Source: an uncultured Candidatus Saccharibacteria bacterium (GTDB taxonomy: Bacteria > Patescibacteriota > Saccharimonadia > Saccharimonadales > JAGQNK01). From it: 64,000 bases of DNA. The notes under the pieces are model-generated. The model was not told where the DNA came from. It did no database searches and saw only the letters and a list, made by a program, of their open reading frames with translations. Made by a program: the position numbers and the translations under genes. Positions 1 to 64,000 of this stretch are shown here, piece by piece; position 1 is the first letter of the stretch; the number at the start of each line of letters is the position of its first letter. The stretch lies in contig CAZWRG010000001.1 of NCBI GenBank assembly GCA_964636355.1, forward strand, positions 41,687-105,686. The letters are read 5' to 3'.

Positions 1-112
1 TGGCTTGCCGGCCCTGAAACGTAATCGCCACCATCACGAAAAGCGCCGTCGTAACGGCCAGAAAAATCATGACCTCTAAAATGGTGTATCCTTGCGGCTG
101 CCCGCGCTTCAT
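1..112 (-). CDS. Partial (N-terminus only) prepilin-type protein; a second pilin or pseudopilin that continues beyond the window start.
   Basis: The reverse complement of 1..112 translates as MKRGQPQGYTILEVMIFLAVTTALFVMVAITFQGRQA. This has a class III signal: G/YTILE with Glu at +5, followed by a hydrophobic helix. ATG is at 112. It sits immediately downstream of pilD on the same strand. Confidence 0.5.
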   Translation of the reverse strand, partial: MKRGQPQGYTILEVMIFLAVTTALFVMVAITFQGRQA

Positions 113-170
113 AATACCAAGTATATAGCATAAGCGTTTAAATCAACAGGGGTTTTGTGGTGGGTTTAGG

Positions 171-998
171 CTAGATGATCAAGCCTAAATACCAGTCAAT
201 AAGCTGTCCGCCAAACAGAAATACGATAACTGTCGCGGCTAGTAAGAACGGTCCAAAAGGCAGCCTCGACGATAAATCAAGCGATTTTTTACGCAACAGC
301 GGCACGGCGGCAATAGTTCCCATAACAGAGGCTAGAAAAATAATCAGAATACTTTTTATAGGGTCGGCTATTAAAATTCCAATGACAAACCCTAGTTTTA
401 CATCGCCGCCGCCAATCCATTTGCCGTCCGAGATTTTAAATAGAGCATAAAACAACCCGCCGATTGCCAAAAAACCGCCGATCACACCAGAAACAACTCC
501 CAGAAGATCTCCAGTGGCTAGGACCCTTAAAGCCTGATACAAAATTGCCAAGCCAATCAGTGGAAAAACAATTTTATCCGGCAGCAACATCCAGCGAAAG
601 TCGTAGACCGCCAGCGCCATAAAAGCAACTACAAACACCAGCCATAACCCGAATTGGAAGATAGAATATGGAAAGTGGAAGATTGGGAAATAGGCATAAG
701 ACAATACAAACAAACCGGCTGTAATTAGCTCCACAACCGGATATTGCCAACTGATTGGTTTTTTGCAGTATCGGCACTTGCCCGCTAAACTTAACCAACT
801 TATTACCGGCAACAGATCATACCAAGCCAACGGATGCTTACAATTAACACACATTGACCGACCACGAGCAATAGACAATGCTTGTTTTTGCTTTTTAGAA
901 AGCTTTTTAGCGGTCTCCTGCTGACGCAATCGCCAAACTGCAGCATTAACAAAACTCCCCCACGCCAGTCCAAGTAATGCCAGAATAAAGATAACCAT
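171..998 (-). CDS. pilD: Prepilin peptidase (A24 family, PilD)
   Basis: 275 aa polytopic membrane protein. N-terminal Cys-rich zinc-binding region (CVNCKHPL...CRYCKK), typical of PilD/A24 peptidases. Lies in the T4P locus. Confidence 0.85.
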   Translation of the reverse strand: MVIFILALLGLAWGSFVNAAVWRLRQQETAKKLSKKQKQALSIARGRSMCVNCKHPLAWYDLLPVISWLSLAGKCRYCKKPISWQYPVVELITAGLFVLSYAYFPIFHFPYSIFQFGLWLVFVVAFMALAVYDFRWMLLPDKIVFPLIGLAILYQALRVLATGDLLGVVSGVIGGFLAIGGLFYALFKISDGKWIGGGDVKLGFVIGILIADPIKSILIIFLASVMGTIAAVPLLRKKSLDLSSRLPFGPFLLAATVIVFLFGGQLIDWYLGLII

Positions 999-1013
999 TA
1001 TTCCTCATATAAT

Positions 1014-1048
1014 AACAGAACAGCCCTTGAATAAGAGCTGTTCTGTTT
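1014..1048 (-). terminator. Hairpin between pilA and pilD; candidate partial terminator or attenuator.
   Basis: Perfect 11-bp inverted repeat AACAGAACAGC ... GCTGTTCTGTT with a 12-nt loop, directly 3' of the pilin stop codon. Followed by AUUAUAU on the minus-strand transcript. Confidence 0.4.
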
Positions 1049-1079
1049 AATTGTTTGGTCTAAAAAATTCAGCTGCTGC

Positions 1080-1568
1080 TTAAGTTGCCTGGCATTGCTT
1101 AGTGCCAATCTCTAGGGTATATAGAGCAACTACACTCCTTGCACTTGCCCCTTGAGTAGTAGCGTTACCGGTTGTTCCGTCACACCTTGCACCCGATCTA
1201 AGCACTACTGTATCAGTGGTCGTGTTATTTGCTGCTGCATTCTGATCCCATGAAATTGACGTACCGGCTGCCTTACAATAATAACCGCCTGGTGCGCTCA
1301 CTGGCTGTGTATTATTTCCGCCACTTATTGCCATTTCCCCAAAACAAACAGCATTAGTTGGAAGCTGCCCATTGTTATTGGTTGAATATTCAGTTACTAT
1401 GCTGAGTAATTTACCAACATCATCACGGCGTTGGGTGTTGCGGCTGTTTCGCTGCAAGGCTGGTACAGCCAGGAAGACGATTAGCATGATTAGACCGGCA
1501 ATGGCCAGTACGATTAGAACTTCGATGATGGTAAAGCCCTTTTGTTGTTTGCTTAGTTTTTTGTTCAT
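1080..1568 (-). CDS. pilA: Type IV major pilin (prepilin with N-terminal methylation motif)
   Basis: N-terminus MNKKLSKQQKGFTIIEVLIVLAIAGLIM matches the G/FTxIE class III signal plus hydrophobic alpha1 helix. 162 aa with C-terminal cysteines. Confidence 0.8.
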   Translation of the reverse strand: MNKKLSKQQKGFTIIEVLIVLAIAGLIMLIVFLAVPALQRNSRNTQRRDDVGKLLSIVTEYSTNNNGQLPTNAVCFGEMAISGGNNTQPVSAPGGYYCKAAGTSISWDQNAAANNTTTDTVVLRSGARCDGTTGNATTQGASARSVVALYTLEIGTKQCQAT

Positions 1569-1716
1569 AGTGTTTTATGCCCCCTTGGAACACTATTAAA
1601 TATTACTTATGAACTAATGATAATCCGTTGCCTCTAAAAGCACAAGCATTTTGTTATAAAACAGAGGAAAAACGGTGGAAAACTTTTGAGCTTTGGCCTG
1701 CTAATAGTTTCTGATG

Positions 1717-2943
1717 TTAAATACTTATGCCCTGTCCGGCCAGGCTATAAACCGGCAGTAACACTGCAGCCACGATGATAAAGGCGAATATTCCCAGCAA
1801 AACCATCATAATTGGCTCGATTACTGTAGAAATTGTTTTTATCTGGTTGTCTACTTCTTTTTCGTAGTAATCGGCAATTTTGTTCATCATTTCCTCGATT
1901 GCACCAGATTGTTCGCCAATCCTAAGCATTTCTGGGACCAGACTTAGGAAATGCGGGTCATCGGTGATCGAATCAGATAGCGCCTTACCGCCTTTGACTT
2001 TCTCAATCGCTGCGTGAAGCGATTTTTCGATATGCATGTTATCAATTGCATCTGAGGTAATTTCCAGCATTTGAATCAGCGGCACACCGCTAGCTACCAA
2101 AGTTGTGCCGGTTCTGGCAAACCTAGCCATATACATTTTCATAAACAGTGGCCCAACAAGCGGCGCCTTCATCTTAAATTTATCAATATAGCGCTTACCG
2201 CCCAGCGTCCGCGCCCATCGACTAATAAAGAATCCGCCCACAATCACTAGAATCAGCAGAATATACCAATAGTTGGTTATCAGAGCTGATATGGCCAATA
2301 AGAATCTGGTGACTAGCGGCAACTGCGCGCCACTGCCAAGCCCTTCGTATAATTCCTCCACCTGAGGCATAACTTTTACCAACATAAAACCGACTACCGC
2401 GCCCATGACAACCAAAACGATGATTGGATAAACCATCGCGCCGCGCACCTTGCTGATAAGTTCGGCATCTTTTTCTTGCTGATCAGCTAATCGGATTAAG
2501 GCCTTATCGAGTGTTCCGGAGGTTTCCCCGGCAGCAATCAGGCTGACATAAACCCGATTAAATACCAGCGGGTATTTTCCTAGCGCCACTGAAAGCGCCG
2601 AACCAGCCTCAATATCAGTGATTACCTGATAAATAATAACCTTGAAAGCTTTGTTCTGGGTCTGACTGGCCACCGAACGCAGCGATTGGACCAGCGGCAA
2701 ACCGGCGTTTATCAGAGTGGAAAGTTGTCTAGAGAATAAGATTTTGTCTTTGGCACTGATTCGGTTCCGGAACTTTTCAATTGGATTACTGGTCGCGCCG
2801 GCGCCGATTGGCTTGATTTCCAGGGGTGCTAAACCTTGTTCATGTAAACGCTTGGCAGCCGCTTGTTCGCTGGCGGCTTGAATCTCAGACGTAACCTTTT
2901 TACCGGTAGCTGTATCACGCGCAGTGTACTTATAGGTTAACAT
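1717..2943 (-). CDS. pilC: Type IV pilus platform protein PilC (GspF family)
   Basis: 408 aa with two T2SS-F-like repeats and 3 TM segments. Positioned next to pilT and pilB. Confidence 0.85.
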   Translation of the reverse strand: MLTYKYTARDTATGKKVTSEIQAASEQAAAKRLHEQGLAPLEIKPIGAGATSNPIEKFRNRISAKDKILFSRQLSTLINAGLPLVQSLRSVASQTQNKAFKVIIYQVITDIEAGSALSVALGKYPLVFNRVYVSLIAAGETSGTLDKALIRLADQQEKDAELISKVRGAMVYPIIVLVVMGAVVGFMLVKVMPQVEELYEGLGSGAQLPLVTRFLLAISALITNYWYILLILVIVGGFFISRWARTLGGKRYIDKFKMKAPLVGPLFMKMYMARFARTGTTLVASGVPLIQMLEITSDAIDNMHIEKSLHAAIEKVKGGKALSDSITDDPHFLSLVPEMLRIGEQSGAIEEMMNKIADYYEKEVDNQIKTISTVIEPIMMVLLGIFAFIIVAAVLLPVYSLAGQGISI

Positions 2944-2961
2944 TTTGGAATCTCCAAAATG
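2941..2961 (-). promoter_or_regulatory. Inverted repeat covering the pilC Shine-Dalgarno sequence and start codon
   Basis: Plus strand reads CATTTTGGA ATC TCCAAAATG. On the mRNA this gives a 9-bp perfect stem with a 3-nt loop. The stem includes the GGAG ribosome-binding site and the AUG of pilC. Confidence 0.35.
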
Positions 2962-3013
2962 TTAACAGTCACTAGTCGATTGTCGCTAGTTATTAGGGAG
3001 ATGTTGTCTGTCA

Positions 3014-3047
3014 GTGACTGGTGACTGGTGACTGGTGACTGGTGACT
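3014..3047. repeat. Heptanucleotide tandem repeat (GTGACTG) x ~4.9
   Basis: Read directly: GTGACTG GTGACTG GTGACTG GTGACTG GTGACT. It lies in the 114-nt spacer between the pilT stop and the pilC start. Confidence 0.9.
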
Positions 3048-3057
3048 ATTTTTCATC

Positions 3058-4161
3058 CTAGCCTCTCATTAATCGATCAAGCTCATCAATATCAACGGCG
3101 ATCATTCTAGCCTCGTCATAGGTAATTGTACCGTTATGGATCATCGAAACTAGCGTCTTGTCCATCGATTGCATGCCAAATTCAGCGCCAGTTTGAATAA
3201 CCGCCTCTAGCTGATGACTCTTGCCTTCGCGGATAATGTTACGCACTGCTGGTGTAGCCACCAGGATTTCAGCCGCTGCCACTCGGCCGCCGCCAATTGT
3301 TGGCACCAGCCTTTGGGCACAAATCGCTACTAAAATATTTGATAACTGAGCCCGAATTTGCGGTTGCTGATGCGGCGGGAAAACGTCGATCATACGATCA
3401 ATACTTTGCGAAGCTGAGTTAGTGTGCAGCGTAGCAAACACTAAGTGTCCGGTTTCGGCGATAGTAATAGCCGCCGCGATAGTTTCAAGATCACGCATCT
3501 CACCAATCAATACAACGTCAGGGTCCTGCCTCAAGCTGCTGCGCAGTGCCGCTGAGAACGAATAAGTATCGTAGTGAACTTCACGCTGTACAATGACTGA
3601 TTTTTTAGAGGTGTGAGTAAACTCGATGGGGTCTTCGATGGTAACAATATGAGCCGCTCGCTCCATGTTTATTTTATTAATTAACGCCGCTAAAGTGGTT
3701 GATTTACCAGAGCCGGTTGGCCCGGTTACCAGCACCAAACCTCTCGGATAATCAGCAAATTTATTGACTACCGGCGGCAAACCGAGTTGCTCGATAGTCA
3801 GCATTTCATTCGGAATCAAACGCAGAGCAGCCGCTAAGTTGCCGCGCTCATGAAAAGCGTTTACTCGAAAACGCCCCAGATCACCAAAGGCAAAGCTAAA
3901 ATCAAACTCTTTGTCTTTTAATAGAATTTGTTTCTGATCTTCGTCTAAAATTGCAAAAATCAGCGCTTCAACTGCTTCTTCAGTTAAAACTTCTGTTCCG
4001 GAAGCCGGAGCCAAAGTTCCGTCAACTCGGATCATTGGCGGTAAGCCAACTTGAATGTGAAGGTCGGAGGCCTTCTTTTTTATAACTTCTTCGAGGAGAA
4101 TCTCGATGCGAGGCTGTGCTTGCATATCCACCCTTTTCTCACGCGCTGTCCGCGGCAGCAA
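3058..4161 (-). CDS. pilT: Twitching-motility ATPase PilT
   Basis: 367 aa. Walker A motif GPTGSGKST. PilT-length hexameric secretion ATPase lacking the long N-terminal domain of PilB. Confidence 0.85.
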   Translation of the reverse strand: MLPRTAREKRVDMQAQPRIEILLEEVIKKKASDLHIQVGLPPMIRVDGTLAPASGTEVLTEEAVEALIFAILDEDQKQILLKDKEFDFSFAFGDLGRFRVNAFHERGNLAAALRLIPNEMLTIEQLGLPPVVNKFADYPRGLVLVTGPTGSGKSTTLAALINKINMERAAHIVTIEDPIEFTHTSKKSVIVQREVHYDTYSFSAALRSSLRQDPDVVLIGEMRDLETIAAAITIAETGHLVFATLHTNSASQSIDRMIDVFPPHQQPQIRAQLSNILVAICAQRLVPTIGGGRVAAAEILVATPAVRNIIREGKSHQLEAVIQTGAEFGMQSMDKTLVSMIHNGTITYDEARMIAVDIDELDRLMRG

Positions 4162-5929
4162 CGCGATTTACTTCTGTTAATGTTGTATAGCCTGCCAAGG
4201 CTTTCAGATATCCATCTTCTCTCATGCTGATCATACCTTCGGCGGATGCTACTTTTTGTATTTCCGCGCTTGTTGATCGTTTTAAGATTAGATCTTGGAC
4301 TGCCTGAGTTACTTCAAAGACTTCATACAAGCCAAGTCTACCCTTATAACCGCCTGGAGACGAAGGACTATCTATGCCCTTATATAAAGTATAAGCGCTT
4401 TGGCCTCTTAGTGGCAAGTTCTGATATCCCAAGTCTTTAGAAACCGCCTCTACATCTTCTGGTTTTTCAGGCAATAAATGACCGACTGTGGCGTTAATCG
4501 CCTCTGTTTCCGCCGCGTCACTTTGATACGGTTCTTTATCTTTTTCATTTATTCTACGAACCAGTCGCTGACCAATAACCGTCCGGACGGTGCTGGCAAT
4601 CAGAAACGGCTCAATGCCCATATCTAAAAGTCGCGGCAAAATTCCCGCCGCTGAGTTGGTGTGCAGCGTACTAAACACTAGGTGACCGGTTAAAGCCGCC
4701 TGCACGCCGAGCTGAGCGGTCTCTTTGTCACGAATCTCACCAACCATCACCACGTCTGGATCTTGACGAAGAATAGATCTCAGCCCCGAGGCAAAAGTTA
4801 ACCCTACATCGGCATTAACCTGAATTTGATTGATTCCGGCAACTTTGTATTCGACCGGGTCTTCGAGCGTCACAATATTTATTGACTCGTCTTTTATCTC
4901 TTGAAGCAGCGCGTACATCGAAGTTGATTTACCAGAGCCGGTTGGTCCAGAGGTCAAAATCATACCGTTGGAATTGGTCAAACCGTGTCTAATCAGTCTC
5001 AGAGCCCGGCCACGATAACCCATATCTTCTAATTTCAAACTGGTTCCGGACTTATCCAATAACCTGATGACCACTTGCTCACCCCAAACTACTGGAGAAA
5101 TCGCGATACGTAGATCGATATCCCGGCCATCAACATGAATCGTAAACTGGCCGTCCTGGGGGATGCGATGTTCATCGATCTTCAGATTGGCCAAAATTTT
5201 AATACGCGACACCAGCGGCGGCTCGGTAGCCTTTGGTAATTTCATGATTTCTCGCAACACACCATCAATCCGGCAACGAATCTTTAACTCGTTCTCCAGA
5301 GGTTCAATGTGAATATCGCTGGCCCGGTTCTTAGCGGCGTACTCCAAAATCGCTGAAAGCGCCTTGCTGATCGGTGAATCCTGGACGACATTTTGAATAT
5401 CAACCTTACCAGTGTCTTTTTTCTTGGTCAGCTCCTCAACATCCTTGGCGTTTTCTAAAACATCGGTCATTTCCTGGCCGATAGTCGCGCCATCATATTG
5501 ACTTAGAACTTCTCTAATTCCCTCTTCGCTGGCCGCGTAAACTTTAAGCGGCCGACCGATTTTGTTAGACAAGAAATCAACTGCCTGAACGTTATTAGCA
5601 TCGAGCATCGCGACCACTAAGCGGCGCTGCATTTCACCAAGCGGCACCGCCATGTAGCGCTCGGCAACTTCCTTTGGCAGCAGTGATAGAACCTGCGGCT
5701 CAATCTTGGCATTGGTCAAATTGACATACGGTAATTTGGTTACATGGGCGATGGTTTTAGTGAGTTGCTCATTAGAAATATGACCTTCGCTGATAAGCAG
5801 GCTAAAAAATGGCAATTTTTCCTGATCAGCTTTTTGCTTAACGGCTTTTAATTTTTCAGTCGTAATTAACTTCTCAGCTACCAGCTTGTCTTCGACTTCT
5901 TTCTGGTTTTCTGCCGATAAAACACTCAT
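4139..5929 (-). CDS. pilB: Type IV pilus assembly ATPase PilB (GspE family)
   Basis: 596 aa. Long N-terminal GSPII-N-like region. Walker A motif GPTGSGKST. C-terminal ATPase core. Confidence 0.85.
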   Translation of the reverse strand: MSVLSAENQKEVEDKLVAEKLITTEKLKAVKQKADQEKLPFFSLLISEGHISNEQLTKTIAHVTKLPYVNLTNAKIEPQVLSLLPKEVAERYMAVPLGEMQRRLVVAMLDANNVQAVDFLSNKIGRPLKVYAASEEGIREVLSQYDGATIGQEMTDVLENAKDVEELTKKKDTGKVDIQNVVQDSPISKALSAILEYAAKNRASDIHIEPLENELKIRCRIDGVLREIMKLPKATEPPLVSRIKILANLKIDEHRIPQDGQFTIHVDGRDIDLRIAISPVVWGEQVVIRLLDKSGTSLKLEDMGYRGRALRLIRHGLTNSNGMILTSGPTGSGKSTSMYALLQEIKDESINIVTLEDPVEYKVAGINQIQVNADVGLTFASGLRSILRQDPDVVMVGEIRDKETAQLGVQAALTGHLVFSTLHTNSAAGILPRLLDMGIEPFLIASTVRTVIGQRLVRRINEKDKEPYQSDAAETEAINATVGHLLPEKPEDVEAVSKDLGYQNLPLRGQSAYTLYKGIDSPSSPGGYKGRLGLYEVFEVTQAVQDLILKRSTSAEIQKVASAEGMISMREDGYLKALAGYTTLTEVNRVAAADSA

Positions 5930-5979
5930 AAACTATCCCTCTTTCGCTGTTTGGTCGCCCGGCACACGCTAGATCTCCC

Positions 5980-6225
5980 TTAATTGGCAGATTTTATCGG
6001 TGTATCGTTTCGGTCGTCGCCGATTCGAATCAACTGGGTAGGATTAATTGAATTTCCGTTAAAATACTCTTTGCTGGGCTCGTTGAAATCAGCAGTGATC
6101 GGCTCAACTTTAGCGGCTTTTTCGTTTTTCTCTGGTGATGAAATGAAATTATTAGAGATAAAGAACGACAAAACTCCGCTAATAAATACAATGATAATAA
6201 TTAGTGCGATGTCTTTTTGTTTCAC
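5980..6225 (-). CDS. Small N-terminally membrane-anchored protein in the T4P operon
   Basis: 81 aa with a single N-terminal TM segment. Has a 4-nt ATGA overlap with the upstream pilO-like gene, which suggests translational coupling. Confidence 0.35.
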   Translation of the reverse strand: MKQKDIALIIIIVFISGVLSFFISNNFISSPEKNEKAAKVEPITADFNEPSKEYFNGNSINPTQLIRIGDDRNDTPIKSAN

Positions 6226-6956
6226 TGTACGACCTCTTCAGTTATGTTTAAGGTTTTTTCCGGCTGGAAGTAGGTTTTACCATTTATACTGATCTCGACC
6301 CCGCTACCTTCTAACGCTGTAAGTGTCAGACTTTGAACATACATCGGTCTAATCGACTGCTTGAACACATCAAGCAAGTCTACAATTGAGCGATACGAGC
6401 CGCTGGCGCCAACTGTAAATGGCATATCTACCGAACTGCCAACCGTAGTTGGCTGAGTGGTTTGAGCATTTGGGGTGGCGCCAAGGGCAGCCAAACCATC
6501 CGCTGAACCCGACCCGTTTTGGGCGGCTTCGTTATCAACACCGCTGATATTGGTAATTGTATAACTTCGCTCCGCTAAAACTTTTTCTAAACTAGAGGTT
6601 AAGCCCGGAAAATCGTACTTACTAGGCAGTGCGTCAAGCACAATCTTGGCATTGTCGCCATCACGACTACCGTTTCCGGAGCTGCTGCCGTCGATTATAT
6701 TGCTCGGTCGGCTGACAAATTCTGTATAAGCGGTCTTCAGGGAATCAACTGCCTCAATGTTACTTTGAAGTTGATTACGAGCCTGCTCCTGGGCAGCAAT
6801 AACCCGCGCCTGATAACCGCGCCGGGCAATCAACGATCGTGAAGCAACCAGTGAAAAAACAGTCAAAAACGCGGCGATCGCCACAGTAATCACAATCATC
6901 GAATTAGCCTTATCAATCTGGAGTTGTTTGGTAGATATCCGCATCGATTTAGCCAT
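6222..6956 (-). CDS. PilO-like T4P alignment protein
   Basis: 244 aa with an N-terminal TM segment and a coiled-coil region. It follows pilN in the operon, the position usually held by PilO. Sequence similarity was not verified. Confidence 0.5.
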   Translation of the reverse strand: MAKSMRISTKQLQIDKANSMIVITVAIAAFLTVFSLVASRSLIARRGYQARVIAAQEQARNQLQSNIEAVDSLKTAYTEFVSRPSNIIDGSSSGNGSRDGDNAKIVLDALPSKYDFPGLTSSLEKVLAERSYTITNISGVDNEAAQNGSGSADGLAALGATPNAQTTQPTTVGSSVDMPFTVGASGSYRSIVDLLDVFKQSIRPMYVQSLTLTALEGSGVEISINGKTYFQPEKTLNITEEVVQ

Positions 6957-6959
6957 AAT

Positions 6960-7655
6960 TTACCTCGCCTCGCCTTCTGAATTGTCTTGCATGAATATAT
7001 CTTGGTCTGGTTTTTCCGTGCTCGACCTGGTTGTAACTGTCTTTGGAACCTCTAATTGTGGTTTCTGGGTGCTGGTAAATATCACCGGATCATAAGCTAG
7101 GGTAATTTGGTAAGTCGCTGGCCAGTCATTGTCTGCCTGGTCGCTCAAGCTGAAAGATGCCAACACCACCTGAGAAAAAGCATTGGCTGTCTGGTCGTCG
7201 GTTTTATATTTAGTGAACTTCAGAGTATCAACAAACTGGTTAACTGCTTTTAATGACTTGCCGGAACCATTGAAAGTCATGGTCCGAGCTTCAAAATCTA
7301 TATTGAGACTCGATACTGTGGTGTCTGTCGGTACTAATTGCGGCAAATAATCACCTAGTCGCTCGGCAGCCGGCTTATTTTCATGCAAGGAGTTAAGGCT
7401 TCCTAGCTGATTTTGAACTGTTAAGATTTTATTTATTTCTGGCTCGCTCTGAAGCTGCCTGCTCATACTGTCAATATCGGCCCGCAGGTTTTTCATATGG
7501 TTTTTTTGCAAAATATTAACCCCAACAAACAGAGCTATCATTATCACCAAAGATCCGCCGGCGATAATCGAAGCCGCCAGCATGACCAATCGCTTAGTGC
7601 GCCTAGCTTTGAGATATTCGATTTTTACATCTGGCAGCAGGTTAAACTGAATCAT
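6960..7655 (-). CDS. pilN: PilN-like T4P alignment protein
   Basis: 231 aa. N-terminus MIQFNLLPDVKIEYLKARR carries the characteristic NLLP motif, followed by a TM helix. GGAGG Shine-Dalgarno sequence upstream. Confidence 0.65.
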   Translation of the reverse strand: MIQFNLLPDVKIEYLKARRTKRLVMLAASIIAGGSLVIMIALFVGVNILQKNHMKNLRADIDSMSRQLQSEPEINKILTVQNQLGSLNSLHENKPAAERLGDYLPQLVPTDTTVSSLNIDFEARTMTFNGSGKSLKAVNQFVDTLKFTKYKTDDQTANAFSQVVLASFSLSDQADNDWPATYQITLAYDPVIFTSTQKPQLEVPKTVTTRSSTEKPDQDIFMQDNSEGEAR

Positions 7656-7768
7656 GAAACGCCTCCGGCATTACGAGCCAAAAGCGAAACGCATAAAGCA
7701 GCAAGTAGCGACCGAAAATCAGTCTTTGGCACTTTATGAACTTTGAACTTTGTGACTTTATAACTCAT

Positions 7769-8809
7769 CTATTCGATCCTCTCCGCTAGCCCGGCAGCTA
7801 CTCCAAACTGGTTAGAAACTGCCAATAGTTCATTTTGCTTATCAGCCGCGAAGCTGGTGTTTCGCCAGGCATTGCCAATCTCGACATTAACCCCAAATTT
7901 ATTAGCTAGATACAACGGGAATTCAGGCAATGACGAAGCGCCACCAGTTACAATAATTCTCTCTACCTTAGCGTCACCATAGCGAGCCTGGAAGAATTTT
8001 ATTGATTTCTCGGCCTCGCCAGCCAGCAGCTCGATAGTGTTAATAATTCCCTGGTAAATCTGGCCTTCCAGCTTTTCTTTATTCAGACCAAACTTAAACA
8101 CAAACTGTTCAGCTTGGTTTTGATCAATATTTAGATTCTGCATAGCCGCGCGAACAATTGTCTCCGATCCAGTCGGGATTGACCGTGTTAAACGCGGAGC
8201 ACCGTTCATGGCAATTACAAGATCAGTGGTCTTATAACCAATATCGAGAACCATTTGCGGCGCTGTGGCGTCTGGAGCCAACATTGCCCTGGTTAGTGCC
8301 AGATTATCCGGTTCAAAAGCAATTACATTGAGCCCAATTGACTCAAGCATATCCAGCCGTGACTCAATAAAATCATTAGGAACACTGGTCAGCAAAACTT
8401 CAACCTTGCCGCTGTCTTTTGGTGAATCACCAATAACTGCCCAGTCAATTTTAGAGGTTTCTGGCGGCGTCGGGATCAAAGAATCTGCCTGGTAATTGAT
8501 AGATTTGGTCATTTCATCCGGTGACAGCCTGTCAATATCAACTACAGTAGTAAAAACTCTTTGCGACGGCAGGCCAACCGCCACGTTTCGTGAAGTCACT
8601 CTAGCGTCAGCAATCAACCCAGCCACTGCTTGAGCTAGTTTTTGCTGGTCAGCTTTAGCATCGCTAAGAGCAATCTGCTGGTCAATCGGCGCATAAGCAT
8701 ACCTAGACAAAGCCTTAACCGGACCGCTGCCCTTAAGATCTACAAGCCTGATGGCTGTTGTGCCAATATCCAAACCAAAAAAATCAGAAACACCACTTAA
8801 TATGCTCAT
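7769..8809 (-). CDS. pilM: PilM (actin-like ATPase of the T4P inner-membrane complex)
   Basis: 346 aa. Actin/FtsA-like fold signature GLDIGTTAIRL at the N-terminus. Confidence 0.8.
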   Translation of the reverse strand: MSILSGVSDFFGLDIGTTAIRLVDLKGSGPVKALSRYAYAPIDQQIALSDAKADQQKLAQAVAGLIADARVTSRNVAVGLPSQRVFTTVVDIDRLSPDEMTKSINYQADSLIPTPPETSKIDWAVIGDSPKDSGKVEVLLTSVPNDFIESRLDMLESIGLNVIAFEPDNLALTRAMLAPDATAPQMVLDIGYKTTDLVIAMNGAPRLTRSIPTGSETIVRAAMQNLNIDQNQAEQFVFKFGLNKEKLEGQIYQGIINTIELLAGEAEKSIKFFQARYGDAKVERIIVTGGASSLPEFPLYLANKFGVNVEIGNAWRNTSFAADKQNELLAVSNQFGVAAGLAERIE

Positions 8810-8997
8810 ATTTTTTGGCTCCTGATTGATTTCTGTTTTAGCGTTGAGATTTGGTTCATATTGCCCACATTTTCTTACAGTTTTTGCTGCGCTAAGACCA
8901 TTTTTAGTTTGAATTTTGGCGCAACAATCCTATTTAACTTAAGTATACCATAAGCTTTTTGATTAAAAACAACTTTAATAACCCTGTGGAAATCTAA

Positions 8998-11259
8998 TTA
9001 TAGAACTGGCGGTAAAGTGCTGAACGAAGCCGCGCCACCCCGCCCGCCTGAACCAGACCTCAACCACAACTCAGGTGTATAGATAAATACCTCCGCCGGA
9101 TCACCGCCAGCTTGGTAATTTTCATTAGTCGTTGCATTGCCGACTGTACCAGGCGTCCTGGAGAACTTTATCTGATCAGCCACCACGGCTCCGTAAACCG
9201 TCAATTTGTTATTACACATACCATTCCTTAGCAAAGGACCATTTGGCGGAAGTGGCCGGTTTACATACCTACCACAAGTATAGAATCTTCCCGTTGGATC
9301 AGCCCTATCCTCATCTCTTATTGCAACGAATAGGCCACTTATCTCTGAAACTGAACCTCTAATATATATATTTCCCTTAACAATTAGCCTGAACTGAGGG
9401 ATCTGATCAATGTTGCTATACATGCCCCCGGCATAGGTTATATTGTCTTCGATTATTACATCCCCTTTTATATATTTAGTCTCAGTCTGACCCATACCTA
9501 AGTTTCTACCGAATAGCCGCTGACTTCCCTCGGGATTATTGGGAGCTGTTGACCAGTAGTTAGGTCCGCAAGATAGTGCTGCCTGCTCTAAATTACCACC
9601 GTACTCAACTGATTCTGGCAGATTGGCAAAGCTTAGTCCTTTAGGCACATTCCTAAACTGCGCCGAAGCAAATCCGGTTATCTCGCCGAGAGCAAAAACT
9701 GCTAATTGCGCCCCGGCTCCGGAGTAGCTCGAGCTACCGTTGCTGCGGCCCCTGATAAATGCACTTTCGTTGACACTACAAGCTCCGTCTGAACCAGTGG
9801 CCGACATCCCCGCCAAAACATCCCCGCCATAAACCTTATGATACGGGAGAGTAGAAATATCTACCTCTTCACCCTCAGCACACAACACAGATCTATTAGT
9901 GATGGTACCTCCAGAGCCAGGATTCCATATCCTTATCCTGTATCTTATATGATAACTATCCGAACTGTTTATAAGCAAATTCTCAAATACACTCTCTGTA
10001 CCCCAAGCTGGCGCTAAACTTCTTGCACTAGTCACTGGAAATCCTGGCAGTGGATTATTTCCTTGTGAGTCTGATGAAATATTCAATACGATGTCGTATC
10101 TTAAATCCCTGGCTCTCCCCTGTGTACCAAAATTCTCAAGGTTAAGTCTGGCAGTTAGGTTAAATTGCTCACCTGGCTCTGGAGTGCCGACGTCAATATC
10201 ATATCCGCCGCAAGCCACGTTAGCACAAGCTGGTAGTGTCACATTATCATGGTGAGTAGTACCTAAAATTAATACCCGATATCCTTCGTCATAAACTGTA
10301 AAGTACTTTCTAACATCAAACTCAAACACATATCCATGCCATCTTCCTGCAGGATTAGTAGATGGTAGGTTTGCCAGCATTCGCTCAACCTCTACATACT
10401 GCCCATTAGGATTCCGTCTTTGAAGGACAACATTTTTAGGACTTGGGTCTCCCATTATGCGTGCACCGCCACGAATGATTCCACTATCACAGGTTCCACC
10501 TGCACTGATAAATATGGAAGTGCCCACATTTATTCTTATAGTTCTATATATTGTATTTTCTGGGCAGTTCGTACCACTTAGACCATTTGATGCAATCGCA
10601 CCACCATCAACACACCTATAGATGCCTCCTTCATATCTATGAACCATTCTATATTTATAGGCAACCTGGATGGTATGAGTCTGACCTGGAGCAAGACCGG
10701 ATAACCCAGATAGTCTGAAGACCTGAAATGCTGGGCCGAACCCGCTCACGACATATCTTTGATTATAAAAATGTGAGGGTCCGTAATCCAAGGTTACGTC
10801 ATAAGGGAAAGGTGCTGTCGTAGTGCCCGCTACTGCTCCAATAGATACACCCGGGGTTGAAGCCGTAAGGCTAACTGTATTAGTCCTTGTCTCTTGAATC
10901 GATTTGTCTACTATATTACCGCTTGAATCTATATTGGAATTGCAGTGCCTTGAAAGTGAGTTGATCATAAGATCAACTGATTCCGTACCTGCCTCAACAT
11001 TTATTTCTTGAACCCAGTTAGCGCCTCTCTGCGACAGCCAAACATCTTGGCCATGTTTGTGAATAGGGCTACTATTATCGATTCGGCAGAGATTCGCATT
11101 TGGATCGCCTGGCCTAACAATAAAATCGGGAACAGTATCGGTATTTTCCTCAATAGCACTGGCTTGTGCAGGTAGACCAAATATGAACAAACCGGTCAAC
11201 AGCGCAGCCAGCACCAAGCATTTTGTTTTAGTTTGTGGGTTACTAATGCTCATAATCAA
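8998..11259 (-). CDS. Large secreted Cys-containing protein of unknown function at the head of the T4P operon; candidate pilus-associated adhesin.
   Basis: 753 aa. Cleavable signal peptide (...LPAQASA/IEE). Many Cys residues, Gly/Asn/Ser-rich, no TM segment. 4-nt overlap with the upstream 176-aa gene. No recognisable domain by eye. Confidence 0.6.
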   Translation of the reverse strand: MIMSISNPQTKTKCLVLAALLTGLFIFGLPAQASAIEENTDTVPDFIVRPGDPNANLCRIDNSSPIHKHGQDVWLSQRGANWVQEINVEAGTESVDLMINSLSRHCNSNIDSSGNIVDKSIQETRTNTVSLTASTPGVSIGAVAGTTTAPFPYDVTLDYGPSHFYNQRYVVSGFGPAFQVFRLSGLSGLAPGQTHTIQVAYKYRMVHRYEGGIYRCVDGGAIASNGLSGTNCPENTIYRTIRINVGTSIFISAGGTCDSGIIRGGARIMGDPSPKNVVLQRRNPNGQYVEVERMLANLPSTNPAGRWHGYVFEFDVRKYFTVYDEGYRVLILGTTHHDNVTLPACANVACGGYDIDVGTPEPGEQFNLTARLNLENFGTQGRARDLRYDIVLNISSDSQGNNPLPGFPVTSARSLAPAWGTESVFENLLINSSDSYHIRYRIRIWNPGSGGTITNRSVLCAEGEEVDISTLPYHKVYGGDVLAGMSATGSDGACSVNESAFIRGRSNGSSSYSGAGAQLAVFALGEITGFASAQFRNVPKGLSFANLPESVEYGGNLEQAALSCGPNYWSTAPNNPEGSQRLFGRNLGMGQTETKYIKGDVIIEDNITYAGGMYSNIDQIPQFRLIVKGNIYIRGSVSEISGLFVAIRDEDRADPTGRFYTCGRYVNRPLPPNGPLLRNGMCNNKLTVYGAVVADQIKFSRTPGTVGNATTNENYQAGGDPAEVFIYTPELWLRSGSGGRGGAASFSTLPPVL

Positions 11260-11786
11260 TCAAAGTAAATCGTATTATTTTTAACTTCTTCTGTTCTCTC
11301 CCTTAGCCTATCTATATCGTCAGACAAATCCTTAATGTCAGCCGAACGGTATCTGTAAACCGGCGGAAAGCCCTGGCTCTCATCATATACTTCAGCCAAG
11401 ATATTATAATTACTCTCGCTATCAGACAGATTTCCAGTATTCACACTATAAATAGCTACTGGGTACATACAAGCAACATCGGTTTCGTACTTGTCGAACT
11501 GTTTTATTTTATCTACTTGCTCTTTTAATTTGTCCTTTTCTAGAGGCATAAGATATTTTGCTACCTCATTTTGAACGTCTACTCCGCAAACAACCTCGTC
11601 TTTTTCGCTAACAAATAAACCGTTCTTATACAGAGCAAAACCAACCGCGGGAATAACTAAAATTAAACCCATTCCGACCAGTAATATACCTCGCCGATTT
11701 AGCCTGCGTTTAGTGTTATTAGAAGCAGAATCTATAGGCTTATCAGGTTTTTTATCAGGAGTTTTGCGTAATTTTATAGATTTCAT
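11256..11786 (-). CDS. Membrane-anchored protein: basic N-terminus, one TM segment, extracytoplasmic domain with 3 Cys
   Basis: 176 aa. First gene of the operon. Translationally coupled to the 753-aa gene by an ATGA overlap. Confidence 0.5.
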   Translation of the reverse strand: MKSIKLRKTPDKKPDKPIDSASNNTKRRLNRRGILLVGMGLILVIPAVGFALYKNGLFVSEKDEVVCGVDVQNEVAKYLMPLEKDKLKEQVDKIKQFDKYETDVACMYPVAIYSVNTGNLSDSESNYNILAEVYDESQGFPPVYRYRSADIKDLSDDIDRLRERTEEVKNNTIYFD

Positions 11787-11878
11787 AGCATTAGCACTTT
11801 GGTATTAATCATAAACCAATTAACGACTAAATAAAAGCCCGGAAGCCCAAGCAGTGGGCTAGACTAGTGTCTCAAAAA

Positions 11879-11907
11879 TTGAGAATCTACTCTACCTCTG
11901 TTATAAT
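11879..11907 (+). promoter_or_regulatory. Sigma70-type promoter for ychF
   Basis: TTGAGA, 17-nt spacer, TATAAT. The ATG lies 11 nt downstream, giving a very short leader. Confidence 0.5.
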
Positions 11908-11918
11908 TACATTTAACT

Positions 11919-13007
11919 ATGGCGAGTTTATCTATTGCGATTGTGGGGTTGCCGAATGTTGGCAAGTCAACGCTTTTTAACGCCCTGACCGACAATAATA
12001 TTTTGGCGGCTAACTATCCTTTTGCAACGATCGAGCCAAACACCGGGATTGTGCCAGTGCCGGACGAACGTCTCAGCAAATTGGCTGAAATTTATGGATC
12101 AAGTAAAATTCTGCCAGCCACAGTTACTTTTGTGGACATTGCCGGACTGGTTGAAGGCGCCAGCCAAGGCGAAGGCTTAGGCAATCAGTTCTTGAGTCAC
12201 ATTAGAAGCTGCAATGCTATTTGCCAAGTGGTGCGCGCTTTTGAAGACCCCAATGTACTCAGAAGCGATTCCAGCAAAGACCCGCTGCATGACATTGAAA
12301 TTATTAATACCGAACTGACGATTGCCGATCTCCAAACCGTCGAAAAACGGCTGCCAAGAACCCAGAAAGAAGCCCGGGCTAACCCCAAGCTAAAACCCTT
12401 GGCCGAGCTGATAGAAAAAATCAAAAACCAACTAAACCAAGGCCAGCCTCTGTGGAAAAACCCCGAACTCTTAGAGCAATATCAGGAACAAGCCAGCGAC
12501 CTACAGCTCCTCACCGCTAAGCCAATAATATATTTATTCAACTTGGATGATAATCAATTAAACAATGAGTCAAAAAAACAAGAATTGGCCAAACTGGTGG
12601 CGCCGGCTAAGTCAGTGATGGTTAGCGCTAAACTGGAGGATGAACTGCGCGGCCTGGATCAAGATGACCGTCTGGAAATGCTGGAAAGCTACGGCCAGGA
12701 CGAGCCGGGTCTCAACAAAGTTATTCACGCCGCCTATAACACCTTGGGGCTGCAAAGTTACTTAACCGCCGGGCCAAAAGAAGTTCGGGCTTGGACGATT
12801 AAAAAAGGCTCCACTGCCCCGGAGGCCGCCGGCGTAATTCATGGCGACTTCGAAAGAGGCTTTATTGCCGCACAAATTATTGACTACAATGATCTAATAG
12901 AAGCCGGCTCCGAACAAGCCGCCAAAGCCGCCGGCAAAATGCGTACCGAAGGCAAATCCTACATTATGCAGCCAAACGATGTAGTTGAGTTCCGGTTCAA
13001 CGTGTAG
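11919..13007 (+). CDS. ychF: Ribosome-binding ATPase YchF (Obg-family GTPase)
   Basis: 362 aa. G1 motif GLPNVGKST. C-terminal TGS-like region. Confidence 0.9.
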   Translation: MASLSIAIVGLPNVGKSTLFNALTDNNILAANYPFATIEPNTGIVPVPDERLSKLAEIYGSSKILPATVTFVDIAGLVEGASQGEGLGNQFLSHIRSCNAICQVVRAFEDPNVLRSDSSKDPLHDIEIINTELTIADLQTVEKRLPRTQKEARANPKLKPLAELIEKIKNQLNQGQPLWKNPELLEQYQEQASDLQLLTAKPIIYLFNLDDNQLNNESKKQELAKLVAPAKSVMVSAKLEDELRGLDQDDRLEMLESYGQDEPGLNKVIHAAYNTLGLQSYLTAGPKEVRAWTIKKGSTAPEAAGVIHGDFERGFIAAQIIDYNDLIEAGSEQAAKAAGKMRTEGKSYIMQPNDVVEFRFNV

Positions 13008-13665
13008 TTTGATTTGCCCAATGTAGCGGCAGAGTTTCTATAATTTTTATAATGCCGTCCGGCTCTGGAATGGTGTTGTCTTCGTAATAATGATTAGTGT
13101 CAAAGAAATCTGCCGGCACGTTCAAACAGATTAGCCCGTCGCCCATAAGATGCATCTTATCAACCGCTGTCACACTTGCGAACGGTGTCACAATGATCAA
13201 TTTTTTGGTTTTAACGGGCTTCAAATAGTCATAAGCCAGATCAAGCGACATCCCGTTTTGCAAGCCATCAGAAACTAAAATAACCACTCGGTTTTTGAGC
13301 AAATCCTGGTTAATCTCGCCGCCCTCACCAAGCAGCACGTGCAGCCGCCGCAACTTCTCCAAACGCTGCGCTTCAATATGATTAATGTACTCACTGTGCA
13401 TGGCCTCAATTTCTCCGGTCGAGAAACGGTTGTTGTAAGTAAAGGTATTGTTAGAGGTTATCGCCGCCAGCGGCTCGTGCTCACCTGGCAGCACAATGTT
13501 TTCGGTCATTAAAATCATCAGTGGCGCATGAATTTGCATGGCAATCTGAGCGCCAACCAACACTGCTCCCGGCGTGAGAGCAATAGTTGCACAATTTTGA
13601 TTACTGTACTCGGTTAGTTGTTTGGCGAGTTGACGACCAGCATCAGCACGGTTTTTGAAATACAT
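12997..13665 (-). CDS. Predicted phosphoribosyltransferase-fold protein (COG1926-like)
   Basis: 222 aa. Starts MYFKNRADAGRQLAKQL. Has a PRPP-binding-like motif VVILVSDGLQNG. Confidence 0.55.
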   Translation of the reverse strand: MYFKNRADAGRQLAKQLTEYSNQNCATIALTPGAVLVGAQIAMQIHAPLMILMTENIVLPGEHEPLAAITSNNTFTYNNRFSTGEIEAMHSEYINHIEAQRLEKLRRLHVLLGEGGEINQDLLKNRVVILVSDGLQNGMSLDLAYDYLKPVKTKKLIIVTPFASVTAVDKMHLMGDGLICLNVPADFFDTNHYYEDNTIPEPDGIIKIIETLPLHWANQTTR

Positions 13666-13705
13666 TATTGATTAGTTTAGGAGTGCCGAGGTAAAAAAGC
13701 AAACT

Positions 13706-14452
13706 TCAGATTATCTTCTTCAGCAGATAGAACCTTTCGCGGTTGCCTTTGGCACCAGTGACTTCAGAGTCGGCCTTGTCGACAATCACGAACAGTTTCT
13801 TTACCCACAACTCAAAGTCCTGCAGAACCTTACGGCGCATTGCATCATTTTTTATAACTCCCTTGTGTTTTAAGCCACTTTGAACTGCTTCAAACTGCGG
13901 CTTAACCATGGCGATAATCTGTGTGTTTTTATCTGTTATTGTGGCAACATGCGGCAAAATCTCGCGAAGCGATATAAAGGAAACGTCACCTACCACCACA
14001 TCAATGTGTTCAGTTGGTCTAAAGTTCCGAATGTCGGTCTTTTCATGTAGCTCAATGCGCGGGTCGCCGTGTAAATTTGGGTGTAGTTGATCGGTTCCTA
14101 ACTCAACCGCATAGACTTTTTTGGCGCCATGCTGCAAGGCATAATCAGTAAATCCGCCAGTACTACTGCCAATATCCAGCACTACTTTGCCCTTAAAATC
14201 TAATTTGAGCATTTTAGCCACCGAGGACAACTTCAGCCCCGCCCGGCTGACATATTGCTCCCTTGTGGTTAGTCTAATTTTGTCGTCGGCCGACACCAGC
14301 GTGCCGGGCTTGGTAATAATTTTTTTATTCACCACCACCTTGCCGAGTCGAATGTAGCTCTCAGCCTGGGAGCGACTGGAAACAATCGCTCGTTTGACTA
14401 ATTCTTGATCAAGCCGGGTTTTGTTGGACGATAGATGTTGGACGCTGGACAT
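13706..14452 (-). CDS. tlyA: TlyA-family rRNA 2'-O-methyltransferase (S4 domain plus FtsJ methyltransferase)
   Basis: 248 aa. N-terminal S4 RNA-binding domain. SAM-binding motif VLDIGSSTGGFTD. Confidence 0.8.
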   Translation of the reverse strand: MSSVQHLSSNKTRLDQELVKRAIVSSRSQAESYIRLGKVVVNKKIITKPGTLVSADDKIRLTTREQYVSRAGLKLSSVAKMLKLDFKGKVVLDIGSSTGGFTDYALQHGAKKVYAVELGTDQLHPNLHGDPRIELHEKTDIRNFRPTEHIDVVVGDVSFISLREILPHVATITDKNTQIIAMVKPQFEAVQSGLKHKGVIKNDAMRRKVLQDFELWVKKLFVIVDKADSEVTGAKGNRERFYLLKKII

Positions 14453-14835
14453 TAGACAGCCTTCTTTGAAGCTTTGTGAGCTTTTAGCAAGCCATTGAGT
14501 AGTTTGTGGGCTATATTTGCGTTGTCTGCTATTACCTGAAAATCTTTGGATGCTATAAATCCCAAATCTCTTGCAAGAATTAGCTGACTTTTGATTTCAT
14601 ACAAAGACCCTGAAGCCATAGTGTAAAAGTGTTCTTTGTCAGCCTGAGTGCTTCTACCATAACCTTCGGCAATATTGGACGTCACGGAAACAGCAGCCCT
14701 CTTAAGCTGCGCACTTAGACCAAACTGTTCAGAGCTAGGAAAATTTTTTGTAAGTTTATATATATCAAGTGAAAGCCTGTGAGATCCCTGCCAAGCCTTG
14801 AGGTCTGTGAAAGAGGTCATTTTCCTATCATCCAT
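14452..14835 (-). CDS. Four-helix-bundle protein (TIGR02436-like; the family often found in 23S rRNA intervening sequences)
   Basis: 127 aa. Motifs LKAWQ...A and SNIAEGYGR are typical of this family. An alternative start at Met6 (14820) is possible. Confidence 0.6.
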   Translation of the reverse strand: MDDRKMTSFTDLKAWQGSHRLSLDIYKLTKNFPSSEQFGLSAQLKRAAVSVTSNIAEGYGRSTQADKEHFYTMASGSLYEIKSQLILARDLGFIASKDFQVIADNANIAHKLLNGLLKAHKASKKAV

Positions 14836-14852
14836 CGTCTATAGTCCAGCGT

Positions 14853-15416
14853 CTACTTCACTCGTTCGCGGTAGGCGCCAGTTGTTGTATCTACAGAAAT
14901 TAGATCGCCAACTTTCACAAAAGCCGGAACCTTCACGGTGATGCCAGTTTCTACGGTTGCGTCTTTTAGCACACTCGATGTCGTGTCACCTTTAACTACG
15001 TCTTCAGTATAGGTCACTTTTAAAGGGACATTTTTAGCTAGCTCAATGTTGATGACTCGACCATCAAAAAACTGAGCTTGAACAATATCACCTTCTTTCA
15101 TAAAGCCCGCCTGCTCGGCCATGTCTTCGGCTGGCAGTTCAAATTGCTCATAGGTGTCTCGATCCATAAAAAAGAACGTAGTGTCGTCTTTGTACAAATA
15201 CTGCACGTTCTTATTGGTCACATCGGCCGATTCTATCGACTCGTTACCCTTGAAGGTTTTGTCTAAAACCTTTCCATCAATCAGGCTCTTGATTTTGACA
15301 TTTACAATTGAGCCGCCGCGGCCCATCACCTTTTGAGCATACTCCACGACTCGATACGGCACGCCGTCCAGCTGAAAAACCTGCCCTTTCTTAAGATCCG
15401 TTACCCCTAGCGCCAT
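14853..15416 (-). CDS. efp: Elongation factor P
   Basis: KKGQVF...VVEYAQ..KxGRGGS matches EF-P. Start moved to the internal Met (MALGVTDLKKGQ), which has a GGAGTG ribosome-binding site 3-4 nt upstream and gives the canonical 188-aa length. The ORF track's longer start (15467) is unlikely. Confidence 0.85.
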   Translation of the reverse strand: MALGVTDLKKGQVFQLDGVPYRVVEYAQKVMGRGGSIVNVKIKSLIDGKVLDKTFKGNESIESADVTNKNVQYLYKDDTTFFFMDRDTYEQFELPAEDMAEQAGFMKEGDIVQAQFFDGRVINIELAKNVPLKVTYTEDVVKGDTTSSVLKDATVETGITVKVPAFVKVGDLISVDTTTGAYRERVK

Positions 15417-15548
15417 ACTCACTCCTTGCTGGTTGATAATTCCTCTTTTACACTTATCATTTTTCAATTAGGTACCATTTTCTATCTCTAGAAACGTGGC
15501 TAATGAATAATAATTTGGTAAATGAAAATTTGTTAACTTGGTAAATTA

Positions 15549-16019
15549 TTAGAATGGAATGTCGTCCAAATTAATCGGCTCATCACCGATGTCCTCTACA
15601 ACAACGTCATCTTTTTTACTTGGCTTGGCTGCGGCTGATCCGCCGCCGCTACCGTTGCCAGAGCCACCGCCCTCGCCGCCGCCGGGACCACCCAGGAAGG
15701 TTACGTCTTGCGCCACAACCTCTACTTTGCTGCGCTTCTTACCAGTTTCCTTATCTTCCCAGCTACTGGACTGCAAACGACCATTGACCAGGCATGGTCG
15801 GCCTTTGCTTAGATACTGCGCCACTCGTTCGCCAAGCGGACCCCAGGCGATTATATCAATGAAATCGGTCGCCTCTTGCCACTCGCCATTACTGCCTTTG
15901 TAGCTGCGATTAAGCGCCAGACCAAAGCTGGTAACACTTGTGCCGCTTGGGGTCTGGCGAACTTCTGGGTCCCGAGTTAGGTTGCCCATTAAAATTACTT
16001 GGTTAAATGATCGAGCCAT
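15549..16019 (-). CDS. ssb: Single-stranded DNA-binding protein
   Basis: OB-fold N-terminus MARSFNQVILMGNLTRDPE. Gly-rich linker. Acidic C-terminal tip DDIPF. Confidence 0.9.
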   Translation of the reverse strand: MARSFNQVILMGNLTRDPEVRQTPSGTSVTSFGLALNRSYKGSNGEWQEATDFIDIIAWGPLGERVAQYLSKGRPCLVNGRLQSSSWEDKETGKKRSKVEVVAQDVTFLGGPGGGEGGGSGNGSGGGSAAAKPSKKDDVVVEDIGDEPINLDDIPF

Positions 16020-16123
16020 TTTAATCCTCCTTACAAGAACTATGTCTTGGATTAGTTTGTTGTACCTTCACACTACGCTGAATTCTGACTATCGTCAAGA
16101 TAGCCCAACTTGGAACCTAAATT

Positions 16124-16327
16124 CTAGTTGCTGGCTACGAATGGCAGCAAAGCAATGTGCCTAGCACGCTTGATGGCGACAGCCAATCGTCGTTGTTCGT
16201 GCTCTTTCAGGCCAGTCTTTTTTCGGGTCTCAATCTGTCCAAATTGATTAACGTAGCGCTGCAAAGTCTTGAAATCTTTGTAGTCGAAATATGGAACATC
16301 TGTTCGGTGTTTAAAAATTTTCGCCAT
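16124..16327 (-). CDS. rpsR: 30S ribosomal protein S18
   Basis: 67 aa. Conserved S18 core ...YKDFKTLQRYVNQFGQI..RKKTGL. Confidence 0.9.
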   Translation of the reverse strand: MAKIFKHRTDVPYFDYKDFKTLQRYVNQFGQIETRKKTGLKEHEQRRLAVAIKRARHIALLPFVASN

Positions 16328-16421
16328 TTTATTCTCCTTTTAAATAGAATTTGAAATCTGGATTTTAGATCATAGAATGGCTGCAGCCGGATTCTAAAAT
16401 CTAAATTCTATAATCTAATTT

Positions 16422-16811
16422 CTAATTTTCTTCATCCTTTTCATCGTCTTCGTCATTGGCGCGGTCACCGCGCTCAGCCTGTTTTTTGGCTTTTTCAGCC
16501 TTCAAAGCTTCGGCTTTAGCAATTGCTTTAAGATCCGGCTTGGTGATCAAAAAGCGAATGACTTCATCGGTGATGTTAAGAGTTGTCTCAACCTTTTTAA
16601 CCGATTCGCCAGGCATTTCTACGGTGTAAAAAACATAAACCGCGTGTTCCTGCTTGGCAATTGTATAGGCCAGTTTTTTCTTGCCCCAATTGTCAGTGCT
16701 TATTACTTTTCCACCGTTATCGGTGAAAATTTTGGTCACCCGCTCTTCGGCTTTCGACAAGTCGATTTCTAGATCCGGATGATATAAAACCGCAATTTCA
16801 TATTGCGCCAT
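16422..16811 (-). CDS. rpsF: 30S ribosomal protein S6
   Basis: MAQYEIAVLYHPDLE... with an acidic C-terminal tail. Forms an rpsF-rpsR-ssb arrangement. Confidence 0.9.
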   Translation of the reverse strand: MAQYEIAVLYHPDLEIDLSKAEERVTKIFTDNGGKVISTDNWGKKKLAYTIAKQEHAVYVFYTVEMPGESVKKVETTLNITDEVIRFLITKPDLKAIAKAEALKAEKAKKQAERGDRANDEDDEKDEEN

Positions 16812-16998
16812 AAGAGTGATTCCTCCGTTGGTTAAAACCCATGCGCTCTTTAATTTTGGCCATGAGTTGAGTTAATAACTCGTTAATTATACAGCTGACA
16901 CCTCTGTTAGTCAAGCATTGCCGCATCAAAATGTTTGACTGAGCCTAACAATTAGCCCAAAATAATAATTAACAATGCAGCGGATGGCCCAAAACTAA

Positions 16999-17754
16999 AT
17001 GATTACCGAGGCGCGACTTTCTCCAGAGCTGCCAGAGAAGTTCGCCCGTCTTTATGACCCAAGTAGTGGCAAGTTCGAGACTCCACTCGATGTAATTGGA
17101 GTTGCTGATATTGATGCAATTTTTGAGTTAGCGCTTTGGACCTATCCAAATCCAGAAAATCTGCCTGAAATCCTGGTCGGCGAGCGTAACATTCACCACG
17201 TATATTTCACTCAAGCTTGGTGGAAGAATTATGCTGACGCCCACCCCGAGCCCGAAAGACAAATAATTTCCGAGTTTAGAGATGGCGTGCCTCAAAAAGC
17301 CTGCATTCCAATTCCAATTCATGCTTGGATAGAATTTATCATGGAGCCGCCTCCGCCGCCGTCAATTGAAGTAATGGATCGATGCAACGCTTCTTGGGAA
17401 GTTGCCTCAATTTTACTTAAAAATGTCATGAAATTTGACGAAGCCAGGCGTAATTATCAATCCAAAAAACACACTAACCGAATTATTTACGGAGATTTTG
17501 AAGGTCTGACCCCAGAATCTGCCAAGCAAGATTTTGAAGTTATGGAGATTTCTAATCAGGAGTATTTATTAAGTGAACTAAACCGTCGACTTAGTGACTG
17601 GAGAGACTCCGCTGGCTTAATTGAGCTGGTACCAAAGGAGTTCAGTTTAATTGAAATGCCCCGATTATCTGAGGTTCGTAGGCTTCAGCGGCGACTGAGC
17701 AAAAAAGGCGCCTTGCTGCCTAAAGGACTGGTTGAACTTGAGCTCGTAGCCTAA
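16999..17754 (+). CDS. Hypothetical protein (orphan), opposite in orientation to its neighbours
   Basis: 251-aa uninterrupted ORF with a PPPPP stretch. No recognisable domain. It converges on ftsK with a 4-nt stop overlap. Confidence 0.45.
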   Translation: MITEARLSPELPEKFARLYDPSSGKFETPLDVIGVADIDAIFELALWTYPNPENLPEILVGERNIHHVYFTQAWWKNYADAHPEPERQIISEFRDGVPQKACIPIPIHAWIEFIMEPPPPPSIEVMDRCNASWEVASILLKNVMKFDEARRNYQSKKHTNRIIYGDFEGLTPESAKQDFEVMEISNQEYLLSELNRRLSDWRDSAGLIELVPKEFSLIEMPRLSEVRRLQRRLSKKGALLPKGLVELELVA

Positions 17755-19949
17755 GCTTCTTCAGGGAAATTTTCGTCCAGCACTTCATCGGACGATCCCT
17801 CATCAGTTGCGCCGCCAAAAACATCATTAATCGAGCTAACCAGAACTTCTCGCGGTCGATTGCCGTCTGCCTGGCTGATAATACCCTGTTCTTCCATGGT
17901 CTCCATGAACCGTGCGGCCTTACCATAACCAATCCTTAGACGCCTCTGCAGCAGGCTGGTGCTGGCTTTGCCGCCGTCAATCACCACTCCAACAGCTTCT
18001 TTGTACAGCGGATCATCCATGTCGCTGCCGCCCGCATCAGCCACGATACCACCCTTGCCATTTAGCTGAACCGGCTGACTGATGATTTCATCGTTATAAT
18101 CTGGCGGCCGTTGCATACGGATAAAATCAGTGACTTTTAATGTTTCGTTATCGTCAATTAATGCCCCTTGAACGCGTATCGGCTTTGGCATATCCGAGGT
18201 CAGCAGCAACATATCACCTTGGCCAAGCAGCTTCTCAGCGCCGACTTGGTCGATAATCGTCCGTGAATCAACCTGACTCTGAGTCGTAAAAGCAATCCGG
18301 CCCGGCACGTTAGCCTTAATCAGACCGGTAATAACATCTACTGATGGGCGCTGAGTGGCCAAAATCAAATGGATACCAACGGCGCGTGCCTTCTGAGCAA
18401 TGCGGACAATCAACGCCTCAACATCTCGGGCGGCCATCATCATCAGATCGGCTAGCTCATCAATCACCACCACAATGTAGGGCATACCCTCTTCTTTTTT
18501 GAGGGCGTTATATTCCGCAATATTTCGGCGATGAACTTCACTGAGCGCCTTGTATCGCCGCTCCATCTCCGCCACTGTCCACTTAAGGGCGCTTATACAT
18601 TTTTCCGGCTCAGTAATAACTGGCGTTAACAGGTGCGGAATATCGTCATAAGGCTTCAGTTCAACCTGCTTGGGGTCAACCAAAATGAGCTTTAAATCAG
18701 ATGGGCTGTTACGGTACAACAGGCTGGTTAAGATAGTGTTGATCATGACCGATTTACCAGAACCAGTTTGTCCGGCCACCAAAAGGTGCGGCATTTTGGC
18801 CAAATTACCGACCACTGACTGACCGGCAATATCTTTTCCAATCGCAAAGCCAAGCGGACTGTCAACCTCAGCCCACTTCTGGGACTGCAGCAAGCTGCTA
18901 ATCCGCACGGTAGCCGACTTCAGATTAGGCACTTCAATACCAACCGCTCTTTTGCCGGGAATTGGCGCCTCCATACGGATGGAGGTAGCCTCTAGATCAA
19001 GCATCAGGTTGTTTTCCAGCGCCGTTATTTTAGTTAGCCTTACACCTGTCGGTGGCTTGAGAGTATATTGCGTAACCCGAGGACCAATGTTGGCGCCTTC
19101 CATTTCAACCGCAATATTAAAGTTCTCGAAAGTCTCTTTGATGATGCTGGCATTCCCTTCTACATCTCCAGCATTAGCCTTGTCTTGTTTTTGGTTGAGT
19201 AGATTAATCGGCGGAAATTGCCAATCCGGGTCACTAGCAGCCGTTAGGGCAGCATGATCTTCAGCCGGGGCAAGTTTTTTAACAGTATTTTTTAAGTTGG
19301 CCTTTTTAGGTGAAGCAGTATTTTTGCTGTGTTCCACCGGCACGCCTTCGTTTAGGGTAAAAGCACTTTCTGGGGCCCTGGATTTGAGATCCTCCAGATC
19401 AGCTTCCTCAGACTCCGGACGTCGAAAGATTTCAAATAATTTCAAGATAACCTTTGGTGAGATTCCAAAAGTTAAAAAGAATAACAAAATACTTAGCACA
19501 AACAGAAGTATCGAGGCCGGGATTTTATCTAAAATACCAAGCATCAATCCGCCAAGTCCGCCGCCAACCGCTCCGCCATGACCAGCTTCAAACTCTCCAA
19601 AAGTGGTTTTGTTAGCAAAAGCCACATGAAACCAGCCGGCAGACAAAACCAAAAACCCTAGCATGCTCATGAATTTATTGAATGGAATCTGTTTGTCTTC
19701 GCTGGTAAATTTCCAAATTCCAAAAAACACTAAAGCTAGAGGTGTTAAATAAGCTGCCCAACCGAATGCCCAATAAGCGGCCTCAAACATCGAAATCGGT
19801 AACGGGCCACCGGTATTAAAACTGCCGAGCAGCAAGAAAAAGGCCGCAATCATCAGTAAAATTGCTCCGGCTAGTGGCCAAAAACCTGAATGTTCAACTA
19901 CTTCTGGTTGGGTTTTTCTTTTTCTGGTTTGTTTTTTTCGTTTTGCCAT
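17751..19949 (-). CDS. ftsK: DNA translocase FtsK/SpoIIIE
   Basis: 732 aa. Four or five N-terminal TM helices, a linker, a motor domain with Walker A GQTGSGKS, and a C-terminal winged-helix gamma domain. Confidence 0.9.
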   Translation of the reverse strand: MAKRKKQTRKRKTQPEVVEHSGFWPLAGAILLMIAAFFLLLGSFNTGGPLPISMFEAAYWAFGWAAYLTPLALVFFGIWKFTSEDKQIPFNKFMSMLGFLVLSAGWFHVAFANKTTFGEFEAGHGGAVGGGLGGLMLGILDKIPASILLFVLSILLFFLTFGISPKVILKLFEIFRRPESEEADLEDLKSRAPESAFTLNEGVPVEHSKNTASPKKANLKNTVKKLAPAEDHAALTAASDPDWQFPPINLLNQKQDKANAGDVEGNASIIKETFENFNIAVEMEGANIGPRVTQYTLKPPTGVRLTKITALENNLMLDLEATSIRMEAPIPGKRAVGIEVPNLKSATVRISSLLQSQKWAEVDSPLGFAIGKDIAGQSVVGNLAKMPHLLVAGQTGSGKSVMINTILTSLLYRNSPSDLKLILVDPKQVELKPYDDIPHLLTPVITEPEKCISALKWTVAEMERRYKALSEVHRRNIAEYNALKKEEGMPYIVVVIDELADLMMMAARDVEALIVRIAQKARAVGIHLILATQRPSVDVITGLIKANVPGRIAFTTQSQVDSRTIIDQVGAEKLLGQGDMLLLTSDMPKPIRVQGALIDDNETLKVTDFIRMQRPPDYNDEIISQPVQLNGKGGIVADAGGSDMDDPLYKEAVGVVIDGGKASTSLLQRRLRIGYGKAARFMETMEEQGIISQADGNRPREVLVSSINDVFGGATDEGSSDEVLDENFPEEA

Positions 19950-19970
19950 AAGAACTTAATTATATCAGGG

Positions 19971-20240
19971 TTAGTCTGCTGACTCCAAGGGTAAAGGCGC
20001 TGGATCATCCACACCTAGTAAAATTTTAGTCTGTAAAACTAAGTCACTATAATATCTATAGATGCCCATTAATTCTTCCTCATCTAAGCCACCGAAATTA
20101 GCCCCCTCATACTTATAAGCTAAAAGATCATCTAAAGCCTGTTCTCTTTTGTAAATTTGCTCCTCTAACCAAGGATGTCCTGCTGCTTCGCGGACCAAGA
20201 TTTGATTATCTAATTGTGACGAGTCAGGAGAATGTTCCAT
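19971..20240 (-). CDS. Small acidic hypothetical protein, likely translated from a leaderless mRNA
   Basis: The ORF track begins at a TTG that is itself the -35 hexamer. The in-frame ATG at 20240 (MEHSPDSS...) sits about 7 nt after the -10, so a leaderless start is inferred. Function is not recognisable. Confidence 0.4.
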   Translation of the reverse strand: MEHSPDSSQLDNQILVREAAGHPWLEEQIYKREQALDDLLAYKYEGANFGGLDEEELMGIYRYYSDLVLQTKILLGVDDPAPLPLESAD

Positions 20241-20247
20241 AGCCATT

Positions 20248-20276
20248 ATTATAGCAAAAATTACATCATTTGTCAA
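20248..20276 (-). promoter_or_regulatory. Near-consensus sigma70 promoter (TTGACA, 17 nt, TATAAT)
   Basis: Minus strand reads TTGACAAATGATGTAATTTTTGCTATAAT. Both hexamers are perfect and the spacer is exactly 17 nt. Confidence 0.55.
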
Positions 20277-20395
20277 TCCACTTAAGCTCCCGCCTTTTTA
20301 TATAGCACTTTCCGGATTGGCTTGGGAAAGCGCTTTCTAATTTCGGGAGAAGAGCAGCCAAAGACACCGGATTTATTCCGGCGCACCGCTTGGGT

Positions 20396-20418
20396 GAGAG
20401 GAGGAGTCACCTCCTCTC
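20396..20418 (-). promoter_or_regulatory. Perfect 9-bp stem-loop 8 nt downstream of the rnj stop codon
   Basis: GAGAGGAGG AGTCA CCTCCTCTC. Not followed by a U-tract. Two further short hairpins (CTTTCC...GGAAAG and CCGGA..TCCGG) occur in the next 100 nt. Confidence 0.4.
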
Positions 20419-20425
20419 ATTAGAG

Positions 20426-22528
20426 CTAATCAGTGCGGGCGTCTTGGCCTAGGAGTTTGGCCCGCATCTCTTCAAAGCGGCGCTGCTGCTCGGCAGCAAT
20501 TTCTTCTGGGGTTGGCTCTGGTTTTGGCGCGGAATTACCATTTTGGGCGGACGCACCATTTTTAGCTTTTTTAGATTGTTGAGCATTACCATTGGCCTTA
20601 CCGCCAATCACATTTACAACTGGGATTACAATTGGGCTTCGCTTGGTGTACTCAAATAGAAAATGCGTCACGTGCTCTTTAAGTTCTTGTTTAAATCTAT
20701 CGAGGTCTACTCGCTTAAACCGCTGACCAACAGCTCTTTTGAGCTCGGTCCTGAAAGCATTCATCAGCTCTTCATTATCACGCATGTAGATAAAACCGCG
20801 GCTAACGATATCCGGGCTGGTCATGAGGTTACCGGATTTTTTATCAATCGTTAGAATAACCGCCACCAAGCCTTCTTCGGCCAACATCAGCCGGTCTTTG
20901 ATAACCACGCTGCTAACCATCGAACCAGCTTGGTCGACCAGAACAGTTCCGGTCGGTACTTTACCGCTGATTTGCATTGTATCTGGCGTTAGTTCAATTA
21001 CTTCGCCGTTTTCAGCGTTGATACAGTTTTTTCTAGGAATTCCCTGCTCGACGGCAATTTCAATATGCCGTTGTTTCTTGTAGTAAGATCCATAAACTGG
21101 AATGAAGAATTTAGGCTGCGTAAAGTTGATCATGTCAGCGAATTCGTCAATGCTGGCATGGCCAGAAACGTGCAGCGGACCAACGCCATCTAGCTCATGA
21201 GTTATGTGCTGGAAAACGTGGACGTTTTTGCGCATCAGGTTATCAACCATCGCGGCAATTAATGAATCGTTACCGCTCTCCGGAATTGGAGTAGAGCTTA
21301 AGACAACCGTGTCTTGCTCTTTTAATTTAATATGTCTGTGATCGCCACTGGCCATCCGTTGCAGCGCAGAACTAGGTTCGCCCTGACCACCGGTACAGAC
21401 CACCACCACCTCATGATCTTTGAGGTTTGGGACGGCCGAAATCGGCACGAAAGTTCCTTTAGGAATTTTCATAAATCCGTTTCTCACGGCCATCTCAAGG
21501 GTTGAAATCATGCTGCGACCATCCAGCGCGATTTTACGATTGTGCTTAACGGCAGCGTTGACGATCATCTGTACACGGTTAACGTTGGTTGAGAAGATAG
21601 CCACGAAAATCCGGCCCGGAGCCTGATTCATAATATCCACGTAACTCTGCTCGATGGTGCTCTCACTAGGTGTTCTGCCCATTCGATCGGTGGTGGTGCT
21701 TTCACTAAGCAACGCTAAAACGCCTTCCCGGCCAAGTTCTTTTAGGCGCTCAACATCGGTTTTTTCATGATCCAAAGGATTGGGATCCAACCGGAAGTCA
21801 CCAGTGTTAATGATGCGCCCAACTGGCGTATCAACTACTACAATCGTACTGCCTGGAATCGAATGCGTAACGCCAACTAGCTCGACAAAGAAACTACCGA
21901 CCTTGAGGCGTTCGTGGGTGTCTTCGTTCATAACAACTGTTTGTAGCTCAAAACCTTCCGGCATTGGCTGGGAAAAGTTTTGGAAAATCTCTTCAACCCG
22001 TCCAATTGTAAATTTGGAACCATAAATCGGCGCTGGCAGCCGAGGTACAATGTGCGGCAAACCACCAATGTGATCGAGGTGGCCATGAGTTATGACGTAG
22101 CCTTTTAATTTATGTCGAATGGTTTCCAGGTAGCTCACGTCACAGATGCCGTAGTTAATTCCTGGCAAGTCGACGCCCAGATCATTTCCAGCGTCGATGA
22201 CGATTGCGTCATTCATGTATTCGACAAGCATCATGTTTTTAGAGCCGCCGCCGTCCATACCGCCCAGACCAATGATCTTAAGCCGCGGCTTGTCATCAAT
22301 CTTATTAGCTCTGGGGCGTTCTTCGGGTTTAATGGCCGGCTGCTCCAGATACTGGCTAATCAGTCTTTGGGCGTCGTCATGGGTTCGTCTTTGGGCCCGA
22401 ATTGCTGCTCCGCGACTACTAGCCCGGACTGGCGCCCCTGATCCGCTGTTGCCATTTGATTGGCGAGGTTTTTGACCGTTCTTGTTTGAACTCGGTTTTC
22501 GCCGGTTCTGATTATTTGGTTTATTCAT
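20426..22528 (-). CDS. rnj: Ribonuclease J (metallo-beta-lactamase/beta-CASP RNase) with basic, low-complexity N- and C-terminal extensions
   Basis: 700 aa. HxHxDH motif (HGHLDHIGG). RNase J-typical beta-CASP core. About 90-aa N-terminal tail rich in K/R/N/Q, and a C-terminal tail of about 60 aa. Confidence 0.85.
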   Translation of the reverse strand: MNKPNNQNRRKPSSNKNGQKPRQSNGNSGSGAPVRASSRGAAIRAQRRTHDDAQRLISQYLEQPAIKPEERPRANKIDDKPRLKIIGLGGMDGGGSKNMMLVEYMNDAIVIDAGNDLGVDLPGINYGICDVSYLETIRHKLKGYVITHGHLDHIGGLPHIVPRLPAPIYGSKFTIGRVEEIFQNFSQPMPEGFELQTVVMNEDTHERLKVGSFFVELVGVTHSIPGSTIVVVDTPVGRIINTGDFRLDPNPLDHEKTDVERLKELGREGVLALLSESTTTDRMGRTPSESTIEQSYVDIMNQAPGRIFVAIFSTNVNRVQMIVNAAVKHNRKIALDGRSMISTLEMAVRNGFMKIPKGTFVPISAVPNLKDHEVVVVCTGGQGEPSSALQRMASGDHRHIKLKEQDTVVLSSTPIPESGNDSLIAAMVDNLMRKNVHVFQHITHELDGVGPLHVSGHASIDEFADMINFTQPKFFIPVYGSYYKKQRHIEIAVEQGIPRKNCINAENGEVIELTPDTMQISGKVPTGTVLVDQAGSMVSSVVIKDRLMLAEEGLVAVILTIDKKSGNLMTSPDIVSRGFIYMRDNEELMNAFRTELKRAVGQRFKRVDLDRFKQELKEHVTHFLFEYTKRSPIVIPVVNVIGGKANGNAQQSKKAKNGASAQNGNSAPKPEPTPEEIAAEQQRRFEEMRAKLLGQDARTD

Positions 22529-22556
22529 ATATTTTATTGTTCCTTTCGGATGATAT

Positions 22557-23183
22557 TTAATTCTTAGTTAATTTGTTTAGGGTAGTTGGTATATTACTGA
22601 AATCGTCAACTAGTGTTTGCCGAAGCCCGCCGTTATACAAAGCTGCTGCCGGGTGAAACAATGGCAGAATAACTAGCGACATTAACGTCTGATCCTGGGG
22701 GTTATTTTCTCCTCGTTGATTACTGTTTAGGCTGAGCTTGATTCGTTTTGGCTGCCCATGAACAGCGCTGATTTTTAAATTCGGCAGGAAATATTCCATG
22801 CTGTGCCGACCCAATGTCACTACTAATTTTGGCTGAATGACATCCAGTTGGCGCACCAAGTACGGCCAAAAAGCCCGCTTTTCCTCCGGCAACGGATCGC
22901 GATTATTCGGCGGCCGGTATTTGACTATATTAGTTATGTAAATGTCCTGCCTATCAAGGCTAATCGACTGAAGCATTTCGTCTAGAAACTTGCCGGCTGC
23001 TCCTACGAATGGTTTGCCTTTAAGGTCCTCATTTTTCCCTGGCGCCTCGCCAATAAAGACGATGTCGGCGTCTGGGTTGCCATAGCCAAAAACCAGCTGG
23101 GTGGCTTGCTCGGCAAGCTCTAGGCAAACATTATTTTGGGTAATTTCTGCCTCAAGTTTGACGAGCTGCTGTTGTTTGGTCAT
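22557..23183 (-). CDS. Uracil-DNA glycosylase, family 4
   Basis: Motif A GEAPGKNED..GKPFVGAAGKFL and a C-terminal HPAA-like motif. Confidence 0.8.
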   Translation of the reverse strand: MTKQQQLVKLEAEITQNNVCLELAEQATQLVFGYGNPDADIVFIGEAPGKNEDLKGKPFVGAAGKFLDEMLQSISLDRQDIYITNIVKYRPPNNRDPLPEEKRAFWPYLVRQLDVIQPKLVVTLGRHSMEYFLPNLKISAVHGQPKRIKLSLNSNQRGENNPQDQTLMSLVILPLFHPAAALYNGGLRQTLVDDFSNIPTTLNKLTKN

Positions 23184-23189
23184 GTGAAG

Positions 23190-23378
23190 TTACTTTTTAA
23201 ATGCACGAATAATCAGCTTGATACCTAAAATTAGCAACAAAACCGCGCCAAGATACTGCCAATAACTGCCAGTATCCAGCGCTCTGGACAAAAAAGCGTA
23301 GGCTAAAACCATTCCCAACAGCCCACCGGCTAAAGTTGTTCCGGGGTGGTGTGGTTTTCGCAAAACTTTCTTGCTCAT
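23190..23378 (-). CDS. Small two-TM membrane protein (hypothetical)
   Basis: 62 aa with two hydrophobic helices. Tightly packed between the uracil-DNA glycosylase gene and pnp. Confidence 0.3.
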   Translation of the reverse strand: MSKKVLRKPHHPGTTLAGGLLGMVLAYAFLSRALDTGSYWQYLGAVLLLILGIKLIIRAFKK

Positions 23379-23389
23379 TGGTTTATAAA

Positions 23390-25591
23390 TTACTTATTTT
23401 TTAGTTCTCGGGCGGCAGCTTTCATGCTGAGATTTAAGCGGCCCTTTTCGTCGATGGCGACCAGCTTAACAGTTACCAGGTCGCCTTCTTTTACTACATC
23501 GCTTGGCTTATTGACTCGCTCTTCACTCATTTCACTGACGTGAACCAGGCCGTCTTTGCCAGGCAGGATTTGTACAAATGCCCCAAAATCCAGCACACTG
23601 ACAACCGGTACATTCTCATAGATTGTGCCCGGCTCTGGGTCTTCGGTGAGGTTCTTGATGTACTTAATTGCGCCGTCAATCGACTCTTTGTTAGGGCTAG
23701 CAATAAACACTGTTCCGTCGTCTTTGATGTCAATTTCAGCGCCAGTCTCGGCAATAATTTTATTGATCATCTCACCACCCTTACCGATGACTTCACGGAT
23801 TTTATCCGGATTGATCTTAATCGATTCCACTCTTGGCGCATAAGGACTCATCTCTGTCCGAGGCGTATTTAGAACGCTCATCATGTGTTCTAGGATATGC
23901 ATCCGTCCGGGCTTGGCCTTGATTAGCGCCTGACGTAATATTTCCGGGCTCAGACCGTGAACTTTCATATCCATCTGAAGCGCAGTTATACCTTCACTGG
24001 TTCCGGTGACCTTAAAGTCCATATCACCAGCGAAATCCTCGGCGTCGGCTATATCACTCATGATATAAGGCGTCTCACCGTCCATCATGAGTCCCATAGC
24101 AATTCCAGAAACTGGTCGCTTGAGCGGGACACCGGCGTCCATCAGCGCCAAACAGCTTGAGCAAGTGGCCGCCATTGAGGTCGAACCGTTTTGGCTCATG
24201 ATTTCAGTAACTGAACGAATGACATAGGGGAATTCGGCTTCGCTTGGCAAGACCGCTGTCAGGGCTCGTTCTGCCAAATAGCCGTGACCGATCTCTCGGC
24301 GCCCCGGACTACCCAGCCGTTTAACCTCACCTACCGTCCAGCCTGGGGCGTTATAGTGGTGCAAGTAGCGGCGCTCGCCTTCTTTTTCCATGGTATCAAC
24401 TAATTGAGCGTAGCTCAGCGGCGCTAGAGTGACGATGTTCATAGCTTGAGTGACGCCTCTGGTGAATAAGCTGGAGCCATGGGCTCGCGGCAGCAGACCA
24501 ACTTCACTGCTAAGCGGCCTGATTTCATCCAGCTTACGCCCATCCGGTCGAATTTGACGAGAAACTATTTCCTTACGAACATCTTTGTGCAGCGCCATAG
24601 TAAACGCGTCATCGTATTCACGGCGGCGCTCATCGTAGTCTTCGCCCTGCTTTTCGCTAAATTCATCATGAAAAGCCTCACGCAGTTCAGAAATTAGGGC
24701 GTTGCGCTCCGGATATGGCAGTTGCAGATTCTGGCCTAATTTACCATCCAACCAAGCATCTACCTCTGTTTGGATATCTTCATCGGGCAGCAATAATTCG
24801 TATTCTTGCTCGGTAACACCTACCTTTTTAACGAGTTCCTGCTGGAGCTTGATAGCCGGCTGCATGGCCTCAAAAGCCCACTTTACGGCGTCGGCAATTT
24901 CATCCTCGGTAGCTTCATTAGCCCCGGCTTCAACCATCATAACGCCGCTTTCACGGCCAGCCACTACAAGATCGAGCTTACTTTCATCCAGCTCGTCAGC
25001 GCTGTTAAAAGCACTATAATTTCCATCTTTGTCGATACAAACTCGAACGCCGGATACCGGACCGTTAAACGGCGCGCCAGTTAGCGACAAAGCAGCACTA
25101 ACCGCAATCATGGCGATCATGTCAGGGCGAAAATCAGGGTCCATACTAAGAACCGTAGCGATTCCCTGAACCTCCTGGCGATAACCTTTTGGCCACAGCG
25201 GGCGAATTGGTCGGTCGATGAGTCGGCCAATCAAAACCGCATCATCACTGGGGCGGCCTTCGCGCTTGATAAATCGGCTGCCGCTGATTTTTCCGGCGGC
25301 GTACATTTTTTCTTCGTAATCAATACTTAGCGGAAAATAATCCATACCGCTGACAGGCTTATTGCCAACCATAGCCGTACCAAGCACCACGGTATCACCG
25401 TAACGCACCAGCACAGATGATGAGGAGCGAAATCCGACTCGTCCCACTTCTAAACTTAAGGTTTTGCCGCAGAACTCAGTCTCGACTTTGATTATATCTT
25501 TTCCGAATGGGTTGATAGTTTGTCCCATTAGCTTCCTTTCTTTCTTGCCCGCCTTAACTTTAAGACAAAGTTTGGTGGGCCAGGGTGACAA
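23390..25591 (-). CDS. pnp: Polynucleotide phosphorylase
   Basis: 733 aa. Two RNase PH-like domains, then KH and S1 domains at the C-terminus. Adjacent to rpsO. Confidence 0.95.
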   Translation of the reverse strand: MSPWPTKLCLKVKAGKKERKLMGQTINPFGKDIIKVETEFCGKTLSLEVGRVGFRSSSSVLVRYGDTVVLGTAMVGNKPVSGMDYFPLSIDYEEKMYAAGKISGSRFIKREGRPSDDAVLIGRLIDRPIRPLWPKGYRQEVQGIATVLSMDPDFRPDMIAMIAVSAALSLTGAPFNGPVSGVRVCIDKDGNYSAFNSADELDESKLDLVVAGRESGVMMVEAGANEATEDEIADAVKWAFEAMQPAIKLQQELVKKVGVTEQEYELLLPDEDIQTEVDAWLDGKLGQNLQLPYPERNALISELREAFHDEFSEKQGEDYDERRREYDDAFTMALHKDVRKEIVSRQIRPDGRKLDEIRPLSSEVGLLPRAHGSSLFTRGVTQAMNIVTLAPLSYAQLVDTMEKEGERRYLHHYNAPGWTVGEVKRLGSPGRREIGHGYLAERALTAVLPSEAEFPYVIRSVTEIMSQNGSTSMAATCSSCLALMDAGVPLKRPVSGIAMGLMMDGETPYIMSDIADAEDFAGDMDFKVTGTSEGITALQMDMKVHGLSPEILRQALIKAKPGRMHILEHMMSVLNTPRTEMSPYAPRVESIKINPDKIREVIGKGGEMINKIIAETGAEIDIKDDGTVFIASPNKESIDGAIKYIKNLTEDPEPGTIYENVPVVSVLDFGAFVQILPGKDGLVHVSEMSEERVNKPSDVVKEGDLVTVKLVAIDEKGRLNLSMKAAARELKNK

Positions 25592-25705
25592 GGTCCAACC
25601 GTCTCATATCTGAGAAAGCTGTGCTCTGCCACCCTTTGTTTTAATGATACTAGAACGTAGATTCTAGATTTTGGACGCTAAAATTTAGTGTCCAATGTCC
25701 AAGAT

Positions 25706-25972
25706 CTATCTTCTAATTCCAAGCTTTTTGATTAAGCCCAGATACGCCTGACTATCTTTATCGGCGATATATTTAAGCAGGCGCTTGCGCTTGCCGACCA
25801 TTTGCAGCAAACCGCGGCGGGCCATGTAGTCGTGCTTGTTGACCTTTAGGTGCTCAGTCAACTCCTTGATTCGCTCAGTCAAAATGCCAACCTGAACAGC
25901 CGGGCTGCCAGTATCATTCTTGTCTTTTTGGAGGTCTTTGATGACCTTAGTCTTCTTTTCTGCACTAATCAA
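25706..25972 (-). CDS. rpsO: 30S ribosomal protein S15
   Basis: 88 aa. ...HLKVNKHDYMARRGLLQMVGKRKRLLKYI is the S15 signature. Confidence 0.9.
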   Translation of the reverse strand: MISAEKKTKVIKDLQKDKNDTGSPAVQVGILTERIKELTEHLKVNKHDYMARRGLLQMVGKRKRLLKYIADKDSQAYLGLIKKLGIRR

Positions 25973-26092
25973 AATTAGGTTCCTTACTATTAAATGATGA
26001 AAGAGTTTGATGGCGTTAGCAAGATTCTAGCACACCTTCCTCTGTTATGCAACCACTTAAGCCATCAAGCTACTGATAATCTCTGCAGCCTT

Positions 26093-28516
26093 CTAGGCAA
26101 CATGCCAGCCATTAGCGCTGATTTTAGTAAGGACCGCTCGTTCATTTTGAGATATTGAGGCCGTGCCAACTGCTGTTGCGCCAGCACCAGCTTCAATACT
26201 AACTACCCCTGTGCCTAAGTTAATAACCGGGATTATAGCTCCCACCGGAATGGCGGCAGCGCTATTTTGGGGCAAACTAAGAGTCGAAGCCGAGCCATTA
26301 TTCATAGTAATTTGCTTACCTGCATCGCTTAACACCAATGTGTAGCTAGTGCCGGTCTGAGCATTTATGGCTGGTGCAATATTAGCCTGCAGAGTGCCCT
26401 CACCCTTGTTTATGGTAAGTTGAGCAGCACCGTTCCTAGAAAGATGAAGATCTTGCGCGCTAGTACCAGGACCTAGACTAATGGTTGTGCTTGGTAAACT
26501 AAATGCTAGTGTTGCAAGGGTATGGTTTACTACCGCAAAATTAGGGTTAGGACTGTTATCATAAACATTAAATCCTGGAGACCCTAGGAGTGAAGTAATT
26601 TCCACTTTTCCGGCTGCTTGTTGCCAGGTTTTAGTTGATGCCGAGAGGCTGGCTGTGACCTGAGAAATATCATAATCTGAACGACTGGTGTGGGCATAGG
26701 CTTGACCAATAGGGTCACCGCCGACCACCGCTGATACATGCCTGGATATCATGTGCCTTATGTATTCGCCAGGATGAACATTATCACTGCTATATACACC
26801 TTCAGGGTCGCCCATAGTACTATAATCACCAACCCCCAGAGAGCCATCAATAAGCCCTACGGACAGATTGGCGGCCAGCTGTCGCCCAACTTCTGCCTCT
26901 GCCCTGGTAAATACCTCATTTATGTAAGGAATCCATAGTGCTATATCGCACGAAGCTACAGACCTAATTGCATTAATTAGACCCGTGATCTTGGTTTCAT
27001 ATAAAGATGTGTCTGCTGCGGTTCCATCATTTGTCCCGGTAGATATAATCACTAAATCAGGCTGTAAGTTGTCAATTAGGTCTAAGCCAGCGAAAGAGTT
27101 ATTGGTAAAGTAATCACTGGCTGCTCCCGAACGAGAAACGTTAAAGACTCTAACTCCCCTGTTTTTGGTACTAGAATGAAAGTATACACCCTCAAGTATC
27201 ACGGTCTGTCCGCCAGTACAAATTGCCGTTAGATGAATATCATGATCGCTATAACTTAGCTCATCAGACGTCCAGATTTGTGAGGCTTTTTGAGCCCCGG
27301 AAGTGTCTATAGTGTGCAGTAAAGTGCCACCAGCACCACCGTCTCTAACTTCTATTAGACCACCAGTAGGCTGACTATTATAGATTATAGAAATAGCATC
27401 CGTTTTGGCCGTATGGGAAGCAATCTGACCGTTAGTCATTGATACCGAGTAGCCACCGATACCAGCCTGAACATCAGAGCCCTCACAAACATTTAACCTA
27501 CCAATGCCGGTTGCCGCTTTAGCATAGAGCATAAATCCAGCACTAGCTCTGGTCCCCCCAATGTAACTCAAGTCTTTAATAAGTCTGTTTGGCCAACAAG
27601 TGGTTCCGCCTAATGCTGATATTGAATCTCCAACTACTACGATGTTAACCGGAGAGGTTGGGGCATTGCTCAAAGCGGTAAACCAATTGTCTAAATTTTT
27701 CGGCCTAATATAGACACCTTCAGCTAATCCAGTGGCCTGGGTACTGCCAGAAACTGAGTTATCAACATATGCCTTGACAGCTTTTTGTGAAGGATATCGT
27801 TCGTCACTATTTGCCGTTAGGCTGCCGTCTGTATCCTTATTTGAAACATCTTCCTTAAGATCGAGGGCCTGCTCGGTAGCAGTTGAAAGTGGCTTATCGC
27901 TATCTGCTGTATTGTCGACATTCGATAAACCAACACTACTTTTATCAATTGAAACTGCGCCCGTCTGACCATTAACCGAAGCAACTGCGTTAACCTCTGC
28001 CCCATCTTGAATACCTTCTAGTTTGGATTTTTCAGCAGTTGTGAAGGACGCTGTAATATCATCAAGAACAGCCTGATTAGGATGACTATGTCTGGATGAA
28101 GTGTTAGCCGTGACGTCCGCATGACTTGACACCGCAGCGGCAAAATCAGTTATATCACTTGCTTGGTGATCATGGTTAGCGTCAGCTTTGTCAGCTAAGG
28201 CCGGGACTGTCGGGCTGGCAGCTGTTCCGCCAAGATCTCCAGTCAACTGAACTAGGCCAGGGGTTGTACCGTTAGCCAACGGAGCCCCTGAAGTAGCTAC
28301 CGAATCTACGTAAGCTTTATTTGCAGCATCAGTATTATCTACTGGGCTAGGAACTGTTACGCTACCAGTAAAAGTTGGATTGTTTAATGGAGCTAAGTTG
28401 CCTATTGTTCCAGATGTTTTTAGAGAGCCATCCTGATTATGTTCAACCGACAGGAATTCATTGAGCAAAGTACCCCATTTACCCTTGTCACCGCCTGGTT
28501 CTGGTAGTCTAGCCAT
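26093..28516 (-). CDS. Phage-tail-fibre-like repeat protein fused to an SGNH (GDSL) hydrolase domain, inserted between truB and rpsO
   Basis: 807 aa with no signal peptide. N-terminal half has tail-fibre-type repeats (LNNPTFTGSVTVPSP...AANKAYVD; DHQASDITDF; YPSQKAVKAYVDN). Central region has SGNH blocks GDSIS, GTNDG and DNVH. C-terminal ~200 aa are Gly/Ala/Ser-rich. Confidence 0.65.
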   Translation of the reverse strand: MARLPEPGGDKGKWGTLLNEFLSVEHNQDGSLKTSGTIGNLAPLNNPTFTGSVTVPSPVDNTDAANKAYVDSVATSGAPLANGTTPGLVQLTGDLGGTAASPTVPALADKADANHDHQASDITDFAAAVSSHADVTANTSSRHSHPNQAVLDDITASFTTAEKSKLEGIQDGAEVNAVASVNGQTGAVSIDKSSVGLSNVDNTADSDKPLSTATEQALDLKEDVSNKDTDGSLTANSDERYPSQKAVKAYVDNSVSGSTQATGLAEGVYIRPKNLDNWFTALSNAPTSPVNIVVVGDSISALGGTTCWPNRLIKDLSYIGGTRASAGFMLYAKAATGIGRLNVCEGSDVQAGIGGYSVSMTNGQIASHTAKTDAISIIYNSQPTGGLIEVRDGGAGGTLLHTIDTSGAQKASQIWTSDELSYSDHDIHLTAICTGGQTVILEGVYFHSSTKNRGVRVFNVSRSGAASDYFTNNSFAGLDLIDNLQPDLVIISTGTNDGTAADTSLYETKITGLINAIRSVASCDIALWIPYINEVFTRAEAEVGRQLAANLSVGLIDGSLGVGDYSTMGDPEGVYSSDNVHPGEYIRHMISRHVSAVVGGDPIGQAYAHTSRSDYDISQVTASLSASTKTWQQAAGKVEITSLLGSPGFNVYDNSPNPNFAVVNHTLATLAFSLPSTTISLGPGTSAQDLHLSRNGAAQLTINKGEGTLQANIAPAINAQTGTSYTLVLSDAGKQITMNNGSASTLSLPQNSAAAIPVGAIIPVINLGTGVVSIEAGAGATAVGTASISQNERAVLTKISANGWHVA

Positions 28517-28598
28517 TTTTTTATCTCTATATTACGTCTTATGTATCATATAACTGCCAAACCCCTGCAGTCAAGCCGCTAAAGCTTAAAGAAAACTG

Positions 28599-29276
28599 TC
28601 AAAGAGTGATTAAATCACGCTTCAAGTCTAGCTCAGCAATTGCCCTAGAATCGCTAATACTAAAATCACCTACGCTGATACGCCGAAGATCAGTCATATA
28701 AGCCCCAACCGCCAGTTTTTGCCCAACGTCCCGAACCAAGCTTCTGATATAAGTGCCGCTAGATACATCTGCCATAAAACTGACAAACGGATAATCATAT
28801 TTTAAGTCGGTGATTGAGCGAATATTAACCAGTCGTGGCTCCAGTTTGACGTCCTTGCCTTCTCGAGCCAACTTGTAAGCCCGCTTACCATCTACCTTGA
28901 TGGCCGAATAAATCGGCGGAATTTGCTCAATTTCGCCCACAAATTGCTGCAAAGTGGCCTCTAGTTCTGATTGACTGATGATTTTTTGGTGATCACTTTT
29001 TGTCTTGTCACCCTCTTCGTCATCAGTGGTGCTGGTCTCACCAAGCTTCATGGTTACTTGATAGGTTTTATCTAGTTTCGAGAACTCCTGGGCCCTTTTG
29101 CAGTACGAACCGACCGTCAACACCAACAGTCCGGTGGCTAACGGATCTAAAGTGCCGGTGTGGCCAACTTTTGGCTTTTTTTGACCAGTTTCTTGCTTGA
29201 TAACTCCCCTAACCTTGGCGACCACGTCAAAACTGGTCCAGCCTTTTGGCTTATCAATCAGCAATAATCCATCCAT
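28599..29276 (-). CDS. truB: tRNA pseudouridine(55) synthase
   Basis: MDGLLLIDKPKGWTSFDVV...GHTGTLDPLATGLL, including the catalytic Asp motif. Confidence 0.9.
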   Translation of the reverse strand: MDGLLLIDKPKGWTSFDVVAKVRGVIKQETGQKKPKVGHTGTLDPLATGLLVLTVGSYCKRAQEFSKLDKTYQVTMKLGETSTTDDEEGDKTKSDHQKIISQSELEATLQQFVGEIEQIPPIYSAIKVDGKRAYKLAREGKDVKLEPRLVNIRSITDLKYDYPFVSFMADVSSGTYIRSLVRDVGQKLAVGAYMTDLRRISVGDFSISDSRAIAELDLKRDLITL

Positions 29277-29317
29277 GGATGTTATGTTACCAGTTTTACT
29301 TATGAATTCTTAAATGA

Positions 29318-31186
29318 TTAAGAATTTGGCGGCGGCATTAGCGGCGGCGGAACCGGTGGTGGTGAACCTGCCGACGTGCCAGGCGCGGCCGTTTCATCCT
29401 GCGGCATGGGCCGGTTTTTATCGATTAGATTTTCAGGATAGCTAATTGTACCTTCGGTATCGATATGAATATTTGGGGTGTCTTTGCTTGGATCAGCTTC
29501 GGAGTCGGCTGCTGGCTGGGCATCACTGGCGGAGCCCTCCTCATGCGGAACATCTAACCGACCGTCAGCCCCTAGGGCTTCAATTGGCTTGGTTGGCTCT
29601 TCCTGAGCGGTATTAATCGCATTATCAACCTGACTTCTTATTTCATCAATATTGGCTGGCTCGGTAGCTGGTTCACTTGCCGGCTGGTCATCGATTGGAT
29701 TTGAAGGAGGAGTAGCTTCATCTTTCGGCTGATCGCCCTGATTAGCAGGCGCTTGTGTGTTATCAGCTTCTGCTTGATGAGGACTGCTAACGGCTGCCTC
29801 AATATCTTCTAAAGTCCGATTGTCTGGCTGAGGCGCTGCTGGCGATGACTGCTCTTGATTAGTGGCCTCTGTAGCCGCTTCGGCTTTTACCTGATCGACA
29901 GCTTCGGGATTATCAGGATTGTCATTTTTAATTGCTTCTAGGGCTGGCTTTTCGTGGTCCAATAATGGCCGGTTATCAATATGCGGCGTCTTTAAAACTG
30001 ACTCTTCGCCAGTTACCCGGTCCGCGGCAGCACTTAATGGACCGCCAGTACTTGGCGGCTGGGAAACAAATTTCAGATCAGCTGGTGATTGAATTCGCGA
30101 AGAATCACCGGTTGGCCGAGCTTCACTGATAATTGGACGAGTCGGGGTATCTACAAAGCTGCGATGATTATTTTTTTGATCATCGGCCGGCTGGTCATCA
30201 GACTGCTCGGTCACAGCAGCCGGTTGAGACTGATCTGTTTGATTGTCGGCTTGCGGCTCGTCACTTGGCTCAGGCAATTCCGACATTTCTAAATCAGCTG
30301 GCGCCTCTTTTAAGTCATCGTTAGCTTCAGCTTGGTCGTCATTTAAATGTTCAATGTGCAGTGAGCCGTCTTCAGCAATTGTGGCCTCTGGTAAATCGAC
30401 CTCTTCTTCTGATTCAGAGTTGTTTTCAGGCTTCGGGGGTTCAACTGGCGCTTCAAGTTTAGTTACTACCAGTTGCTGATTGGCGCCGGCAGCCATTAAT
30501 TTAGCGCTCATATTCATAGTAATCGAAGTGGTTTTTTCATTACTAAACCGATCAGTTTCAGCGATTATTCCGGTCAACAGCGCAGTTGCCATCTGTTCAT
30601 CGAGGCTGTTTTCTTTGATTAGATCACTCAGACCAACCACCATTTCACACAAGCTGCTTGCCTCGGGGTCAATCCAGTTAATGCTGCCCATTTCGGAACT
30701 ATCATCAGTGTTGATGGTAGTTACCGTGGCGTCGTGAAGAATTCGGCCATGAGCGGTAATCGCCTGATCCAGATCATCGCGGGTTTGCACCCCTAGCGCC
30801 ACCACAACATCAACATTAAAATCGCCCTGGCTAAAGATTAAATCATCTTCGCCAATCGAGGACTTGTAAGGAGTTATAAAGATTTTCACCATGCGGTCTT
30901 CAACCTTATAGCGAATCTTATCAGCCTTGTTCTTATCCAGCGAAATTATAAAATCGCGCAGTGAATCGGTGTTGGTTTCGATAGTCTCATCAGGGCTCAA
31001 GAACTCAATTGTAGACGGCACCTCGCCACTAAACACGGCCGTAGCGTGCTTTTTGAGCTTGTTGAGCATCAGCGTTAGACCAATGGCCGCCGCCAGCTGG
31101 TCAACCGACGGATTGGTGCTAACTGTTATCAGCACGTTATTGGCTTCTTGAATGCGCTGGGCTAATTGATGTTTTGGATTGTCCAT
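29318..31186 (-). CDS. DHH-family (NrnA-like) phosphoesterase-like protein with a ~330-aa acidic, Pro/Gln/Asp-rich disordered C-terminal extension
   Basis: 622 aa. N-terminal ~290 aa resemble a DHH/DHHA1 fold but the motifs are degenerate (VDQ instead of DxD). The remainder is low complexity and ends PPPVPPPLMPPPNS. Confidence 0.45.
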   Translation of the reverse strand: MDNPKHQLAQRIQEANNVLITVSTNPSVDQLAAAIGLTLMLNKLKKHATAVFSGEVPSTIEFLSPDETIETNTDSLRDFIISLDKNKADKIRYKVEDRMVKIFITPYKSSIGEDDLIFSQGDFNVDVVVALGVQTRDDLDQAITAHGRILHDATVTTINTDDSSEMGSINWIDPEASSLCEMVVGLSDLIKENSLDEQMATALLTGIIAETDRFSNEKTTSITMNMSAKLMAAGANQQLVVTKLEAPVEPPKPENNSESEEEVDLPEATIAEDGSLHIEHLNDDQAEANDDLKEAPADLEMSELPEPSDEPQADNQTDQSQPAAVTEQSDDQPADDQKNNHRSFVDTPTRPIISEARPTGDSSRIQSPADLKFVSQPPSTGGPLSAAADRVTGEESVLKTPHIDNRPLLDHEKPALEAIKNDNPDNPEAVDQVKAEAATEATNQEQSSPAAPQPDNRTLEDIEAAVSSPHQAEADNTQAPANQGDQPKDEATPPSNPIDDQPASEPATEPANIDEIRSQVDNAINTAQEEPTKPIEALGADGRLDVPHEEGSASDAQPAADSEADPSKDTPNIHIDTEGTISYPENLIDKNRPMPQDETAAPGTSAGSPPPVPPPLMPPPNS

Positions 31187-31322
31187 TTTGTTTTGTTTAT
31201 TTTTGATTTACTCTCCTTAAAAGCTATCATAAACTTAAGCAATTAGCAAGCCCTAAATCAGTTTTGCCCCAAATAATCGCTCGCTTAATTTCATCAAAAT
31301 TTAAAACCCTGAGGCTAAACTC

Positions 31323-31351
31323 TTTACAAACTGAGGTCAAAACGTTATAGT
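31323..31351 (+). promoter_or_regulatory. Sigma70-type promoter for rpsT
   Basis: TTTACA, 17-nt spacer, TATAGT. AAGGAA ribosome-binding site 8 nt before the ATG. Confidence 0.5.
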
Positions 31352-31391
31352 CTAGCTTTGAGAATTTATAAATCCTAAGAAGGAACAATTA

Positions 31392-31781
31392 ATGCCAATT
31401 ATTAAATCAGCTAAAAAACGTGTTCGCGTGGCCCGAAAAGCTACAATTCGAAACGTCAAAACTAAGCGAACAATCAAATCTACCCTGAAAGCCTTTCAAA
31501 CGGCTGTTACCGGTGGTAAAAATGCCTCTGAAGCCAAGAGCAAAGCTCAAGGAGCACTCGATACAGCGGCTAAGAAAAAGGTCATGCACAAAAATAAAGT
31601 TGCCCGCAAACAGCGGCAACTAGCCGCTGCTGCAAAAGCTGCTGGCGTAAAAACAGCGGCCAAAAAGCCTACAGCCAAGAAAGCTGCACCAGCTAAGAAG
31701 ACCACCACCGCTAAAAAATCTCCTGCTAAAAAACCAGCAGCTAAGAAAACCACTGCTGCCAAGAAAACAACCAAGAAATAA
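31392..31781 (+). CDS. rpsT: 30S ribosomal protein S20 with a Lys/Ala-rich histone-H1-like C-terminal tail
   Basis: N-terminus MPIIKSAKKRVRVARKATIRNVKTKR matches the S20 core (~85 aa). It is followed by ~45 aa of AKK/AAK repeats. Confidence 0.85.
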   Translation: MPIIKSAKKRVRVARKATIRNVKTKRTIKSTLKAFQTAVTGGKNASEAKSKAQGALDTAAKKKVMHKNKVARKQRQLAAAAKAAGVKTAAKKPTAKKAAPAKKTTTAKKSPAKKPAAKKTTAAKKTTKK

Positions 31782-31801
31782 CTCTTTAATTTTAGCCGGT
31801 C

Positions 31802-31834
31802 AAAAAACCGTTACCAGTCGGTGGCGGTTTTTTA
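31802..31834. terminator. Bidirectional rho-independent terminator between rpsT (+) and holA (-)
   Basis: AAAAAACCGTTACC AGTC GGTGGCGGTTTTTT. A-tract, GC stem, then T-tract. It overlaps the holA stop codon. Confidence 0.55.
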
Positions 31835-32752
31835 TTTGCCAATACTCACCAGCAAATTGGTCAGTGCCTGATCAGCGTCAATTGGCTGGCTTTTTAATTT
31901 AATGTCCAGCTCCAGCGACTGGCTAATCAGCCGTTTTATCTGCACTAGACTCAACTTTTTAGCCAGGTTTTGGCTTTTGCTAACCACATATGGATTAATT
32001 TTTGCCTGCTTGGCTATTTCGGAAGAGCTGCGGCTGCCAGCCGTTTTGACAATTGCTAAAACATGTAGCTGCCAGGCTAAAAGCGCCAAAATCTGTTGCG
32101 GCTCGACTTTCAAAAATCGCTGTTGATCATATAACTCCAAGGCTTTTTGGGATTGACCGTTTAAGGCGGCATCTAGAAGTTCAAAGATCGTACTTTGCGG
32201 TGTTTTATCTGTTAAAAGATCAATTGCTTGACGATTAATCTGCGGATTATAAGTAATCAGCTTTGTAATTTCATGGCTCAGCAGTTGCTGATTCTGCCCT
32301 ACTCTCTCAACCAAATAACGAGCATCATTAGCACTTAAACTGCCGCCACCAAGCTCGGCCCAAGAAGAGGCCCATTCAACCAAGCCTCGCTGATCAGGCT
32401 CTTTAAATTCATTCATCTGAGCATTTTTCTTTAAGAACTTGTAGTAGCTTAGCCGCTTATCAAGTTTTGGCTCGACCAAAATGACATCTGTAGTTTCTGG
32501 AACGGACGCTAATAGTTCAGCTGACTTTTCTAAAAATTCTTTATTTGAGCTGGGTTGAGTTAAAACTACTAGTTTTTTACTAGCCAAAAACGGCAAACTC
32601 TCCAGAGCCTCTCGAATTTTGTCATAACTGGCTTCCTCGCCATCAAGCTGCTCCAGCCCCATATCGGTGTATTCGGCTTCAAACAGCCCAATCAACCGAT
32701 TAAGCTCAGCTCTAAGCAAAAAAGAATTTTCTCCGGTTAACACTGTAGTCAT
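31832..32752 (-). CDS. holA: DNA polymerase III delta subunit
   Basis: 306 aa. Delta N-terminus (...LVVL...) and C-terminal helical domain. Arrangement matches holA. Confidence 0.7.
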   Translation of the reverse strand: MTTVLTGENSFLLRAELNRLIGLFEAEYTDMGLEQLDGEEASYDKIREALESLPFLASKKLVVLTQPSSNKEFLEKSAELLASVPETTDVILVEPKLDKRLSYYKFLKKNAQMNEFKEPDQRGLVEWASSWAELGGGSLSANDARYLVERVGQNQQLLSHEITKLITYNPQINRQAIDLLTDKTPQSTIFELLDAALNGQSQKALELYDQQRFLKVEPQQILALLAWQLHVLAIVKTAGSRSSSEIAKQAKINPYVVSKSQNLAKKLSLVQIKRLISQSLELDIKLKSQPIDADQALTNLLVSIGK

Positions 32753-32780
32753 GCAGTTTAATTATACCTTCGATTACAAA

Positions 32781-33716
32781 TTATTGAGCACTAGATTTTA
32801 GAACCTGGCACTTGGGGCAAATATGAGTTCCGCGGCCAGCAACCCGAATCTTAATAATTAGCGTTTCGGGGTGTCGTTTGCATGGCTGGCCTTCCCGCCT
32901 AAAGACCTTGGCAAAGCTTAAGTAGCTGCCCTTTTTTCCTTCAGCATTTACGTAGTTTTTATCGGAACTTCCGCCGCTGGCAATTGATAATTCCAGAACT
33001 TCTCGAATTTGATCAAATAATGTGTTCAATTTGCTTTTATCGATGTTAATCACTCGTGTTTCGGGGTGTATTTTGGCGCCCCATAAGCTTTCGTCGGCAT
33101 AAATATTGCCAATCCCGGCAATCACTGTTTGGTCTAAAAGCACAGCTTTTATAATGCTACTTTTGCGCCGCAAAAGTCGGGCGCGAAAGTCGGTTTTAGT
33201 AAAGTCAGCACTTAGCGGTTCAGGCCCAACCTTTTTCATAAAATCAATGTTTGGTACTTCAGCCGTGGGGATTAGCTTCATCCAGCCAAATTTACGTTGA
33301 TCATTAAAAAACAGTTTGCTGTCATCCTGAAATGTCAGGACCACTCTGGTGGATTTATCTGGCAGTTTGCCGATCAGCGAATCACTAGGATGCCCCGCCC
33401 CAAACCTAACCTCACTGCCTCTACTTTGTAACTTTTGACTTTCTACTTTTGACTTGCTGGTTTTTTTCACAAAAACAAGCTGACCAGTCATTTTTAGATG
33501 AATAACTAACGAATATTTGCTGTCCAGCTCAATTATCAACACTTTCGCTCGACGCTTAACTTCCAGGACTGCAGCACCAATCAAAAATTGGCTGACATCT
33601 GGCTGACTATTCGGAAAGCTCTTCGGCCAATCATAATCTAGGTTAATAATTTTCTTTCCGGGCAGTAACTGCTGTAAACCAGCTCGGACAGTTTCGACTT
33701 CTGGTAATTCTGGCAT
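32781..33716 (-). CDS. mutM: Formamidopyrimidine-DNA glycosylase (Fpg/MutM)
   Basis: N-terminal MPELPEVE (catalytic Pro2, Glu3). H2TH region. C-terminal zinc finger C..C...CPKC. Confidence 0.85.
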   Translation of the reverse strand: MPELPEVETVRAGLQQLLPGKKIINLDYDWPKSFPNSQPDVSQFLIGAAVLEVKRRAKVLIIELDSKYSLVIHLKMTGQLVFVKKTSKSKVESQKLQSRGSEVRFGAGHPSDSLIGKLPDKSTRVVLTFQDDSKLFFNDQRKFGWMKLIPTAEVPNIDFMKKVGPEPLSADFTKTDFRARLLRRKSSIIKAVLLDQTVIAGIGNIYADESLWGAKIHPETRVINIDKSKLNTLFDQIREVLELSIASGGSSDKNYVNAEGKKGSYLSFAKVFRREGQPCKRHPETLIIKIRVAGRGTHICPKCQVLKSSAQ

Positions 33717-33743
33717 AGCTCTATTTTACGCTACAATAAGTTT

Positions 33744-33983
33744 ATGACTAATTCTTTAGGGGATTTACTGCAGCCTGATAAATTTAAGGAACCGCCTGAA
33801 GTTCAGATTATCAAAGATTTTATTATCCAAAACTTTCAGCAAACACCTGTAGTTGGTGTGCTGCCTGGTCAAATTACAATCAGCATTAAGGGTGCTGCCC
33901 TAGCTGGAACGCTTCGGATGCGACTTCCGGAGTTAAAAGCCCTCTGCAACACTGATAAAAAACTAATCATCAGGATAATTTAA
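33744..33983 (+). CDS. Small hypothetical protein
   Basis: 79-aa ORF on the strand opposite to its neighbours. No recognisable motif. Confidence 0.3.
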   Translation: MTNSLGDLLQPDKFKEPPEVQIIKDFIIQNFQQTPVVGVLPGQITISIKGAALAGTLRMRLPELKALCNTDKKLIIRII

Positions 33984-33986
33984 GAT

Positions 33987-34445
33987 CTAAGCCACAAGTA
34001 GTCGATCCGACTGATGAAAACCTCTGTTGGCCAGGTTGCCGAGCAACCGAGCTTTTTGAAGCAGTAAAAAGCCCTGTTCTTTTGGATTTGTATCCAGCCG
34101 ATTATCTATCTCCGCTATGAATCTATCTTTTATTCCATCAATTTGCTGCTTGTCCTCGTCAGCTATTGTGCCGACTGGCAAAATGTCCGGCGCCCCAAGC
34201 AGCGCAAATAATCCATGGGTAACATCGGTGCCGCAAAACTCAACTTCTGCCGGTTTGTCAGGCTGTGACTGGCAGTCATTGTGACTTTTAATAACATAGC
34301 TGGCAGTACTGATCAGACCTGGAGGAGTGTTTTCGATCAGCATAGTGTCCTCCACCGCTTCAGCGACTCTTGCCAGTAGCGCAGTCTCGCTCAGGCTCAA
34401 CTTTACTGTCCATGACTGACGACCATAGTCTGGATCGATTTCCAT
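33987..34445 (-). CDS. Hypothetical acidic protein
   Basis: 152 aa with no TM segment. Unknown function. Confidence 0.4.
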   Translation of the reverse strand: MEIDPDYGRQSWTVKLSLSETALLARVAEAVEDTMLIENTPPGLISTASYVIKSHNDCQSQPDKPAEVEFCGTDVTHGLFALLGAPDILPVGTIADEDKQQIDGIKDRFIAEIDNRLDTNPKEQGFLLLQKARLLGNLANRGFHQSDRLLVA

Positions 34446-34569
34446 GTCTTTTCCTTGTAAAAATTTAAAGTGTTTATGTTATTGGTGCTGATTACCATTA
34501 TAAAACCCACGTCAACAAAAGCATAAGAGTAATAGACACTTCGTCTTTTTATATCATGTATGGTATAAA

Positions 34570-35136
34570 TCAGAGTATTTTGCTAATATCTTTTTGGAAT
34601 GATTCCAGATCTCTGTAAATAATTGACTTCATGCCCAGCGCCTCGGCTTCTGTGCAGTATCTTTCTAGGTCATCTACCAACACGCATTCATCCAGCTCAA
34701 CACCCAGCCGACTGGCAATAAGTTCAAACATTCGATGGTCTGGCTTAACCAGCCGCGCCTCGTAAGACAGAGCCGAAGCGTCAATTAAACCAGCCTGGTC
34801 AGGTGTAAAAAGCTGACTCACGACATCATAATTAGCGTTACTTAGCAGGCCGATTTTATATTTGGGCTTCAGGCTTTTCCTGATGTAGTCAAACAGCTCA
34901 GTGTTGGGGACCTGTCTGCCAACCGCCTCTCTGAGCAGCTGTTCATCAACTCCAATTTTGGCTGAGGCTATTTTGAAATAATCATTTATGCCGATCATTC
35001 CGTAATCATTTTGCTTGCCAAGATCAGCAACTTCTTGAGCTAATTTTTGATTGTCACCAATGTATTTACGCTTAAAAGGCAGCCAGCCGTCTTCGGCCAG
35101 CACTCCAAAACAATCAAAAATAATCGCACGAGTCAT
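34570..35136 (-). CDS. HAD-superfamily hydrolase
   Basis: Motif I DCFGVL at the N-terminus (MTRAIIFDCFGVL). Motif IV-like VDD near the C-terminus. Confidence 0.7.
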   Translation of the reverse strand: MTRAIIFDCFGVLAEDGWLPFKRKYIGDNQKLAQEVADLGKQNDYGMIGINDYFKIASAKIGVDEQLLREAVGRQVPNTELFDYIRKSLKPKYKIGLLSNANYDVVSQLFTPDQAGLIDASALSYEARLVKPDHRMFELIASRLGVELDECVLVDDLERYCTEAEALGMKSIIYRDLESFQKDISKIL

Positions 35137-35166
35137 GAAAAGAGTTTATCAAGTTGAATAATCGAA

Positions 35167-35730
35167 TTAAAGACGGACGCTACTGGTTTCTTTTCTATAG
35201 TCTGGAATTTGCCGTTCAAATAAAGTTCTAACTAAATTGCTCTCGCCATCAAAAGTCCCCGGGTTGTCTGACCGGCAATTTGTATCCCAGCTACGTAAAA
35301 CATCTTCGCCATTCTCCCGAAGCTGATAAATAAAGCGGCGCCCCAGGGGACAAGCTGCTCGCTCATCGTCTATTAAACTAATGCGCTGATTGGTAAAGCC
35401 GGCTTCTTCGAGCGCGACTAAGAATGTCTCGTATGCCTCTTGGGTGTTAGGAAAAGTCTTGCTGCTTATAACCGACTCGTCATAGCCCGATAGAATATCT
35501 AATCGGCGCTGGGTGGAAGTCACGGTCACGGCGATTGCTCGGCGCTCAGTATCACCAACCAGTCGGCCCTGAGTAGTCAACTTCACAGCCGTGTTGCCAT
35601 CTGTTTGCTCAGACAGTATCACCTTATCAACCGCTGTTTGTTCGGTTGAATTACGGCCACCAAAGAAAATTGCCAAAACGATAATTAACAAAACTATAAT
35701 TACGCCAACAATCCCAAAAACATATTTCAT
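35167..35730 (-). CDS. N-terminally membrane-anchored hypothetical protein
   Basis: 187 aa. Single N-terminal TM segment (IVGVIIVLLIIVLAIFF), then a soluble domain. Confidence 0.45.
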   Translation of the reverse strand: MKYVFGIVGVIIVLLIIVLAIFFGGRNSTEQTAVDKVILSEQTDGNTAVKLTTQGRLVGDTERRAIAVTVTSTQRRLDILSGYDESVISSKTFPNTQEAYETFLVALEEAGFTNQRISLIDDERAACPLGRRFIYQLRENGEDVLRSWDTNCRSDNPGTFDGESNLVRTLFERQIPDYRKETSSVRL

Positions 35731-35875
35731 AATGCTTTATTATAGCACAATAAGCAATATATTTCAATAAAATGACTCTGTTCTACCCTAAAAACTGTCG
35801 TTACTGCACACTTTAACGGACGACCGTCCACTAAACTGTGGAGGATTTGTGATTTTTAAGGTTAAATTAATGGTT

Positions 35876-36154
35876 TTATTGGCGGCGGAATTTATGGTAA
35901 ATATATGGACCGCCAGCCACAAAAAGTACAGCTATCGCTCCCGCCCTCCAGCCTCTGGTCCAAGACTGGCTGGGCGCTTCTGGGTGTGGGTTCAGCTCAC
36001 TTGTGATAGCATTTTCTTGATGGCTTATGGCGTAGGCTGCTTGCTCTGCTAATGACTCTCGCCTTACCGCCTCTTCAATTTCAGCATCATACCTAGCGGC
36101 AATAGCATAAAATTCAGACTCAAAATCAATCTGTGGTGGTGTGCGACCGAGCAT
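35876..36154 (-). CDS. Possible small protein (uncertain)
   Basis: 92-aa ORF co-oriented with its neighbours, with a C-terminal hydrophobic segment. It overlaps an opposite-strand 67-aa ORF. Which of the two, if either, is real cannot be decided from sequence. Confidence 0.25.
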   Translation of the reverse strand: MLGRTPPQIDFESEFYAIAARYDAEIEEAVRRESLAEQAAYAISHQENAITSELNPHPEAPSQSWTRGWRAGAIAVLFVAGGPYIYHKFRRQ

Positions 36155-36265
36155 AATATCTACACTATCTGCCTATGCGCCCTACTTTGCAAGCACAACC
36201 AGTTATAAAGGCCTTAAAGACTGTAATTTTTAATTAGAAGTAGCGCGCCGGTTTTTTATAACTTC

Positions 36266-38929
36266 TTAAAGTTCGCCCCAGTTTTTGCCGATCGACGTAT
36301 CGACTGTTTGCTTAATTGGTAATTTATAAGCATTTTCCATGGTCTGTTTTAGCAGACTAGCTACTTCTTCGGCGTCTTGCTCGCGGCACTCCACAATCAC
36401 GCTGTCATGAATCTGCAGCAGCAGCTTTGGCCTACTTTCCGCTTTCCACTTTCCACTTTCCACTTGGTGGTTAAAATTCTCCTGAATTTTAACCATTGCC
36501 AGCTTCATAATATCGGCGGCACTGCCCTGAAACGGCATATTTACCGCCTGTCGCATAGCTGCTTCTTTAACCATAAAATTTGATGAATGAACATCCGGCG
36601 TTGGCCGCCGGCGGCCCATAATGGTCTCGACGTAACCCTTTTGCTTAGCCTGTTCTTTAACGGTATCAATATAAGCCACTAGTTTTGGCCGGACTTCGAA
36701 GTATTTTTTGATAAAATTCTTGGCCTGTTCATAGGTCATGCCGCTAGCTGCCACCAAGCCATGGGTGCTGAGACCATACATAATTCCAAAGTTTACTACC
36801 TTGGCATCGCGGCGCATGTTTTTAGTAACGTCTTCAATTTCGCGGCCGTAAACCTCCGCGGCGGTTGCCGTGTGAACATCAATATCACGATTAAACATGT
36901 CAATTAGCTTTTCATCGCCTGACAGATAAGCCGCCAGCCGAAGCTCCTGCTGAGAATAGTCGGCACTGATCAGTAAATTTCCCTCGCCGGCAACAAAAGC
37001 GCTTCTGATTTGCCGGCCCAGCTCGGTTCGAACTGGAATATTTTGCAGATTTGGTTCATTGCTGCTCAGCCGTCCAGTAGCCGCGACTGTCAAAGCATAG
37101 GTGGTGTGCAGCCGTGAATTCTCATCAATCATTTTAGGCAAAGTATCGACATAGGTATTTTTAAGCTTTGTAACTTCGCGCCACTGGGTGATCAAATCAA
37201 TGATTGGATGAAGTCCGCGTAGCTTATCAAGCTCTGAGGCAGCTGTTGAAAAACCAGTTTTGCCCTTTTTAATGCCCTCTTTGGGCAGGCCAATCTTTTC
37301 AAACAAAACCGTGGCCAGTTGAGCCGGAGAGCCAATATTAAACTCCATGTCCGCATGTCCGTAAATTTGCTGCTCCAGATCAGAAATCATATCGCTGATC
37401 TGATCGTTCATCTGCTCCAGATACTCAACATCCAGCTGGATCCCTTCACGTTCCATACTGGCCAGAACCGGAATCAGCGGCATTTCAATGTCTGTGAACA
37501 GCTTAAAAAGCTGCTTGTTGTCCGGTTTTTTGAGCTCACGGCTGAACAAACTATGCAGCTTTTGAATTACAGCTACCTCAAGACGCAGCTGATCCGGCTG
37601 GTCAAGTTCTTCCATTTCAATTTCTAGATTTAGCCACTCCCGTGCCAGACCAGCTATCGACTGATCCCTACCTAGAGAATTCAGTAAAAATGCCGCGATG
37701 TGAACATCAAAGATTTTATCCATATCGCCGCCCCACTGCCACAAATGCTTGATCAGCGCCTTGGCGTCATAGGTGATAATCTGACCTTTAAGCTGGGATA
37801 ACTTTTTCTGAACATCAGGATTTGCCAACCTGTCGGCCGATATAATCGAGCCTTTGCCATTTTCATCAGCAATCGCTAGATGTGAAATAGATTTTTTGTG
37901 GGCATCGGAATAGGCTGGAAGCACAAAATAATTATTCAATTTATCAAAAACCGACAGATCATCAGCTCCGCTCAGCTCAGAAAGTTGATGAGATTTCAGC
38001 CCATTTTGTTTAATTTGAGCCTGCTCTTCACTGACCGAGACTTGCATAACTTCCGGCAAACGGCGGACCAAACTGGTAAACTCCAGCTTGGTTAGCACTT
38101 GTTTGACCCGCTCGGGGTCGCAATTGGCCATGTCCAGCTTACCAAGATCCAACTTCACCGGCGCATCAGTCCAAATGGCCGCTATTTTTTTACTTAAGTA
38201 GGCCGACTCTTTGCCAGCCAGCAGTTTTTTCTTGAGGCTGTCTTTGATAAGTTCGATATTTTCGTAAATTCCATCGAGCGAATCAAACTGTTTAAGCAGC
38301 TCAACAGCGCCCTTTTCGCCAATACCGGGAACACCGGGAATATTGTCCGATGAGTCACCTTTTATAGATTTTAAATCCAAAAACTGATCAACCCGAATGC
38401 CATATTTTTGTTCAAAAGACTCAGGATTATAAAGCTCAATGTTGCTCAGCCCGGTTTTTAGGGCATACATATGGGTATGATCGCTTATAACCTGCAACAT
38501 ATCCAGATCAGACGAAATCAGCATAGTCTCAATATCTTTGGCTTTTGCCTGCTCCGCTAAAGTACCCATGATGTCATCGGCTTCATAATCGTCAAACTCA
38601 TAAAGCGGCCAGCCAAAAGCCTCCAGCAGCTCATGCAGCAGCGGAATCTGATCATAAAAATCAGGCGGCGCTGGCTTGCGACCGGCCTTGTAGGCGGGAT
38701 AAATTTCTAATCGGCGCCGAATGTTGGTTTTGGGCTTATCCCAGGCCACGCAGACATAATCAGGCTTGAGGCGCTTAATAACTTCCAGCGCCATCGAAGC
38801 AAAACCAAACACCCCGCCGGTTGGGGTGCCGTCCTTGGTCGCCAGGTTTGGCATCGCGTAATAACCTCGATAAAAAACTGACTTTCCATCAATAATTGCC
38901 AAAACTTTTCGCCCGTTTGATTCACTCAT
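36266..38929 (-). CDS. polA: DNA polymerase I
   Basis: 887 aa. 5'-3' exonuclease N-terminus (GYYAM..). Polymerase motifs A (DYSQQELR), B (RRxAKxxNFG) and C (HDS). Confidence 0.95.
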   Translation of the reverse strand: MSESNGRKVLAIIDGKSVFYRGYYAMPNLATKDGTPTGGVFGFASMALEVIKRLKPDYVCVAWDKPKTNIRRRLEIYPAYKAGRKPAPPDFYDQIPLLHELLEAFGWPLYEFDDYEADDIMGTLAEQAKAKDIETMLISSDLDMLQVISDHTHMYALKTGLSNIELYNPESFEQKYGIRVDQFLDLKSIKGDSSDNIPGVPGIGEKGAVELLKQFDSLDGIYENIELIKDSLKKKLLAGKESAYLSKKIAAIWTDAPVKLDLGKLDMANCDPERVKQVLTKLEFTSLVRRLPEVMQVSVSEEQAQIKQNGLKSHQLSELSGADDLSVFDKLNNYFVLPAYSDAHKKSISHLAIADENGKGSIISADRLANPDVQKKLSQLKGQIITYDAKALIKHLWQWGGDMDKIFDVHIAAFLLNSLGRDQSIAGLAREWLNLEIEMEELDQPDQLRLEVAVIQKLHSLFSRELKKPDNKQLFKLFTDIEMPLIPVLASMEREGIQLDVEYLEQMNDQISDMISDLEQQIYGHADMEFNIGSPAQLATVLFEKIGLPKEGIKKGKTGFSTAASELDKLRGLHPIIDLITQWREVTKLKNTYVDTLPKMIDENSRLHTTYALTVAATGRLSSNEPNLQNIPVRTELGRQIRSAFVAGEGNLLISADYSQQELRLAAYLSGDEKLIDMFNRDIDVHTATAAEVYGREIEDVTKNMRRDAKVVNFGIMYGLSTHGLVAASGMTYEQAKNFIKKYFEVRPKLVAYIDTVKEQAKQKGYVETIMGRRRPTPDVHSSNFMVKEAAMRQAVNMPFQGSAADIMKLAMVKIQENFNHQVESGKWKAESRPKLLLQIHDSVIVECREQDAEEVASLLKQTMENAYKLPIKQTVDTSIGKNWGEL
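36434..36461. repeat. Heptanucleotide repeat (ACTTTCC-like x4) inside the polA coding sequence
   Basis: ACTTTCC GCTTTCC ACTTTCC ACTTTCC. It encodes the ...VESGKWKAESRPK... loop just before polymerase motif C. Confidence 0.7.
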
Positions 38930-39013
38930 ATAACTTATTATACGGGTTTTTTGATTTTAAGAGGATTTTAGCGCTGCCACACACCGGATAAAAAGCGTAT
39001 ACTTATAAATAAT

Positions 39014-41830
39014 ATGGGGGGAGATAACAAAAAAACTAACCGCGATGTCTATCGTCTTAGCGTGGCCGAAGCTCTTGAGCGGCTGGGTTCCAGCGCTGAT
39101 GGATTAAGCGCCGCCCGGGCCGATAAGCTGCTTGAAGATGTGGGCCCCAACCGTTTAACGCGCATAAAAAAAGATTCTTTTATCCGCAAATATTTTCGGC
39201 AATACAAAGATTTAATGATTATTCTGCTGCTGGCTAGCAGCTTTTTAGCCTTTACTTTCCTGGACGACCAAAGAGCCGCAGTAGTTCTGCTGGCAATTGT
39301 GCTATTTAATACAATTATTGGTTTTTCTCAGGAGTTCAAAGCCGAAAAACTAATGGACAGCCTCAGCAAGCTAGTGGTCAGCAATGCAAACGTCAAGCGG
39401 GCTAAAAAGCTAGTTGAAATTGACGCTACTAAACTCGTGCCCGGTGATGTTGTCTACATTGAGGAGGGCGACAGAATTCCGGCCGATCTGCGTCTGATCG
39501 ATGAAAACGAGCTGGCCACAAATGATTTTGCGCTAACCGGCGAAAGTGAACCATCACGTAAATTTACTCATGCCATATCGAAGTCAGTTCCGCTGGCTAA
39601 TCGGCATAATTTGGTCTTCATGGGCACAACTGTTGCCACGGGCAATGGCTACGGAGTGGTTTTTGCGACGGGTATGAATACCGAACTCGGCCGAATTGCC
39701 GAGCTTGGTCAGGATATCCAGGAAGACATGAGCCCTTTGCAGTACGAGCTAAACCACGTGGCTAAACGAGTTACTCAGGGCACAATTTTGTTGTGTCTGA
39801 TTTTGCTGCCAATCGCCATATATTCCGGCCTTGGCGTCACGGGGGCGCTGCTGTTTGCAATTGGTGTGGCTAGCTCATTAATCCCTCAGGGGCTGCCAGC
39901 CGAAATTAATACTTCCCTGGCCCAGGCCGCCAACAAACTAGCCAAAGCCAAGGCTTTAGTTAAAAAACTGTCTTCAGTTGAATCGCTCGGCGCCACCAGC
40001 ATAATTTGCACTGACAAAACCGGAACTTTAACTAAAAATGAGATGACAGTTGAACAGTTCTTTATAGGCAGTCAGCGTTATGAGGTTTCCGGCAGCGGCT
40101 ACATCGCTAATGGCAAAATCAAAAACTCATCAGGCCGCGAGCTATCACCGGCTGAAATTGATGAGTTAAAACTATTTTTTATATCTGGTGTTTTTGCCAG
40201 CAATGCTCGCGTCTGCCCGCCAGATGAGCAGCACAACAGCTGGTATGTACTGGGCGATCCAACCGAAGGCTCAATCATAACCCTGGCCAGTAAGGCCGGG
40301 TTTAATTCAATTGATTTGGACCAAAAGTATCCAGAAGAAAAAGAATTTGCTTTTGACTCGGCTAGAAAACTGATGAGTTCCGTCCGACAATACGGCACGG
40401 ATGGTCTGCACTACGTCTTCGCTAAGGGAGCGCCGGAAAGCATTCTGGACCGCTGCGAAGACATTTGGGACCACGGACATGTTCGTAAAATGACTGATTC
40501 AGATCGTCAAAAAATATTAAAACTTCATCAGTCACAAGCTGAAAATGCCATGCGAAACCTAGCGGTAGCTTATAAAGTCCTGCCCAAAAATACTAAGCCC
40601 ACTAAATTAACCATGAAACAAACTGAATCAGGTCTGACCTACCTTGGTATGGTTTCAATTGTTGATCCAATTCGGGAGGAAGTTGCAAACGCCATGTCAG
40701 CTGCCCGGCGGGCCCATATAAAAATCGCTATTATTACCGGTGATTCTTCGGTAACCGCCCGAGCTATCGCTGTTAAAGCAAAGCTGGCAACTAATCCTAA
40801 CGACATCTCTGTTATTGAGGGCGATCAGTTAAGTGCAATGACCGATCAAGAAGTATTGGAGGCAGCCGCTCATGGCAATGTGGTTTTCAGCCGAGTTAGC
40901 CCCGAGGACAAGCTTAGAATCGTCAGTTTGGTTAAATATAGCGGCCGAGTCGTAGCGGTTACCGGAGATGGAATTAATGACGCACCGGCTTTAAAACGGG
41001 CAGACATTGGCGTGGCGATGGGAATTTCTGGCACTGACGTCGCTAAACAGTCGGCTGATATAGTGCTGCTCGATGACAGTTTTAGCAGCTTAATTAGCGC
41101 TGTTCAGCATGGCCGAACCATCTTTCAAAACATTAAAAAGAGTACTTTGAGCGTCTTTACCAGTAACGGCGCCGAACTGGTGGTTAATCTGCTGAGTCTT
41201 AGCGTGGCAGCTCTTCTAGGCATCCCATTGGCTCTTTCGGTAATGCAAATTTTAGCGATTGATTTAATTGCCGAGTTATTCCCAATCGCAGCCCTTGGCT
41301 GGGATAAGCCAGACCGCGAACTAATGAAAGAAAAGCCGCGCGATCCTAAAAACCACATTTTAAACAAAGCAGCTGTTTATGACCTAATCTTTTGCGGCTT
41401 GATTATTGGCAGTTTGGCGTTTGCTAATTATATTTTATATATTTTTAGGCACGGCGTAGACCCTAGAGCTCTGGACGCTAATTCCCTGTTTCATATGCAA
41501 GCAACTAGCCTAACTTATCTGACCATCGTGCTGTGTCAATTTACAAATATTCTGCAGCGCCGCAGCGTTAAAGGTTTTTTCACCCGCTATCAATTTCACA
41601 ATAAGCAGCTCTGGATTGCCTTTGGGGCGTCGATGATGTGCGTTATCAATATCATCTATAATCCGATGATTGCCCCGTATTTTAGATCTGGGCCGCTTTC
41701 GGCTGTCGATTGGCTGTTTGCTCTAGCCGCTGCCGGAATCTTCTTAACCATTCGCGAAGTCCAGCGGCATACTAAAAAACACGGCTACACCCGAAAAGAT
41801 CTCCTAAGCCTCATCCAAGAAGCAATTTAG
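39014..41830 (+). CDS. Cation-transporting P-type ATPase (type II; Ca2+/Mg2+-like)
   Basis: 938 aa. Phosphorylation motif CTDKTGTLT. Hinge motif TGDGINDAPAL. Ten predicted TM segments. Confidence 0.9.
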   Translation: MGGDNKKTNRDVYRLSVAEALERLGSSADGLSAARADKLLEDVGPNRLTRIKKDSFIRKYFRQYKDLMIILLLASSFLAFTFLDDQRAAVVLLAIVLFNTIIGFSQEFKAEKLMDSLSKLVVSNANVKRAKKLVEIDATKLVPGDVVYIEEGDRIPADLRLIDENELATNDFALTGESEPSRKFTHAISKSVPLANRHNLVFMGTTVATGNGYGVVFATGMNTELGRIAELGQDIQEDMSPLQYELNHVAKRVTQGTILLCLILLPIAIYSGLGVTGALLFAIGVASSLIPQGLPAEINTSLAQAANKLAKAKALVKKLSSVESLGATSIICTDKTGTLTKNEMTVEQFFIGSQRYEVSGSGYIANGKIKNSSGRELSPAEIDELKLFFISGVFASNARVCPPDEQHNSWYVLGDPTEGSIITLASKAGFNSIDLDQKYPEEKEFAFDSARKLMSSVRQYGTDGLHYVFAKGAPESILDRCEDIWDHGHVRKMTDSDRQKILKLHQSQAENAMRNLAVAYKVLPKNTKPTKLTMKQTESGLTYLGMVSIVDPIREEVANAMSAARRAHIKIAIITGDSSVTARAIAVKAKLATNPNDISVIEGDQLSAMTDQEVLEAAAHGNVVFSRVSPEDKLRIVSLVKYSGRVVAVTGDGINDAPALKRADIGVAMGISGTDVAKQSADIVLLDDSFSSLISAVQHGRTIFQNIKKSTLSVFTSNGAELVVNLLSLSVAALLGIPLALSVMQILAIDLIAELFPIAALGWDKPDRELMKEKPRDPKNHILNKAAVYDLIFCGLIIGSLAFANYILYIFRHGVDPRALDANSLFHMQATSLTYLTIVLCQFTNILQRRSVKGFFTRYQFHNKQLWIAFGASMMCVINIIYNPMIAPYFRSGPLSAVDWLFALAAAGIFLTIREVQRHTKKHGYTRKDLLSLIQEAI

Positions 41831-41855
41831 GTAATCTAAATAATCTTGTACAATA

Positions 41856-42425
41856 GTGATAATGTCTAAAAAAATTATTGCTTTTGTTGGCATGCCTGGC
41901 TCTGGTAAGGGCACTTGTACCAATTATTTGAGCGAAAAGTATGATTTTCCAGTGGTCCATTTTGGCCAGATGGTTTATGAGGAAGTCCAGCGGCGCGGAC
42001 TTGATAATGTCAAAGATGAAAAGTTTGTGCGTGAGGATATGAGGGCTCAAGAAGGCCCAGCCGTGCTCGCTAACCATGCTGCAAAACAGGCCCAGGAATA
42101 CTTTGGCAGCGGGCAGGAAACAGTGGTATTTGACGGACTTTACAGCTGGAGTGAACTTAAGTATTTATCATCAGAATTTGGCGATTCGCTGGTGGTTATC
42201 GCTATTGCTGCCCCGCGACAAGAAAGATACAAGCGAATCTTGGCCCGCAACGATTCTCATCGGAAATATACCTCTGCTGATCAAATAATTGAGCGTGATA
42301 AAGCCGAGATAGAAAACCTGGAAAAGGGCGGCCCCATCGCTTTCGCCGACTATACGCTAGTAAATAACAGTACAACTGAGACACTTATCAATAATTTGGA
42401 AAACATTATAAAAGATATACTTTAG
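41856..42425 (+). CDS. P-loop nucleotide/nucleoside kinase (adenylate-kinase or dephospho-CoA-kinase-like)
   Basis: 189 aa. Walker A motif GMPGSGKGT at the N-terminus. Confidence 0.55.
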   Translation: MIMSKKIIAFVGMPGSGKGTCTNYLSEKYDFPVVHFGQMVYEEVQRRGLDNVKDEKFVREDMRAQEGPAVLANHAAKQAQEYFGSGQETVVFDGLYSWSELKYLSSEFGDSLVVIAIAAPRQERYKRILARNDSHRKYTSADQIIERDKAEIENLEKGGPIAFADYTLVNNSTTETLINNLENIIKDIL

Positions 42426-42510
42426 CAAAGAAGCTGCTGACAGCGAGACTCGCGGTCTCGTTATTCAGTGTAATTCGTTTCATTTCAACAAAAATAGATA
42501 TAATAAAGTT

Positions 42511-43170
42511 ATGCTTAGAATTGAAAGTAATGGGCTTATAAACTCTAGCTTCACAGTAATTTTTCATGCAACGGCAATAGTGGTTGGAAGTTATTTTAGT
42601 GATCTATTTCCTGATTACCTTGGCGCTATACCTATCATTGTATGCATTGGACTGCCTGTTTTACTGTTCTGGTTCTTTTATTTTCTTCATCATCACACCG
42701 ATATAACTACTGCCGCAAGTCTATTTCTGGCCTTTGCCATGATTTGCGGAATATTTGCATTACTCAGTGCAGCGATAGGCTCAAGCAGCAACCAGACGTT
42801 GCATATAATTACTCCCGCCCCCACCATACCTCAAATTACCATACCTCTACTAAACCTGTTTTTTGTATCCTATACAGGAAGCGCCCCTATTCTCGCCAGC
42901 GTAGTTATGTATTACGGCGCATTAAGCTACTTAATAATTAGTTTGTTAGCACTTTTACTGGAGTGGTTTTATGGCTGGATGTCTGGACGGATTTTACCAA
43001 ACGCTGTCACCAGAAAACTTACAGATATAGATAAAAAAGCCGATCGATTTATGTTTAACACCTTTAGCAATCGTAGATTTATGGGACAGTACCTTGGGGT
43101 CTACGCTAGTACTGCAGCCATTATTTCATTTGCAGTTCTATATGCTGTTTTACTTTATCGGATCCGGTAA
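42511..43170 (+). CDS. Polytopic membrane protein (hypothetical)
   Basis: 219 aa with about 6 TM segments. GC content is locally lower. Confidence 0.45.
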   Translation: MLRIESNGLINSSFTVIFHATAIVVGSYFSDLFPDYLGAIPIIVCIGLPVLLFWFFYFLHHHTDITTAASLFLAFAMICGIFALLSAAIGSSSNQTLHIITPAPTIPQITIPLLNLFFVSYTGSAPILASVVMYYGALSYLIISLLALLLEWFYGWMSGRILPNAVTRKLTDIDKKADRFMFNTFSNRRFMGQYLGVYASTAAIISFAVLYAVLLYRIR

Positions 43171-43178
43171 ACCGCGAA

Positions 43179-44294
43179 TTACTTGATGTAGTCGTGGAGT
43201 TTTTTGGAGTCTTTGTGTTTTCTAAGCTTAGCTAGTGCCTTGGCTTCGATTTGACGGATTCGCTCACGAGTAACACTAAACTCCTGACCAACTTCTTCTA
43301 GGGTATGACTTTTGCCATCCTCCAGGCCAAAACGCAGTTTTAAAATCTTCTGCTCTCGCTCGGTTAAACTGCCCAACATACCCTTGACGTGCTCTTTGAG
43401 TAGCTGGTTGGTGGCCGACTCTTCAGGGCTGACTGTATCTTCATCTTCGATAAAATCAGCCAACACTGAATCTTCCTCGTCATCGCGCACACTGGCATCA
43501 AGCGAGGAAATATCCTGCTTAATCTTCATAATGTGCTCGACTTTTTCAACCTCGATTTCCATTTCTTTGGCGATTTCTTCGTTGGTTGGCTCGCGGTTGA
43601 GCTCTTGGGTCAGCCGGCGCTGAGTCCTGAGCAGTTTATTAATTGTCTCTACCATGTGAACCGGAATTCGGATTGTTCGCGCCTGGTCGGCGATCGCTCG
43701 GGTAATCGCCTGGCGGATCCACCAGGTTGCATAAGTGGAAAACTTAAACCCTTTGTCTGGATCAAACTTCTCAACGGCTCTTAAAAGTCCAGTGTTTCCC
43801 TCTTGAATTAGGTCGAGAAGATCCAAGCCGCGGCCAACATAGCGCTTGGCAATCGAAACCACCAAGCGCATATTAGCCTCAGCCATTTGAGCCTTGGCTC
43901 GCTCATCACCAGCCACAACTTTTTGAGCTAAGGCTAGCTCTTCTTCGGCATTGAGCAGCGGAATTTTTCCAATTTCTCTCAGATAAAGTCGGACTGAGTC
44001 ATCTGAAACATCATCAACCAAAATCTTGGCCGCAGCGTCAACTTCTTCTTCGTTGTCTTCTTCGACCCAATCATCAGTCAGCGAAGCCGCTGGCGCGTTG
44101 GGCTCGACAACCGCTAGGTTGCTATCGGCTAGCTCGGTGTATAGTTCGTCCAAGATATCGACATTGTCCGGTGTATCTGGAATAGCCGCAAAAATATCGC
44201 GTTGATCAATTTTGCCGTCCTTTTTGGCTTTGGCCAGCAAAGTTTTTTTAGCCTCTTTTAGTGCTGGGTCAATTGTTTGTTCGTCATCTGCCAT
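43179..44294 (-). CDS. rpoD: RNA polymerase primary sigma factor (sigma-70)
   Basis: Regions 2.x to 4.2 are present: [33 protein letters not shown], and the C-terminal helix-turn-helix. Confidence 0.95.
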
Positions 44295-44339
44295 AAATAA
44301 CCTCTCCTTCGCTAAGATTAATGCTAGGTTTTAGGTGAA

Positions 44340-46091
44340 CTAGAGTTTTTTAAGTAGTTCATCCAGTGCTTTTGCTTTTTCGAGCAGCCTTATGGCCTCT
44401 TCCTCATTGGCGGCGTTACGCATGGCTTCAATCAGCGGCTGCTTTTTGCTTTTTACATATTGTTCTATCAGACGGACCTGCATTCGAGCGGCTTCGTTAC
44501 GAAGTTCCAGTAACTCGAGGCCCTGATAAAGTTCTTCAAACTGTAGACTTAGGATTTTAACATAATCAGCAATATCTCTCAAGGCCTCGGCCTCTTTAGG
44601 GTCGCCCGCAAACTGCGGATTATCCTGTAAAAACCTGAGTAATTGATGAGCCGATTCGTCAATAAACATGTCATAAGTTATAGGTTTCAGGTAATAACGC
44701 AGAGCCGGCTGCATTAAGGTCAGGCTAAGTAACTGATTTTGATAGCGCCGGCGCTCAACCACTTGCTTGCTGATGTCATGATCAACCTTCGATTTTTTCA
44801 AAACCGGCCGCGTGTTAATCTGTTCACCGCGGAATTTTTTATCCAAAGCCTCCCGACTAATTCCGCTCCGTTCGGCAATTTTATCCAGATAATGGTCCTG
44901 TTCAACCTGATCTTTTAGCTGTCGAACAACTTTTAGCACAATGTCACTAAACTCTTTTTTGCCAACCGCCGTATTAAGATCAAGTTCCGCAGCGTGTCTT
45001 TCAATAAGCCAATCCAGAGCATACTGCGGTGATTCAATCACCTTTCGCCAGATCGTCGGGTCTTTCTTCACCAGCTCATCCGGATCTTTGCCCTCCGGAA
45101 TTGTAATCACACTCAGCGCTACTCCGGCTTTATTAGCCACCGGAATCGCTCGCTCAGCGGCCGCAAGACCAGCTTTATCCTGATCAAACGCTAATCTTAT
45201 ATCACCGGTAAACCGATTAATTGCTTTTAGGTGCATCTCTGTAAGCGCTGTGCCAGCCGTAGCCACAACTTGCTTGATACCAGCCTGATGACTAGCAATG
45301 ACGTCCAGATTCCCCTCGACCAACACCGCGTATTTTGCCTTCCTGAGAGCCTCTTTGGCTAAATGAAGCCCATAAACATGGCGGCTTTTATCATAAAGCA
45401 GAGTTTGCGGCGTGTTCAGATACTTGGGCGCATTTGGAACATCCTCTACCAAACGAGCCGTAAATCCAATCACCCTCCCCTGCGGATCAGCTAATGGAAT
45501 CTGAATCCGACCGCGGAACATATCACTCAAACCTTTGTATCTGCTGGCAACCAGACCGGCCTTTTGCAACTCTTCAGCCGAAAAGCCTTTTTTGATTAAA
45601 AAATCTTTAAGTGCCGTGCCGGTGTTCGGTGAATAGCCGAGGCGAAAATCCATCGCTACCTCTTTAGTAAACCCACGTTTTTTGAAAACATAATTCAGAG
45701 CTGGTTGGTTTTGCCTAAACTGCGCTTGATAAAATTTAGCTGCTAATTCATTGGCTTCATAAAGCCGCTCTTTTAATTTTGAAAAGTCAGCACTCCGGGT
45801 AGATGACTGATATTGACTAAGATCAACTCCGGCCTTGCGCGCTAAATGCTCCAATGCACCCTTAAAGTCCAACCCCTCCATTTCCATAACAAAGCTAAAC
45901 ATATTGCCGCCCTTGCCAGAGCTAAAGTCATGCCAAATTTGCTTCTCGGGGCTAACCATAAAACTCGGAGTTTTTTCAGATGTAAAAGGACTCAAACCCT
46001 TGAAATTTCGGCCGGCTCTCTTAAGCTGAACGTACTCACCAATCACGTCCTCGATAGCTAGCCTCTGCTTGATATCTTCTACAGCATCCAT
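44340..46091 (-). CDS. dnaG: DNA primase
   Basis: 583 aa. N-terminal CHC2 zinc finger. TOPRIM domain (EGNLDVIASHQAG). Canonical pairing with rpoD. Confidence 0.9.
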   Translation of the reverse strand: MDAVEDIKQRLAIEDVIGEYVQLKRAGRNFKGLSPFTSEKTPSFMVSPEKQIWHDFSSGKGGNMFSFVMEMEGLDFKGALEHLARKAGVDLSQYQSSTRSADFSKLKERLYEANELAAKFYQAQFRQNQPALNYVFKKRGFTKEVAMDFRLGYSPNTGTALKDFLIKKGFSAEELQKAGLVASRYKGLSDMFRGRIQIPLADPQGRVIGFTARLVEDVPNAPKYLNTPQTLLYDKSRHVYGLHLAKEALRKAKYAVLVEGNLDVIASHQAGIKQVVATAGTALTEMHLKAINRFTGDIRLAFDQDKAGLAAAERAIPVANKAGVALSVITIPEGKDPDELVKKDPTIWRKVIESPQYALDWLIERHAAELDLNTAVGKKEFSDIVLKVVRQLKDQVEQDHYLDKIAERSGISREALDKKFRGEQINTRPVLKKSKVDHDISKQVVERRRYQNQLLSLTLMQPALRYYLKPITYDMFIDESAHQLLRFLQDNPQFAGDPKEAEALRDIADYVKILSLQFEELYQGLELLELRNEAARMQVRLIEQYVKSKKQPLIEAMRNAANEEEAIRLLEKAKALDELLKKL

Positions 46092-46290
46092 GTTATTTAG
46101 AATATAGAAGTTAGAAGATGGAAGCTAGCATAAGCATCTAACTGGCGCCATTTTTAATCTGCTGTTTTGCCAATGTACAACTTATATCTTGCTGTGGACT
46201 TCAATATAAATACATGGAAGATAATACAATCAAGGGCTCACTATATGATCCATAAGAGATAGTATCAAGTAGAAAGTCGCAAGTATTAGC

Positions 46291-46325
46291 GGAAAGCAAA
46301 AGAGCCGGATCACTCCGACTCTTTT
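46291..46325 (-). terminator. Rho-independent terminator of the orphan 168-aa gene
   Basis: Minus strand reads AAAGAGTCGG AGTGAT CCGGCTCTTT followed by UGCUUUCC. It lies 36 nt after the stop codon. Confidence 0.5.
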
Positions 46326-46361
46326 GTGATGACCTTAGGCCTTATTATTTGGTAAGCCTCA

Positions 46362-46868
46362 CTAACCTTGTTTACCCTTATGCTGACTTACCGCATTCTC
46401 CATATTTTCGAAAGCTGCGTTTACGGCTGCTGCGCTTTGTTCGGTGTTCAAGTCGGTCCTTCCACTCTGGATGCTTCTATCAGTGTTCCATTGCGCAAAC
46501 TCACCCTGCGAGCCAGACTCCGATACATCAACACGAACCTGCCGCACCACACCATCATCGTCGTTAATCTCGGTGTGGTATAGAACGGGGCGAGGTTCAC
46601 CTAGCGAAGCTACCTCAACCTTAGTTGAACGATGCTGAGAATCGTATGGACTACCTGTCAATTTAACCTTTACTACTTTCCCGTGACTTGTTCTGTGTGC
46701 AGTTAGGGTCTCGCCACTATCGAGTAATAGCCTTCCTCGTGTAACCCTATTCGGCTCCAAATTTGTGTGACCTACATCAATAATTGCATTACCCAAGCTC
46801 TGCAAGCGTTCTGTTGTCAGGCTTTTCATCATATCTTCTTCGTCTGTCTTTGGTATTTTTTCGCTCAT
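46362..46868 (-). CDS. Hypothetical hydrophilic protein (orphan) in an AT-rich islet
   Basis: 168 aa. No TM segment or signal peptide. Own terminator. AT-rich on both flanks. Confidence 0.5.
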   Translation of the reverse strand: MSEKIPKTDEEDMMKSLTTERLQSLGNAIIDVGHTNLEPNRVTRGRLLLDSGETLTAHRTSHGKVVKVKLTGSPYDSQHRSTKVEVASLGEPRPVLYHTEINDDDGVVRQVRVDVSESGSQGEFAQWNTDRSIQSGRTDLNTEQSAAAVNAAFENMENAVSQHKGKQG

Positions 46869-47227
46869 TTTTTATCCTTTTGTTTGTTTTAATTATTGTT
46901 AATTATTTAACGGGTTTTAAATTTATATATATGACCTGTTTTGATGTAGTTTTGGCTGGCTTGGCTGTAAATCTCAAGCACTTTAATACTGGTCATAATC
47001 ATCACCTGAAAAACCAAAGCGACCATCAGTCCACGAGCCGAGCCGGTTGGCACAAGCTGACGTCCGTAGATCGATAACTTTATGTAGGTGTAGGCTTTTT
47101 TCATTTTGGTGTTTGTTTTATTCTTTAACGAATGCCTACATATTAACACGCTTGTGCTTTTTTGTCAATATTATTAAACTTATAGTCATTTCCGATCATC
47201 TTGAAGTTATGCTTAAATAAGACAGTT

Positions 47228-47818
47228 ATGGCCGACCAAAACCAATATGATTTCATTCTTAACCCGAATAACGGCAAATCAAAAAAAGATTTGTTTGCCT
47301 TTTTAAAGACAGGCAACAAGTTGGTTTTGACAATTTTTGTGGGAGTAATATTAATAATTGTGTTCGGGCTTTTGGCGCTAATATTAAACAGCGGCCCCTC
47401 GAACACAGAAAAATTATTATCAGTAGCTCAGCAACAACAGGAACTTATTCGGGTGGCCGACAGAGGCACCAAGGATGCCCGCGGCACCAGAGCCTTAAAT
47501 TTAGCCACCACTGTTAAATTAAATCTCAGCAGCGATCAAACTCCCCTAGTGGCGGCCCTTAAGGCAGAGGGAATGAAAGTTAATTCAGCGGAATTAAATG
47601 CCGGGAAAGACGCCTCCACTGATCAAAAACTAACCAATGCCCTGCAAAACAACCGTTTCGATGAGGTGTTCGTGGAGCATATTCAAGCTGAGCTGCTTGA
47701 TTATCAGACGGCCTTAAACGAGGCCTATAAAACGACTCGCAATCAAAAGCTCAAGGAAACCCTCAAAACCCAATACGACAACGCTACAATCCTAATCACC
47801 ACCGAAGTAAAAGAGTAA
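47228..47818 (+). CDS. Membrane-anchored hypothetical protein (single TM, helical Gln/Lys-rich ectodomain)
   Basis: Start taken at MADQNQYDF. TM segment LVLTIFVGVILIIVFGLLALIL. It converges on the CapA gene, with a 2-nt gap between stop codons. Confidence 0.45.
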   Translation: MADQNQYDFILNPNNGKSKKDLFAFLKTGNKLVLTIFVGVILIIVFGLLALILNSGPSNTEKLLSVAQQQQELIRVADRGTKDARGTRALNLATTVKLNLSSDQTPLVAALKAEGMKVNSAELNAGKDASTDQKLTNALQNNRFDEVFVEHIQAELLDYQTALNEAYKTTRNQKLKETLKTQYDNATILITTEVKE

Positions 47819-47820
47819 AC

Positions 47821-49035
47821 CTATTGCCCAAGCTGAGTCTTCATGGCTGGCCAGCCAACTCGCTGCTCAATTGACCGCTGAAGATCCGGACCAGCCCTTT
47901 GGGTGATCCGATGAGCGCCGCCCGAACTGCCGACCACATCGTAAGTTAGCTTGATGTCGTACTTGCTTAACCCGCGCTTATTGATTTCTTCCAGGCAATC
48001 GTCTTGCCGCTTAATGCACTGTTCGCCGACTTCCAACCACTGCGACATGTCATCGGAATACGGAACATTGATCGCAACGTCAACACTAAGTCCGCGCATG
48101 GTTTCGGCATCGATCTGATCAAAAATAAAGTTACCGGTTGAGTAAAAAATTGGCTTGCCTTTATAAACCTCGCCATTTTGGACCCAGTGCGGACTGTTGC
48201 CAATCACAAACTCGGCTCCGAGATCGATGATTTTACGAGCAATAAATTCCTGGTCAGGCGCCGCTTTGGCATAATACTCCGCCCCGGCGTGCATAAATCC
48301 AAAAACCGGCATAAACCTGGCATATTCTTCCATGACCTCAATTTCGCCAGGTTTAGGCTCTCTGAAGAAATAATGCCAAGCACAAAAAGCCAACGGCAGA
48401 CGAGCTTTTTGCTCAGACTGATCCGGATGGCTAACCAGAACCGGCAGCGCAATAATCTCACAAGCCTCGTCTTTTAGCGACGGATCATGATGGCCGTATG
48501 TTTGAATTCCGGCGGCTTCAAGGTTTTTTAGTGTCATATTAAAAGCCTCGGGACCCAGATCGTTGGAGTGATTATTGGCCAAACTGACAATGGTGAATAA
48601 CTTTGACACCTCTGGCAGCCACTTTACATGACAGTTAAAAATCAGATTGCTGACCTGTGTGGCGTAAGGGATCACGTCGTCGGTGCTTGGACACTCCCAA
48701 TCAAGCGTCATGGCGTCGTACTTTTCTGGCTTAAAAGTATCCATTTTGCTAAACGGCTGCTTCAGATCATTACCGGCGTCGCGCTCTACGGCCCTGGCCA
48801 ACACAGCTGTTCCATTAAATAAATACCGCCCGGTCAACCGATCAGGTTTTGGCGCCTCTGGCTCAGCCTGCCTTACTGATTGGTCTGCCGGAGCTTCTGC
48901 CCGACCATTAAAAATAAAGATGTAGCTCAAGACAGCTGCCGCAACCAATAAAGCCAGCGCCAGACCAATCAAAAAGCGGTTTTTAAGGCTTTTGCTCTGC
49001 TGTCTTTGCTTATACCTTTGCATCTTGATTATCAT
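47821..49035 (-). CDS. CapA/PgsA-family metallophosphatase-fold protein (copy 1)
   Basis: 404 aa. N-terminal TM anchor. Motifs CapA/PGA_cap-like, including ...NSPHWVQNGEVYKGKPIFYSTGNFIFDQ. Confidence 0.7.
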   Translation of the reverse strand: MIIKMQRYKQRQQSKSLKNRFLIGLALALLVAAAVLSYIFIFNGRAEAPADQSVRQAEPEAPKPDRLTGRYLFNGTAVLARAVERDAGNDLKQPFSKMDTFKPEKYDAMTLDWECPSTDDVIPYATQVSNLIFNCHVKWLPEVSKLFTIVSLANNHSNDLGPEAFNMTLKNLEAAGIQTYGHHDPSLKDEACEIIALPVLVSHPDQSEQKARLPLAFCAWHYFFREPKPGEIEVMEEYARFMPVFGFMHAGAEYYAKAAPDQEFIARKIIDLGAEFVIGNSPHWVQNGEVYKGKPIFYSTGNFIFDQIDAETMRGLSVDVAINVPYSDDMSQWLEVGEQCIKRQDDCLEEINKRGLSKYDIKLTYDVVGSSGGAHRITQRAGPDLQRSIEQRVGWPAMKTQLGQ

Positions 49036-49072
49036 TATAGCAACATCAATAAGCGCTATAATTAGTATTAAG

Positions 49073-49963
49073 GTGAAGAATTATCAAATCCGGCCGCATC
49101 GATCATCAAAAGTAAAAACTATCTGGCTTAAGGCGTCACTTGTAGTTTTGCCGCTACTGTTAGGGCTTGGCTTTTGGCTGTATAAAACAAATCAAAAGCC
49201 CGGACCAGAGCCTACAGTGCCTAGTGCGTCTGAGGTTGATAAATCTAAAGCCGAACCCGAGACACAGCCCAAAACCGAGGCATTAAATCTACAGCCAGTT
49301 GTAGATAAATGGATCTCTGCACAGCCGGCCACCTACGCTATTATGGTTTATGATCCAGCCGCCGGGGAAGCCATCGGTTCAAACCTGGAAACTAAAGAAT
49401 TTTTCGCGGCTAGTTTATATAAATTATTCGTAGCCTATTTGGCGCTAATTGATTTTCAATCCGGTGCCCAGAACCCTCACGATGTAATCGTGGCTGGTCA
49501 AACCCGCCAACAGTGTGTCGATAAAATGATTCGCAGCTCTGACAGTCCTTGTGGCGAAGCGATGATGGCGGCGATGAATCGGAGTACAATTGAGCAAAAA
49601 CTGGCAAATATGGGCATAACAAACACTGATTTTAATGACCTAATGACAACCGCCAAAGATGTGGCAGTTGTCTTTGAATACATTCATAAAAGACGGCACT
49701 TGAACCAGCCAAACACGGCGCTGCTCAGAGACGCTCTGCTCAACCAACCGCAAATGTATAAAAATGGCTTGGCTAAGGGAGCGCCACAAGCAAAAGTTTA
49801 CTCTAAAGTCGGCTGGAATGAGCAACATAATTATCATGACGCTGGCCTGATGGCCCTGCCAGACGGCCGCGAATTTGTGGTGGTGATTTTAAGTCAAGGT
49901 AATGGCCGCAGTGCGCCAATTGCTGACTTTTCGTCGACTATTTATTCGGCGCTTACACGTTAG
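49073..49963 (+). CDS. Class-A beta-lactamase-like serine hydrolase
   Basis: Motifs SxxK (SLYK), SDS (the SDN-equivalent) and KVG (the KTG-equivalent). The start is placed at an in-frame GTG preceded by AAGGTG. The ORF track's ATG at 48992 would overlap the divergent CapA start by 44 nt. N-terminal signal anchor. Confidence 0.55.
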   Translation: MKNYQIRPHRSSKVKTIWLKASLVVLPLLLGLGFWLYKTNQKPGPEPTVPSASEVDKSKAEPETQPKTEALNLQPVVDKWISAQPATYAIMVYDPAAGEAIGSNLETKEFFAASLYKLFVAYLALIDFQSGAQNPHDVIVAGQTRQQCVDKMIRSSDSPCGEAMMAAMNRSTIEQKLANMGITNTDFNDLMTTAKDVAVVFEYIHKRRHLNQPNTALLRDALLNQPQMYKNGLAKGAPQAKVYSKVGWNEQHNYHDAGLMALPDGREFVVVILSQGNGRSAPIADFSSTIYSALTR

Positions 49964-50396
49964 GTGTATGATCGTCGGCGCCTTCGGTCACTAGAGTGTA
50001 ACTATGGCGAATCAGGCCCTGGATCTCCTCCCAATCCAGCTGGCCACTCAAAATAATCGTATTCCAATGTTTTTTGTTCAAGTGGTAACCTTCCATAACT
50101 TCGGTATATTTGTCCCTGAGCAATTTCGCCAGCTGGGGATCACATTTTAAGCTAATTCGCACTGGACTTTTGCCTTCAGCAATCAGAGCAAACATCTTAT
50201 CTTGAACTTTATAAACCGCCACGTCTTCGCCAAACGGATAATCCAGTTTGGCGCCAGGCATACTCAAAATATATTCTTCAACAGTTTCATGATCCATTAA
50301 ATTTATTATACAACACACTTTTTTCTGGATTATTATGAAGATTAAGTATATAATGCGAATCAATTGGAGAGTTAAGTCAAGACTGGGAGGTCTCAT
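49953..50396 (-). CDS. MmcQ/YjbR-family protein
   Basis: 147 aa. ...YILSMPGAKLDYPFGEDVAVYKV..KMFALI is typical of the YjbR family. Confidence 0.6.
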   Translation of the reverse strand: MRPPSLDLTLQLIRIIYLIFIIIQKKVCCIINLMDHETVEEYILSMPGAKLDYPFGEDVAVYKVQDKMFALIAEGKSPVRISLKCDPQLAKLLRDKYTEVMEGYHLNKKHWNTIILSGQLDWEEIQGLIRHSYTLVTEGADDHTPNV

Positions 50397-52203
50397 GCGT
50401 TACCATATTTATGGCCAACAACGTTCTACCAAAATAACAAATAAACTATTGTCTGTGCTTGCAGTGGCGTCGTTATTATTTAGCAGTGCCAGCTCCTTAC
50501 CACTGCTTTTTACTCAACGAGCCTTAGCTGTCACTAATACAGAAACTGTTTATCAAAATGATTTTGCTAATTCTTGGACTACTTGGACTTATCATGATGA
50601 TCGTAAAGATAGTACCGACCCGCTCAATGCAGCCACTCCTGCTCCAAACACCAATCACCAAATCGCTGCCAATCCAAATCCGGCTCCTGGCAATAATGGC
50701 GCCGTCAAATTAACTGCCTCAGGCGGACAAAAATTTAATCTAGCCAGCCTGCAATACTCTGGCACCAAGCTAAAAGACATCACTTCATTAGGATTTGATG
50801 TTTATACCGACAATCCTGGACAGGCCTACATTAATTTAGACATCAACTTCAATTCCTGGCAGCATGGACCAGGCACCGTAGACCACCAACGTTTAGTTTA
50901 TGTACCTCAAGGAGTTATAGCTAATCAGTGGAGCAGCCACGAAGCCACCACTCAAGGACTTTGGAGCTGGTCTGGTGGAGACACCTGGCCAGATGGCGTC
51001 GAAGGCCCTAGGACTTGGAGTAGTATTGTTGACGCATTTCCAAATGCCTATATATCACGAACATTAGCCGAAATAGTTTTTATCAAAAAGCCCTTCGGAA
51101 GCCTATATCTTAGAGCTGATGGAGACAGTCCAGTAACTGCCTATTTTGACAATATCTACCTAACTACGGCTACCCAAAACACAAAATATAATTTTGAGCT
51201 GTCGCCAGCTCCAGCAGGCTTAGGCTTTGTAGATGGCGCGCAAACTTGCGGTGGCGTAACAAGCACTAATTTTGCTCAACCTAAATGGGACTCGGTGTCT
51301 GGTGCCGTATCTTATGACTATCAGGCATTTTTGAATGGCAATCTGGTATTTGCTGCCAACTATAGCTCAACCCACCCTGGAGGAACCTTCGGCGGTGGCC
51401 AAAATGGCGAATGGTCATTTAGAGTTCGAGCCGTTAATGCTGATGGAACCGTAACAGCTTGGTCAGAGCCATGTGCCATTAACTTGGACACCTCTGCACC
51501 TACTTGGGACAGCAACCCAGTTCATGAGAGCCCTCTAAATGGTGCTTCAGTAACTGAAGGTAGCAACATTTTGATGCAATGGACTGATGCCAGCGATCCA
51601 AACGGCGTCAACTACTACTACGAGGTGTCGTATTCTAACCAAACTAATGGTCCTGGCGGTAGTTTCGTTAACCCAATCTGGACATTCGGTCCCCTAACCT
51701 CATCTGAGCATGACGGAACTGGAACAGTGGCTGGAAATTACTTCTGGCACGTTAAAGCCTGTGACGACTTAGGTAATTGTACACCTTGGACAGATCCATG
51801 GGGCGGTTCTGTGGTCGCTGAACAAATTAATCAACCAAACAGCCCGGCAACTGGTGGCGGTAATACGCTAGGAGCAACCACTGGTGGTAATACTCTGGTT
51901 GTAACCTCTGGGCGATCAGGTGCCGTTCAAGGAATCGGCGGAAATAATCAAGGATTCAACCAAACAAACAATCTTGGTGATGGTGATAACCAAGATCAAG
52001 AAGATGATGCCGGTGAAGTTGAAGGCGCCAACGTTGAAAATGACTTTGCCTCTATACCTGCCACCTTGGCAGCAGCTGACATCAATGAGCAAAGTGGCTG
52101 TACTAAAATCTTTGGTCTGTGCTGGTACTACTGGCCACCAATCATCGTGGCGGTACTAACCCTTGGTTACATTATTTACCGAAAAACCCAGACAGAAAAT
52201 TAG
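50395..52203 (+). CDS. Secreted surface protein with a C-terminal TM anchor; shares a ~105-aa Cys-containing C-terminal domain with the next gene
   Basis: Start taken at MRYHIY..., which has a GGGAGG ribosome-binding site. Signal peptide. Repeat/FN3-like modules. Shared domain signature W..SDP.GV.YYY.VS...NP..W.FGP....GT..G.Y.W.VKACD.L.NCTPWT.P. Gly-rich plus acidic stalk. Terminal TM segment with RK after it. Confidence 0.6.
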   Translation: MRYHIYGQQRSTKITNKLLSVLAVASLLFSSASSLPLLFTQRALAVTNTETVYQNDFANSWTTWTYHDDRKDSTDPLNAATPAPNTNHQIAANPNPAPGNNGAVKLTASGGQKFNLASLQYSGTKLKDITSLGFDVYTDNPGQAYINLDINFNSWQHGPGTVDHQRLVYVPQGVIANQWSSHEATTQGLWSWSGGDTWPDGVEGPRTWSSIVDAFPNAYISRTLAEIVFIKKPFGSLYLRADGDSPVTAYFDNIYLTTATQNTKYNFELSPAPAGLGFVDGAQTCGGVTSTNFAQPKWDSVSGAVSYDYQAFLNGNLVFAANYSSTHPGGTFGGGQNGEWSFRVRAVNADGTVTAWSEPCAINLDTSAPTWDSNPVHESPLNGASVTEGSNILMQWTDASDPNGVNYYYEVSYSNQTNGPGGSFVNPIWTFGPLTSSEHDGTGTVAGNYFWHVKACDDLGNCTPWTDPWGGSVVAEQINQPNSPATGGGNTLGATTGGNTLVVTSGRSGAVQGIGGNNQGFNQTNNLGDGDNQDQEDDAGEVEGANVENDFASIPATLAAADINEQSGCTKIFGLCWYYWPPIIVAVLTLGYIIYRKTQTEN

Positions 52204-52221
52204 AAAAGCAACTTAGAATAT

Positions 52222-52256
52222 AAAGGGCCCTAGATCAGGGCTCTTTATATTTTTTC
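52222..52256 (+). terminator. Rho-independent terminator
   Basis: AAAGGGCCCT AGATC AGGGCTCTTT ATATTTTTT. Confidence 0.6.
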
Positions 52257-52324
52257 AAAAAAACTACTTGTTCATATAAACATTTTACTTTAGAATATAA
52301 ATATAACTAATGTGGGAGGCGAAT

Positions 52325-53200
52325 ATGAATTCGTTAGGTGTGTTTCGTGATATCAAAAATAATTTTAGGCTGATACTTGGTCTAGTCATAGGACTAGCGG
52401 CAATTGGGCTGGTGGGCACTTCTCTGTCCACGGCAATTGCTGATGAATCCCCATCTGACAGCCAAAATATAATAATAAATGAGATTAAGCCCGGGACCGG
52501 CGGATCAGAAAAATGGATTGAACTTTACAACCCGACTGGCGATTCAATTAATATCAAGGGTTGGCGATTTGTCCGAGGCAACACAACCCTAAGTCCAGTT
52601 ATTAGCAGCAGCGCTGATTTGATTTTAAACCCCGGCGATTTCTACCTGTACAGTGTTAGCGGCTCCCTGCCAATTGATGGCGGCGCCAATCCTCAAGTTA
52701 AGCTACTAGACGGGCCATCTGGAAACATTATTGATTCAGTTGACTACGGAGTCAGCCTAGATGGTCAAAGCTATGCCCGATTTTTGAATAATTCCTGGCA
52801 AATAACAGATACGCCTACTCCCGGCAGCGCTAATGTCTTGAGTGATCAAACAGCACCAATTTGGAACCAAGAAAACGTTCATTTATGGCCAGAAAACGAT
52901 GCCGTGATCAGCGAAGATAGCGAAATTATCATGCAGTGGAGCGCTGCATCCGACCCCAGTGGTGTCGAGTATTACTATCTGGTGTCTGGTGTCTCCGGCG
53001 AAACCTCAGGAGATGACAACCGGTTAACTAATCCAATTCCATGGCTATTTGGTCCCTTCAACGAACCAAACCACAACGCCACTGGCACTTGGCCCGGTAC
53101 TTACTACTGGCAAGTCAAAGCTTGCGACAACTTAGACAACTGCACTCCATGGACTGAGCCATCCAAGGGCACGGTTGAGGCAGCTGAGTTACCTATTTGA
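52325..53200 (+). CDS. Secreted lamin-tail-domain (LTD) protein paralogous to the preceding gene
   Basis: Start at MNSLGVF, which has a GGGAGG ribosome-binding site 6 nt upstream. Signal peptide. LTD motifs IIINEIKPG...WIELYNPTGDSINIKGWRF. C-terminal domain homologous to that of the 50395..52203 gene. Confidence 0.6.
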   Translation: MNSLGVFRDIKNNFRLILGLVIGLAAIGLVGTSLSTAIADESPSDSQNIIINEIKPGTGGSEKWIELYNPTGDSINIKGWRFVRGNTTLSPVISSSADLILNPGDFYLYSVSGSLPIDGGANPQVKLLDGPSGNIIDSVDYGVSLDGQSYARFLNNSWQITDTPTPGSANVLSDQTAPIWNQENVHLWPENDAVISEDSEIIMQWSAASDPSGVEYYYLVSGVSGETSGDDNRLTNPIPWLFGPFNEPNHNATGTWPGTYYWQVKACDNLDNCTPWTEPSKGTVEAAELPI

Positions 53201-53758
53201 GATTTTAGGCATAACTTCCAGATAATGTTGCAGCTCGGCAATTGAAGCCTGGATGTCGTCAAAGGCCCGATGCACCTCTTGTTTTTCGAACACTTCACCG
53301 TGTTTGCCCTGCATCAGAATTTTAAAACTACTGACGTCCAGCATTCGGTAGTGCAGCTTGAGGTCCAGAAGCGGCATCCACTGCTTAATAAATAGCCGGT
53401 CATTGTGAATTGAGTTGCCCGCTAAAATGGCCGGCTCATCACCAAAATGCTTTTCGATAAGTCCAATCATTTCAGATTCGACCTGTTTTAGGGACTTGCC
53501 TTCTTCCAGCCGGTTAATAAAATCGTCACGATTAGCTGGATATTCGCGCCACCAAATATTTTTTTTAATTCTATCAAGCACAACCTCTCGTTTTTGCTTG
53601 ATTCTGGCTTCATAACTGGCTAAGGTTTTGAAGTCGAAATCTGTTATTTCGGCCGCTATTTCCAGCAAAACATCCTTGGCTGGCTCTAGGCCAGTCATCT
53701 CGAGATCAACCCAAAGCAGCCTAGTCGGTATTTGGTTTTTATTCTTCATGTGATTCAT
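53189..53758 (-). CDS. orn: Oligoribonuclease (DEDDh 3'-5' exonuclease)
   Basis: LLWVDLEMTGLEP (Exo I motif) and H-x4-D (Exo III motif). About 180 aa. Confidence 0.8.
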   Translation of the reverse strand: MNHMKNKNQIPTRLLWVDLEMTGLEPAKDVLLEIAAEITDFDFKTLASYEARIKQKREVVLDRIKKNIWWREYPANRDDFINRLEEGKSLKQVESEMIGLIEKHFGDEPAILAGNSIHNDRLFIKQWMPLLDLKLHYRMLDVSSFKILMQGKHGEVFEKQEVHRAFDDIQASIAELQHYLEVMPKISNR

Positions 53759-54552
53759 TATACCGATAAAATCAGATTTGCGATTATTTCTGGGGCTTCT
53801 AGGGGTATTTGATGACCAGTTGGCAGCACTTTAAGACTGCAGTAGTTATTGTGGGTACATACGAGCTCCAAATTTTCTTTGGCGTGGGCCGAGGTTAGGT
53901 CTTTTTGGCCAATAACTATAACCGTAGGGATTTTTAAGGATTTAAGATCCTGTGTAACCTCATCTATAAAATACTTGTTTTTAAGTAGCTTTTTATAGAC
54001 AAAATAACGGTGCTTAGTGGCATCCTTTACAACTTCTTTGGGATATTTTTTGTACAACCTAACTGCCAATTTGGTTGGGAAAAGGCCGGAAATGCCCATC
54101 AACTTGACGATTATATTGGCCCGTCTTTTGCCCGTTAGTCTGTTTTTCTTAAGAGCGATTGACGCAACCTGCTGCTTGAACCTCAAATCATCAAATAACA
54201 CCGGCGCCGATAAAACAACGGAATGGAACTTCTTAGGATTCTTAAGCGCCCACTTTATTGCGATCATCGCACCCAGTGAGTGCCCAACCAAGACTGGAGG
54301 CTCACTAAATTTATAGTCTTTGAAGGTCTCTTCCAAACAATCAATAAAATGCTCCATTTTGTAACTTATATTTCTCGGCTTAGGAGATTTACCGTGACCT
54401 AGAAGATCCGGCAATATAAGTTCTCTGTCCTCACCGATCAAACTAACCACCGAAGTCCAATAATCGCTGGAAGACATCATGCCGTGGAGCAATATAACCG
54501 GTCGACCTTTGCCGAATTTTTTAACGTTTAACTTATAAGTTGTTTTATTCAT
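53758..54552 (-). CDS. Alpha/beta-fold hydrolase
   Basis: HGMMSS (oxyanion hole) and nucleophile elbow GHSLGA. C-terminal His. Confidence 0.7.
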   Translation of the reverse strand: MNKTTYKLNVKKFGKGRPVILLHGMMSSSDYWTSVVSLIGEDRELILPDLLGHGKSPKPRNISYKMEHFIDCLEETFKDYKFSEPPVLVGHSLGAMIAIKWALKNPKKFHSVVLSAPVLFDDLRFKQQVASIALKKNRLTGKRRANIIVKLMGISGLFPTKLAVRLYKKYPKEVVKDATKHRYFVYKKLLKNKYFIDEVTQDLKSLKIPTVIVIGQKDLTSAHAKENLELVCTHNNYCSLKVLPTGHQIPLEAPEIIANLILSV

Positions 54553-54574
54553 TAGTTAAATTATAGACCAACAG

Positions 54575-55372
54575 ATGATGAACATATATGCCATTAGGTA
54601 TAATGTGGTTATGAAAAAGAAAATACTCTTAGCTGTTTTGGGGGCCTTGGTGGCCTTATCCACCGTTGGCTATTTAACCTATACGAAATCAGAAAATCAG
54701 ACGCCTCAAAATAACACGCAATTAAATCCACAGAAAGATTCGGAAGATATAGAGCTACAAAAATCAACAAAAGATTTTAACAAAACGAGATTTTCCATCA
54801 CTGACCCGGACAGTATTTGGGTGGTGGTTAATAAGAACCGGCCGTTGCCTGACGGATACGAGCCAAGTGATTTGATTGTGCCATCAGTAAGACTTAGGTT
54901 GGATTCAACAAACCAGCAAATGAAATTTCGCCGCGCGGCTTCTGGGGCACTACAAGAAATGTTCACAGCTGCCGATAGGGCTGGCGTGACTTTGGTTTTT
55001 GGCAGCGGCTACCGCTCAGCGGCTCTGCAAAAACAATTTTATGACAATTATGTAGCCCAAGATGGTCAGGCAGCAGCTGATCGTTACAGCGCCCGGCCGG
55101 GAACGTCGGAGCATCAAACTGGATTATCCTTTGACGCTACCAATATACGTGGCGAGTGTCATTTAGAAACCTGTTTTAAGAACACTCCAGAGGGTAAATG
55201 GTTAGCTCAAAATGCTTATAAATACGGTTTTATTATTCGCTATCCGGACGGCAAAGAGGCAGTTACCGGCTATCAGTACGAGCCCTGGCACATGCGTTAT
55301 GTTGGCAAAGAGCTGGCCGCTGAAATGAGCAGACAAAATATTGTTACATTAGAAGAATTTTTCGATCTATAA
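54575..55372 (+). CDS. VanY-type D-alanyl-D-alanine carboxypeptidase (peptidase M15B)
   Basis: SGYRS, SEHQTG..D and EPWHMRY correspond to the zinc-binding H-x6-D ... H motifs of VanY/M15. Signal anchor. The likely true start is MKKKILL. Confidence 0.75.
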   Translation: MMNIYAIRYNVVMKKKILLAVLGALVALSTVGYLTYTKSENQTPQNNTQLNPQKDSEDIELQKSTKDFNKTRFSITDPDSIWVVVNKNRPLPDGYEPSDLIVPSVRLRLDSTNQQMKFRRAASGALQEMFTAADRAGVTLVFGSGYRSAALQKQFYDNYVAQDGQAAADRYSARPGTSEHQTGLSFDATNIRGECHLETCFKNTPEGKWLAQNAYKYGFIIRYPDGKEAVTGYQYEPWHMRYVGKELAAEMSRQNIVTLEEFFDL

Positions 55373-55393
55373 ACCTATAACCCCATTTCGGTA

Positions 55394-55422
55394 AGCTTCC
55401 TGAGGTCAGACCTCAGGAAGCT
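55394..55422. terminator. Perfect 14-bp palindromic hairpin between convergent genes
   Basis: AGCTTCCTGAGGTC A GACCTCAGGAAGCT. It overlaps the stop codon of the CapA gene. There is no clear U-tract. Confidence 0.5.
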
Positions 55423-56629
55423 AATATTCGGGGGATTCGATAATTTTAACTGTCGTAAACTTATTGAGCACATTGTTAATTTGTTCAACTTGAGCCGAAG
55501 CAGAAGTTTCGTGCAATGAACTGGCTAATTGTTCACTGGCTTGATCCAGGGCGTACATTTTAACGTTTTGGCGTGCAAGTAGTCGCTCAGCTCGCTTGTC
55601 GTCCGGCGACCAATCGTAATGATTATAAATTGGCAAAGCTGATAGCTCAGTTATTTTTTTGGTTTTAATATCGATATCCATAACCCCGATAACACCGGTC
55701 AAGGCCTCGATCTCCAGCTGGGTGTTCAAAAAATTGCCAATACTGTACCAGACAATCGTTTCACCACCACTGGCTGCCTTAAGCCGTTTTACGGGTTGCA
55801 GAACATGCGGGCCATGACCAACGATTATATCGGCTCCATTATCTGCTAAAAACTGACTTATTTGAGTCTGGCGAGTGTTAATTTCTGGTGAGTACTCTGT
55901 TCCCCAGCGCATACTCACCAAAATAATATCGGCCTCATCCCGAGCCGTTTTAAGTTGGCGCTCAGCCAACTGCTGATTGTACATAGTCACCCCATAGCCA
56001 TTGGCCACCGGACTGTTTGAATAAGTAGAATATGATAAAAACGCAAACTTTAATCCGTTATTTTCGAAATACTTAACCGAGTCGCGTTCAGCGGCCGAAC
56101 GATTAGCTCCGGCGTGAGCCAAGACATCCTGACGCTCCCATTCAGCCACCATAGCATCTATTAGCGACTGACCTTTGTCATAGGTATGATTAGTGCCGGT
56201 ATTGATCACGTTGCAGCCCAGCCGAACCATATCACGAGTCAGCTCCAGCGGCGCATTAAAAACCGGATAACCGCTAACTCCAAACTGCCTACCGCCGGCT
56301 GGCGTAGCCTGATTGCAAAACCGCACATCGGCTTTATCAAAGTACGGCTTCATATTGGCCATTAAGCTGAGGTAATTATATGAATTTCCGGCCTGAGCGT
56401 TCTGATTAACTGAATCATGAGCAATCACATCACCGCTCAGAATTAGCCGCAGGCTGGTCTTTGGCTCATCAGGGCTATTGTCTGCGGCGGTCTGATTAGC
56501 ATTTATGTCTGAACTGGGTGATGTTTGCTGGCCGAATCTCCAGGCCAAAATAACTGCCCCGCTAATTACCAAAATTAAACCAAAAACTATGAGTATTTTG
56601 GCTCGACGAGACTTAATCCCGCGCTTCAT
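55421..56629 (-). CDS. CapA/PgsA-family metallophosphatase-fold protein (copy 2)
   Basis: 402 aa. N-terminal TM anchor. ...SGDVIAHDS..., ...GHGPHVLQ... and ...SIGNFLN... motifs of the PGA_cap family. Confidence 0.7.
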   Translation of the reverse strand: MKRGIKSRRAKILIVFGLILVISGAVILAWRFGQQTSPSSDINANQTAADNSPDEPKTSLRLILSGDVIAHDSVNQNAQAGNSYNYLSLMANMKPYFDKADVRFCNQATPAGGRQFGVSGYPVFNAPLELTRDMVRLGCNVINTGTNHTYDKGQSLIDAMVAEWERQDVLAHAGANRSAAERDSVKYFENNGLKFAFLSYSTYSNSPVANGYGVTMYNQQLAERQLKTARDEADIILVSMRWGTEYSPEINTRQTQISQFLADNGADIIVGHGPHVLQPVKRLKAASGGETIVWYSIGNFLNTQLEIEALTGVIGVMDIDIKTKKITELSALPIYNHYDWSPDDKRAERLLARQNVKMYALDQASEQLASSLHETSASAQVEQINNVLNKFTTVKIIESPEY

Positions 56630-57027
56630 TAGTCTTTTTTCTTGTCTATCTTATCGAGCTTCAGGCCCATGACCACAAAATAAATCACTAGCGCCACAGC
56701 TAGGAATTTAATAATTGAATCGATCAGCAGACCAAAATCAAACTCCGCCGAGCGCTTGCCTATCTGAACAAACCACGTCAAACCAGCCAGGCCGCCCTGC
56801 CCGACCAACAGATCCACCATTGGCGTAATCACACTGGAGACAATATCTTTTACCAATATTCCGGCTTGGGTACCAATTGCCAAACCGACAGCCAGCCCAA
56901 CGACGCCTTGTTTGCGGACAAACTCCATAAAACCGCCCAAGGTACCGCCCACCCGGGTTTGCTTGAGGGCTTGAGCTTTTGTCTTAGCAGCGGCTTTAGT
57001 TTTAGAATATTTTTTCTGCGATGCCAT
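56629..57027 (-). CDS. mscL: Large-conductance mechanosensitive channel
   Basis: GFMEFVRKQGVVGLAVGLAIGTQ... matches the MscL TM1 and N-terminus. Two TM segments. ~130 aa. Confidence 0.85.
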   Translation of the reverse strand: MASQKKYSKTKAAAKTKAQALKQTRVGGTLGGFMEFVRKQGVVGLAVGLAIGTQAGILVKDIVSSVITPMVDLLVGQGGLAGLTWFVQIGKRSAEFDFGLLIDSIIKFLAVALVIYFVVMGLKLDKIDKKKD

Positions 57028-57079
57028 GCTTTTCCTCTTATTATCAGATAATATTATATATCACCGCTAGGAGATCAGC

Positions 57080-57505
57080 TTACAGCGCGCCAAGTATGGC
57101 ACCGGCCGCCGTCAAATAGACAAAATCATGAGCCCCATTTAACACCACTAATCCAAAGGGCCGCGCCTCAAAAGCGGTATGTACACCGCGGCTGGTCGTA
57201 GCAAACACCAATGACACCAGACCACCAAGAACCGCGCCTTGGAAAACTGTGTCAAAATACAGCGCCGACATCAAAACAGCTAGACCACTAACCATAATTA
57301 GATTCATTGCTGTTGTAATTGCCAGAGATTTTGTAAAACTATTAGTTTCTAAATCCTTTTGCCTAAGCCCCGAAGCCTTCATCCAATATTTGCCGAAAAC
57401 CTGCGGCGCGTACCAAAAACTGCCAATTATAAAACTTGGCAACAAGGCAACTAGCACTGCTAACCAGTTAACATTGTCCAGATGAAACATTAAAAGATCC
57501 ATCAC
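57080..57505 (-). CDS. Four-TM membrane protein (DUF1761-like, hypothetical)
   Basis: 141 aa. Hydrophobic. Confidence 0.4.
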   Translation of the reverse strand: MMDLLMFHLDNVNWLAVLVALLPSFIIGSFWYAPQVFGKYWMKASGLRQKDLETNSFTKSLAITTAMNLIMVSGLAVLMSALYFDTVFQGAVLGGLVSLVFATTSRGVHTAFEARPFGLVVLNGAHDFVYLTAAGAILGAL

Positions 57506-57567
57506 TTCTCCTTTTGGCGGTTATGCCATATAACTTATGTTTATAGCTTCAGTATACACTTTTTAGG

Positions 57568-59211
57568 TTACATCTGCTCCGGGGCGTGGATTCCTAAAAT
57601 TTCCAGTCCATTTTTTAGGACATCCGCGTAGTTGCTAACCAGACTTAAGCGAAGCGCTTCCCTGGGATCATCAATTACTCGGTTGTGTTCATAGAAGCGA
57701 TTAAAGGCCTGGCTTAGCTCGTAAAGATAGGTGCAAATATGATGCGGCAACAGTTCTTCGATAGATTTAGCCAAAATCTCGGGGTATTCGCTGATCTTGC
57801 GAAGCAGACTGCGTTCGTCAGCCTCTAAGTCACCACCTGACTCTGGGGCCGATTTAGATTTTCGCAAAATACTGCGCGCCCTGGCGTGAGCGTACTGCAA
57901 ATATGGCCCAGAATTACCCTGCAAACTAACTGCTTCATCAATATCAAAAATAATATCACTGCCAATTTTGACCTGCAGAAATCGATACCTAATAACCGCC
58001 GCGATCATTTGGTCATTAACCAAACTGTCTCGAGATTTTAAGGCCTCGGAAATTTTATCGAACAACCAGGAAATCTCAACCACCCCGCCATCACGGGAGC
58101 TCATTTTTCCGGTGCTGAGCTTTACCATTCCGGTGGGAATATTAACCGTAACGCCTTTTTGTTCCGGCATGCACAGTTCCGCGGCTGCAATCACGCCCTT
58201 AAAATAATCTTTTTGTTCATCGGCAGTTACAATGTAGCTTTTAGTTGGATGATAGTACTCATTTTTTAGCTGGATTAAACCCAAATCACGAGCCGCATAC
58301 AAGCCGGTGCCGCGGTTGCTTACAAAAGCATTGTCAAAAGCGCCATATTTGCTGCCCTCAAACACTAGCGCGCCGTCACTTTCTTTGAACACTTTTGGCA
58401 CATTGTCTTTAACAATTTTTACGCCGCGATTTTCGGCGTCCGACTCTAAAAATTTTCGCTCTACAGGCTTACTGCCCAGACGCTTGACGTTGGCATCAAT
58501 CTGCTCAAAGCTCCAATCAAAAACCGTTCTATAAACAGCGTCGTAAGTTGGATCATCCCTGGTAAAAGACTGCTTAGTTAGCGCTTCAATCTCTGCTTTA
58601 GCCTGCTCGTTTTCTTTATAAGCCCGCGAACCCTCAGCGTACATTTTAGACATAAAACTATTCCGCTCGGCCGGCGCAATAGCCTTAAGTTTATCGACAT
58701 CGCCGTCAATAAATTTGAGCAAACTATACATGCTTTTCCCAACGTGCAAACCAACATCGCCATGATAACTAACCCGGTAAGTATTGGCCCCGCCGGCCTC
58801 AATTAAATTAGCCAGCGTATCACCTAAAACAGCGTTTAGAGCATGACCAATGTGCATGGCTTTAAAGGGGTTGGGATTGTTGGTCTCGATAACTACTGAC
58901 TGACCTTTATAAGGCTGAGTTAGCGGCTGATTAACAGAGCTCCAAACGGCCTCGTCCGTCAGGCTGATATTTATAAATCCTGGACCAGCCACTTCAACGG
59001 CAGCAATAAGCAAGCTGGAGTCTTTGATATAATCAGCAATTTCCTGAGCAAGCTGTCGAGGATTTTTGCCAAGTTGTTTGGCCAGTTGCAAGCCAACATT
59101 AGTCGAAAAATCACCAAATTGTTCATCTGGCCTCGTTAAATCCACGGATACATTTGTTTTGAACAAATCCGTGCAAGCCTGCTCAATTACCGAAGCTAAT
59201 TCTTGTTTCAT
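57568..59211 (-). CDS. argS: Arginine--tRNA ligase
   Basis: 547 aa. HIGH motif (HIGHA). KMSS(R) variant of KMSK. C-terminal DALR anticodon-binding domain. Confidence 0.9.
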   Translation of the reverse strand: MKQELASVIEQACTDLFKTNVSVDLTRPDEQFGDFSTNVGLQLAKQLGKNPRQLAQEIADYIKDSSLLIAAVEVAGPGFINISLTDEAVWSSVNQPLTQPYKGQSVVIETNNPNPFKAMHIGHALNAVLGDTLANLIEAGGANTYRVSYHGDVGLHVGKSMYSLLKFIDGDVDKLKAIAPAERNSFMSKMYAEGSRAYKENEQAKAEIEALTKQSFTRDDPTYDAVYRTVFDWSFEQIDANVKRLGSKPVERKFLESDAENRGVKIVKDNVPKVFKESDGALVFEGSKYGAFDNAFVSNRGTGLYAARDLGLIQLKNEYYHPTKSYIVTADEQKDYFKGVIAAAELCMPEQKGVTVNIPTGMVKLSTGKMSSRDGGVVEISWLFDKISEALKSRDSLVNDQMIAAVIRYRFLQVKIGSDIIFDIDEAVSLQGNSGPYLQYAHARARSILRKSKSAPESGGDLEADERSLLRKISEYPEILAKSIEELLPHHICTYLYELSQAFNRFYEHNRVIDDPREALRLSLVSNYADVLKNGLEILGIHAPEQM

Positions 59212-59264
59212 TTATAGTATTTTATATCTGTTAGCCCAAAAAATCCACTAGTATAAGTCACTAG

Positions 59265-59954
59265 TTAGCGCTTATTGCCTCGCAGCAGACCACCAAGCGA
59301 CCACACTACAAAATACATACTGCCAAGCAGTAAAAAGAAAAGTAGCGTCGTAATTATGGTGTCCGGATGGGCCGCTGGATTAATTACCCTGTCTGATACA
59401 TCAAACAAAATCCCATCCGGATTGACTAAAACATCCCAGGTGTTCCACCGCAAACTACGCCCCAGATAAATCGCAAAACTACAGGCCAATATAACCCCGC
59501 CAATTATCAAGTGAGACGCCTGGATGCTTAATCTTTTTAGCAGTTGATTATGAATAATATAAATACTCATAAAACCAGCCACCAAACCATTAAAAATAAA
59601 CGACATAAACATTACGATGTCATAAAGCAGGCTGACTTCACCGGTTGGATGGAGATGAATCAGATCGCTAATCATATAAAAACTATTCGGTAAAAATCCT
59701 AGCCATAGCAGAAGCAGGCCCAGACTTTTTAAGGAGCGAATTGACCACGTACTCAAATTTTTGGCAAGAATCCATGCGAATAACAGCGGCAGCCAGCCTA
59801 AGAACAAATTCCAGACCATAAACCAATAGCGATCAGTTTGCGACTCTACCGACCGAAGAAAAAACAATGTCAAGGCTACGCCATTTGAAATCGCTAAAGC
59901 CCAAAGGACACTTCTAAAACTGCCCTTTGCTGCCGCGGTTGGTTGCTTTGCCAT
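59265..59954 (-). CDS. Polytopic membrane protein (DUF1361-like, hypothetical)
   Basis: Start moved to the internal ATG (MAKQPTAAAKG...). This avoids a 116-nt overlap with the convergently oriented transferase gene. About 6 TM segments. Confidence 0.45.
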   Translation of the reverse strand: MAKQPTAAAKGSFRSVLWALAISNGVALTLFFLRSVESQTDRYWFMVWNLFLGWLPLLFAWILAKNLSTWSIRSLKSLGLLLLWLGFLPNSFYMISDLIHLHPTGEVSLLYDIVMFMSFIFNGLVAGFMSIYIIHNQLLKRLSIQASHLIIGGVILACSFAIYLGRSLRWNTWDVLVNPDGILFDVSDRVINPAAHPDTIITTLLFFLLLGSMYFVVWSLGGLLRGNKR

Positions 59955-60036
59955 ACTAACATTGTACCAGCCAAATACCCCGACCATGCAGCTTTCACTA
60001 GGCACTATCCAAGCAAGTCGGTTATAATGTTGTTTA

Positions 60037-60669
60037 ATGAATTTAGTGGGTAATTTTTTAGATGGTTGCCGTAATGTTGTACGCGGCTTAATGCGATGGA
60101 TTGCCAGAGGGTTAAATAACTTCAGCGGCGGTCGAATATCGCCAAGCGGCATTACCTTAACCAGCCTATTTGCCCACCTGCCAATTGCTTGGCTGATTTC
60201 CCAAGATTATTTTGGCTACGCCGCAATCGGACTGGTAGTTTTTGGATTATTTGATGCTCTAGACGGGGAGATGGCTCGGCTGCAAAACAAAGCCTCCAGT
60301 GCTGGGATGCTGCTTGATGCCAGCACTGACCGCATGAAAGAAGTAATTTTGTACTGTGGCGCGGCCTTTGCGCTGGTTGCTCAAGATCAGGCCTTTTATG
60401 CCGTCTGGGCAGTGGCGGCCTGCGGCGCCAGTTTGTGTGTTTCGTACGTCAAGGCCAAAGGCGAAACCGCCATGATTGGCAGTAAATACAACCCCAACGA
60501 AATAAATCGTTTGTTCCAGGATGGTTTCCTACGGTTCGAAGTCCGCATGTTTCTGCTGATCATCGGCTTGCTTGCAAATGAACTAGGTGTGGTTCTTATA
60601 ATTATTGCCCTGATGGCCACACTAACTGCGCTGGAGAGGCTCATCAAAATCACCAAAAAACTGTCATGA
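60037..60669 (+). CDS. CDP-alcohol phosphatidyltransferase family protein
   Basis: Signature D-G-x2-A-R-x8-G-x3-D-x3-D, seen as DGEMARLQNKASSAGMLLDASTD. Multiple TM segments. Confidence 0.75.
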   Translation: MNLVGNFLDGCRNVVRGLMRWIARGLNNFSGGRISPSGITLTSLFAHLPIAWLISQDYFGYAAIGLVVFGLFDALDGEMARLQNKASSAGMLLDASTDRMKEVILYCGAAFALVAQDQAFYAVWAVAACGASLCVSYVKAKGETAMIGSKYNPNEINRLFQDGFLRFEVRMFLLIIGLLANELGVVLIIIALMATLTALERLIKITKKLS

Positions 60670-61322
60670 ACTTCAAGGTAGATCTACACACTCACTCGAT
60701 TGGTTCGCCGGATGGCGGAATCACTGCCGCAGAGTACAAACAAGCGCTCGACACCAAACTGCTGGACTGTATTGCGATAACTGATCACAACTCTGTTGAT
60801 TTTGGCTTGCAGCTGCAAGCTGAACTGGGTGATCAGATTATTGTTGGTGAAGAAATCATGACCACCACCGGTGAAATTATTGGGCTGTTTCTTAAAAAAA
60901 CCATTCCGCCTAACCAAAGCCCGGAGGCCACAATTGAGCAAATCAAAGCCCAAGGTGGAATTGTTTACATTCCCCACCCTTTTGAAACTGTCCGCAAAGG
61001 CCTTCACCCAGCTACTTTGGAAAAACTAGCTGATGATGTTGATATCATTGAGGTCTGCAATGGGCGGGCATTTTTTCAAAATCGCAGTGAACAGGCGGTG
61101 GTTTGGGCGCGACTTAATCATAAACTGACAGCTGCCAGTAGCGATGCTCATGGCTACCGCGGACTTGGCGCAACCTATACTGCCATGACAGCGCTGCCGA
61201 CCAAGGAAAATCTACTGGAACTAATGGTCGGCAGTACGCCAATTACCGGCCGGCCCACCATGCGCTCCCTGCTCTATCCTAAACTTAATCGTCTCCGTAA
61301 AAAATTGAGGTCAGCCAAGTGA
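60666..61322 (+). CDS. PHP-domain metal-dependent phosphoesterase
   Basis: N-terminal VDLHTHS and ...ITDHN... are PHP motifs. 4-nt overlaps with both neighbouring genes. Confidence 0.7.
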   Translation: MNFKVDLHTHSIGSPDGGITAAEYKQALDTKLLDCIAITDHNSVDFGLQLQAELGDQIIVGEEIMTTTGEIIGLFLKKTIPPNQSPEATIEQIKAQGGIVYIPHPFETVRKGLHPATLEKLADDVDIIEVCNGRAFFQNRSEQAVVWARLNHKLTAASSDAHGYRGLGATYTAMTALPTKENLLELMVGSTPITGRPTMRSLLYPKLNRLRKKLRSAK

Positions 61323-61864
61323 TCGCGGAGGCTTTATGGTTCTTTTTACCGGCTGGCATTGCTAACGCCATTCCAGTGTTTGTTTGTAAATTACCACTGC
61401 TAAGAAACCTCAATACACCGCTGGATTTTGGCAAAACTTGGCGCGGTGAACCGATTTTTGGGGCTAACAAAACCTGGCGCGGCCTGATCTCTGGAATTAT
61501 CATCGCCACGGTTGTAATTGGCATTCAAAAATACCTCTTCAGTCGACAGCTTTGGGCCTTGGAATTGGCTTGGTTCGACTATCGACCAAGCTACATCTGG
61601 CTGCTTGGGCCGTTGTTTGGCTCGGGGGCTTTAATTGCCGATGCCGCGGAAAGCTTCTTCAAGCGACGACTTAAAATAGCGCCCGGTAAAAGCTGGTTTC
61701 CATTTGACCAGATTGATTATATTTTAGGCGGAATATTGTTCAGCCTGCTGGTTGTTCAGCTGTCGATCAGCAAATATATTTTGGTGATTGGTGTGTGGTT
61801 TTTTATGCATTTGATTGCCAGCTATATCGGATATTTAACTGGCCTGAAAAAACACCCTATTTAA
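61319..61864 (+). CDS. CarS-like (DUF46/CDP-archaeol-synthase family) CTP-transferase membrane protein
   Basis: 181 aa with 4-5 TM segments. C-terminal FKRRLKIAPGKSWFPFDQIDY resembles the CdsA/CarS K-R...D..D signature. Assignment is by motif recall only. Confidence 0.5.
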   Translation: MIAEALWFFLPAGIANAIPVFVCKLPLLRNLNTPLDFGKTWRGEPIFGANKTWRGLISGIIIATVVIGIQKYLFSRQLWALELAWFDYRPSYIWLLGPLFGSGALIADAAESFFKRRLKIAPGKSWFPFDQIDYILGGILFSLLVVQLSISKYILVIGVWFFMHLIASYIGYLTGLKKHPI

Positions 61865-62583
61865 GAGTAGTTCTTAGCTTCAATAAAACACTCCTGGCTA
61901 AAAGCCTGACAAACAAAATCAAGTGAGAATCGCTCTAACATGCCAGCGGTTTGAGATGGCATGGCCTGAAGCGCCTGACATTTTTTGTCTATAAGTTCAG
62001 CATTTAGCTCAAAAACTAAATCGCAAGCTTCACGGTTATAAATTCTAGGCCTATCAATATTAAAGAAAATGTTCAGTTTTTGATCCATGATTTTTAGGTA
62101 GTTCTGATAACTATCACTAGAGATAACCGAGTAAAGCAGCCTTGGCCTATAGCTTAGTTTCGCGCAAGCTAAAGTTGCCCAGCGCGACAATGCAATGTGA
62201 TCATCATGACCAGTCAGACCATCCGGGCCAAAGCTAATAATGGTGTCAGGTTTTATCTGCTCGATTATGGGCATTAGTTTTTCTAAGGCGGCTTGATCAG
62301 AAATCTGAGCACATTGTCCATCCTTATAATCCAACCAAAAATGATTTTTAATGCCTAAAATTTCTAAAGCGGCATCTGATTCGGCTTGCCGAATATCAGC
62401 CAGTTTATCTGGCGGCCAACGCTTGGGATCATAAACCCCAGCCTCACCCCGGGTAGCCGTAATACAGGCCACATTTTGACCATTTTGGGCAGCCGCGGCC
62501 ATAAGTCCAGCGCTGCTAAATGTCTCATCATCCGGGTGGGCCCAGATCCCAAGAACACTGCCAAGCGCTGCCACATCATCCAT
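61861..62583 (-). CDS. PIG-L/LmbE-family N-acetylglucosaminyl deacetylase
   Basis: N-terminal AHPDDE(T) zinc-binding motif. Later HxDH. 240 aa. Confidence 0.75.
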   Translation of the reverse strand: MDDVAALGSVLGIWAHPDDETFSSAGLMAAAAQNGQNVACITATRGEAGVYDPKRWPPDKLADIRQAESDAALEILGIKNHFWLDYKDGQCAQISDQAALEKLMPIIEQIKPDTIISFGPDGLTGHDDHIALSRWATLACAKLSYRPRLLYSVISSDSYQNYLKIMDQKLNIFFNIDRPRIYNREACDLVFELNAELIDKKCQALQAMPSQTAGMLERFSLDFVCQAFSQECFIEAKNYS

Positions 62584-62599
62584 GGCTTAAATTATACGC

Positions 62600-63637
62600 T
62601 TATTTAGCAAGTTCGGCTTTTAGCTTTTCGATAAGTTCAACTGGTGTAGGGTTCAGCCCGTTTAACAGCGCCAAATACAAACTCACAAAATCACCGTAGG
62701 CAATCACCCAAATTAATTGCTCAATTAAATCACTACCTTTTGCTTCAACGATCTGGGCCGCTGGCCGCCGGCCGGATAGTAACTTATCAGTAATTTCAAA
62801 GCGTTTTTGGGTCCTGATGTGTTCTAAATCACTTCTCAGGTCAATTACCGCGTACGGCTTCTGGATGGGATGGCTGGTCCAACCCAGAAATTCATTGTGA
62901 TTAAATTCCGGCAACTGATTACACCAGGCCACATTTTTGGCATTTTCATTAAAACTGATTTTCCACTTATAAGCAGCTGGGAAAAACTTAGGTCCGGCAT
63001 AAATGACCGGTGATTTGCCCATTAATTCATGAGCTAGCTGCTTGGCTGGATTTTTTGATGATGGCACAGCGGCCGTCCAATCAGACATTTGCTCAGCTAG
63101 CCACTGCGCGGCTGCTTCCAGCTGTTTAATTTTGCCACTGACAAGCGATGCTGATTCCATAATTTCAAGCAGCGCCCGCAGCTGATAACCAAGAGTCATT
63201 CGAGGCTGAAAACCAGTTGGCAAAGTTATAAATGGCAAGTTATTTTTCTCGGCTTTTTTTAACAGCTCGCCGCCAGACGCAACCACTATGATTTGCGGCC
63301 GGTTTTGCTTGAGACTCAGCGCCTGATCAAGCGCGCTTAGAGTTTCTTCAGTGTTCCCCGAATAACTAGAACAAATTAATAATGTGTCGCCGCCAACAAA
63401 CTCTGGCAAGTCATAGTCGTTAACAATTTTAAAAGGAATATTAATGCCGGGCCATGATTCAAACACCTTAGCCGCCAAGCCCGACCCGCCCATGCCAGCC
63501 ACTACAATATTGCTAATCTCAGCACTCGGCGTAAATTTAAACCCAAAATCATGTTGGTATTGTTGCCATTGTTTCTCAGCCAATCCTAGCGCATCTTGTG
63601 CATCGCGGTCGTGAATGTATTTTAGATCGTCTAGCAA
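62600..63637 (-). CDS. Bifunctional phosphoglucose/phosphomannose isomerase (SIS domain)
   Basis: 345 aa. SIS motif VVAGMGGSGLAAK. C-terminal PGI/PMI-type domain. Confidence 0.7.
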   Translation of the reverse strand: MLDDLKYIHDRDAQDALGLAEKQWQQYQHDFGFKFTPSAEISNIVVAGMGGSGLAAKVFESWPGINIPFKIVNDYDLPEFVGGDTLLICSSYSGNTEETLSALDQALSLKQNRPQIIVVASGGELLKKAEKNNLPFITLPTGFQPRMTLGYQLRALLEIMESASLVSGKIKQLEAAAQWLAEQMSDWTAAVPSSKNPAKQLAHELMGKSPVIYAGPKFFPAAYKWKISFNENAKNVAWCNQLPEFNHNEFLGWTSHPIQKPYAVIDLRSDLEHIRTQKRFEITDKLLSGRRPAAQIVEAKGSDLIEQLIWVIAYGDFVSLYLALLNGLNPTPVELIEKLKAELAK

Positions 63638-63714
63638 AACTGCCTCCTACTTTTTGCGGTTATGCTATATACTATCTACTAACTACTAATGACAAACAAG
63701 GGGGTGTGGTAAAA

Positions 63715-64000
63715 ATGTTTGGGCATGATGACAACCAGCAAACTGATAACCAAGATCAAAATAATACTCAGAATAATAATGGCTTTACGCCGCCAGCCAA
63801 TCTGTCGGTGAATACCTCTCTGGGAGCGACTCCACCGCCGCCCGCCGATGATCAAACAGCTGCTACAGCGCCGCCAGCTCCGGAACCAGAAGCTGATAAG
63901 CAGACCGAGGAAGCCATCGCTGAAGCCACCTCCAAACTAGCCGATGAGCCAGCTCCAGCTACTGCTGCACCCGCCCAATCAGAGCCCGACACCGATGGTC
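63715..64000 (+). CDS. Partial (N-terminus) low-complexity Asn/Gln/Pro/Ala-rich protein that continues beyond the window
   Basis: Strong AAGGGGGTG ribosome-binding site 8 nt before the ATG at 63715. The reading frame stays open to the window end. Confidence 0.45.
   Translation, partial: MFGHDDNQQTDNQDQNNTQNNNGFTPPANLSVNTSLGATPPPPADDQTAATAPPAPEPEADKQTEEAIAEATSKLADEPAPATAAPAQSEPDTDG

Follow-up and report, generated by a model that had tools for sequence, protein, structure and literature searches.

In the window, by which we mean the whole stretch of 64,000 nucleotides that was analysed, a two-gene cassette lies at the head of a row of type IV pilus (T4P) genes on the minus strand, with the divergent gene ychF on its other side. 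The sequence-only reading had placed a 176-aa membrane protein and a 753-aa signal-peptide protein at this position, and both open reading frames were confirmed, as were the co-oriented core T4P genes downstream of the pair and, from Pfam matches, the absence of a secretin gene from the row. The features of the locus, listed from ychF to the end of the pilus row, are as follows.

11919-13007, plus strand: ychF, conserved as the gene to the left of the cassette
11787-11918, plus strand: divergent intergenic region between the cassette and ychF
11256..11786, minus strand: 176-aa partner ORF, ATG start (ORF call and hydropathy)
11256..11259, minus strand: start/stop junction TTGA, the TTG start of the 753-aa ORF over the TGA stop of the 176-aa ORF (sequence)
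11253..11251, minus strand: alternative ATG start of the 753-aa ORF, 2 nt past the 176-aa stop
8998..11259, minus strand: 753-aa ORF, TTG start overlapping the partner stop (ORF call)
11155..11259, minus strand: putative signal peptide, aa 1-35, with a Lys-containing n-region, a hydrophobic core at aa 14-29 and AQASA|IEE
10510..11154, minus strand: N-terminal beta-sandwich module, aa 36-250, matched by a minority of family members
9880..10509, minus strand: middle beta-sandwich module, aa 251-460 (secondary structure of the model)
9052..9879, minus strand: family-defining C-terminal domain, aa 461-736, predicted all-beta and solenoid-like
9001..9051, minus strand: linker, aa 737-746 (low confidence), and extreme C-terminus ...FSTLPPVL-COOH
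8810..8997, minus strand: 188-nt spacer between the 753-aa gene and pilM, with the TG-extended -10-like element TGGTATACT and AGGAG before the pilM ATG
171..8809, minus strand: whole T4P gene row (ORFs and Pfam), consisting of the nine genes below
7769-8809, minus strand: pilM (Pfam PilM_2, 4e-39)
6960-7655, minus strand: pilN (weak PilN match)
6222-6956, minus strand: pilO-like gene, 244 aa
5980-6225, minus strand: 81-aa membrane protein
4139-5929, minus strand: pilB (T2SSE and MshEN)
3058-4161, minus strand: pilT (T2SSE)
1717-2943, minus strand: pilC (T2SSF)
1080-1568, minus strand: pilin (N_methyl)
171-998, minus strand: pilD (Peptidase A24)

The order pilM-N-O-(81 aa)-B-T-C-pilin-pilD is identical in related loci, and in many of them ychF lies divergently upstream of the cassette. 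Minor pilins follow pilD in relatives, at the end of the locus opposite the cassette, and the window stops before that region. A search of the window with Rfam found no RNA family.

The sequence at the junction of the two genes (...TTT GAT TGA TT ATG AGC...) allows the 753-aa protein to start either at the TTG that overlaps the stop codon of the 176-aa gene, or at the ATG located 2 nt past that stop. The ATGA overlap proposed in the sequence-only reading is absent in the window. The coupling of the two genes proved to be a family-wide trait, since a membrane-protein ORF ends at the start of 81 of the 92 evaluable family genes, and these 81 pairs include 39 four-nucleotide overlaps (33 ATGA and 6 GTGA, the usual forms) and 11 one-nucleotide overlaps. 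The spacer between the 753-aa gene and pilM has a median length of ∼67 nt in relatives, and no terminator-like site was detected when we looked for one in the 188-nt spacer of the window. Because this spacer carries the -10-like element, pilM may or may not share a transcript with the pair, and the spacer's length and promoter-like element would count against the explanation we favor below, as far as co-transcription with pilM is concerned.

The 753-aa protein has a single N-terminal hydrophobic segment with a Sec/SPase I-type pattern, the probable cleavage site being assigned by the AxA rule. The AlphaFold2 model places a helix at aa 8-28, and a hydrophobic N-terminus is found in 140 of 150 family representatives. 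Neither protein of the pair contains an N_methyl or class III signal (G|F/M-x-x-x-E), which the pilin of the locus does match, and a sortase signal (LPXTG-like motif, hydrophobic helix and basic tail) is absent, LPPVL being the end of the 753-aa protein. The description of this protein as Cys-rich was overstated, because it holds 13 in 753 residues (1.7%). Nine of these are conserved with the closest homologue, and C460, C494, C564, C662 and C682 are invariant or nearly so throughout the family; the conserved cysteines are probably disulfide-forming.

The variable head of the protein is made of two beta-sandwich modules. The N-terminal one, modelled with pLDDT mostly >90, is matched in 42/150 representatives, and the middle one, which is the most variable part, in 12/150. 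When the model was compared with the PDB by Foldseek, the head matched tandem Ig/MG/FN3-like arrays (E ∼1e-6, with low TM-scores), among them complement C3, the 6xi3 adhesin extender, RbmA and Bap. The C-terminal domain (C-domain) is present in all 150 representatives (150/150) and carries the conserved motifs PYxxVYGGDV, GAGxQLA, GLTFAN, CxPDY, YVDGDV, IPSFRLIVKGNIYI, GxxYTC, LTVYGA and AExFxxxPExWL. Modelled in isolation it scores pLDDT 86 and pTM 0.86. The protein terminates in [LMQV]PP[IVA][LFY] in 145/150 representatives, with P751 and L753 invariant; this tail has pLDDT <50 in the isolated-domain model, and reaches 85 over its last three residues, which make a beta-bridge, when the full-length protein is modelled. 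Apart from one Arg and one Glu, the invariant positions of the C-domain are mostly occupied by Cys, Gly, Pro and Leu, a composition that suggests scaffolding or binding more than catalysis. Together, the signal peptide, the Ig-like array, the hypervariable N-terminal part and the constant C-terminal module suit a surface or adhesive role, but Ig-like arrays are generic and are no proof of adhesion.

No Pfam or NCBIfam model matched the 753-aa or the 176-aa protein at E <= 0.1, and to this extent the large protein is unrecognisable, as the sequence-only reading had it; it is no orphan. Word-indexed homology searches found only the 753-aa protein itself and one homologue, even with a 60-sequence profile, and only a near-identical match for the 176-aa protein, but an exhaustive HMMER profile search revealed a family of 2994 cluster representatives, nearly all of which share only the C-terminal ∼290 aa and the terminal LPPxL-COOH. 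The window copy has the C-domain, the terminal LPPxL, a coupled single-pass partner and the site upstream of pilM that mark the family. The C-domain profile gave zero matches to PDB sequences, and Foldseek gave no significant match of the C-domain model to PDB or BFVD; the weak matches were all beta-solenoids. Sub-threshold matches to DUF7305 (PF23981) occur in 12/67 relatives, with a best E of 1.2e-5 and, in one member (P0004), 19.4 bits against a gathering cut-off of 27 bits, whereas the 753-aa protein of the window has no match and does not reach the Pfam gathering cut-off; any relation to DUF7305 would thus be distant at most. The cassette is annotated “hypothetical protein” wherever checked, and it has no Pfam, NCBIfam or PDB relative. 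We found no description of it in the literature on DUF7305, on pilM and TPR in Saccharibacteria, or on PilY1 in Patescibacteria, and it is not mentioned in the Saccharibacteria pilus papers or in the Tn-seq paper. The pair is undescribed and widely conserved, and the C-domain, whose fold has no solved relative, is a new domain family.

Hydropathy of the 176-aa protein shows a single hydrophobic segment at about aa 31-55, with the transmembrane helix at about aa 33-55. The basic tail ahead of the helix (aa 1-32) is cytoplasmic by this topology, and the domain of ∼120 aa behind it, in which two cysteines (C67 and C106) are conserved, is extracytoplasmic. Similarity to the 175-aa neighbour in a related locus (L001) is weak (pairwise E 2e-7), and jackhmmer picks up the genes that immediately precede family genes. 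Most partners are TPR proteins: Pfam TPR repeats are present in 28/40 partner relatives, the partner-family profile matches consensus TPR structures with E down to 1e-113, and the positive-inside tail of the partners would place the TPR domain outside the cell. The 176-aa protein of the window has no Pfam TPR match. The ectodomain of its subgroup aligns only weakly with that of the TPR subgroup (hhalign probability 23%), its best PDB match is a TPR protein (NprR, E 0.11), and part of the HMM signal that links partner proteins comes from their N-terminal tail and transmembrane helix. From these profile comparisons, the 176-aa protein appears to belong to a divergent, non-TPR-scoring subgroup of a membrane-anchored TPR family. 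The idea that it might be a SurA_N/PpiD-like chaperone, prompted by SurA_N_3 matches in the N-termini of three long members (P0033, P0140 and P0138), was rejected, since the partner family is TPR and the partner HMM misses those N-termini. A fusion of partner and large protein has one weak candidate, a 1352-aa ORF in locus L099 (E 1e-5). In this ORF the partner HMM is matched over its N-terminal tail and its transmembrane region.

Linkage of the pair to the T4P locus was evaluated in two sets of loci. In 42 of 51 loci recruited with a six-sequence alignment of the C-domain, the gene immediately ahead of pilM, in the same orientation, is a family member. Loci recruited with PilM only, which provide an independent count, give 47 of 52; of the remaining five, four have a copy within ∼3.5 kb and one has none, so that 51/52 have a copy overall. 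A distant member (P0140) also lies directly upstream of pilM, and loci with PilM identities of 68-82% and C-domain identities of ∼30-45% retain the same placement and orientation beside pilM. We checked whether homologues lie mostly outside T4P loci, and this was not the case; paralogues away from pilus genes do occur (L015, L019, L041, L132), and the exceptions are mostly within ∼10 kb. The near-universal adjacency to pilM would also fit a structural part of the pilus machine. Cassettes are present in one to three tandem copies, each with its own partner (three pairs in L024), and the median identity of tandem paralogues is 56% in the C-domain versus 26% in the head. In the assemblies of two genomes (loci L048 and L056), paralogues are 100% identical over their last 850-900 nt, and identity falls abruptly to ∼25% upstream. 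In the cultured oral species S. epibionticum, ychF directly abuts pilM and the cassette is absent there. Since pilus genes are essential in S. epibionticum ML1 (PMC10633639), this absence marks the cassette as accessory rather than a core pilus part.

We tentatively favor, with a probability of roughly 0.45, the explanation that the cassette encodes a modular surface adhesin, linked to the pilus as an accessory and served by a membrane partner of its own. The two genes form a self-contained, translationally coupled unit that is accessory to the Saccharibacteria T4P locus. The 753-aa protein would be Sec-exported and built of interchangeable parts, with the Ig-like array, which varies between species and paralogues, as a candidate binding “head”, and the constant beta-solenoid-like C-domain with its tethered LPPxL-COOH peptide as a predicted docking module. 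TPR domains typically bind their ligands by a C-terminal peptide. The 176-aa protein, seated in the membrane with a helical TPR-like domain outside the cell, might receive, hold or hand over the large protein, possibly by way of its C-terminal peptide. If the two proteins bind in this way, the head would stay on the cell surface, beside the pilus machine or at it, and perhaps in physical contact with it, and the cassette could act as a diversifying adhesin for surface or host recognition that works with the retractile pilus. A more far-reaching version, which we regard as doubtful, is that the C-domain, LPPxL-COOH and TPR partner are a hitherto undescribed docking system that mounts interchangeable host-recognition heads on or beside the retractile T4P of environmental Saccharibacteria, and that recombination confined to the constant domain swaps heads, thereby setting or shifting host range. 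If true, this would be a pilus-coupled analogue of the exchange of receptor-binding proteins in phages.

The absence of a secretin gene from the pilus row raises the possibility that the cassette is instead a structural accessory of the pilus machine in a single-membrane envelope. The membrane TPR protein and the beta-rich exported protein would then make up a collar, or a conduit that crosses the wall or S-layer, in place of the PilF/PilW-PilQ, TsaP or FimV-type parts of double-membrane bacteria. TPR proteins such as PilF/PilW and TadD are recurrent assembly factors of pili and secretins, the C-domain is strongly conserved, and nearly every locus (51/52) has a copy within ∼3.5 kb of pilM, all of which a machine part would explain. 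We nevertheless think this unlikely, because S. epibionticum has no cassette between ychF and pilM even though its pilus genes are essential, copy number ranges from 0 to 3, some paralogues lie elsewhere, and hypervariable, recombining heads would be unusual for such a part. The suggestion that the protein might be compared with the PilY1/PilC tip adhesins held up partly: the architecture suits a surface role, but neither Pfam nor Foldseek detected similarity to a beta-propeller, vWA or Neisseria_PilC, the Foldseek searches with the full-length and the C-domain model giving no propeller match, and the cassette lies upstream of pilM, opposite the minor pilins that follow pilD. A strict tip adhesin, in which the C-domain plugs into the minor-pilin tip complex and the head rides the fibre, is in our view quite unlikely. 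It would share the design logic of PilY1, being a Sec-exported non-pilin in a pilus locus with a conserved C-terminal and a variable N-terminal module, and the weak Foldseek list for the C-domain includes ComZ, a competence pilin of the pilus tip (6qvi, E 0.15), and tapirins (E 1.8-3.7), while some relatives have the sub-threshold matches to DUF7305, a domain that presumably occurs in PilX-type pilins. Every structural likeness to pilus proteins is non-significant, however, and a partner anchored in the membrane suggests that the protein is held there and does not travel on the fibre.

Two further explanations were weighed. Polysaccharide lyases and tailspikes are common among beta-helix proteins, and the weak structural matches of the C-domain, all of them beta-solenoids, would be consistent with a secreted glycan-active enzyme whose solenoid is a lyase or hydrolase acting on host or own wall polymers and whose Ig-like modules bind carbohydrate. 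Essential glycan-binding or glycan-degrading surface proteins have been reported in S. epibionticum (PMC10633639), which lends this idea some plausibility. It is very unlikely, given that PDB and BFVD yielded no significant pectate-lyase, glycosidase or tailspike match, that no Pfam enzyme family was matched, and that the invariant residues of the C-domain, with a single Arg and a single Glu, contain no acidic cluster. We give equally little credence to a generic variable surface or S-layer-associated protein that sits next to pilM because of shared regulation or a recombination hot spot and has no functional tie to the pilus. The copies outside the pilus row, the possible separate promoter of pilM in the 188-nt spacer and the behavior of the cassette as a mobile or duplicating unit are what such a protein would predict, but the conserved site and orientation next to pilM over the above range of PilM and C-domain identities, the short spacers, and the location of even the exceptions mostly within ∼10 kb of pilus genes argue for a tie to the pilus.

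Of the factors by which ultrasmall epibionts may pick and keep their hosts, T4P are the best supported, and the recognition molecules named so far are tentative and come from oral strains only. The cassette adjoins pilM in nearly all of the soil and rhizosphere relatives sampled, and it makes a good candidate for surface or host recognition by these tiny cells. Its adjacency to pilM makes it easy to locate, and it can be deleted, swapped and localised.

Several known systems resemble parts of the pilus-linked adhesin cassette. PilF/PilW, TadD and FimV, like the partner family, have extracytoplasmic TPR domains, are encoded with pilus genes and act by protein-protein contacts. They are either lipoproteins or large proteins, and the secretins they work for are in the outer membrane, whereas the cassette partner is a small N-in single-pass protein from an organism without a secretin, each copy going with one secreted protein, and its window copy is not detectably TPR. 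The competence pilin ComZ of Thermus thermophilus (6qvi), with its inserted beta-solenoid, is also a pilus-related protein that has a beta-solenoid-like module, but unlike the 753-aa protein it carries a class III signal and is a genuine pilin. The tapirins of Caldicellulosiruptor are non-pilin surface adhesins with signal peptides, encoded beside a T4P locus in a single-membrane bacterium, and have a beta-helix C-terminal domain. Their Foldseek likeness to the cassette (6n2b and 4wa0; E 1.8-3.7, TM ∼0.1-0.15) is non-significant and there is no sequence similarity; they do not have the LPPxL terminus of the 753-aa protein, and no coupled TPR partner is known for them. PilY1/PilC proteins, like the 753-aa protein, are Sec-exported non-pilins encoded with pilus genes; in both, the C-terminal module is conserved, the N-terminal one varies, and a role in surface or host recognition has been proposed. 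PilY1 has a C-terminal seven-bladed beta-propeller, often with vWA, and is encoded among the minor pilins, whereas the 753-aa protein combines Ig-like arrays with a solenoid-like C-domain, a membrane partner and a site upstream of pilM.

The two head genes, which encode a 176-aa membrane protein and a 753-aa secreted protein, lie upstream of pilM with ychF divergent from them, in the following arrangement:

11786..11256, minus strand: 176-aa ORF, ATG start
11259..8998, minus strand: 753-aa ORF, directly after the 176-aa ORF
188 nt, same strand as the pair: spacer from the 753-aa gene to pilM
after the spacer, minus strand: pilM (Pfam PilM_2, 4e-39)
after pilM, minus strand: pilN (weak match)
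after pilN, minus strand: pilO-like gene
5980-6225, minus strand: 81-aa single-pass membrane protein, between the pilO-like gene and pilB
after the 81-aa gene, minus strand: pilB (T2SSE and MshEN)
after pilB, minus strand: pilT
after pilT, minus strand: pilC (T2SSF)
after pilC, minus strand: pilin (N_methyl)
end of the row, minus strand: pilD (Peptidase A24)
upstream of the pair, divergent: ychF

The ORF junction reads TTT GAT TGA TT ATG; the TGA stop of the 176-aa ORF overlaps a TTG start of the 753-aa ORF (TTGA), whose earliest ATG lies 2 nt past that stop, and the ATGA overlap claimed in the sequence-only reading is absent. The same reading called the 753-aa protein Cys-rich, a description that does not suit its 13 Cys (1.7%), nine of which are kept in the nearest homologue and five of which are invariant or nearly so family-wide. 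The protein carries a single N-terminal hydrophobic segment followed by AQASA/IEE, a Sec/SPase I-type pattern. The N-terminal tail of the 176-aa protein is rich in Lys and Arg, and after it come a single hydrophobic segment (~aa 31-55) and ~120 more residues. Neither head gene was matched by Pfam or NCBIfam models. Elsewhere in the window, an 807-aa protein (26093-28516, minus strand) contains only a weak GDSL-lipase region, and a 622-aa protein (50335-52203, plus strand) has no Pfam match.

A single transcript for the pair and the pilM row would be plausible, as the 188-nt spacer has no terminator-like site, although an extended -10-like element in it, TGGTATACT, may be a separate pilM promoter. 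Just downstream of this element, a 9-bp inverted repeat (UUGUUGCGC ... GCGCAGCAA; 8860-8915, minus strand; loop ~26 nt, without a U-tract) was picked out by eye; if the promoter is real the repeat would lie in the pilM leader, and it is a possible candidate for a regulatory hairpin. In the ychF/176-aa intergenic region, a terminator-like hairpin (GCTTGGGCTTCCGGGC then TTTTATTT; 11837-11852, minus strand) precedes the 176-aa start codon by ~50 nt. No upstream gene on the minus strand ends at that point, and the hairpin may have arisen by chance or may form a structure in a 5' leader. On the plus strand, ychF has a strong promoter-like site at 11879-11907 (TTGAGA, 17-nt spacer, TATAAT, with TG). 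Virtually all related loci have the 81-aa protein at this place in the row (phmmer E 1e-11 to 1e-35). A published Tn-seq table (PMC10633639) scores the S. epibionticum counterpart, SEML1_0107 (228 nt), as essential, and the protein is apparently an as yet unnamed core part of the pilus.

Apart from the query, a word-indexed search with the 753-aa protein retrieved a single 830-aa homologue (32% full-length identity), on a contig with identical gene order (ychF, 175-aa gene, 830-aa gene, pilM-N-O-(83 aa)-B-T-C). A profile of these two sequences, run through an exhaustive HMMER search (threshold E <= 1e-3), then gave 2994 cluster representatives, 982 of them at E <= 1e-30, with matches nearly all confined to the last 290-340 residues. 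Among the best 150 of these 2994, the C-terminal domain (C-domain; aa 461-736 of the window protein) was present in 150, an LPPxL-type C-terminus in 145 and a hydrophobic N-terminus in 140, against 42 with the N-terminal module (aa 36-250) and 12 with the middle module (aa 251-460). All retrievable names were "hypothetical protein". Sub-threshold matches to Pfam DUF7305 occurred in 12 of 67 family members (best E 1.2e-5); the window protein had none, even sub-threshold.

A C-domain scan covering a single genome of each species yielded 50 loci, nearly all of them carrying a Saccharibacteria or Saccharimonadales label. With one further locus (L001), a co-oriented family gene immediately preceded pilM in 42 of 51, at a median spacing of ~67 nt in the C-domain-recruited loci, with the same pilus row behind. 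Because this set was found via the cassette itself, an independent test was run from a PilM alignment, which recruited 80 metagenome loci (68-82% PilM identity), of which 52 extended 1.2 kb or more beyond pilM on its upstream side. A family gene directly preceded pilM in 47 of the 52 and lay within ~3.5 kb in 4; in the remaining one, ychF was directly upstream and the cassette was absent. A distant, 1352-aa family member also directly precedes pilM. Some paralogues lie elsewhere, ~5 kb past pilD (L015, L019) or between RNase J and FtsK (L132). The L132 protein (10001-13855; 1284 aa) has a SurA_N_3-like N-terminal region; the same backbone occurs in the window (RNase J, 20426-22528; FtsK, 17751-19949) with only a 101-aa ORF between (19950-20425), and this interval may be a second insertion site for members of the family. 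Contigs labelled Candidatus Limnocylindria (L002) and Nevskiaceae (L037) carry a complete Saccharibacteria-type cassette and pilus row (PilM match E ~1e-170 to 1e-190), and are probably mis-binned or mislabelled Saccharibacteria.

The gene table published for S. epibionticum ML1, a cultured oral strain, places pilM (SEML1_0104) right after ychF (SEML1_0103), and the pilus genes of this strain are essential (PMC10633639); the cassette is therefore accessory and not a core pilus part. The published TM7x list for pilus locus one suggests that there is no room for the pair there either, since 12 named genes nearly fill its 13 locus tags.

The cassette occurs in one to three tandem copies, and 16 pairs of tandem paralogues had a median identity of 56% for the C-domain against 26% for the variable N-terminal head. 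In two unrelated contigs, the last 850-900 nt of two paralogues, covering the whole C-domain, are 100% identical (L048, 9995-10885 vs 12623-13513; L056, about 5920-6824 vs 8950-9856), and identity drops abruptly to chance level immediately upstream and past the stop codon. Unless it is an assembly artefact, this pattern would indicate that the constant domain alone has recently undergone gene conversion or recombination.

An AlphaFold2 model of the full-length 753-aa protein, built on a 60-sequence alignment, was confident (mean pLDDT 87, pTM 0.58) and all beta except the signal helix. Its N-terminal two-thirds resembled tandem Ig/MG/FN3-like arrays (Foldseek against PDB, E ~1e-6, low TM-scores), with RbmA, Bap, complement C3 and a large adhesion protein (6xi3, its extender region) among the matches. 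Modelled on its own, the segment aa 455-753 again gave a confident structure (pLDDT 86, pTM 0.86), but it had no significant match among PDB folds (best E 0.1) or viral models (best E 0.09); the C-domain profile had zero matches to PDB sequences. The weak structural list consisted only of beta-solenoids (ice-binding proteins, ComZ, tapirins, MinC, bactofilin), which we take as a predicted fold class and not as homology.

In most loci, an iterative search from the 176-aa protein picked up the gene immediately preceding the family gene, and it did so at each copy of tandem arrays. A membrane-protein ORF ended at the family-gene start for 81 of 92 evaluable genes (33 ATGA, 6 GTGA and 11 one-nt overlaps among the 81 junctions), and where the HMM missed the partner the position was usually still occupied by a single-pass membrane protein (85-340 aa). 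Pfam TPR repeats were found in 28 of 40 partners, and the partner profile matched consensus TPR structures with E down to 1e-113. The window's 176-aa protein belongs to a subgroup of eight aligned sequences that share C67 (8/8) and mostly a YEQDPNCLY-type motif containing a second Cys. This subgroup does not score as TPR; its best PDB match was a weak one, to the TPR protein NprR (E 0.11), and ectodomain-only hhalign against the TPR subgroup was weak (probability 23%). Weak matches of the partner HMM to VanY and a beta-lactamase within the window show that part of its signal comes from the N-terminal tail and transmembrane helix, so the equivalence of the window's 176-aa protein to the TPR partners rests mainly on position and topology.

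We favor, at a probability of about 0.45, an accessory, pilus-linked surface module, in which the Sec-exported large protein would present a diversifying Ig-like head while the constant C-domain and terminal peptide would dock to a conserved partner. The most economical docking candidate would be the co-encoded membrane TPR-like protein, since extended or C-terminal peptides are typical ligands of TPR domains. We infer the interaction of the two proteins, their location and the adhesive role.

The pilus-adhesin idea of the sequence-only reading is partly supported: synteny and adhesin-like architecture bear it out, and the comparison with PilY1, vWA and propeller families does not. A true PilY1-style tip adhesin is quite unlikely. 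A structural part of the pilus machine, such as a collar or conduit, which would share the pilM linkage and has the accessory distribution to be set against it, is unlikely. We give little credence to a glycan-active enzyme, as the invariant C-domain residues (Cys, Gly, Pro and Leu, plus one Arg and one Glu) make this domain look more like a scaffold or binding module; equally improbable is an unrelated surface protein that merely neighbors pilM, which the paralogues outside the pilus row would suit and the PilM-recruited loci would not.

The family itself, the C-domain fold and the LPPxL terminus appear undescribed in Pfam, NCBIfam, PDB and the literature searched, as do the conserved membrane TPR partner and the recombination limited to the constant domain. 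The general kind is already known, since PilY1/PilC and the tapirins are likewise non-pilin adhesins encoded with a type IV pilus.

Follow-up and report, generated by a model that had tools for sequence, protein, structure and literature searches.

According to our analysis, the region from 47821 to 56629 of the window (the whole stretch of 64,000 nucleotides analysed, from an uncultured Candidatus Saccharibacteria bacterium) is quite probably an ordinary stretch of a Saccharibacteria (Patescibacteria) chromosome, and not a functional module or a new envelope system. We propose a conserved backbone, rpoD-dnaG-...-orf205-[capA1-bla]-yjbR|orn-[vanY-capA2]-mscL-argS, in which yjbR and orn abut in some genomes, while elsewhere the gap between them holds the gene of a modular cell-surface protein; in the window it holds two, here called P4 and P5. 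The surface genes are regarded as occupants of a variable slot in this backbone because the slot occurs empty in the presence of CapA genes and filled in their absence. An earlier note had proposed an undescribed module made of a shared domain and two bracketing CapA genes; this was not supported, since of the 24 genome loci that carry the Cys variant of the domain only one has a CapA gene within 10 kb, and locus L033 carries CapA genes with no surface gene.

Both PGA_cap genes and the genes between them were confirmed in place, and the calls of the earlier note (two CapA genes, a class-A-like hydrolase, a VanY-type enzyme, an alpha/beta hydrolase, and two secreted proteins) were right. The locus comprises nine genes, including yjbR and the oligoribonuclease gene orn, both encoding cytoplasmic proteins and both absent from that note. 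With six strand changes the nine genes fall into seven co-directional blocks, so that the locus cannot be one operon. A hydropathy scan showed that the majority of the products are membrane-anchored or secreted, so that "cell-envelope" is fair as a loose description; YjbR, Orn, and the alpha/beta hydrolase are devoid of an export signal. Three listed ORFs, those of P4, yjbR, and bla, are over-extended at the 5' end; those of yjbR and bla exceed their homologues in length.

The gene capA1 (47821..49035, minus strand) matches Pfam PGA_cap with 121 bits (7e-35) and encodes one N-terminal transmembrane (TM) segment at residues 23-41, and capA2 (55421..56629, minus strand) matches it with 191 bits (3e-56) and likewise encodes an N-terminal TM segment. 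Described earlier as duplicates, the two are instead ancient paralogues with an identity of only 21% (E 2e-9); in their pairwise alignment the GD Asp of CapA2 is a Thr in CapA1. Orthologues of capA1 occupy the same site in L032 (64%) and L033 (70%), and orthologues of capA2 are found in L032 (63%), L033 (55%), and L039 (47%); the two genes are part of the conserved backbone, apart from the surface-protein insertion. The gene bla (48992..49963, plus strand; Pfam Beta-lactamase2, 2e-21) encodes a Beta-lactamase2-family serine hydrolase whose translation contains the SxxK motif (SLYK). Its homologues are 264 to 293 aa long, shorter than the listed ORF, and the TTG listed as its start probably lies upstream of the true one. 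The enzyme was rejected as a true class A beta-lactamase (NCBIfam bla_class_A, 31 bits versus a cut-off of 200). The gene vanY (54575..55372, plus strand; VanY, 4e-44) encodes an N-terminally anchored VanY/LdcB-family (M15B) peptidoglycan carboxypeptidase, which scores 146 bits on the LdcB model versus a cut-off of 275, and was found in L001, L004, L033, and L039. The alpha/beta-fold hydrolase gene (53758..54552, minus strand; Abhydrolase_1, 2e-26), whose product has no signal peptide and no hydrophobic segment, is a patchy accessory gene, present among the syntenic loci in L031 only. On this reading, the CapA-family, beta-lactamase-like, and VanY genes belong to the backbone, are transcribed separately, and encode membrane-anchored enzymes of the wall or of peptides; whether a genome has them varies independently of the surface genes.

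The slot is anchored on its left by yjbR (49953..50396, minus strand; Pfam YjbR, 1.5e-29; the real gene is probably 49953-50297), which is next to it in all syntenic loci at 66 to 83% identity, and on its right by orn (53189..53758, minus strand; NCBIfam, 144 bits versus a cut-off of 106). In L033 to L036 and in L042, where this site occurs with CapA genes, orn directly abuts yjbR and the surface gene is absent; the order in L033 is capA2-vanY-orn-yjbR-bla-capA1-orf205-dnaG-rpoD, with orn and yjbR overlapping by 11 nt. Conversely, in the syntenic loci L001, L004, and L031 the space between yjbR and orn is filled by a surface gene and CapA is absent, and P4 homologues also occur without CapA elsewhere, for example after a ribosomal-protein operon. 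Where other syntenic slots carry a surface gene, it is a single one. Co-location is not unique to the window, since capA1, capA2, and a surface gene occur together in one other genome (L032) and L021 has a capA1-like gene adjoining orn, with a surface gene beside it; CapA itself led to the CapA-anchored loci, which therefore give no unbiased co-occurrence rate. The shared domain is not linked to CapA.

Conservation of the pairs capA1|bla and vanY|capA2 across several loci might stem from a true wall-related function of these four genes. The rival idea that the four make up a real, though scattered, wall-peptide processing set, with P4 and P5 as inserted clients or partners, seems unlikely to us. 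Such a set would comprise a VanY/LdcB carboxypeptidase, a penicillin-binding-like serine hydrolase, and two calcineurin-fold CapA enzymes, and its substrate would be either the stem peptides of peptidoglycan or a gamma-glutamyl polymer. It would fit with the hydropathy scan, in which all four products are N-terminally anchored and face outward, with the recurrence of capA1|bla (window, L032, L033, and L040) and of vanY|capA2 (window, L033, and L039), with the contiguity of capA2-vanY-capA1 in L039, and with the sole solved-structure relative found for CapA1, the peptide epimerase MslH (E 8e-10), which acts on a peptide C-terminus (PMC10406935). However, the genes are divergent or convergent instead of co-directional, certain syntenic genomes lack one or another of them with no mutual dependence, and the parts of the window that were scanned contained neither CapB nor CapC. 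General synteny is moreover high (rpoD-dnaG, mscL-argS), so that adjacency carries little functional signal, and the presence of the set without a surface gene in L033 means that P4 and P5 are not required partners.

The two surface proteins of the slot share a domain of ~118 aa with two Cys residues (51% identity; BLASTP E 6e-35), and the pairwise alignment contains the MQW..ASDP.GV.YYY and VKACD.L.NCTPWT signatures that had been noticed before. An AlphaFold2 model built on a 45-sequence alignment (pLDDT 96.5) is all-beta with eight strands, and Foldseek searches of the PDB with it returned fibronectin type III (FN3), PKD, and Ig domains at modest E-values (about 1e-3) and TM scores of 0.5 to 0.6. 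With the family profile, full-length matches to solved FN3 domains were obtained (E 2e-7 to 1e-6), among them those of EphB2 (2e-7), chitinase A1 (6e-7), and the insulin receptor (about 1e-6). The window's own copies fall below every Pfam threshold; Pfam assigns relatives to Big_13, Ig_Rha78A_N, or fn3, and in P0020 the best Big_13 stretch coincides with the best family-profile stretch. On the evidence of the model and the profiles, the shared domain is an FN3/Ig-like beta-sandwich with an extra Cys pair. It is carried by 1,207 representative proteins (profile, E<=1e-3), often in long tandem arrays of up to 28 copies per protein, and its Cys variant occurs at 24 genome loci, which are spread over Chloroflexota, one Rhodothermales genome, and several lineages of Patescibacteria. 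Instead of the novel domain that had been proposed, it is one of a widespread FN3 type and unlinked to CapA, the very outcome that the earlier note had named as refuting its proposal. Moreover, the copies of P4 and P5 are 50% identical to each other but 61 to 64% identical to copies in other genomes, which argues against a recent duplication.

The two Cys residues are strictly coupled: they occur together in 63 domain copies and are both missing from 414, and no copy has a single one. Both are invariant in the close subfamily. The pair (ACD...NC) replaces two residues of the canonical ...RA[VI]D..GN.S.W... stretch, which runs from strand F through the F-G loop into the first part of strand G. 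It probably forms a disulfide closing the F-G loop, which would stabilise the domain outside the cell.

P4 (50395..52203, plus strand) is a modular surface protein of 602 aa with a C-terminal anchor and is 100% identical to the database protein P0001. The listed ORF spans 50335-52203 (622 residues), but the start is most likely at 50395, because P0001 and the homologues begin with MRY.... Its order is signal peptide, ~220-aa N-terminal domain, a first FN3, the Cys-pair FN3, stalk, and TM anchor, with hydrophobic segments at residues 21-39 and 572-590. The N-terminal domain (50542..51201, plus strand; DFANSWTTWTYHDD ... YFDNIYLTT) is conserved in 17 of the 18 modular P4 homologues, P0017 being the exception, and in one additional protein that a profile search yielded, P0032. 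It has no Pfam match, its profile gave nothing below E 0.1 against PDB sequences, and it is a putative ligand-binding head. The first FN3-like domain (51283..51501, plus strand; family profile A2, i-E 5e-6; weak ChitinaseA_N match) is a distant member of the shared-domain family with a different Cys pair. The Cys-pair FN3 (51481..51834, plus strand) is closest to copies in P0005 (64%) and P0017 (63%), versus 50% for that of P5; the shared domain had been described as C-terminal, whereas in P4 it is internal (residues ~383-500 of the 622-residue ORF). The remainder (51829..52200, plus strand) consists, by composition and hydropathy, of a G/N/D/E-rich stalk, the GCTKIFGLCWYYW motif, which is kept at the C-terminus of the homologues, a TM helix, and a short basic tail, in agreement with the Gly-rich acidic stalk and C-terminal anchor reported earlier. 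The signal peptide would export P4 and the C-terminal helix would hold it in the membrane, with the Gly/Asn/acid-rich stalk crossing the wall, the two FN3 domains acting as rigid spacers, and the ~220-aa head shown outward; we infer that both P4 and P5 are exposed on the surface. An inverted repeat (I4, 52217..52251, given without strand; called on the minus strand in the terminator scan) begins 14 nt past the P4 stop codon. With its near-perfect 15-nt arms (93% complementary), 5-nt loop, and subsequent T-rich run, this hairpin is terminator-like and suggests that P4 and P5 are transcribed separately.

P5 (52310..53200, plus strand) is a short relative of P4, with an N-terminal signal/anchor segment (TM at residues 21-39), a lamin-tail domain (LTD; 52451-52750, plus strand; residues 48-147; 4e-14, 53 bits versus a cut-off of 34), and one Cys-pair FN3 (52835-53197, plus strand), without stalk or C-terminal anchor. 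The title of the earlier note speaks of LTD-domain proteins in the plural; P5 carries this domain and P4 does not. Both ends of P5 match P0011 (LTD 34%, FN3 61%), and no full-length orthologue other than P5 itself was found among 5.8 billion protein clusters. P5 could be what is left, through decay or truncation, of a longer P0011-type gene (LTD ... FN3-stalk-TM) after loss of the middle part and the 3' anchor, with little or no function, as it matches only the two ends of P0011, lacks an orthologue, and stops right after the FN3, overlapping the end of orn by 12 nt. We hold this to be quite improbable, since the frame is intact over 296 codons with a complete signal segment, the LTD is complete (profile positions 2-108 of 109), and the FN3 is complete with all conserved residues present. 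That P4 and P5 form a two-part adhesin, in which secreted P5, having no wall-spanning stalk or C-terminal anchor, docks on membrane-anchored P4 by pairing of the shared Cys-pair FN3 domains and adds a lamin-tail binding head, is very improbable: the genes are adjacent on the same strand, P5 carries the LTD and shared FN3 only, and the fusion of an LTD to P4-type proteins in P0011 and P0018 implies that the domains work together in one polypeptide, but a P5-like partner gene was found in no other genome searched, the remaining syntenic slots each contain one gene only, the FN3 copies of P4 and P5 are not mutual closest relatives, FN3 domains are usually spacers, and the N-terminal hydrophobic segment of P5 could itself anchor it.

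Parts of the locus can be compared with several known systems. CapA1 and CapA2 share the PGA_cap family and the single N-terminal TM segment with CapA/PgsA of the Bacillus CapBCA(E)/PgsBCA(E) poly-gamma-glutamate synthesis systems. Unlike in these, the two paralogues are 21% identical and their genes lie 6.4 kb apart in separate transcription units, and neither the scanned parts of the window nor the syntenic loci yielded a CapB/PgsB ligase or a CapC. The PGA_cap family also includes the calcineurin-fold peptide epimerase MslH (PDB 8GQ9; PMC10406935), which aligns with CapA1 at the ANNH..DLG and G.xPH stretches, a local match of about 45 residues; the NCBIfam score of CapA1, 45 bits, is far below the cut-off of 700, and the lasso-peptide cluster is absent at its locus.

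The shared domain resembles the fn3 (PF00041), Big_13 (PF19077), and Ig_Rha78A_N (PF25788) repeats found in large surface proteins of bacteria in its size of roughly 100 to 120 aa, its beta-sandwich, the conserved Trp in strand B and Tyr in strand C, the Y.W.V.A.D..GN.S.W stretch of strands F and G, and its role as a spacer, single or in tandem, within secreted proteins. The window copies differ by a ~20-residue insertion after strand C and by the coupled Cys pair, which replaces V/I and S/T of the F-G stretch. As in bacterial lamin-tail-domain (PF00932) proteins, residues 48-147 of P5 cover nearly the whole LTD profile, which is also matched by the N-terminus of P0011 and of P0018, both P4-type proteins; the short LTD-FN3 architecture of P5 has no full-length orthologue in the searched database.

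In the Saccharibacterium Southlakia epibionticum, envelope proteins with FN3, VCBS, and dockerin domains are essential for epibiotic growth, and binding of host-cell glycans has been proposed for them (Wang et al. 2023, PMC10633639). The P4 head belongs to no recognised glycan-binding family, in which it differs from these proposed glycan binders, and the comparison with SEML1_0890 is by domain content. P4 and P5 nevertheless resemble the Southlakia proteins in being secreted or anchored, modular, FN3-containing proteins of the same phylum, and on the basis of this analogy (PMC10633639) we infer that they may have a role in host adhesion.

According to our ORF list and the Pfam and NCBIfam scans, every gene named in the earlier note is present, together with two cytoplasmic genes inside the interval that it had missed, yjbR (49953 to 50396, minus strand) and orn (53189 to 53758, minus strand), which encodes an oligoribonuclease (144 bits against a cut-off of 106). 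The gene order and strands are capA1(-) bla(+) yjbR(-) P4(+) P5(+) orn(-) abh(-) vanY(+) capA2(-), where P4 and P5 denote the two adjacent secreted-protein genes that share a Cys-containing domain. The outermost genes, capA1 (47821 to 49035, minus strand; 7e-35, 121 bits) and capA2 (55421 to 56629, minus strand; 3e-56, 191 bits), both encode PGA_cap (PF09587) proteins scoring well above the Pfam gathering threshold of 27, and their products are 21% identical in pairwise comparison (E 2e-9). In this low-identity alignment, the SGDVIAHD stretch of CapA2 faces NGTAVLAR in CapA1, with the ANNH..D and PH motifs retained, and the first calcineurin-fold motif of CapA1 may be without its Asp, which in the peptide epimerase MslH is paired with His295.

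The bla product (48992 to 49963, plus strand) matches the broad Pfam family Beta-lactamase2 (77 bits against 22) but remains below the NCBIfam bla_class_A equivalog (31 bits against a cut-off of 200), so that its previous description as a class-A-like serine hydrolase was pitched at the right level. The VanY-type carboxypeptidase assignment (M15B) is borne out for the VanY/LdcB-type peptidase encoded at 54575 to 55372 on the plus strand (Pfam VanY, 150 bits against 25), which misses the specific NCBIfam LdcB model (146 bits against 275). The abh gene (53758 to 54552, minus strand) encodes an alpha/beta hydrolase. The lamin-tail domain (LTD), which the title of the earlier note implies for both secreted proteins, stands for P5 (52310 to 53200, plus strand; PF00932, 4e-14, 53.2 bits against 34.3) but not for P4 (ORF 50335 to 52203, plus strand), for which the Pfam scan returned no LTD match. 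Hydropathy analysis assigned one N-terminal hydrophobic segment each to the products of capA1, capA2, bla, vanY, and P5, and none to Orn, the alpha/beta hydrolase, or YjbR, when the spurious 5' extension in the listed ORF was left out of account. Over-extended 5' ends in the mechanical ORF list affect P4 (50335 to 50394), yjbR (50298 to 50396), and bla (48992 to about 49110), and the apparent capA1/bla and yjbR/P4 overlaps are probably artefacts of start choice. Since a 602-aa database protein with 100% identity to P4 begins with MRY, as the homologues do, the start of P4 is most likely at 50395.

The domain shared by P4 and P5 spans approximately 118 residues with 51% identity (BLASTP E 6e-35), and the alignment includes the motifs previously quoted for it. 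A profile built from both window copies and run against 1.84 billion representative proteins matched 1,207 of them at an E value of ≤1e-3 and 305 at ≤1e-10, many of them giant proteins that carry the domain in tandem, in up to 28 copies. Related copies carry the Pfam names Big_13, Ig_Rha78A_N, fn3, or the N-terminal part of DUF4962; among 45 family members, 20 matched Ig_Rha78A_N, 13 Big_13, and 3 fn3, and in the database protein P0020 the best profile stretch (1368 to 1457) coincides with the best Big_13 stretch (1370 to 1458). The P5 copy alone matched no Pfam family at an E value of ≤0.01, passing neither fn3 nor Big_13 nor Ig_Rha78A_N, and the sole Pfam trace in P4 is a sub-threshold ChitinaseA_N match in its first FN3 domain. 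A word-index search using the shared domain alone gave no matches, and exact sequence look-up returned no record for P5 or for P0001, the database entry corresponding to P4.

Since the window sequence itself passes no Pfam model, membership in the FN3 class rests on profile and structure. An AlphaFold2 model computed from a 45-sequence alignment is all-beta with eight strands (pLDDT 96.5, pTM 0.87), the prediction for P5 from its single sequence being unusable (pLDDT 37). Nearly all of the top 50 Foldseek matches of the model in the PDB are sandwich domains of the FN3, PKD, or Ig type, at TM scores of 0.4 to 0.6. Furthermore, the family profile A2, searched against PDB sequences, matched the FN3 domain of EphB2 (2.3e-7), the FnIII domain of the insulin receptor (about 1e-6), and the chitinase A1 FN3 domain of Bacillus (1K85; 6.4e-7), of which residues 3 to 86 of 88 were covered. 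On the strength of the model, the Foldseek matches, and these end-to-end profile matches to solved FN3 domains, the shared domain is assigned as an FN3-type (E-set Ig-like) beta-sandwich. The novelty previously attributed to it is therefore not borne out, the domain being a common FN3/Ig module spread over 1,207 representative proteins. A recent tandem or local duplication as its origin in the two genes is rejected, because each copy is 61 to 64% identical to copies in other genomes, and thus nearer to them than to its 50% identical neighbor.

What distinguishes part of the family is a coupled pair of cysteines. Among 477 domain copies aligned from the best 150 proteins, 63 contain both Cys residues, 414 contain neither, and none contains a single one, so that the Cys pair is conserved in an all-or-none manner. 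Where the pair is absent, Val or Ile mostly takes the first position and the second varies, within a RA[VI]D..GN.S.W stretch. In the AlphaFold2 model, strand F ends at the first Cys, and its partner is six residues further on, in the F-G loop; a disulfide closing this loop would be the natural reading. A motif scan with one genome per species located the Cys-variant FN3 in 24 loci, from Saccharibacteria, Andersen-, Levy-, Roizman-, Shapiro-, Woese-, and Dojkabacteria, several Chloroflexota, and one Rhodothermales genome. This describes an FN3 subfamily with a coupled Cys pair, single sequences of which are missed by the current Pfam models. The first FN3 domain of P4 (51283 to 51501), a more distant copy, features another Cys pair, with QTCGG near strand A and EPCAI in the last strand, which by eye is also present in the homologues P0007, P0008, and P0014.

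P4 belongs to a modular family with 18 homologues, one of them labelled Candidatus Saccharibacteria by NCBI and several located on contigs syntenic with the window; a scan of genomes using the full-length sequence of P4 recovered no relatives. Hydropathy analysis of P4 indicates an N-terminal signal and a C-terminal transmembrane helix. The parts of the family are a signal peptide, an N-domain of about 220 aa, at least one FN3 or Big domain, the Cys-pair FN3, a low-complexity stalk, and a C-terminal anchor. The Cys-pair FN3 is usual among the homologues and is absent from several, e.g., P0006, P0007, P0008, P0014, and P0018. The N-domain of P4 (window 50542 to 51201; residues about 50 to 269 of the 602-aa protein) runs from DFANSWTTWTYHDD to YFDNIYLTT, according to a family pattern that extends from DFANS.. 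to YYDNVYLAT. It is kept in 17 of the 18 homologues (all but P0017) and in P0032, at 40 to 71% identity, with a weak second copy in three homologues; it has no Pfam match, and a profile search of PDB sequences gave only non-significant CBM41-type matches (E 0.1 to 0.2).

The C-terminal anchor of P4 (52096 to 52200) consists, in this order, of the motif G-C-[ST]-K-x2-G-x-C-W-Y-[YW]-W, a transmembrane helix, and a basic tail. The Cys-containing motif also occurs at the C-termini of P0002, P0005, P0006, P0013, and P0017, forms without both Cys are present in P0007, P0008, P0011, P0012, P0015, and P0016, and a few anchors are still more divergent; one Cys-less variant reads FGL.WYWW....WW.IAAKRRK. 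Seven loci (the window, L001, L004, L008, L030, L031, and L032) carry the motif in their surface-protein ORF, and every other ORF of the window and of the loci compared for this motif is free of it. In its three parts, the anchor resembles a sorting signal. With P4, the homologues form a family of Saccharibacteria surface proteins that joins a distinctive C-terminal anchor to an uncharacterised N-terminal head. The two ends of P0011, the signal plus LTD (34%) and the FN3 (61%), have counterparts in P5, which lacks the middle, the stalk, and the anchor; a protein database search returned no full-length P5 orthologue other than P5 itself. Between P4 and P5 lies a 15-nt inverted repeat (52217 to 52251; 93% complementary, 5-nt loop, T-rich flanks) that looks like a bidirectional terminator. 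Promoter and terminator scans over 47 to 57 kb gave no excess over shuffled controls.

The earlier note proposed that the CapA duplicates and the shared domain make up a new envelope module. The genes are not co-directional, with six strand changes over nine genes and the hairpin between P4 and P5. We tested the linkage from two sides, through the contexts of P4 homologues and through a metagenome scan with CapA1, and all window genes were searched against the loci by tblastn and phmmer. CapA calls rest on first-round phmmer and tblastn matches; second-round CapA profile matches to the bla ORFs of L031 and L032 were discarded, since a weak spurious match to a bla ORF had entered the profile. 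A core of yjbR(-), surface gene(+), and orn(-) is conserved in the window, L001, L004, L021, L031, and L032, and lies inside the backbone rpoD-dnaG ... mscL-argS. The accessory genes around it are unevenly distributed: in L032 they are capA1, bla, and capA2, in L031 just bla and the hydrolase, in L001 and L004 just VanY, and in L021 a capA1-like gene across orn from the surface gene. No CapA gene was found near the P4 homologues of L002 and L029 (after a ribosomal-protein operon) or of L030 (elsewhere), and among the 24 genome loci with Cys-pair FN3, CapA lies within 10 kb in one (L021).

The converse arrangement also occurs. L033 reproduces the window's order as capA2-vanY-orn-yjbR-bla-capA1-orf205-dnaG-rpoD, without the surface gene and the hydrolase and with an 11-nt overlap between orn and yjbR; in L034, L035, L036, and L042, a capA1-like gene adjoins orn, orn abuts yjbR, and the surface gene is absent. 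Overall, CapA accompanies a surface gene in the window, L032, and L021, the surface gene stands by itself in L001, L004, and L031, and CapA is found with an empty slot between yjbR and orn in L033 to L036 and L042, which is not a pattern of joint gain and loss. Since each is found at this site without the other, the surface genes occupy a variable slot, the CapA genes belong to the backbone of a subclade, and the CapA "bracket" follows from the position of the slot. A common FN3/Ig module, widespread and without linkage to CapA, is the outcome that had been set beforehand as contradicting the proposal; the undescribed CapA-linked module is not supported and is removed as a candidate, its paralogue bracket being backbone synteny. 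The divergent capA1|bla and convergent vanY|capA2 pairs recur in several contigs (L039, 1 to 3563; L033, 1 to 4822; L040), and in L039 capA2-vanY-capA1 are contiguous. These recurring pairs could reflect synteny only or a wall-related link among the four genes.

Outside this locus, the window consists of ordinary Saccharibacteria chromosome. It includes a type IV pilus cluster (171 to 11259, minus strand) encoding a prepilin peptidase, a PilC-like T2SSF protein, two T2SSE ATPases, and PilM, along with three Pfam-matchless ORFs of 244 and 231 aa (6222 to 7655) and 753 aa (8998 to 11259), as well as genes for YchF, FtsJ, EF-P, FtsK, RNase J, UDG, PNPase, TruB, HolA, Fpg, PolA, a P-type ATPase, RpoD, and DnaG. 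An 807-aa protein (26093 to 28516, minus strand) has a weak, sub-threshold GDSL-like lipase match at mid-protein only. A 205-aa single-pass membrane protein without family match (47201 to 47818, plus strand) is kept at the same position, at 29 to 54% identity, in all syntenic loci reaching far enough. No mobile-element mechanism is proposed for the P4-P5 insertion, since no flanking direct repeats and no tRNA or Rfam family were found in the window.

With the fold class, domain architecture, export and anchor signals, coupled Cys pair, and independence from CapA established, P4 would be a C-terminally anchored cell-surface protein whose stalk crosses the wall and whose FN3 domains hold a putative binding head off the cell. 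P5 would be a small protein, secreted or N-terminally anchored, with the LTD and one FN3. For the two CapA proteins, the bla-like hydrolase, and VanY, the simplest view is that they are independent wall or peptide enzymes. We consider it rather unlikely that the yjbR-orn gap is a hot spot of exchange for modular C-terminally anchored adhesins, whose conserved cassette would comprise the Cys-pair FN3, the low-complexity stalk, and the GC[ST]K..G.CWY[YW]W transmembrane anchor, possibly an undescribed sorting signal, and whose heads would differ between genomes (the 220-aa N-domain, LTD, Big_3/Big_7, and others). If true, the slot occupant could help set which host bacterium the epibiont attaches to. 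The chromosomal slot, with an occupant varying between related genomes, is of modest value for work on Patescibacteria surfaces, as are the Cys-pair FN3 subfamily and the surface-protein family.

Searches of the literature brought up no specific work on LTD, CapA, or FN3 surface proteins of Saccharibacteria. In the cultivated Saccharibacterium Southlakia, epibiotic growth requires envelope proteins with FN3, VCBS, and dockerin domains, for which binding to host glycans has been proposed (PMC10633639). By analogy, P4 and P5 may plausibly serve host-cell attachment; because attachment of these epibionts is thought to depend on surface adhesins (PMC10633639), P4/P5-type proteins are sensible but not outstanding candidates for binding studies. 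The CapBCA/PgsBCA poly-gamma-glutamate system differs in that it combines CapA with CapB and CapC, whereas a scan of 40 window ORFs (about 17 shorter ORFs lay outside it) and the annotated genes of syntenic loci such as L001, L004, L031, and L032 revealed neither the CapB/PgsB amide ligase nor CapC. The sole solved relative of CapA1 is MslH (PMC10406935), a likeness that tells no more than that PGA_cap proteins are not confined to capsule synthesis. The P4/P5 domain itself is a further instance of the known FN3 class, and the locus has little significance as a "system."

Follow-up and report, generated by a model that had tools for sequence, protein, structure and literature searches.

A compact three-gene operon on the plus strand (60037..61864) is best explained as a functional unit of the 64-kb stretch of DNA analyzed here (the window, 64,000 nucleotides). 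The evidence supports its role as a lipid head-group unit combining CDP-activation, CDP-alcohol transfer, and a phosphatase. With moderate confidence, we regard the trio as a head-group module for glycerolipids, with predicted steps for a CarS-family enzyme, a transferase for which inositol phosphate is the favoured acceptor, and a PHP phosphoesterase. It looks like a compact kit for placing new head groups onto the scavenged membrane lipids of an ultra-small parasitic bacterium, and it joins an enzyme type that is normally archaeal with a phosphatase type that, to our knowledge, was not previously linked to lipid synthesis.

Organization of the locus

The six genes that a sequence-only reading had named were all found in the ORF list of the window, and their domain assignments were borne out. 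They encode a polytopic DUF1361 membrane protein (59265..59954, minus strand; PF07099, E = 6e-36), a CDP-alcohol phosphatidyltransferase of 210 aa (60037..60669, plus strand; PF01066, E = 3e-13), a soluble PHP-family metal-dependent phosphoesterase of 218 aa (60666..61322, plus strand), a CarS-family integral-membrane CTP-transferase of 181 aa with a GTG start (61319..61864, plus strand; PF01864, E = 6.5e-27), a PIG-L/LmbE-family deacetylase (61861..62583, minus strand; PF02585, E = 1.4e-30), and a bifunctional phosphoglucose/phosphomannose isomerase (PGI/PMI; 62600..63637, minus strand; bact-PGI_C, E = 1.9e-45).

Translational coupling within the trio, also claimed earlier, is real. The transferase stop and the PHP start overlap in ATGA (60666-60669), and the PHP stop and the CarS start overlap in GTGA (61319-61322), with GAGG about 7 nt upstream. 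The orientation of the flanking genes differs from the earlier description. The membrane-protein gene had been said to converge on the trio, but it is a minus-strand gene whose 5′ end faces that of the trio, and the arrangement is therefore divergent. Its longest ORF extends to 60152; by comparison with its homologues (median 230 aa), translation probably begins at the ATG at 59954 (229 aa), which gives a divergent intergenic region of 82 nt. Within this region, a promoter-like site (TAGGCA-18-TATAAT, 59999..60028, plus strand, 10/12 matches) ends 8 nt 5′ of the first ATG of the trio. As the number of sites of this type in the region was not above the shuffled expectation, the site counts as positional evidence only. 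At the other end, the stop codons of the CarS and PIG-L genes overlap (TTAA, 61861-61864). By coordinates, PIG-L and PGI/PMI do lie downstream, as stated before, but both are on the minus strand, convergent on the trio end, and thus cannot share its transcript.

The three enzymes of the operon

The transferase matched PF01066 with 50.8 bits and carries the signature DGxxARx8Gx3Dx3D in exact form (DGEMARLQNKASSAGMLLDASTD at 60262..60330), in agreement with the initial assignment. Full-length homologues (206-216 aa) back the start at 60037, and a second CDP-alcohol transferase motif was not found elsewhere in the 64-kb window. Its best NCBIfam matches were archaetidylinositol-phosphate (AIP) synthase (80 bits) and phosphatidylinositol-phosphate (PIP) synthase (71 bits), both below cut-off; the pgsA models gave no match at E <= 0.01. 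When the PDB was searched with the family profile, Mtb PIP synthase 6H53 ranked top (7e-14); mycobacterial and Renibacterium PIP synthases came first, AF2299 and DIPP synthase were also found, and neither PgsA nor PSS was retrieved. Residues S136, K139, and R201, invariant in the family, align with Mtb S132, K135, and R195, which are implicated in inositol-phosphate binding (PMC4634129). Its SY(V/I)KA motif and C-terminal Arg also correspond to positions in PIP synthase. Sequence comparison supports placing the transferase ('type a', PIP/AIP-synthase-like) nearest to the inositol-phosphate-using enzymes. SaPgsA also binds its acceptor phosphate via Lys/Arg, including a basic residue right after the last catalytic Asp (PMC8640168), so inositol phosphate and glycerol phosphate cannot be told apart by the conserved residues.

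For the second protein, the scores for PHP and PHP_C were just under the Pfam gathering cut-offs, and its earlier assignment as a PHP phosphatase was confirmed at family level by metal ligands (H8, H10, H41, E62/E63, H104, D160, and H162, invariant in 24 sequences) and fold. The AF2 model (pLDDT 84) includes a basic C-terminal helix (residues 199-217), and Foldseek returned the phosphoesterases 3e38, 2anu, and 7ug9 (E ~1e-10). The CehA/McbA metallohydrolase domain matched at 1.7e-15.

The third protein is a genuine CarS-family member, as proposed at the outset (CarS/DUF46-like). It matched PF01864 with 95 bits, and the archaeal structure 5GUF was its sole significant PDB match both by sequence (8.5e-11) and, using an AF2 model with five long helices (pLDDT 93), by fold (TM 0.71/0.81, rmsd 2.5 Å). 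Against the NCBIfam CarS equivalog it scored 124.9 bits (cut-off 148). Invariant residues of the family are D108, E111, S112, F113, K115, R116, G123, D130, Q131, and D133; aligned to ApCarS, the block D..ESF.KR...DQ.D is invariant. To call such an enzyme notable in a bacterium was an overstatement, as at least 456 CPR genomes, counted at species level, encode it and databases already label the CPR protein CDP-archaeol synthase. From family, fold, and context, we propose that it acts as a CDP-diacylglycerol synthase. A motif search of the 64-kb window did not find the CdsA signature. Between phosphatidate and the isoprenoid ether lipid, archaeal CarS strongly prefers the latter, and an E. coli cdsA mutant is not complemented by AfCarS (PMC9385802). 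To act on diacyl phosphatidate, the window protein would thus need a change in specificity.

Conservation of the operon in related genomes

Gene neighborhoods reaching 4 kb from CarS were compared across 80 species-level genomes, almost all of which carry a Saccharibacteria or other CPR label. A CDP-alcohol transferase was present in 69 of these, a PHP gene in 60, and the complete trio in 53; PIG-L occurred in only 17. Among 51 co-directional trios, the median extrapolated inter-gene gaps were -3 and +2 nt, and gaps were <=30 nt in 50. With the trio intact in 53 of 80 genomes, splitting of the cluster in relatives, which the sequence-only reading had named as a refutation, fails as an argument against the trio. 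PHP accompanied the PIP/AIP-synthase-like transferase types in 53 loci and was missing in eight (type a/c transferase plus CarS), whereas it was found with the divergent 'type b' transferase, which lacks the equivalents of S136, K139, and R201, in one locus and was missing in seven (Fisher p = 4e-5, uncorrected for phylogeny). In six loci PHP and CarS were adjacent without a nearby transferase. Homologues of DAGK_cat, a diacylglycerol-kinase-type lipid kinase, lay near the CarS gene in eight loci, and two loci (L005 and L041) showed the alternative layout DAGK_cat(-) CarS(+) CDP-OH-PT(-). The supplementary tables for Southlakia epibionticum, a cultured oral Saccharibacterium, list one CDP-alcohol transferase, which is non-essential, and nothing under PF01864 or PF01148, so the module is not universal.

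The surrounding genes are less constant. Of 79 loci, 25 had DUF1361 next to the trio, each time with ArgRS, and 26 had PGI/PMI near it. PIG-L was missing from about nine of the 26 loci with the ArgRS-DUF1361-trio-PGI block. The PIG-L protein matched PF02585 with 106.9 bits, but it scored far under every MshB/BshB equivalog cut-off (e.g. BshB2, 83.6 vs. 195; MshB, 58 vs. 224) and that of Mca. PGI/PMI exceeded its cut-off (TIGR02128, 240.6 bits vs. 213.9) and is a housekeeping gene of central metabolism (glycolysis). DUF1361, ArgRS, PIG-L, and PGI/PMI are syntenic neighbors in one Saccharibacteria clade, not demonstrated parts of a pathway. The deacetylase probably lies outside the functional unit, and both it and PGI/PMI are probably mere neighbors of the trio.

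Proposed pathway and alternative readings

CPR cells contain fatty-acid-based polar lipids and encode no fatty-acid synthesis (PMC7242380). In the proposed pathway, this fatty-acid-auxotrophic bacterium would take glycerolipids from its host or recycle them; in some relatives, the kinase encoded beside the CarS gene could make phosphatidate from diacylglycerol. Using CTP, the CarS-family membrane enzyme would convert phosphatidate to CDP-diacylglycerol, as suggested by family, fold, and context. The transferase would then move the phosphatidyl group to a phosphorylated polyol, preferably myo-inositol-1-phosphate or alternatively sn-glycerol-3-phosphate, yielding PIP or phosphatidylglycerophosphate (PGP). 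Judged from its context, the soluble PHP enzyme may strip the terminal phosphate to release phosphatidylinositol or phosphatidylglycerol, its basic C-terminal helix perhaps holding it at the anionic membrane surface. In prokaryotes, phosphatidylinositol is made via PIP, and the phosphatase that this route requires is not known from Actinobacteria or Archaea (PMC4634129, PMC9385802). For a soil Saccharibacterium, synthesis of both CDP-diacylglycerol and phosphatidylinositol has been predicted on the basis of annotation (PMC6031116).

Phosphatidylglycerol is needed for lipoprotein maturation and lysyl-phosphatidylglycerol, and it is a possible, if tentative, alternative product. This reading would make the transferase a divergent PGP synthase, paired with a new kind of PGP phosphatase in the PHP protein. 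Several source annotations name close homologues phosphatidylglycerophosphate synthase, the window protein has a basic residue after its last catalytic Asp (D98-R99) like SaPgsA, and the annotation of a soil Saccharibacterium includes a lysyl-phosphatidylglycerol synthase (PMC6031116). Moreover, motif searches of the 64-kb window and of 886 kb from related loci, each short of a whole genome, did not turn up an inositol-phosphate synthase. The lack of pgsA matches beside the AIP and PIP synthase scores, the PDB profile search, which did not find solved PgsA, and the SY(V/I)KA motif with the C-terminal Arg all argue against a phosphatidylglycerol product. An unlikely alternative, in turn, is that head-group dephosphorylation is not the task of the PHP protein, which would instead hydrolyze the pyrophosphate released by CarS, strip head groups from host lipids in a phospholipase C/D-like manner to feed the pathway, or act as an RNA/nucleotide phosphoesterase that merely sits in the operon. 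The six PHP-CarS pairs lacking a transferase would fit such roles, as would the nearest solved folds (uncharacterized PHP proteins and RNase AM), the diesterases among PHP enzymes, and a basic tail that could bind nucleic acid. Yet PHP presence tracks the transferase type expected to release a phosphorylated product, the (near-)overlapping coupling on both sides is kept in nearly all trios, and a cultured Saccharibacterium has a separate, 310-aa RNase-AM-like PHP protein.

The sequence-only reading saw in CDP-alcohol transfer, phosphatase, and GlcNAc deacetylase the logic of phosphatidylinositol/GlcN-inositol-type glycolipid or GPI-like synthesis. Spelled out, the trio and PIG-L would build a glycolipid of the GlcN-inositol, GPI, or PIM kind; PIG-L would remove the N-acetyl group from a GlcNAc-inositol lipid, and PGI/PMI would supply mannose. 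The head-group part of the reading is supported, whereas we consider the glycolipid extension improbable. PIG-L abuts the trio and is kept there in 17 genomes, enzymes that deacetylate GlcNAc-PI and GlcNAc-Ins belong to its family, and PIM synthesis genes were proposed in a soil Saccharibacterium (PMC6031116). However, PIG-L is encoded on the strand opposite the trio, 63 of 80 loci lack it, as do some of those with the conserved block, and it scores far below the deacetylase cut-offs, so the idea rests on adjacency in one clade; no glycosyltransferase was found within or beside the cluster (ORF list, Pfam), and PGI/PMI is glycolytic. Very improbable is an archaeal-type pathway, in which CarS would make CDP-archaeol from scavenged or self-made archaetidic acid, an isoprenoid ether lipid, followed by AIP synthase and AIP phosphatase. 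The best curated matches of both membrane enzymes are archaeal equivalogs, a Levybacteria 'type c' homologue reaches 134 bits for AIP synthase (80 bits in the window), and some Patescibacteria are described as parasites of archaea. Both proteins nevertheless score below the equivalog cut-offs, in situ measurements of CPR showed fatty-acid-based lipids (PMC7242380), cultured Saccharibacteria grow on Actinobacteria, a diacylglycerol-kinase-type enzyme adjoins the CarS gene in some genomes, and no isoprenoid-lipid genes were found in the window.

Comparison with known systems

The CarS-family protein shares with archaeal CarS (Aeropyrum pernix 5GUF) the family PF01864, five superposable long helices, the cytoplasmic D..SF.KR...DQ.D block, and a place before a CDP-alcohol transferase in the pathway. 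It differs in belonging to a bacterial (CPR) clade with about 27% identity to ApCarS, in falling short of the archaeal equivalog cut-off, in an insertion at about residues 79-96 with an invariant Tyr88, and probably in its substrate, diacyl phosphatidate. With CdsA (PF01148; Thermotoga maritima 4Q2E/4Q2G) it has in common the CTP-transferase superfamily (partial, weak PF01148 match, 26 bits) and the proposed reaction, CTP + phosphatidate to CDP-diacylglycerol + PPi, but it is about 100 residues shorter, lacks the signature HGGxxDRxD, and matches the 4Q2G fold weakly (TM 0.42-0.50, E > 0.1).

Like PIP synthases (Mtb PgsA1 6H53, Renibacterium 5D91) and archaeal AIP synthase, its best profile matches, the transferase has the complete CDP-alcohol motif and, as in Mtb PgsA1, the three residues noted above. 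Unlike them, it scores less than half the equivalog cut-offs at low identity, its R155 equivalent is ambiguous (RFEVR; RPER/RSER in PIP synthases), and no inositol-phosphate source was found in the loci searched. The PHP protein shares the distorted TIM-barrel and His/Asp/Glu metal ligands of TM0559 (2ANU), BVU_3505 (3E38), RNase AM (7UG9), Cv1693 (2YB1), and histidinol phosphatase. It is compact, has a conserved, basic helix at its C terminus (LLYPK..RLRKK), and is encoded between two genes for membrane lipid enzymes; we know of no described PHP-family lipid-phosphate phosphatase.

As in the Bacteroides cluster (BT_1523, PIP synthase; BT_1525, PgpA-like PIP phosphatase; BT_1526, inositol-phosphate synthase; PMC9246714), a PIP-synthase-type gene is clustered with a head-group phosphatase. 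The Bacteroides phosphatase belongs to the PgpA family rather than PHP, and that cluster includes an inositol-phosphate synthase, not seen near the trio, and no CDP-diacylglycerol synthase, whereas the operon described here includes the CDP-activating enzyme.

Gene calls and local layout

All six ORFs proposed by the sequence-only reading, with their coordinates and domains, were recovered by ORF calling and by Pfam and NCBIfam profiles. Three of them form a trio on the plus strand: (i) a CDP-alcohol phosphatidyltransferase (60037..60669; Pfam 3e-13, with the exact motif DGEMARLQNKASSAGMLLDASTD); (ii) a PHP protein (60666..61322); and (iii) a CarS-like protein (61319..61864; PF01864, 6.5e-27). 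Successive genes of the trio are joined start-on-stop: the first junction is an ATGA at 60666, and the second, with a GAGG ahead of it, is a GTGA at 61319. The flanking genes encode a DUF1361 protein (59265..59954; Pfam 6e-36), a PIG-L protein (61861..62583; Pfam 1.4e-30), and a bifunctional PGI/PMI (62600..63637; TIGR02128, 240.6 bits, above the cut-off), all on the minus strand.

Orientation was where the layout departed from the sequence-only reading. The DUF1361 gene had been described as converging on the trio, but its 5′ end points towards the trio and the two are divergent. PIG-L and PGI/PMI had been placed downstream, but they converge on the trio, the stop codons of the CarS-like and PIG-L genes overlapping in a common TTAA. 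These two genes are outside the trio transcript. Since the median DUF1361 homologue is 230 aa long, the ATG at 59954 is indicated as the real start, which gives an 82-nt intergenic region before the trio. Judged by position, a promoter-like TAGGCA-18-TATAAT lies in this region directly before the trio ATG.

Conservation across related genomes

Relatives of the CarS-like protein occur in at least 456 species-representative genomes, of which the best 80 loci were compared. Almost all of these 80 carry the label Saccharibacteria or Saccharimonadia, with a few from Dojkabacteria/WS6, Levybacteria, and Parcubacteria, which places the window in a CPR bacterium of Saccharibacteria type. No more than 4 kb from the CarS-like gene, a CDP-alcohol transferase was found in 69 loci, a PHP gene in 60, and all three genes together in 53, so that the synteny expected for the trio was borne out. 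Among the 51 co-directional trios, the extrapolated gaps had medians of −3 and +2 nt and were at most 30 nt in 50. The trio is a robust conserved operon.

PIG-L and PGI/PMI do not combine the same strand with conserved linkage. In the window both are on the strand opposite to the trio. A PIG-L gene lies near the CarS-like gene in 17 of the 80 loci and PGI in 26 of 79, the linkage of both being limited to one syntenic clade. ArgRS, DUF1361, PIG-L, and PGI co-occur in a single subset of about 25 genomes, and about one third of this ArgRS-DUF1361-PGI subset is without PIG-L; such patchy, one-clade co-occurrence points to inherited local synteny rather than functional coupling. The PIG-L protein itself belongs to the PF02585 family (106.9 bits) and stays under the equivalog cut-offs for BshB2 (83.6 against 195), MshB (58 against 224), and Mca (55.5 against 277). 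Support for widening the model to include PIG-L and a GPI-like lipid, as in the sequence-only reading, is weak. Other recurrent neighbours, namely a Pif1 helicase, a class II aminoacyl-tRNA synthetase, RadC, and a short-chain dehydrogenase, were set aside as unrelated synteny, as were neighbouring ORFs of 150-330 aa without a Pfam match.

For Southlakia epibionticum, an oral species in culture, a single CDP-alcohol transferase, which is non-essential, appears in the supplementary tables, and neither PF01864 nor PF01148 is among the entries listed there. Going by these tables, some host-adapted lineages, at least, appear to have lost the module or to be able to do without it.

The CarS-like protein

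The proposed CarS identity of the 181-aa protein held when checked against PF01864, which matched at 95.1 bits (cut-off 22) over 168 of 175 profile positions. By sequence, ApCarS (5GUF) was the sole relative in the PDB (8.5e-11). The AF2 model (pLDDT 93) has five long helices and reproduces the five-helix membrane fold of ApCarS, 5GUF being the sole Foldseek match at E ≤ 0.001 (TM 0.71/0.81, rmsd 2.5 Å); TmCdsA matched this fold weakly. In the alignment, ADAAESFFKRRL...PFDQIDY of the CarS-like protein corresponds to GDMAGSFVKRRL...LLDQLDF of ApCarS, and D108, E111, S112, F113, K115, R116, D130, Q131, and D133 are invariant among 18 sequences. The protein retains the conserved cytoplasmic CTP/metal-binding block (D..ESF.KR...DQ.D).

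Relatives are labeled CDP-archaeol synthase by NCBI and JGI. The window protein scored 124.9 bits with NF003114, the NCBIfam equivalog for archaeal CDP-2,3-bis-O-geranylgeranyl-sn-glycerol synthase, which is below the cut-off of 148. With the CdsA profile PF01148 it gave a partial match only (26.1 bits, profile positions 157-230 of 264). A regex for the CdsA signature ...HGGxxDRxD (PROSITE PS01315) had zero matches in the window, and motif scans of its 64 kb returned no CdsA, second CDP-alcohol transferase, inositol-phosphate synthase, PlsC, or PLD. Scanning 886 kb of related loci for CdsA, inositol-phosphate synthase, and IMPase motifs produced a single CdsA pattern, which was dismissed as a chance match lying out of frame inside a Pif1 helicase gene.

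The CDP-alcohol phosphatidyltransferase

Membership of the class I family was clear for the transferase (PF01066, 50.8 bits, cut-off 22), and the motif D(x)2DG(x)2AR(x)8G(x)3D(x)3D is intact with D73, D76, G77, A80, R81, G90, D94, and D98 invariant. Scores were below the cut-offs of the equivalogs for PIP synthase (NF045883, 71.2 bits against 170) and AIP synthase (NF040950, 80.4 against 180), and the pgsA equivalog models (TIGR00560/PRK10832) had zero matches at E ≤ 0.01. When the family profile was searched against the PDB, mycobacterial and Renibacterium PIP synthases came top (7e-14 to 4e-11), followed by AF2299 and DIPP synthase; solved PgsA (at E ≤ 0.01) and PSS structures were not recovered.

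Residues S136, K139, and R201, invariant in the family, align with S132, K135, and R195 of the Mtb enzyme, which Clarke et al. implicated in inositol-phosphate binding (PMC4634129); the counterpart of Mtb R155 is ambiguous (RFEVR). In SaPgsA, the acceptor phosphate is likewise bound by Lys/Arg residues (PMC8640168). Since SaPgsA has comparable basic residues, the conserved positions argue for a phosphorylated acceptor in general and do not separate inositol phosphate from glycerol phosphate.

The PHP protein

Pfam scores for the PHP protein were slightly under the gathering values (PF02811, 21.8 against 26.4; PF13263, 21.2 against 21.3), which is a marginal failure of a divergent subfamily. 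The metal ligands HxH...H...E...H...DxH are intact, with H8, H10, H41, E62/E63, H104, D160, and H162 invariant. The AF2 model (pLDDT 84) adopts the PHP fold, with Foldseek matches to 3e38, 2anu, and 7ug9 (E 8e-11 to 2e-10, TMq 0.59-0.71). With Pfam marginal, it is the invariant ligands together with the fold of the model that secure the placement in the superfamily. The protein is compact and soluble and has a conserved C-terminal basic helix (LLYPK..RLRKK, residues 199-217), which in the model would be compatible with binding to an anionic membrane surface. A putative function as PIP or PGP phosphatase is suggested by gene context and by the association with transferase type.

Transferase types and variant loci

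Three transferase types were told apart: type a, to which the window protein belongs, and types b and c. An SY(V/I)(K/R)A motif and a C-terminal Arg are kept by types a and c. Neither occurs in type b, where DGxxA(E/D) replaces DGxxAR. Possibly, type b differs in its donor or acceptor, given that the canonical motif, SYxKA, and the C-terminal Arg are all missing. A PHP gene accompanied types a and c in 53 cases and was absent in 8, but accompanied type b alone in one case and was absent in 7 (Fisher p = 4e-5, uncorrected for phylogeny).

Among the loci around CarS-like relatives in other genomes (L numbers), type b genes converge on the CarS-like gene at L005:6534-7154(−), L018:6540-7157(−), and L026:6534-7148(−), and also in L041, L065, and L068. 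Both transferase types adjoin the CarS gene in L023, L024, L029, L034, and L070. In several genomes the order is DAGK_cat(−) CarS(+) CDP-OH-PT(−), where DAGK_cat encodes a lipid kinase of the YegS/DgkB type. Such DAGK_cat homologues occur near the CarS-like gene in 8 of 79 loci, for instance at L005:5075-5959(−) and L029:2213-3250(−) and, in L041, upstream of CarS. Their adjacency suggests a salvage route from diacylglycerol through phosphatidate to CDP-lipid.

A Levybacteria genome has the order transferase(−) CarS(+) followed by a protein of the endonuclease/exonuclease/phosphatase (EEP) family. Genes of this family adjoin CarS and an AIP-synthase-like transferase at L057:6527-7282(−), where a PHP gene was not seen nearby, and in L076, as an ORF upstream of CDPOHc; of these two loci, one is from a Levybacteria genome and the other from a Patescibacteria contig.

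Other genes in the window

Outside the cluster, housekeeping genes and a block of type IV pilus genes occupy the window, and Rfam and tRNA scans gave zero rRNA, tRNA, or Rfam matches. The pilus block (171..8809, −) encodes a prepilin peptidase, a pilin with an N-methylation motif, a PilC-like T2SSF protein, two T2SSE ATPases, and PilM, along with several ORFs without a Pfam match. Any Pfam match is also lacking for two ORFs of about 240 aa adjoining the pilus genes (6222..7655, −), for 8998..11259 (−, 753 aa), and for 50335..52203 (+, 622 aa). Two enzymes could conceivably scavenge lipids for a fatty-acid auxotroph: an alpha/beta-hydrolase (53758..54552, −) and a protein of 807 aa that carries a GDSL lipase/acylhydrolase domain (26093..28516, −). 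Two PGA_cap (CapA-like) paralogues (47821..49035 and 55421..56629, both −) lie 6 kb apart, with cell-wall genes between and beside them that encode a VanY carboxypeptidase (54575..55372) and a Beta-lactamase2 family protein (48992..49963). A 23S rRNA intervening-sequence protein (14452..14835, −; PF05635, 5e-36) stands alone amid housekeeping genes in this rRNA-free window.

Proposed pathway and comparison with known systems

The trio bears on how Patescibacteria construct their membranes when they make no fatty acids and their phospholipid synthesis is incomplete. Its most likely role, as predicted from family, fold, and context, would be the installation of head groups on scavenged glycerolipids by a CarS of archaeal type together with a PHP phosphatase. 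The CarS-family enzyme would activate phosphatidate to CDP-diacylglycerol, the phosphatidate coming from scavenged or recycled lipid or, where the gene is present, from diacylglycerol via the DAGK_cat kinase. The transferase would then join the phosphatidyl group to a phosphorylated polyol, with inositol-1-phosphate favoured and glycerol-3-phosphate possible, and the PHP enzyme would take off the terminal phosphate.

A pathway to a soluble product, such as a di-inositol-phosphate-like osmolyte or CDP-glycerol chemistry, was judged unlikely because the cytidylyltransferase is a five-helix membrane CarS and not a soluble nucleotidyltransferase. The main objection to head-group installation on diacyl lipids comes from the archaeal enzymes: CarS there disfavours phosphatidate as a substrate, and an E. 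coli cdsA mutant is not complemented by AfCarS (PMC9385802). The DAGK_cat neighbour and the fatty-acid lipids of CPR argue for phosphatidate rather than DGGGP as substrate. Were the reading of the trio as a head-group module wrong, the trio would be a routinely annotated gene neighbourhood. As it stands, it offers three clonable candidates for head-group remodelling, joined in some genomes by a diacylglycerol-kinase-type partner. Its importance would be greater if the PHP protein were the missing PIP/AIP phosphatase, or the CarS-like protein the CDP-diacylglycerol synthase of CPR.

The general idea is already known from an annotation-based prediction by Starr et al. 2018 for a soil Saccharibacterium, leading from phosphatidate through CDP-diacylglycerol to PGP, cardiolipin or PI, and PIMs (PMC6031116). 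Among open-access texts we found none that recognizes the cytidylyltransferase of CPR as a CarS-family enzyme, discusses the trio and its conservation, or gives a PHP phosphatase this role; literature on CDP-archaeol synthase/CarS together with Saccharibacteria, CPR, or Patescibacteria contained incidental co-mention only, and CarS is not covered by Coleman et al. 2019.

In its widest form, the proposal is that CPR apply a head-group module of archaeal type to diacyl lipids of the bacterial kind, that a CarS-family enzyme and not CdsA is their CDP-diacylglycerol synthase, that the CarS/CdsA split does not track the archaeal/bacterial lipid divide, and that the 218-aa PHP protein founds a new class of lipid head-group phosphatases, the missing PIP/AIP (or PGP) phosphatase of Actinobacteria and Archaea. 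Taken as a whole, we regard this as a tentative and rather doubtful proposition. The boundary between CarS and CdsA is said to maintain the lipid divide (PMC9385802), and it would be blurred by a CarS-family enzyme acting on fatty-acyl phosphatidate. The prokaryotic PI pathway runs via PIP, with the phosphatase missing in Actinobacteria and Archaea (PMC4634129, PMC9385802) and PgpA-like in Bacteroides (PMC9246714); the phosphatase that this inositol-lipid pathway is missing (PMC4634129) may belong to the PHP family. CPR cells contain fatty-acid-based polar lipids whose synthesis they do not encode (PMC7242380), and the proposed model fits both these lipids and the requirement for a PIP phosphatase.
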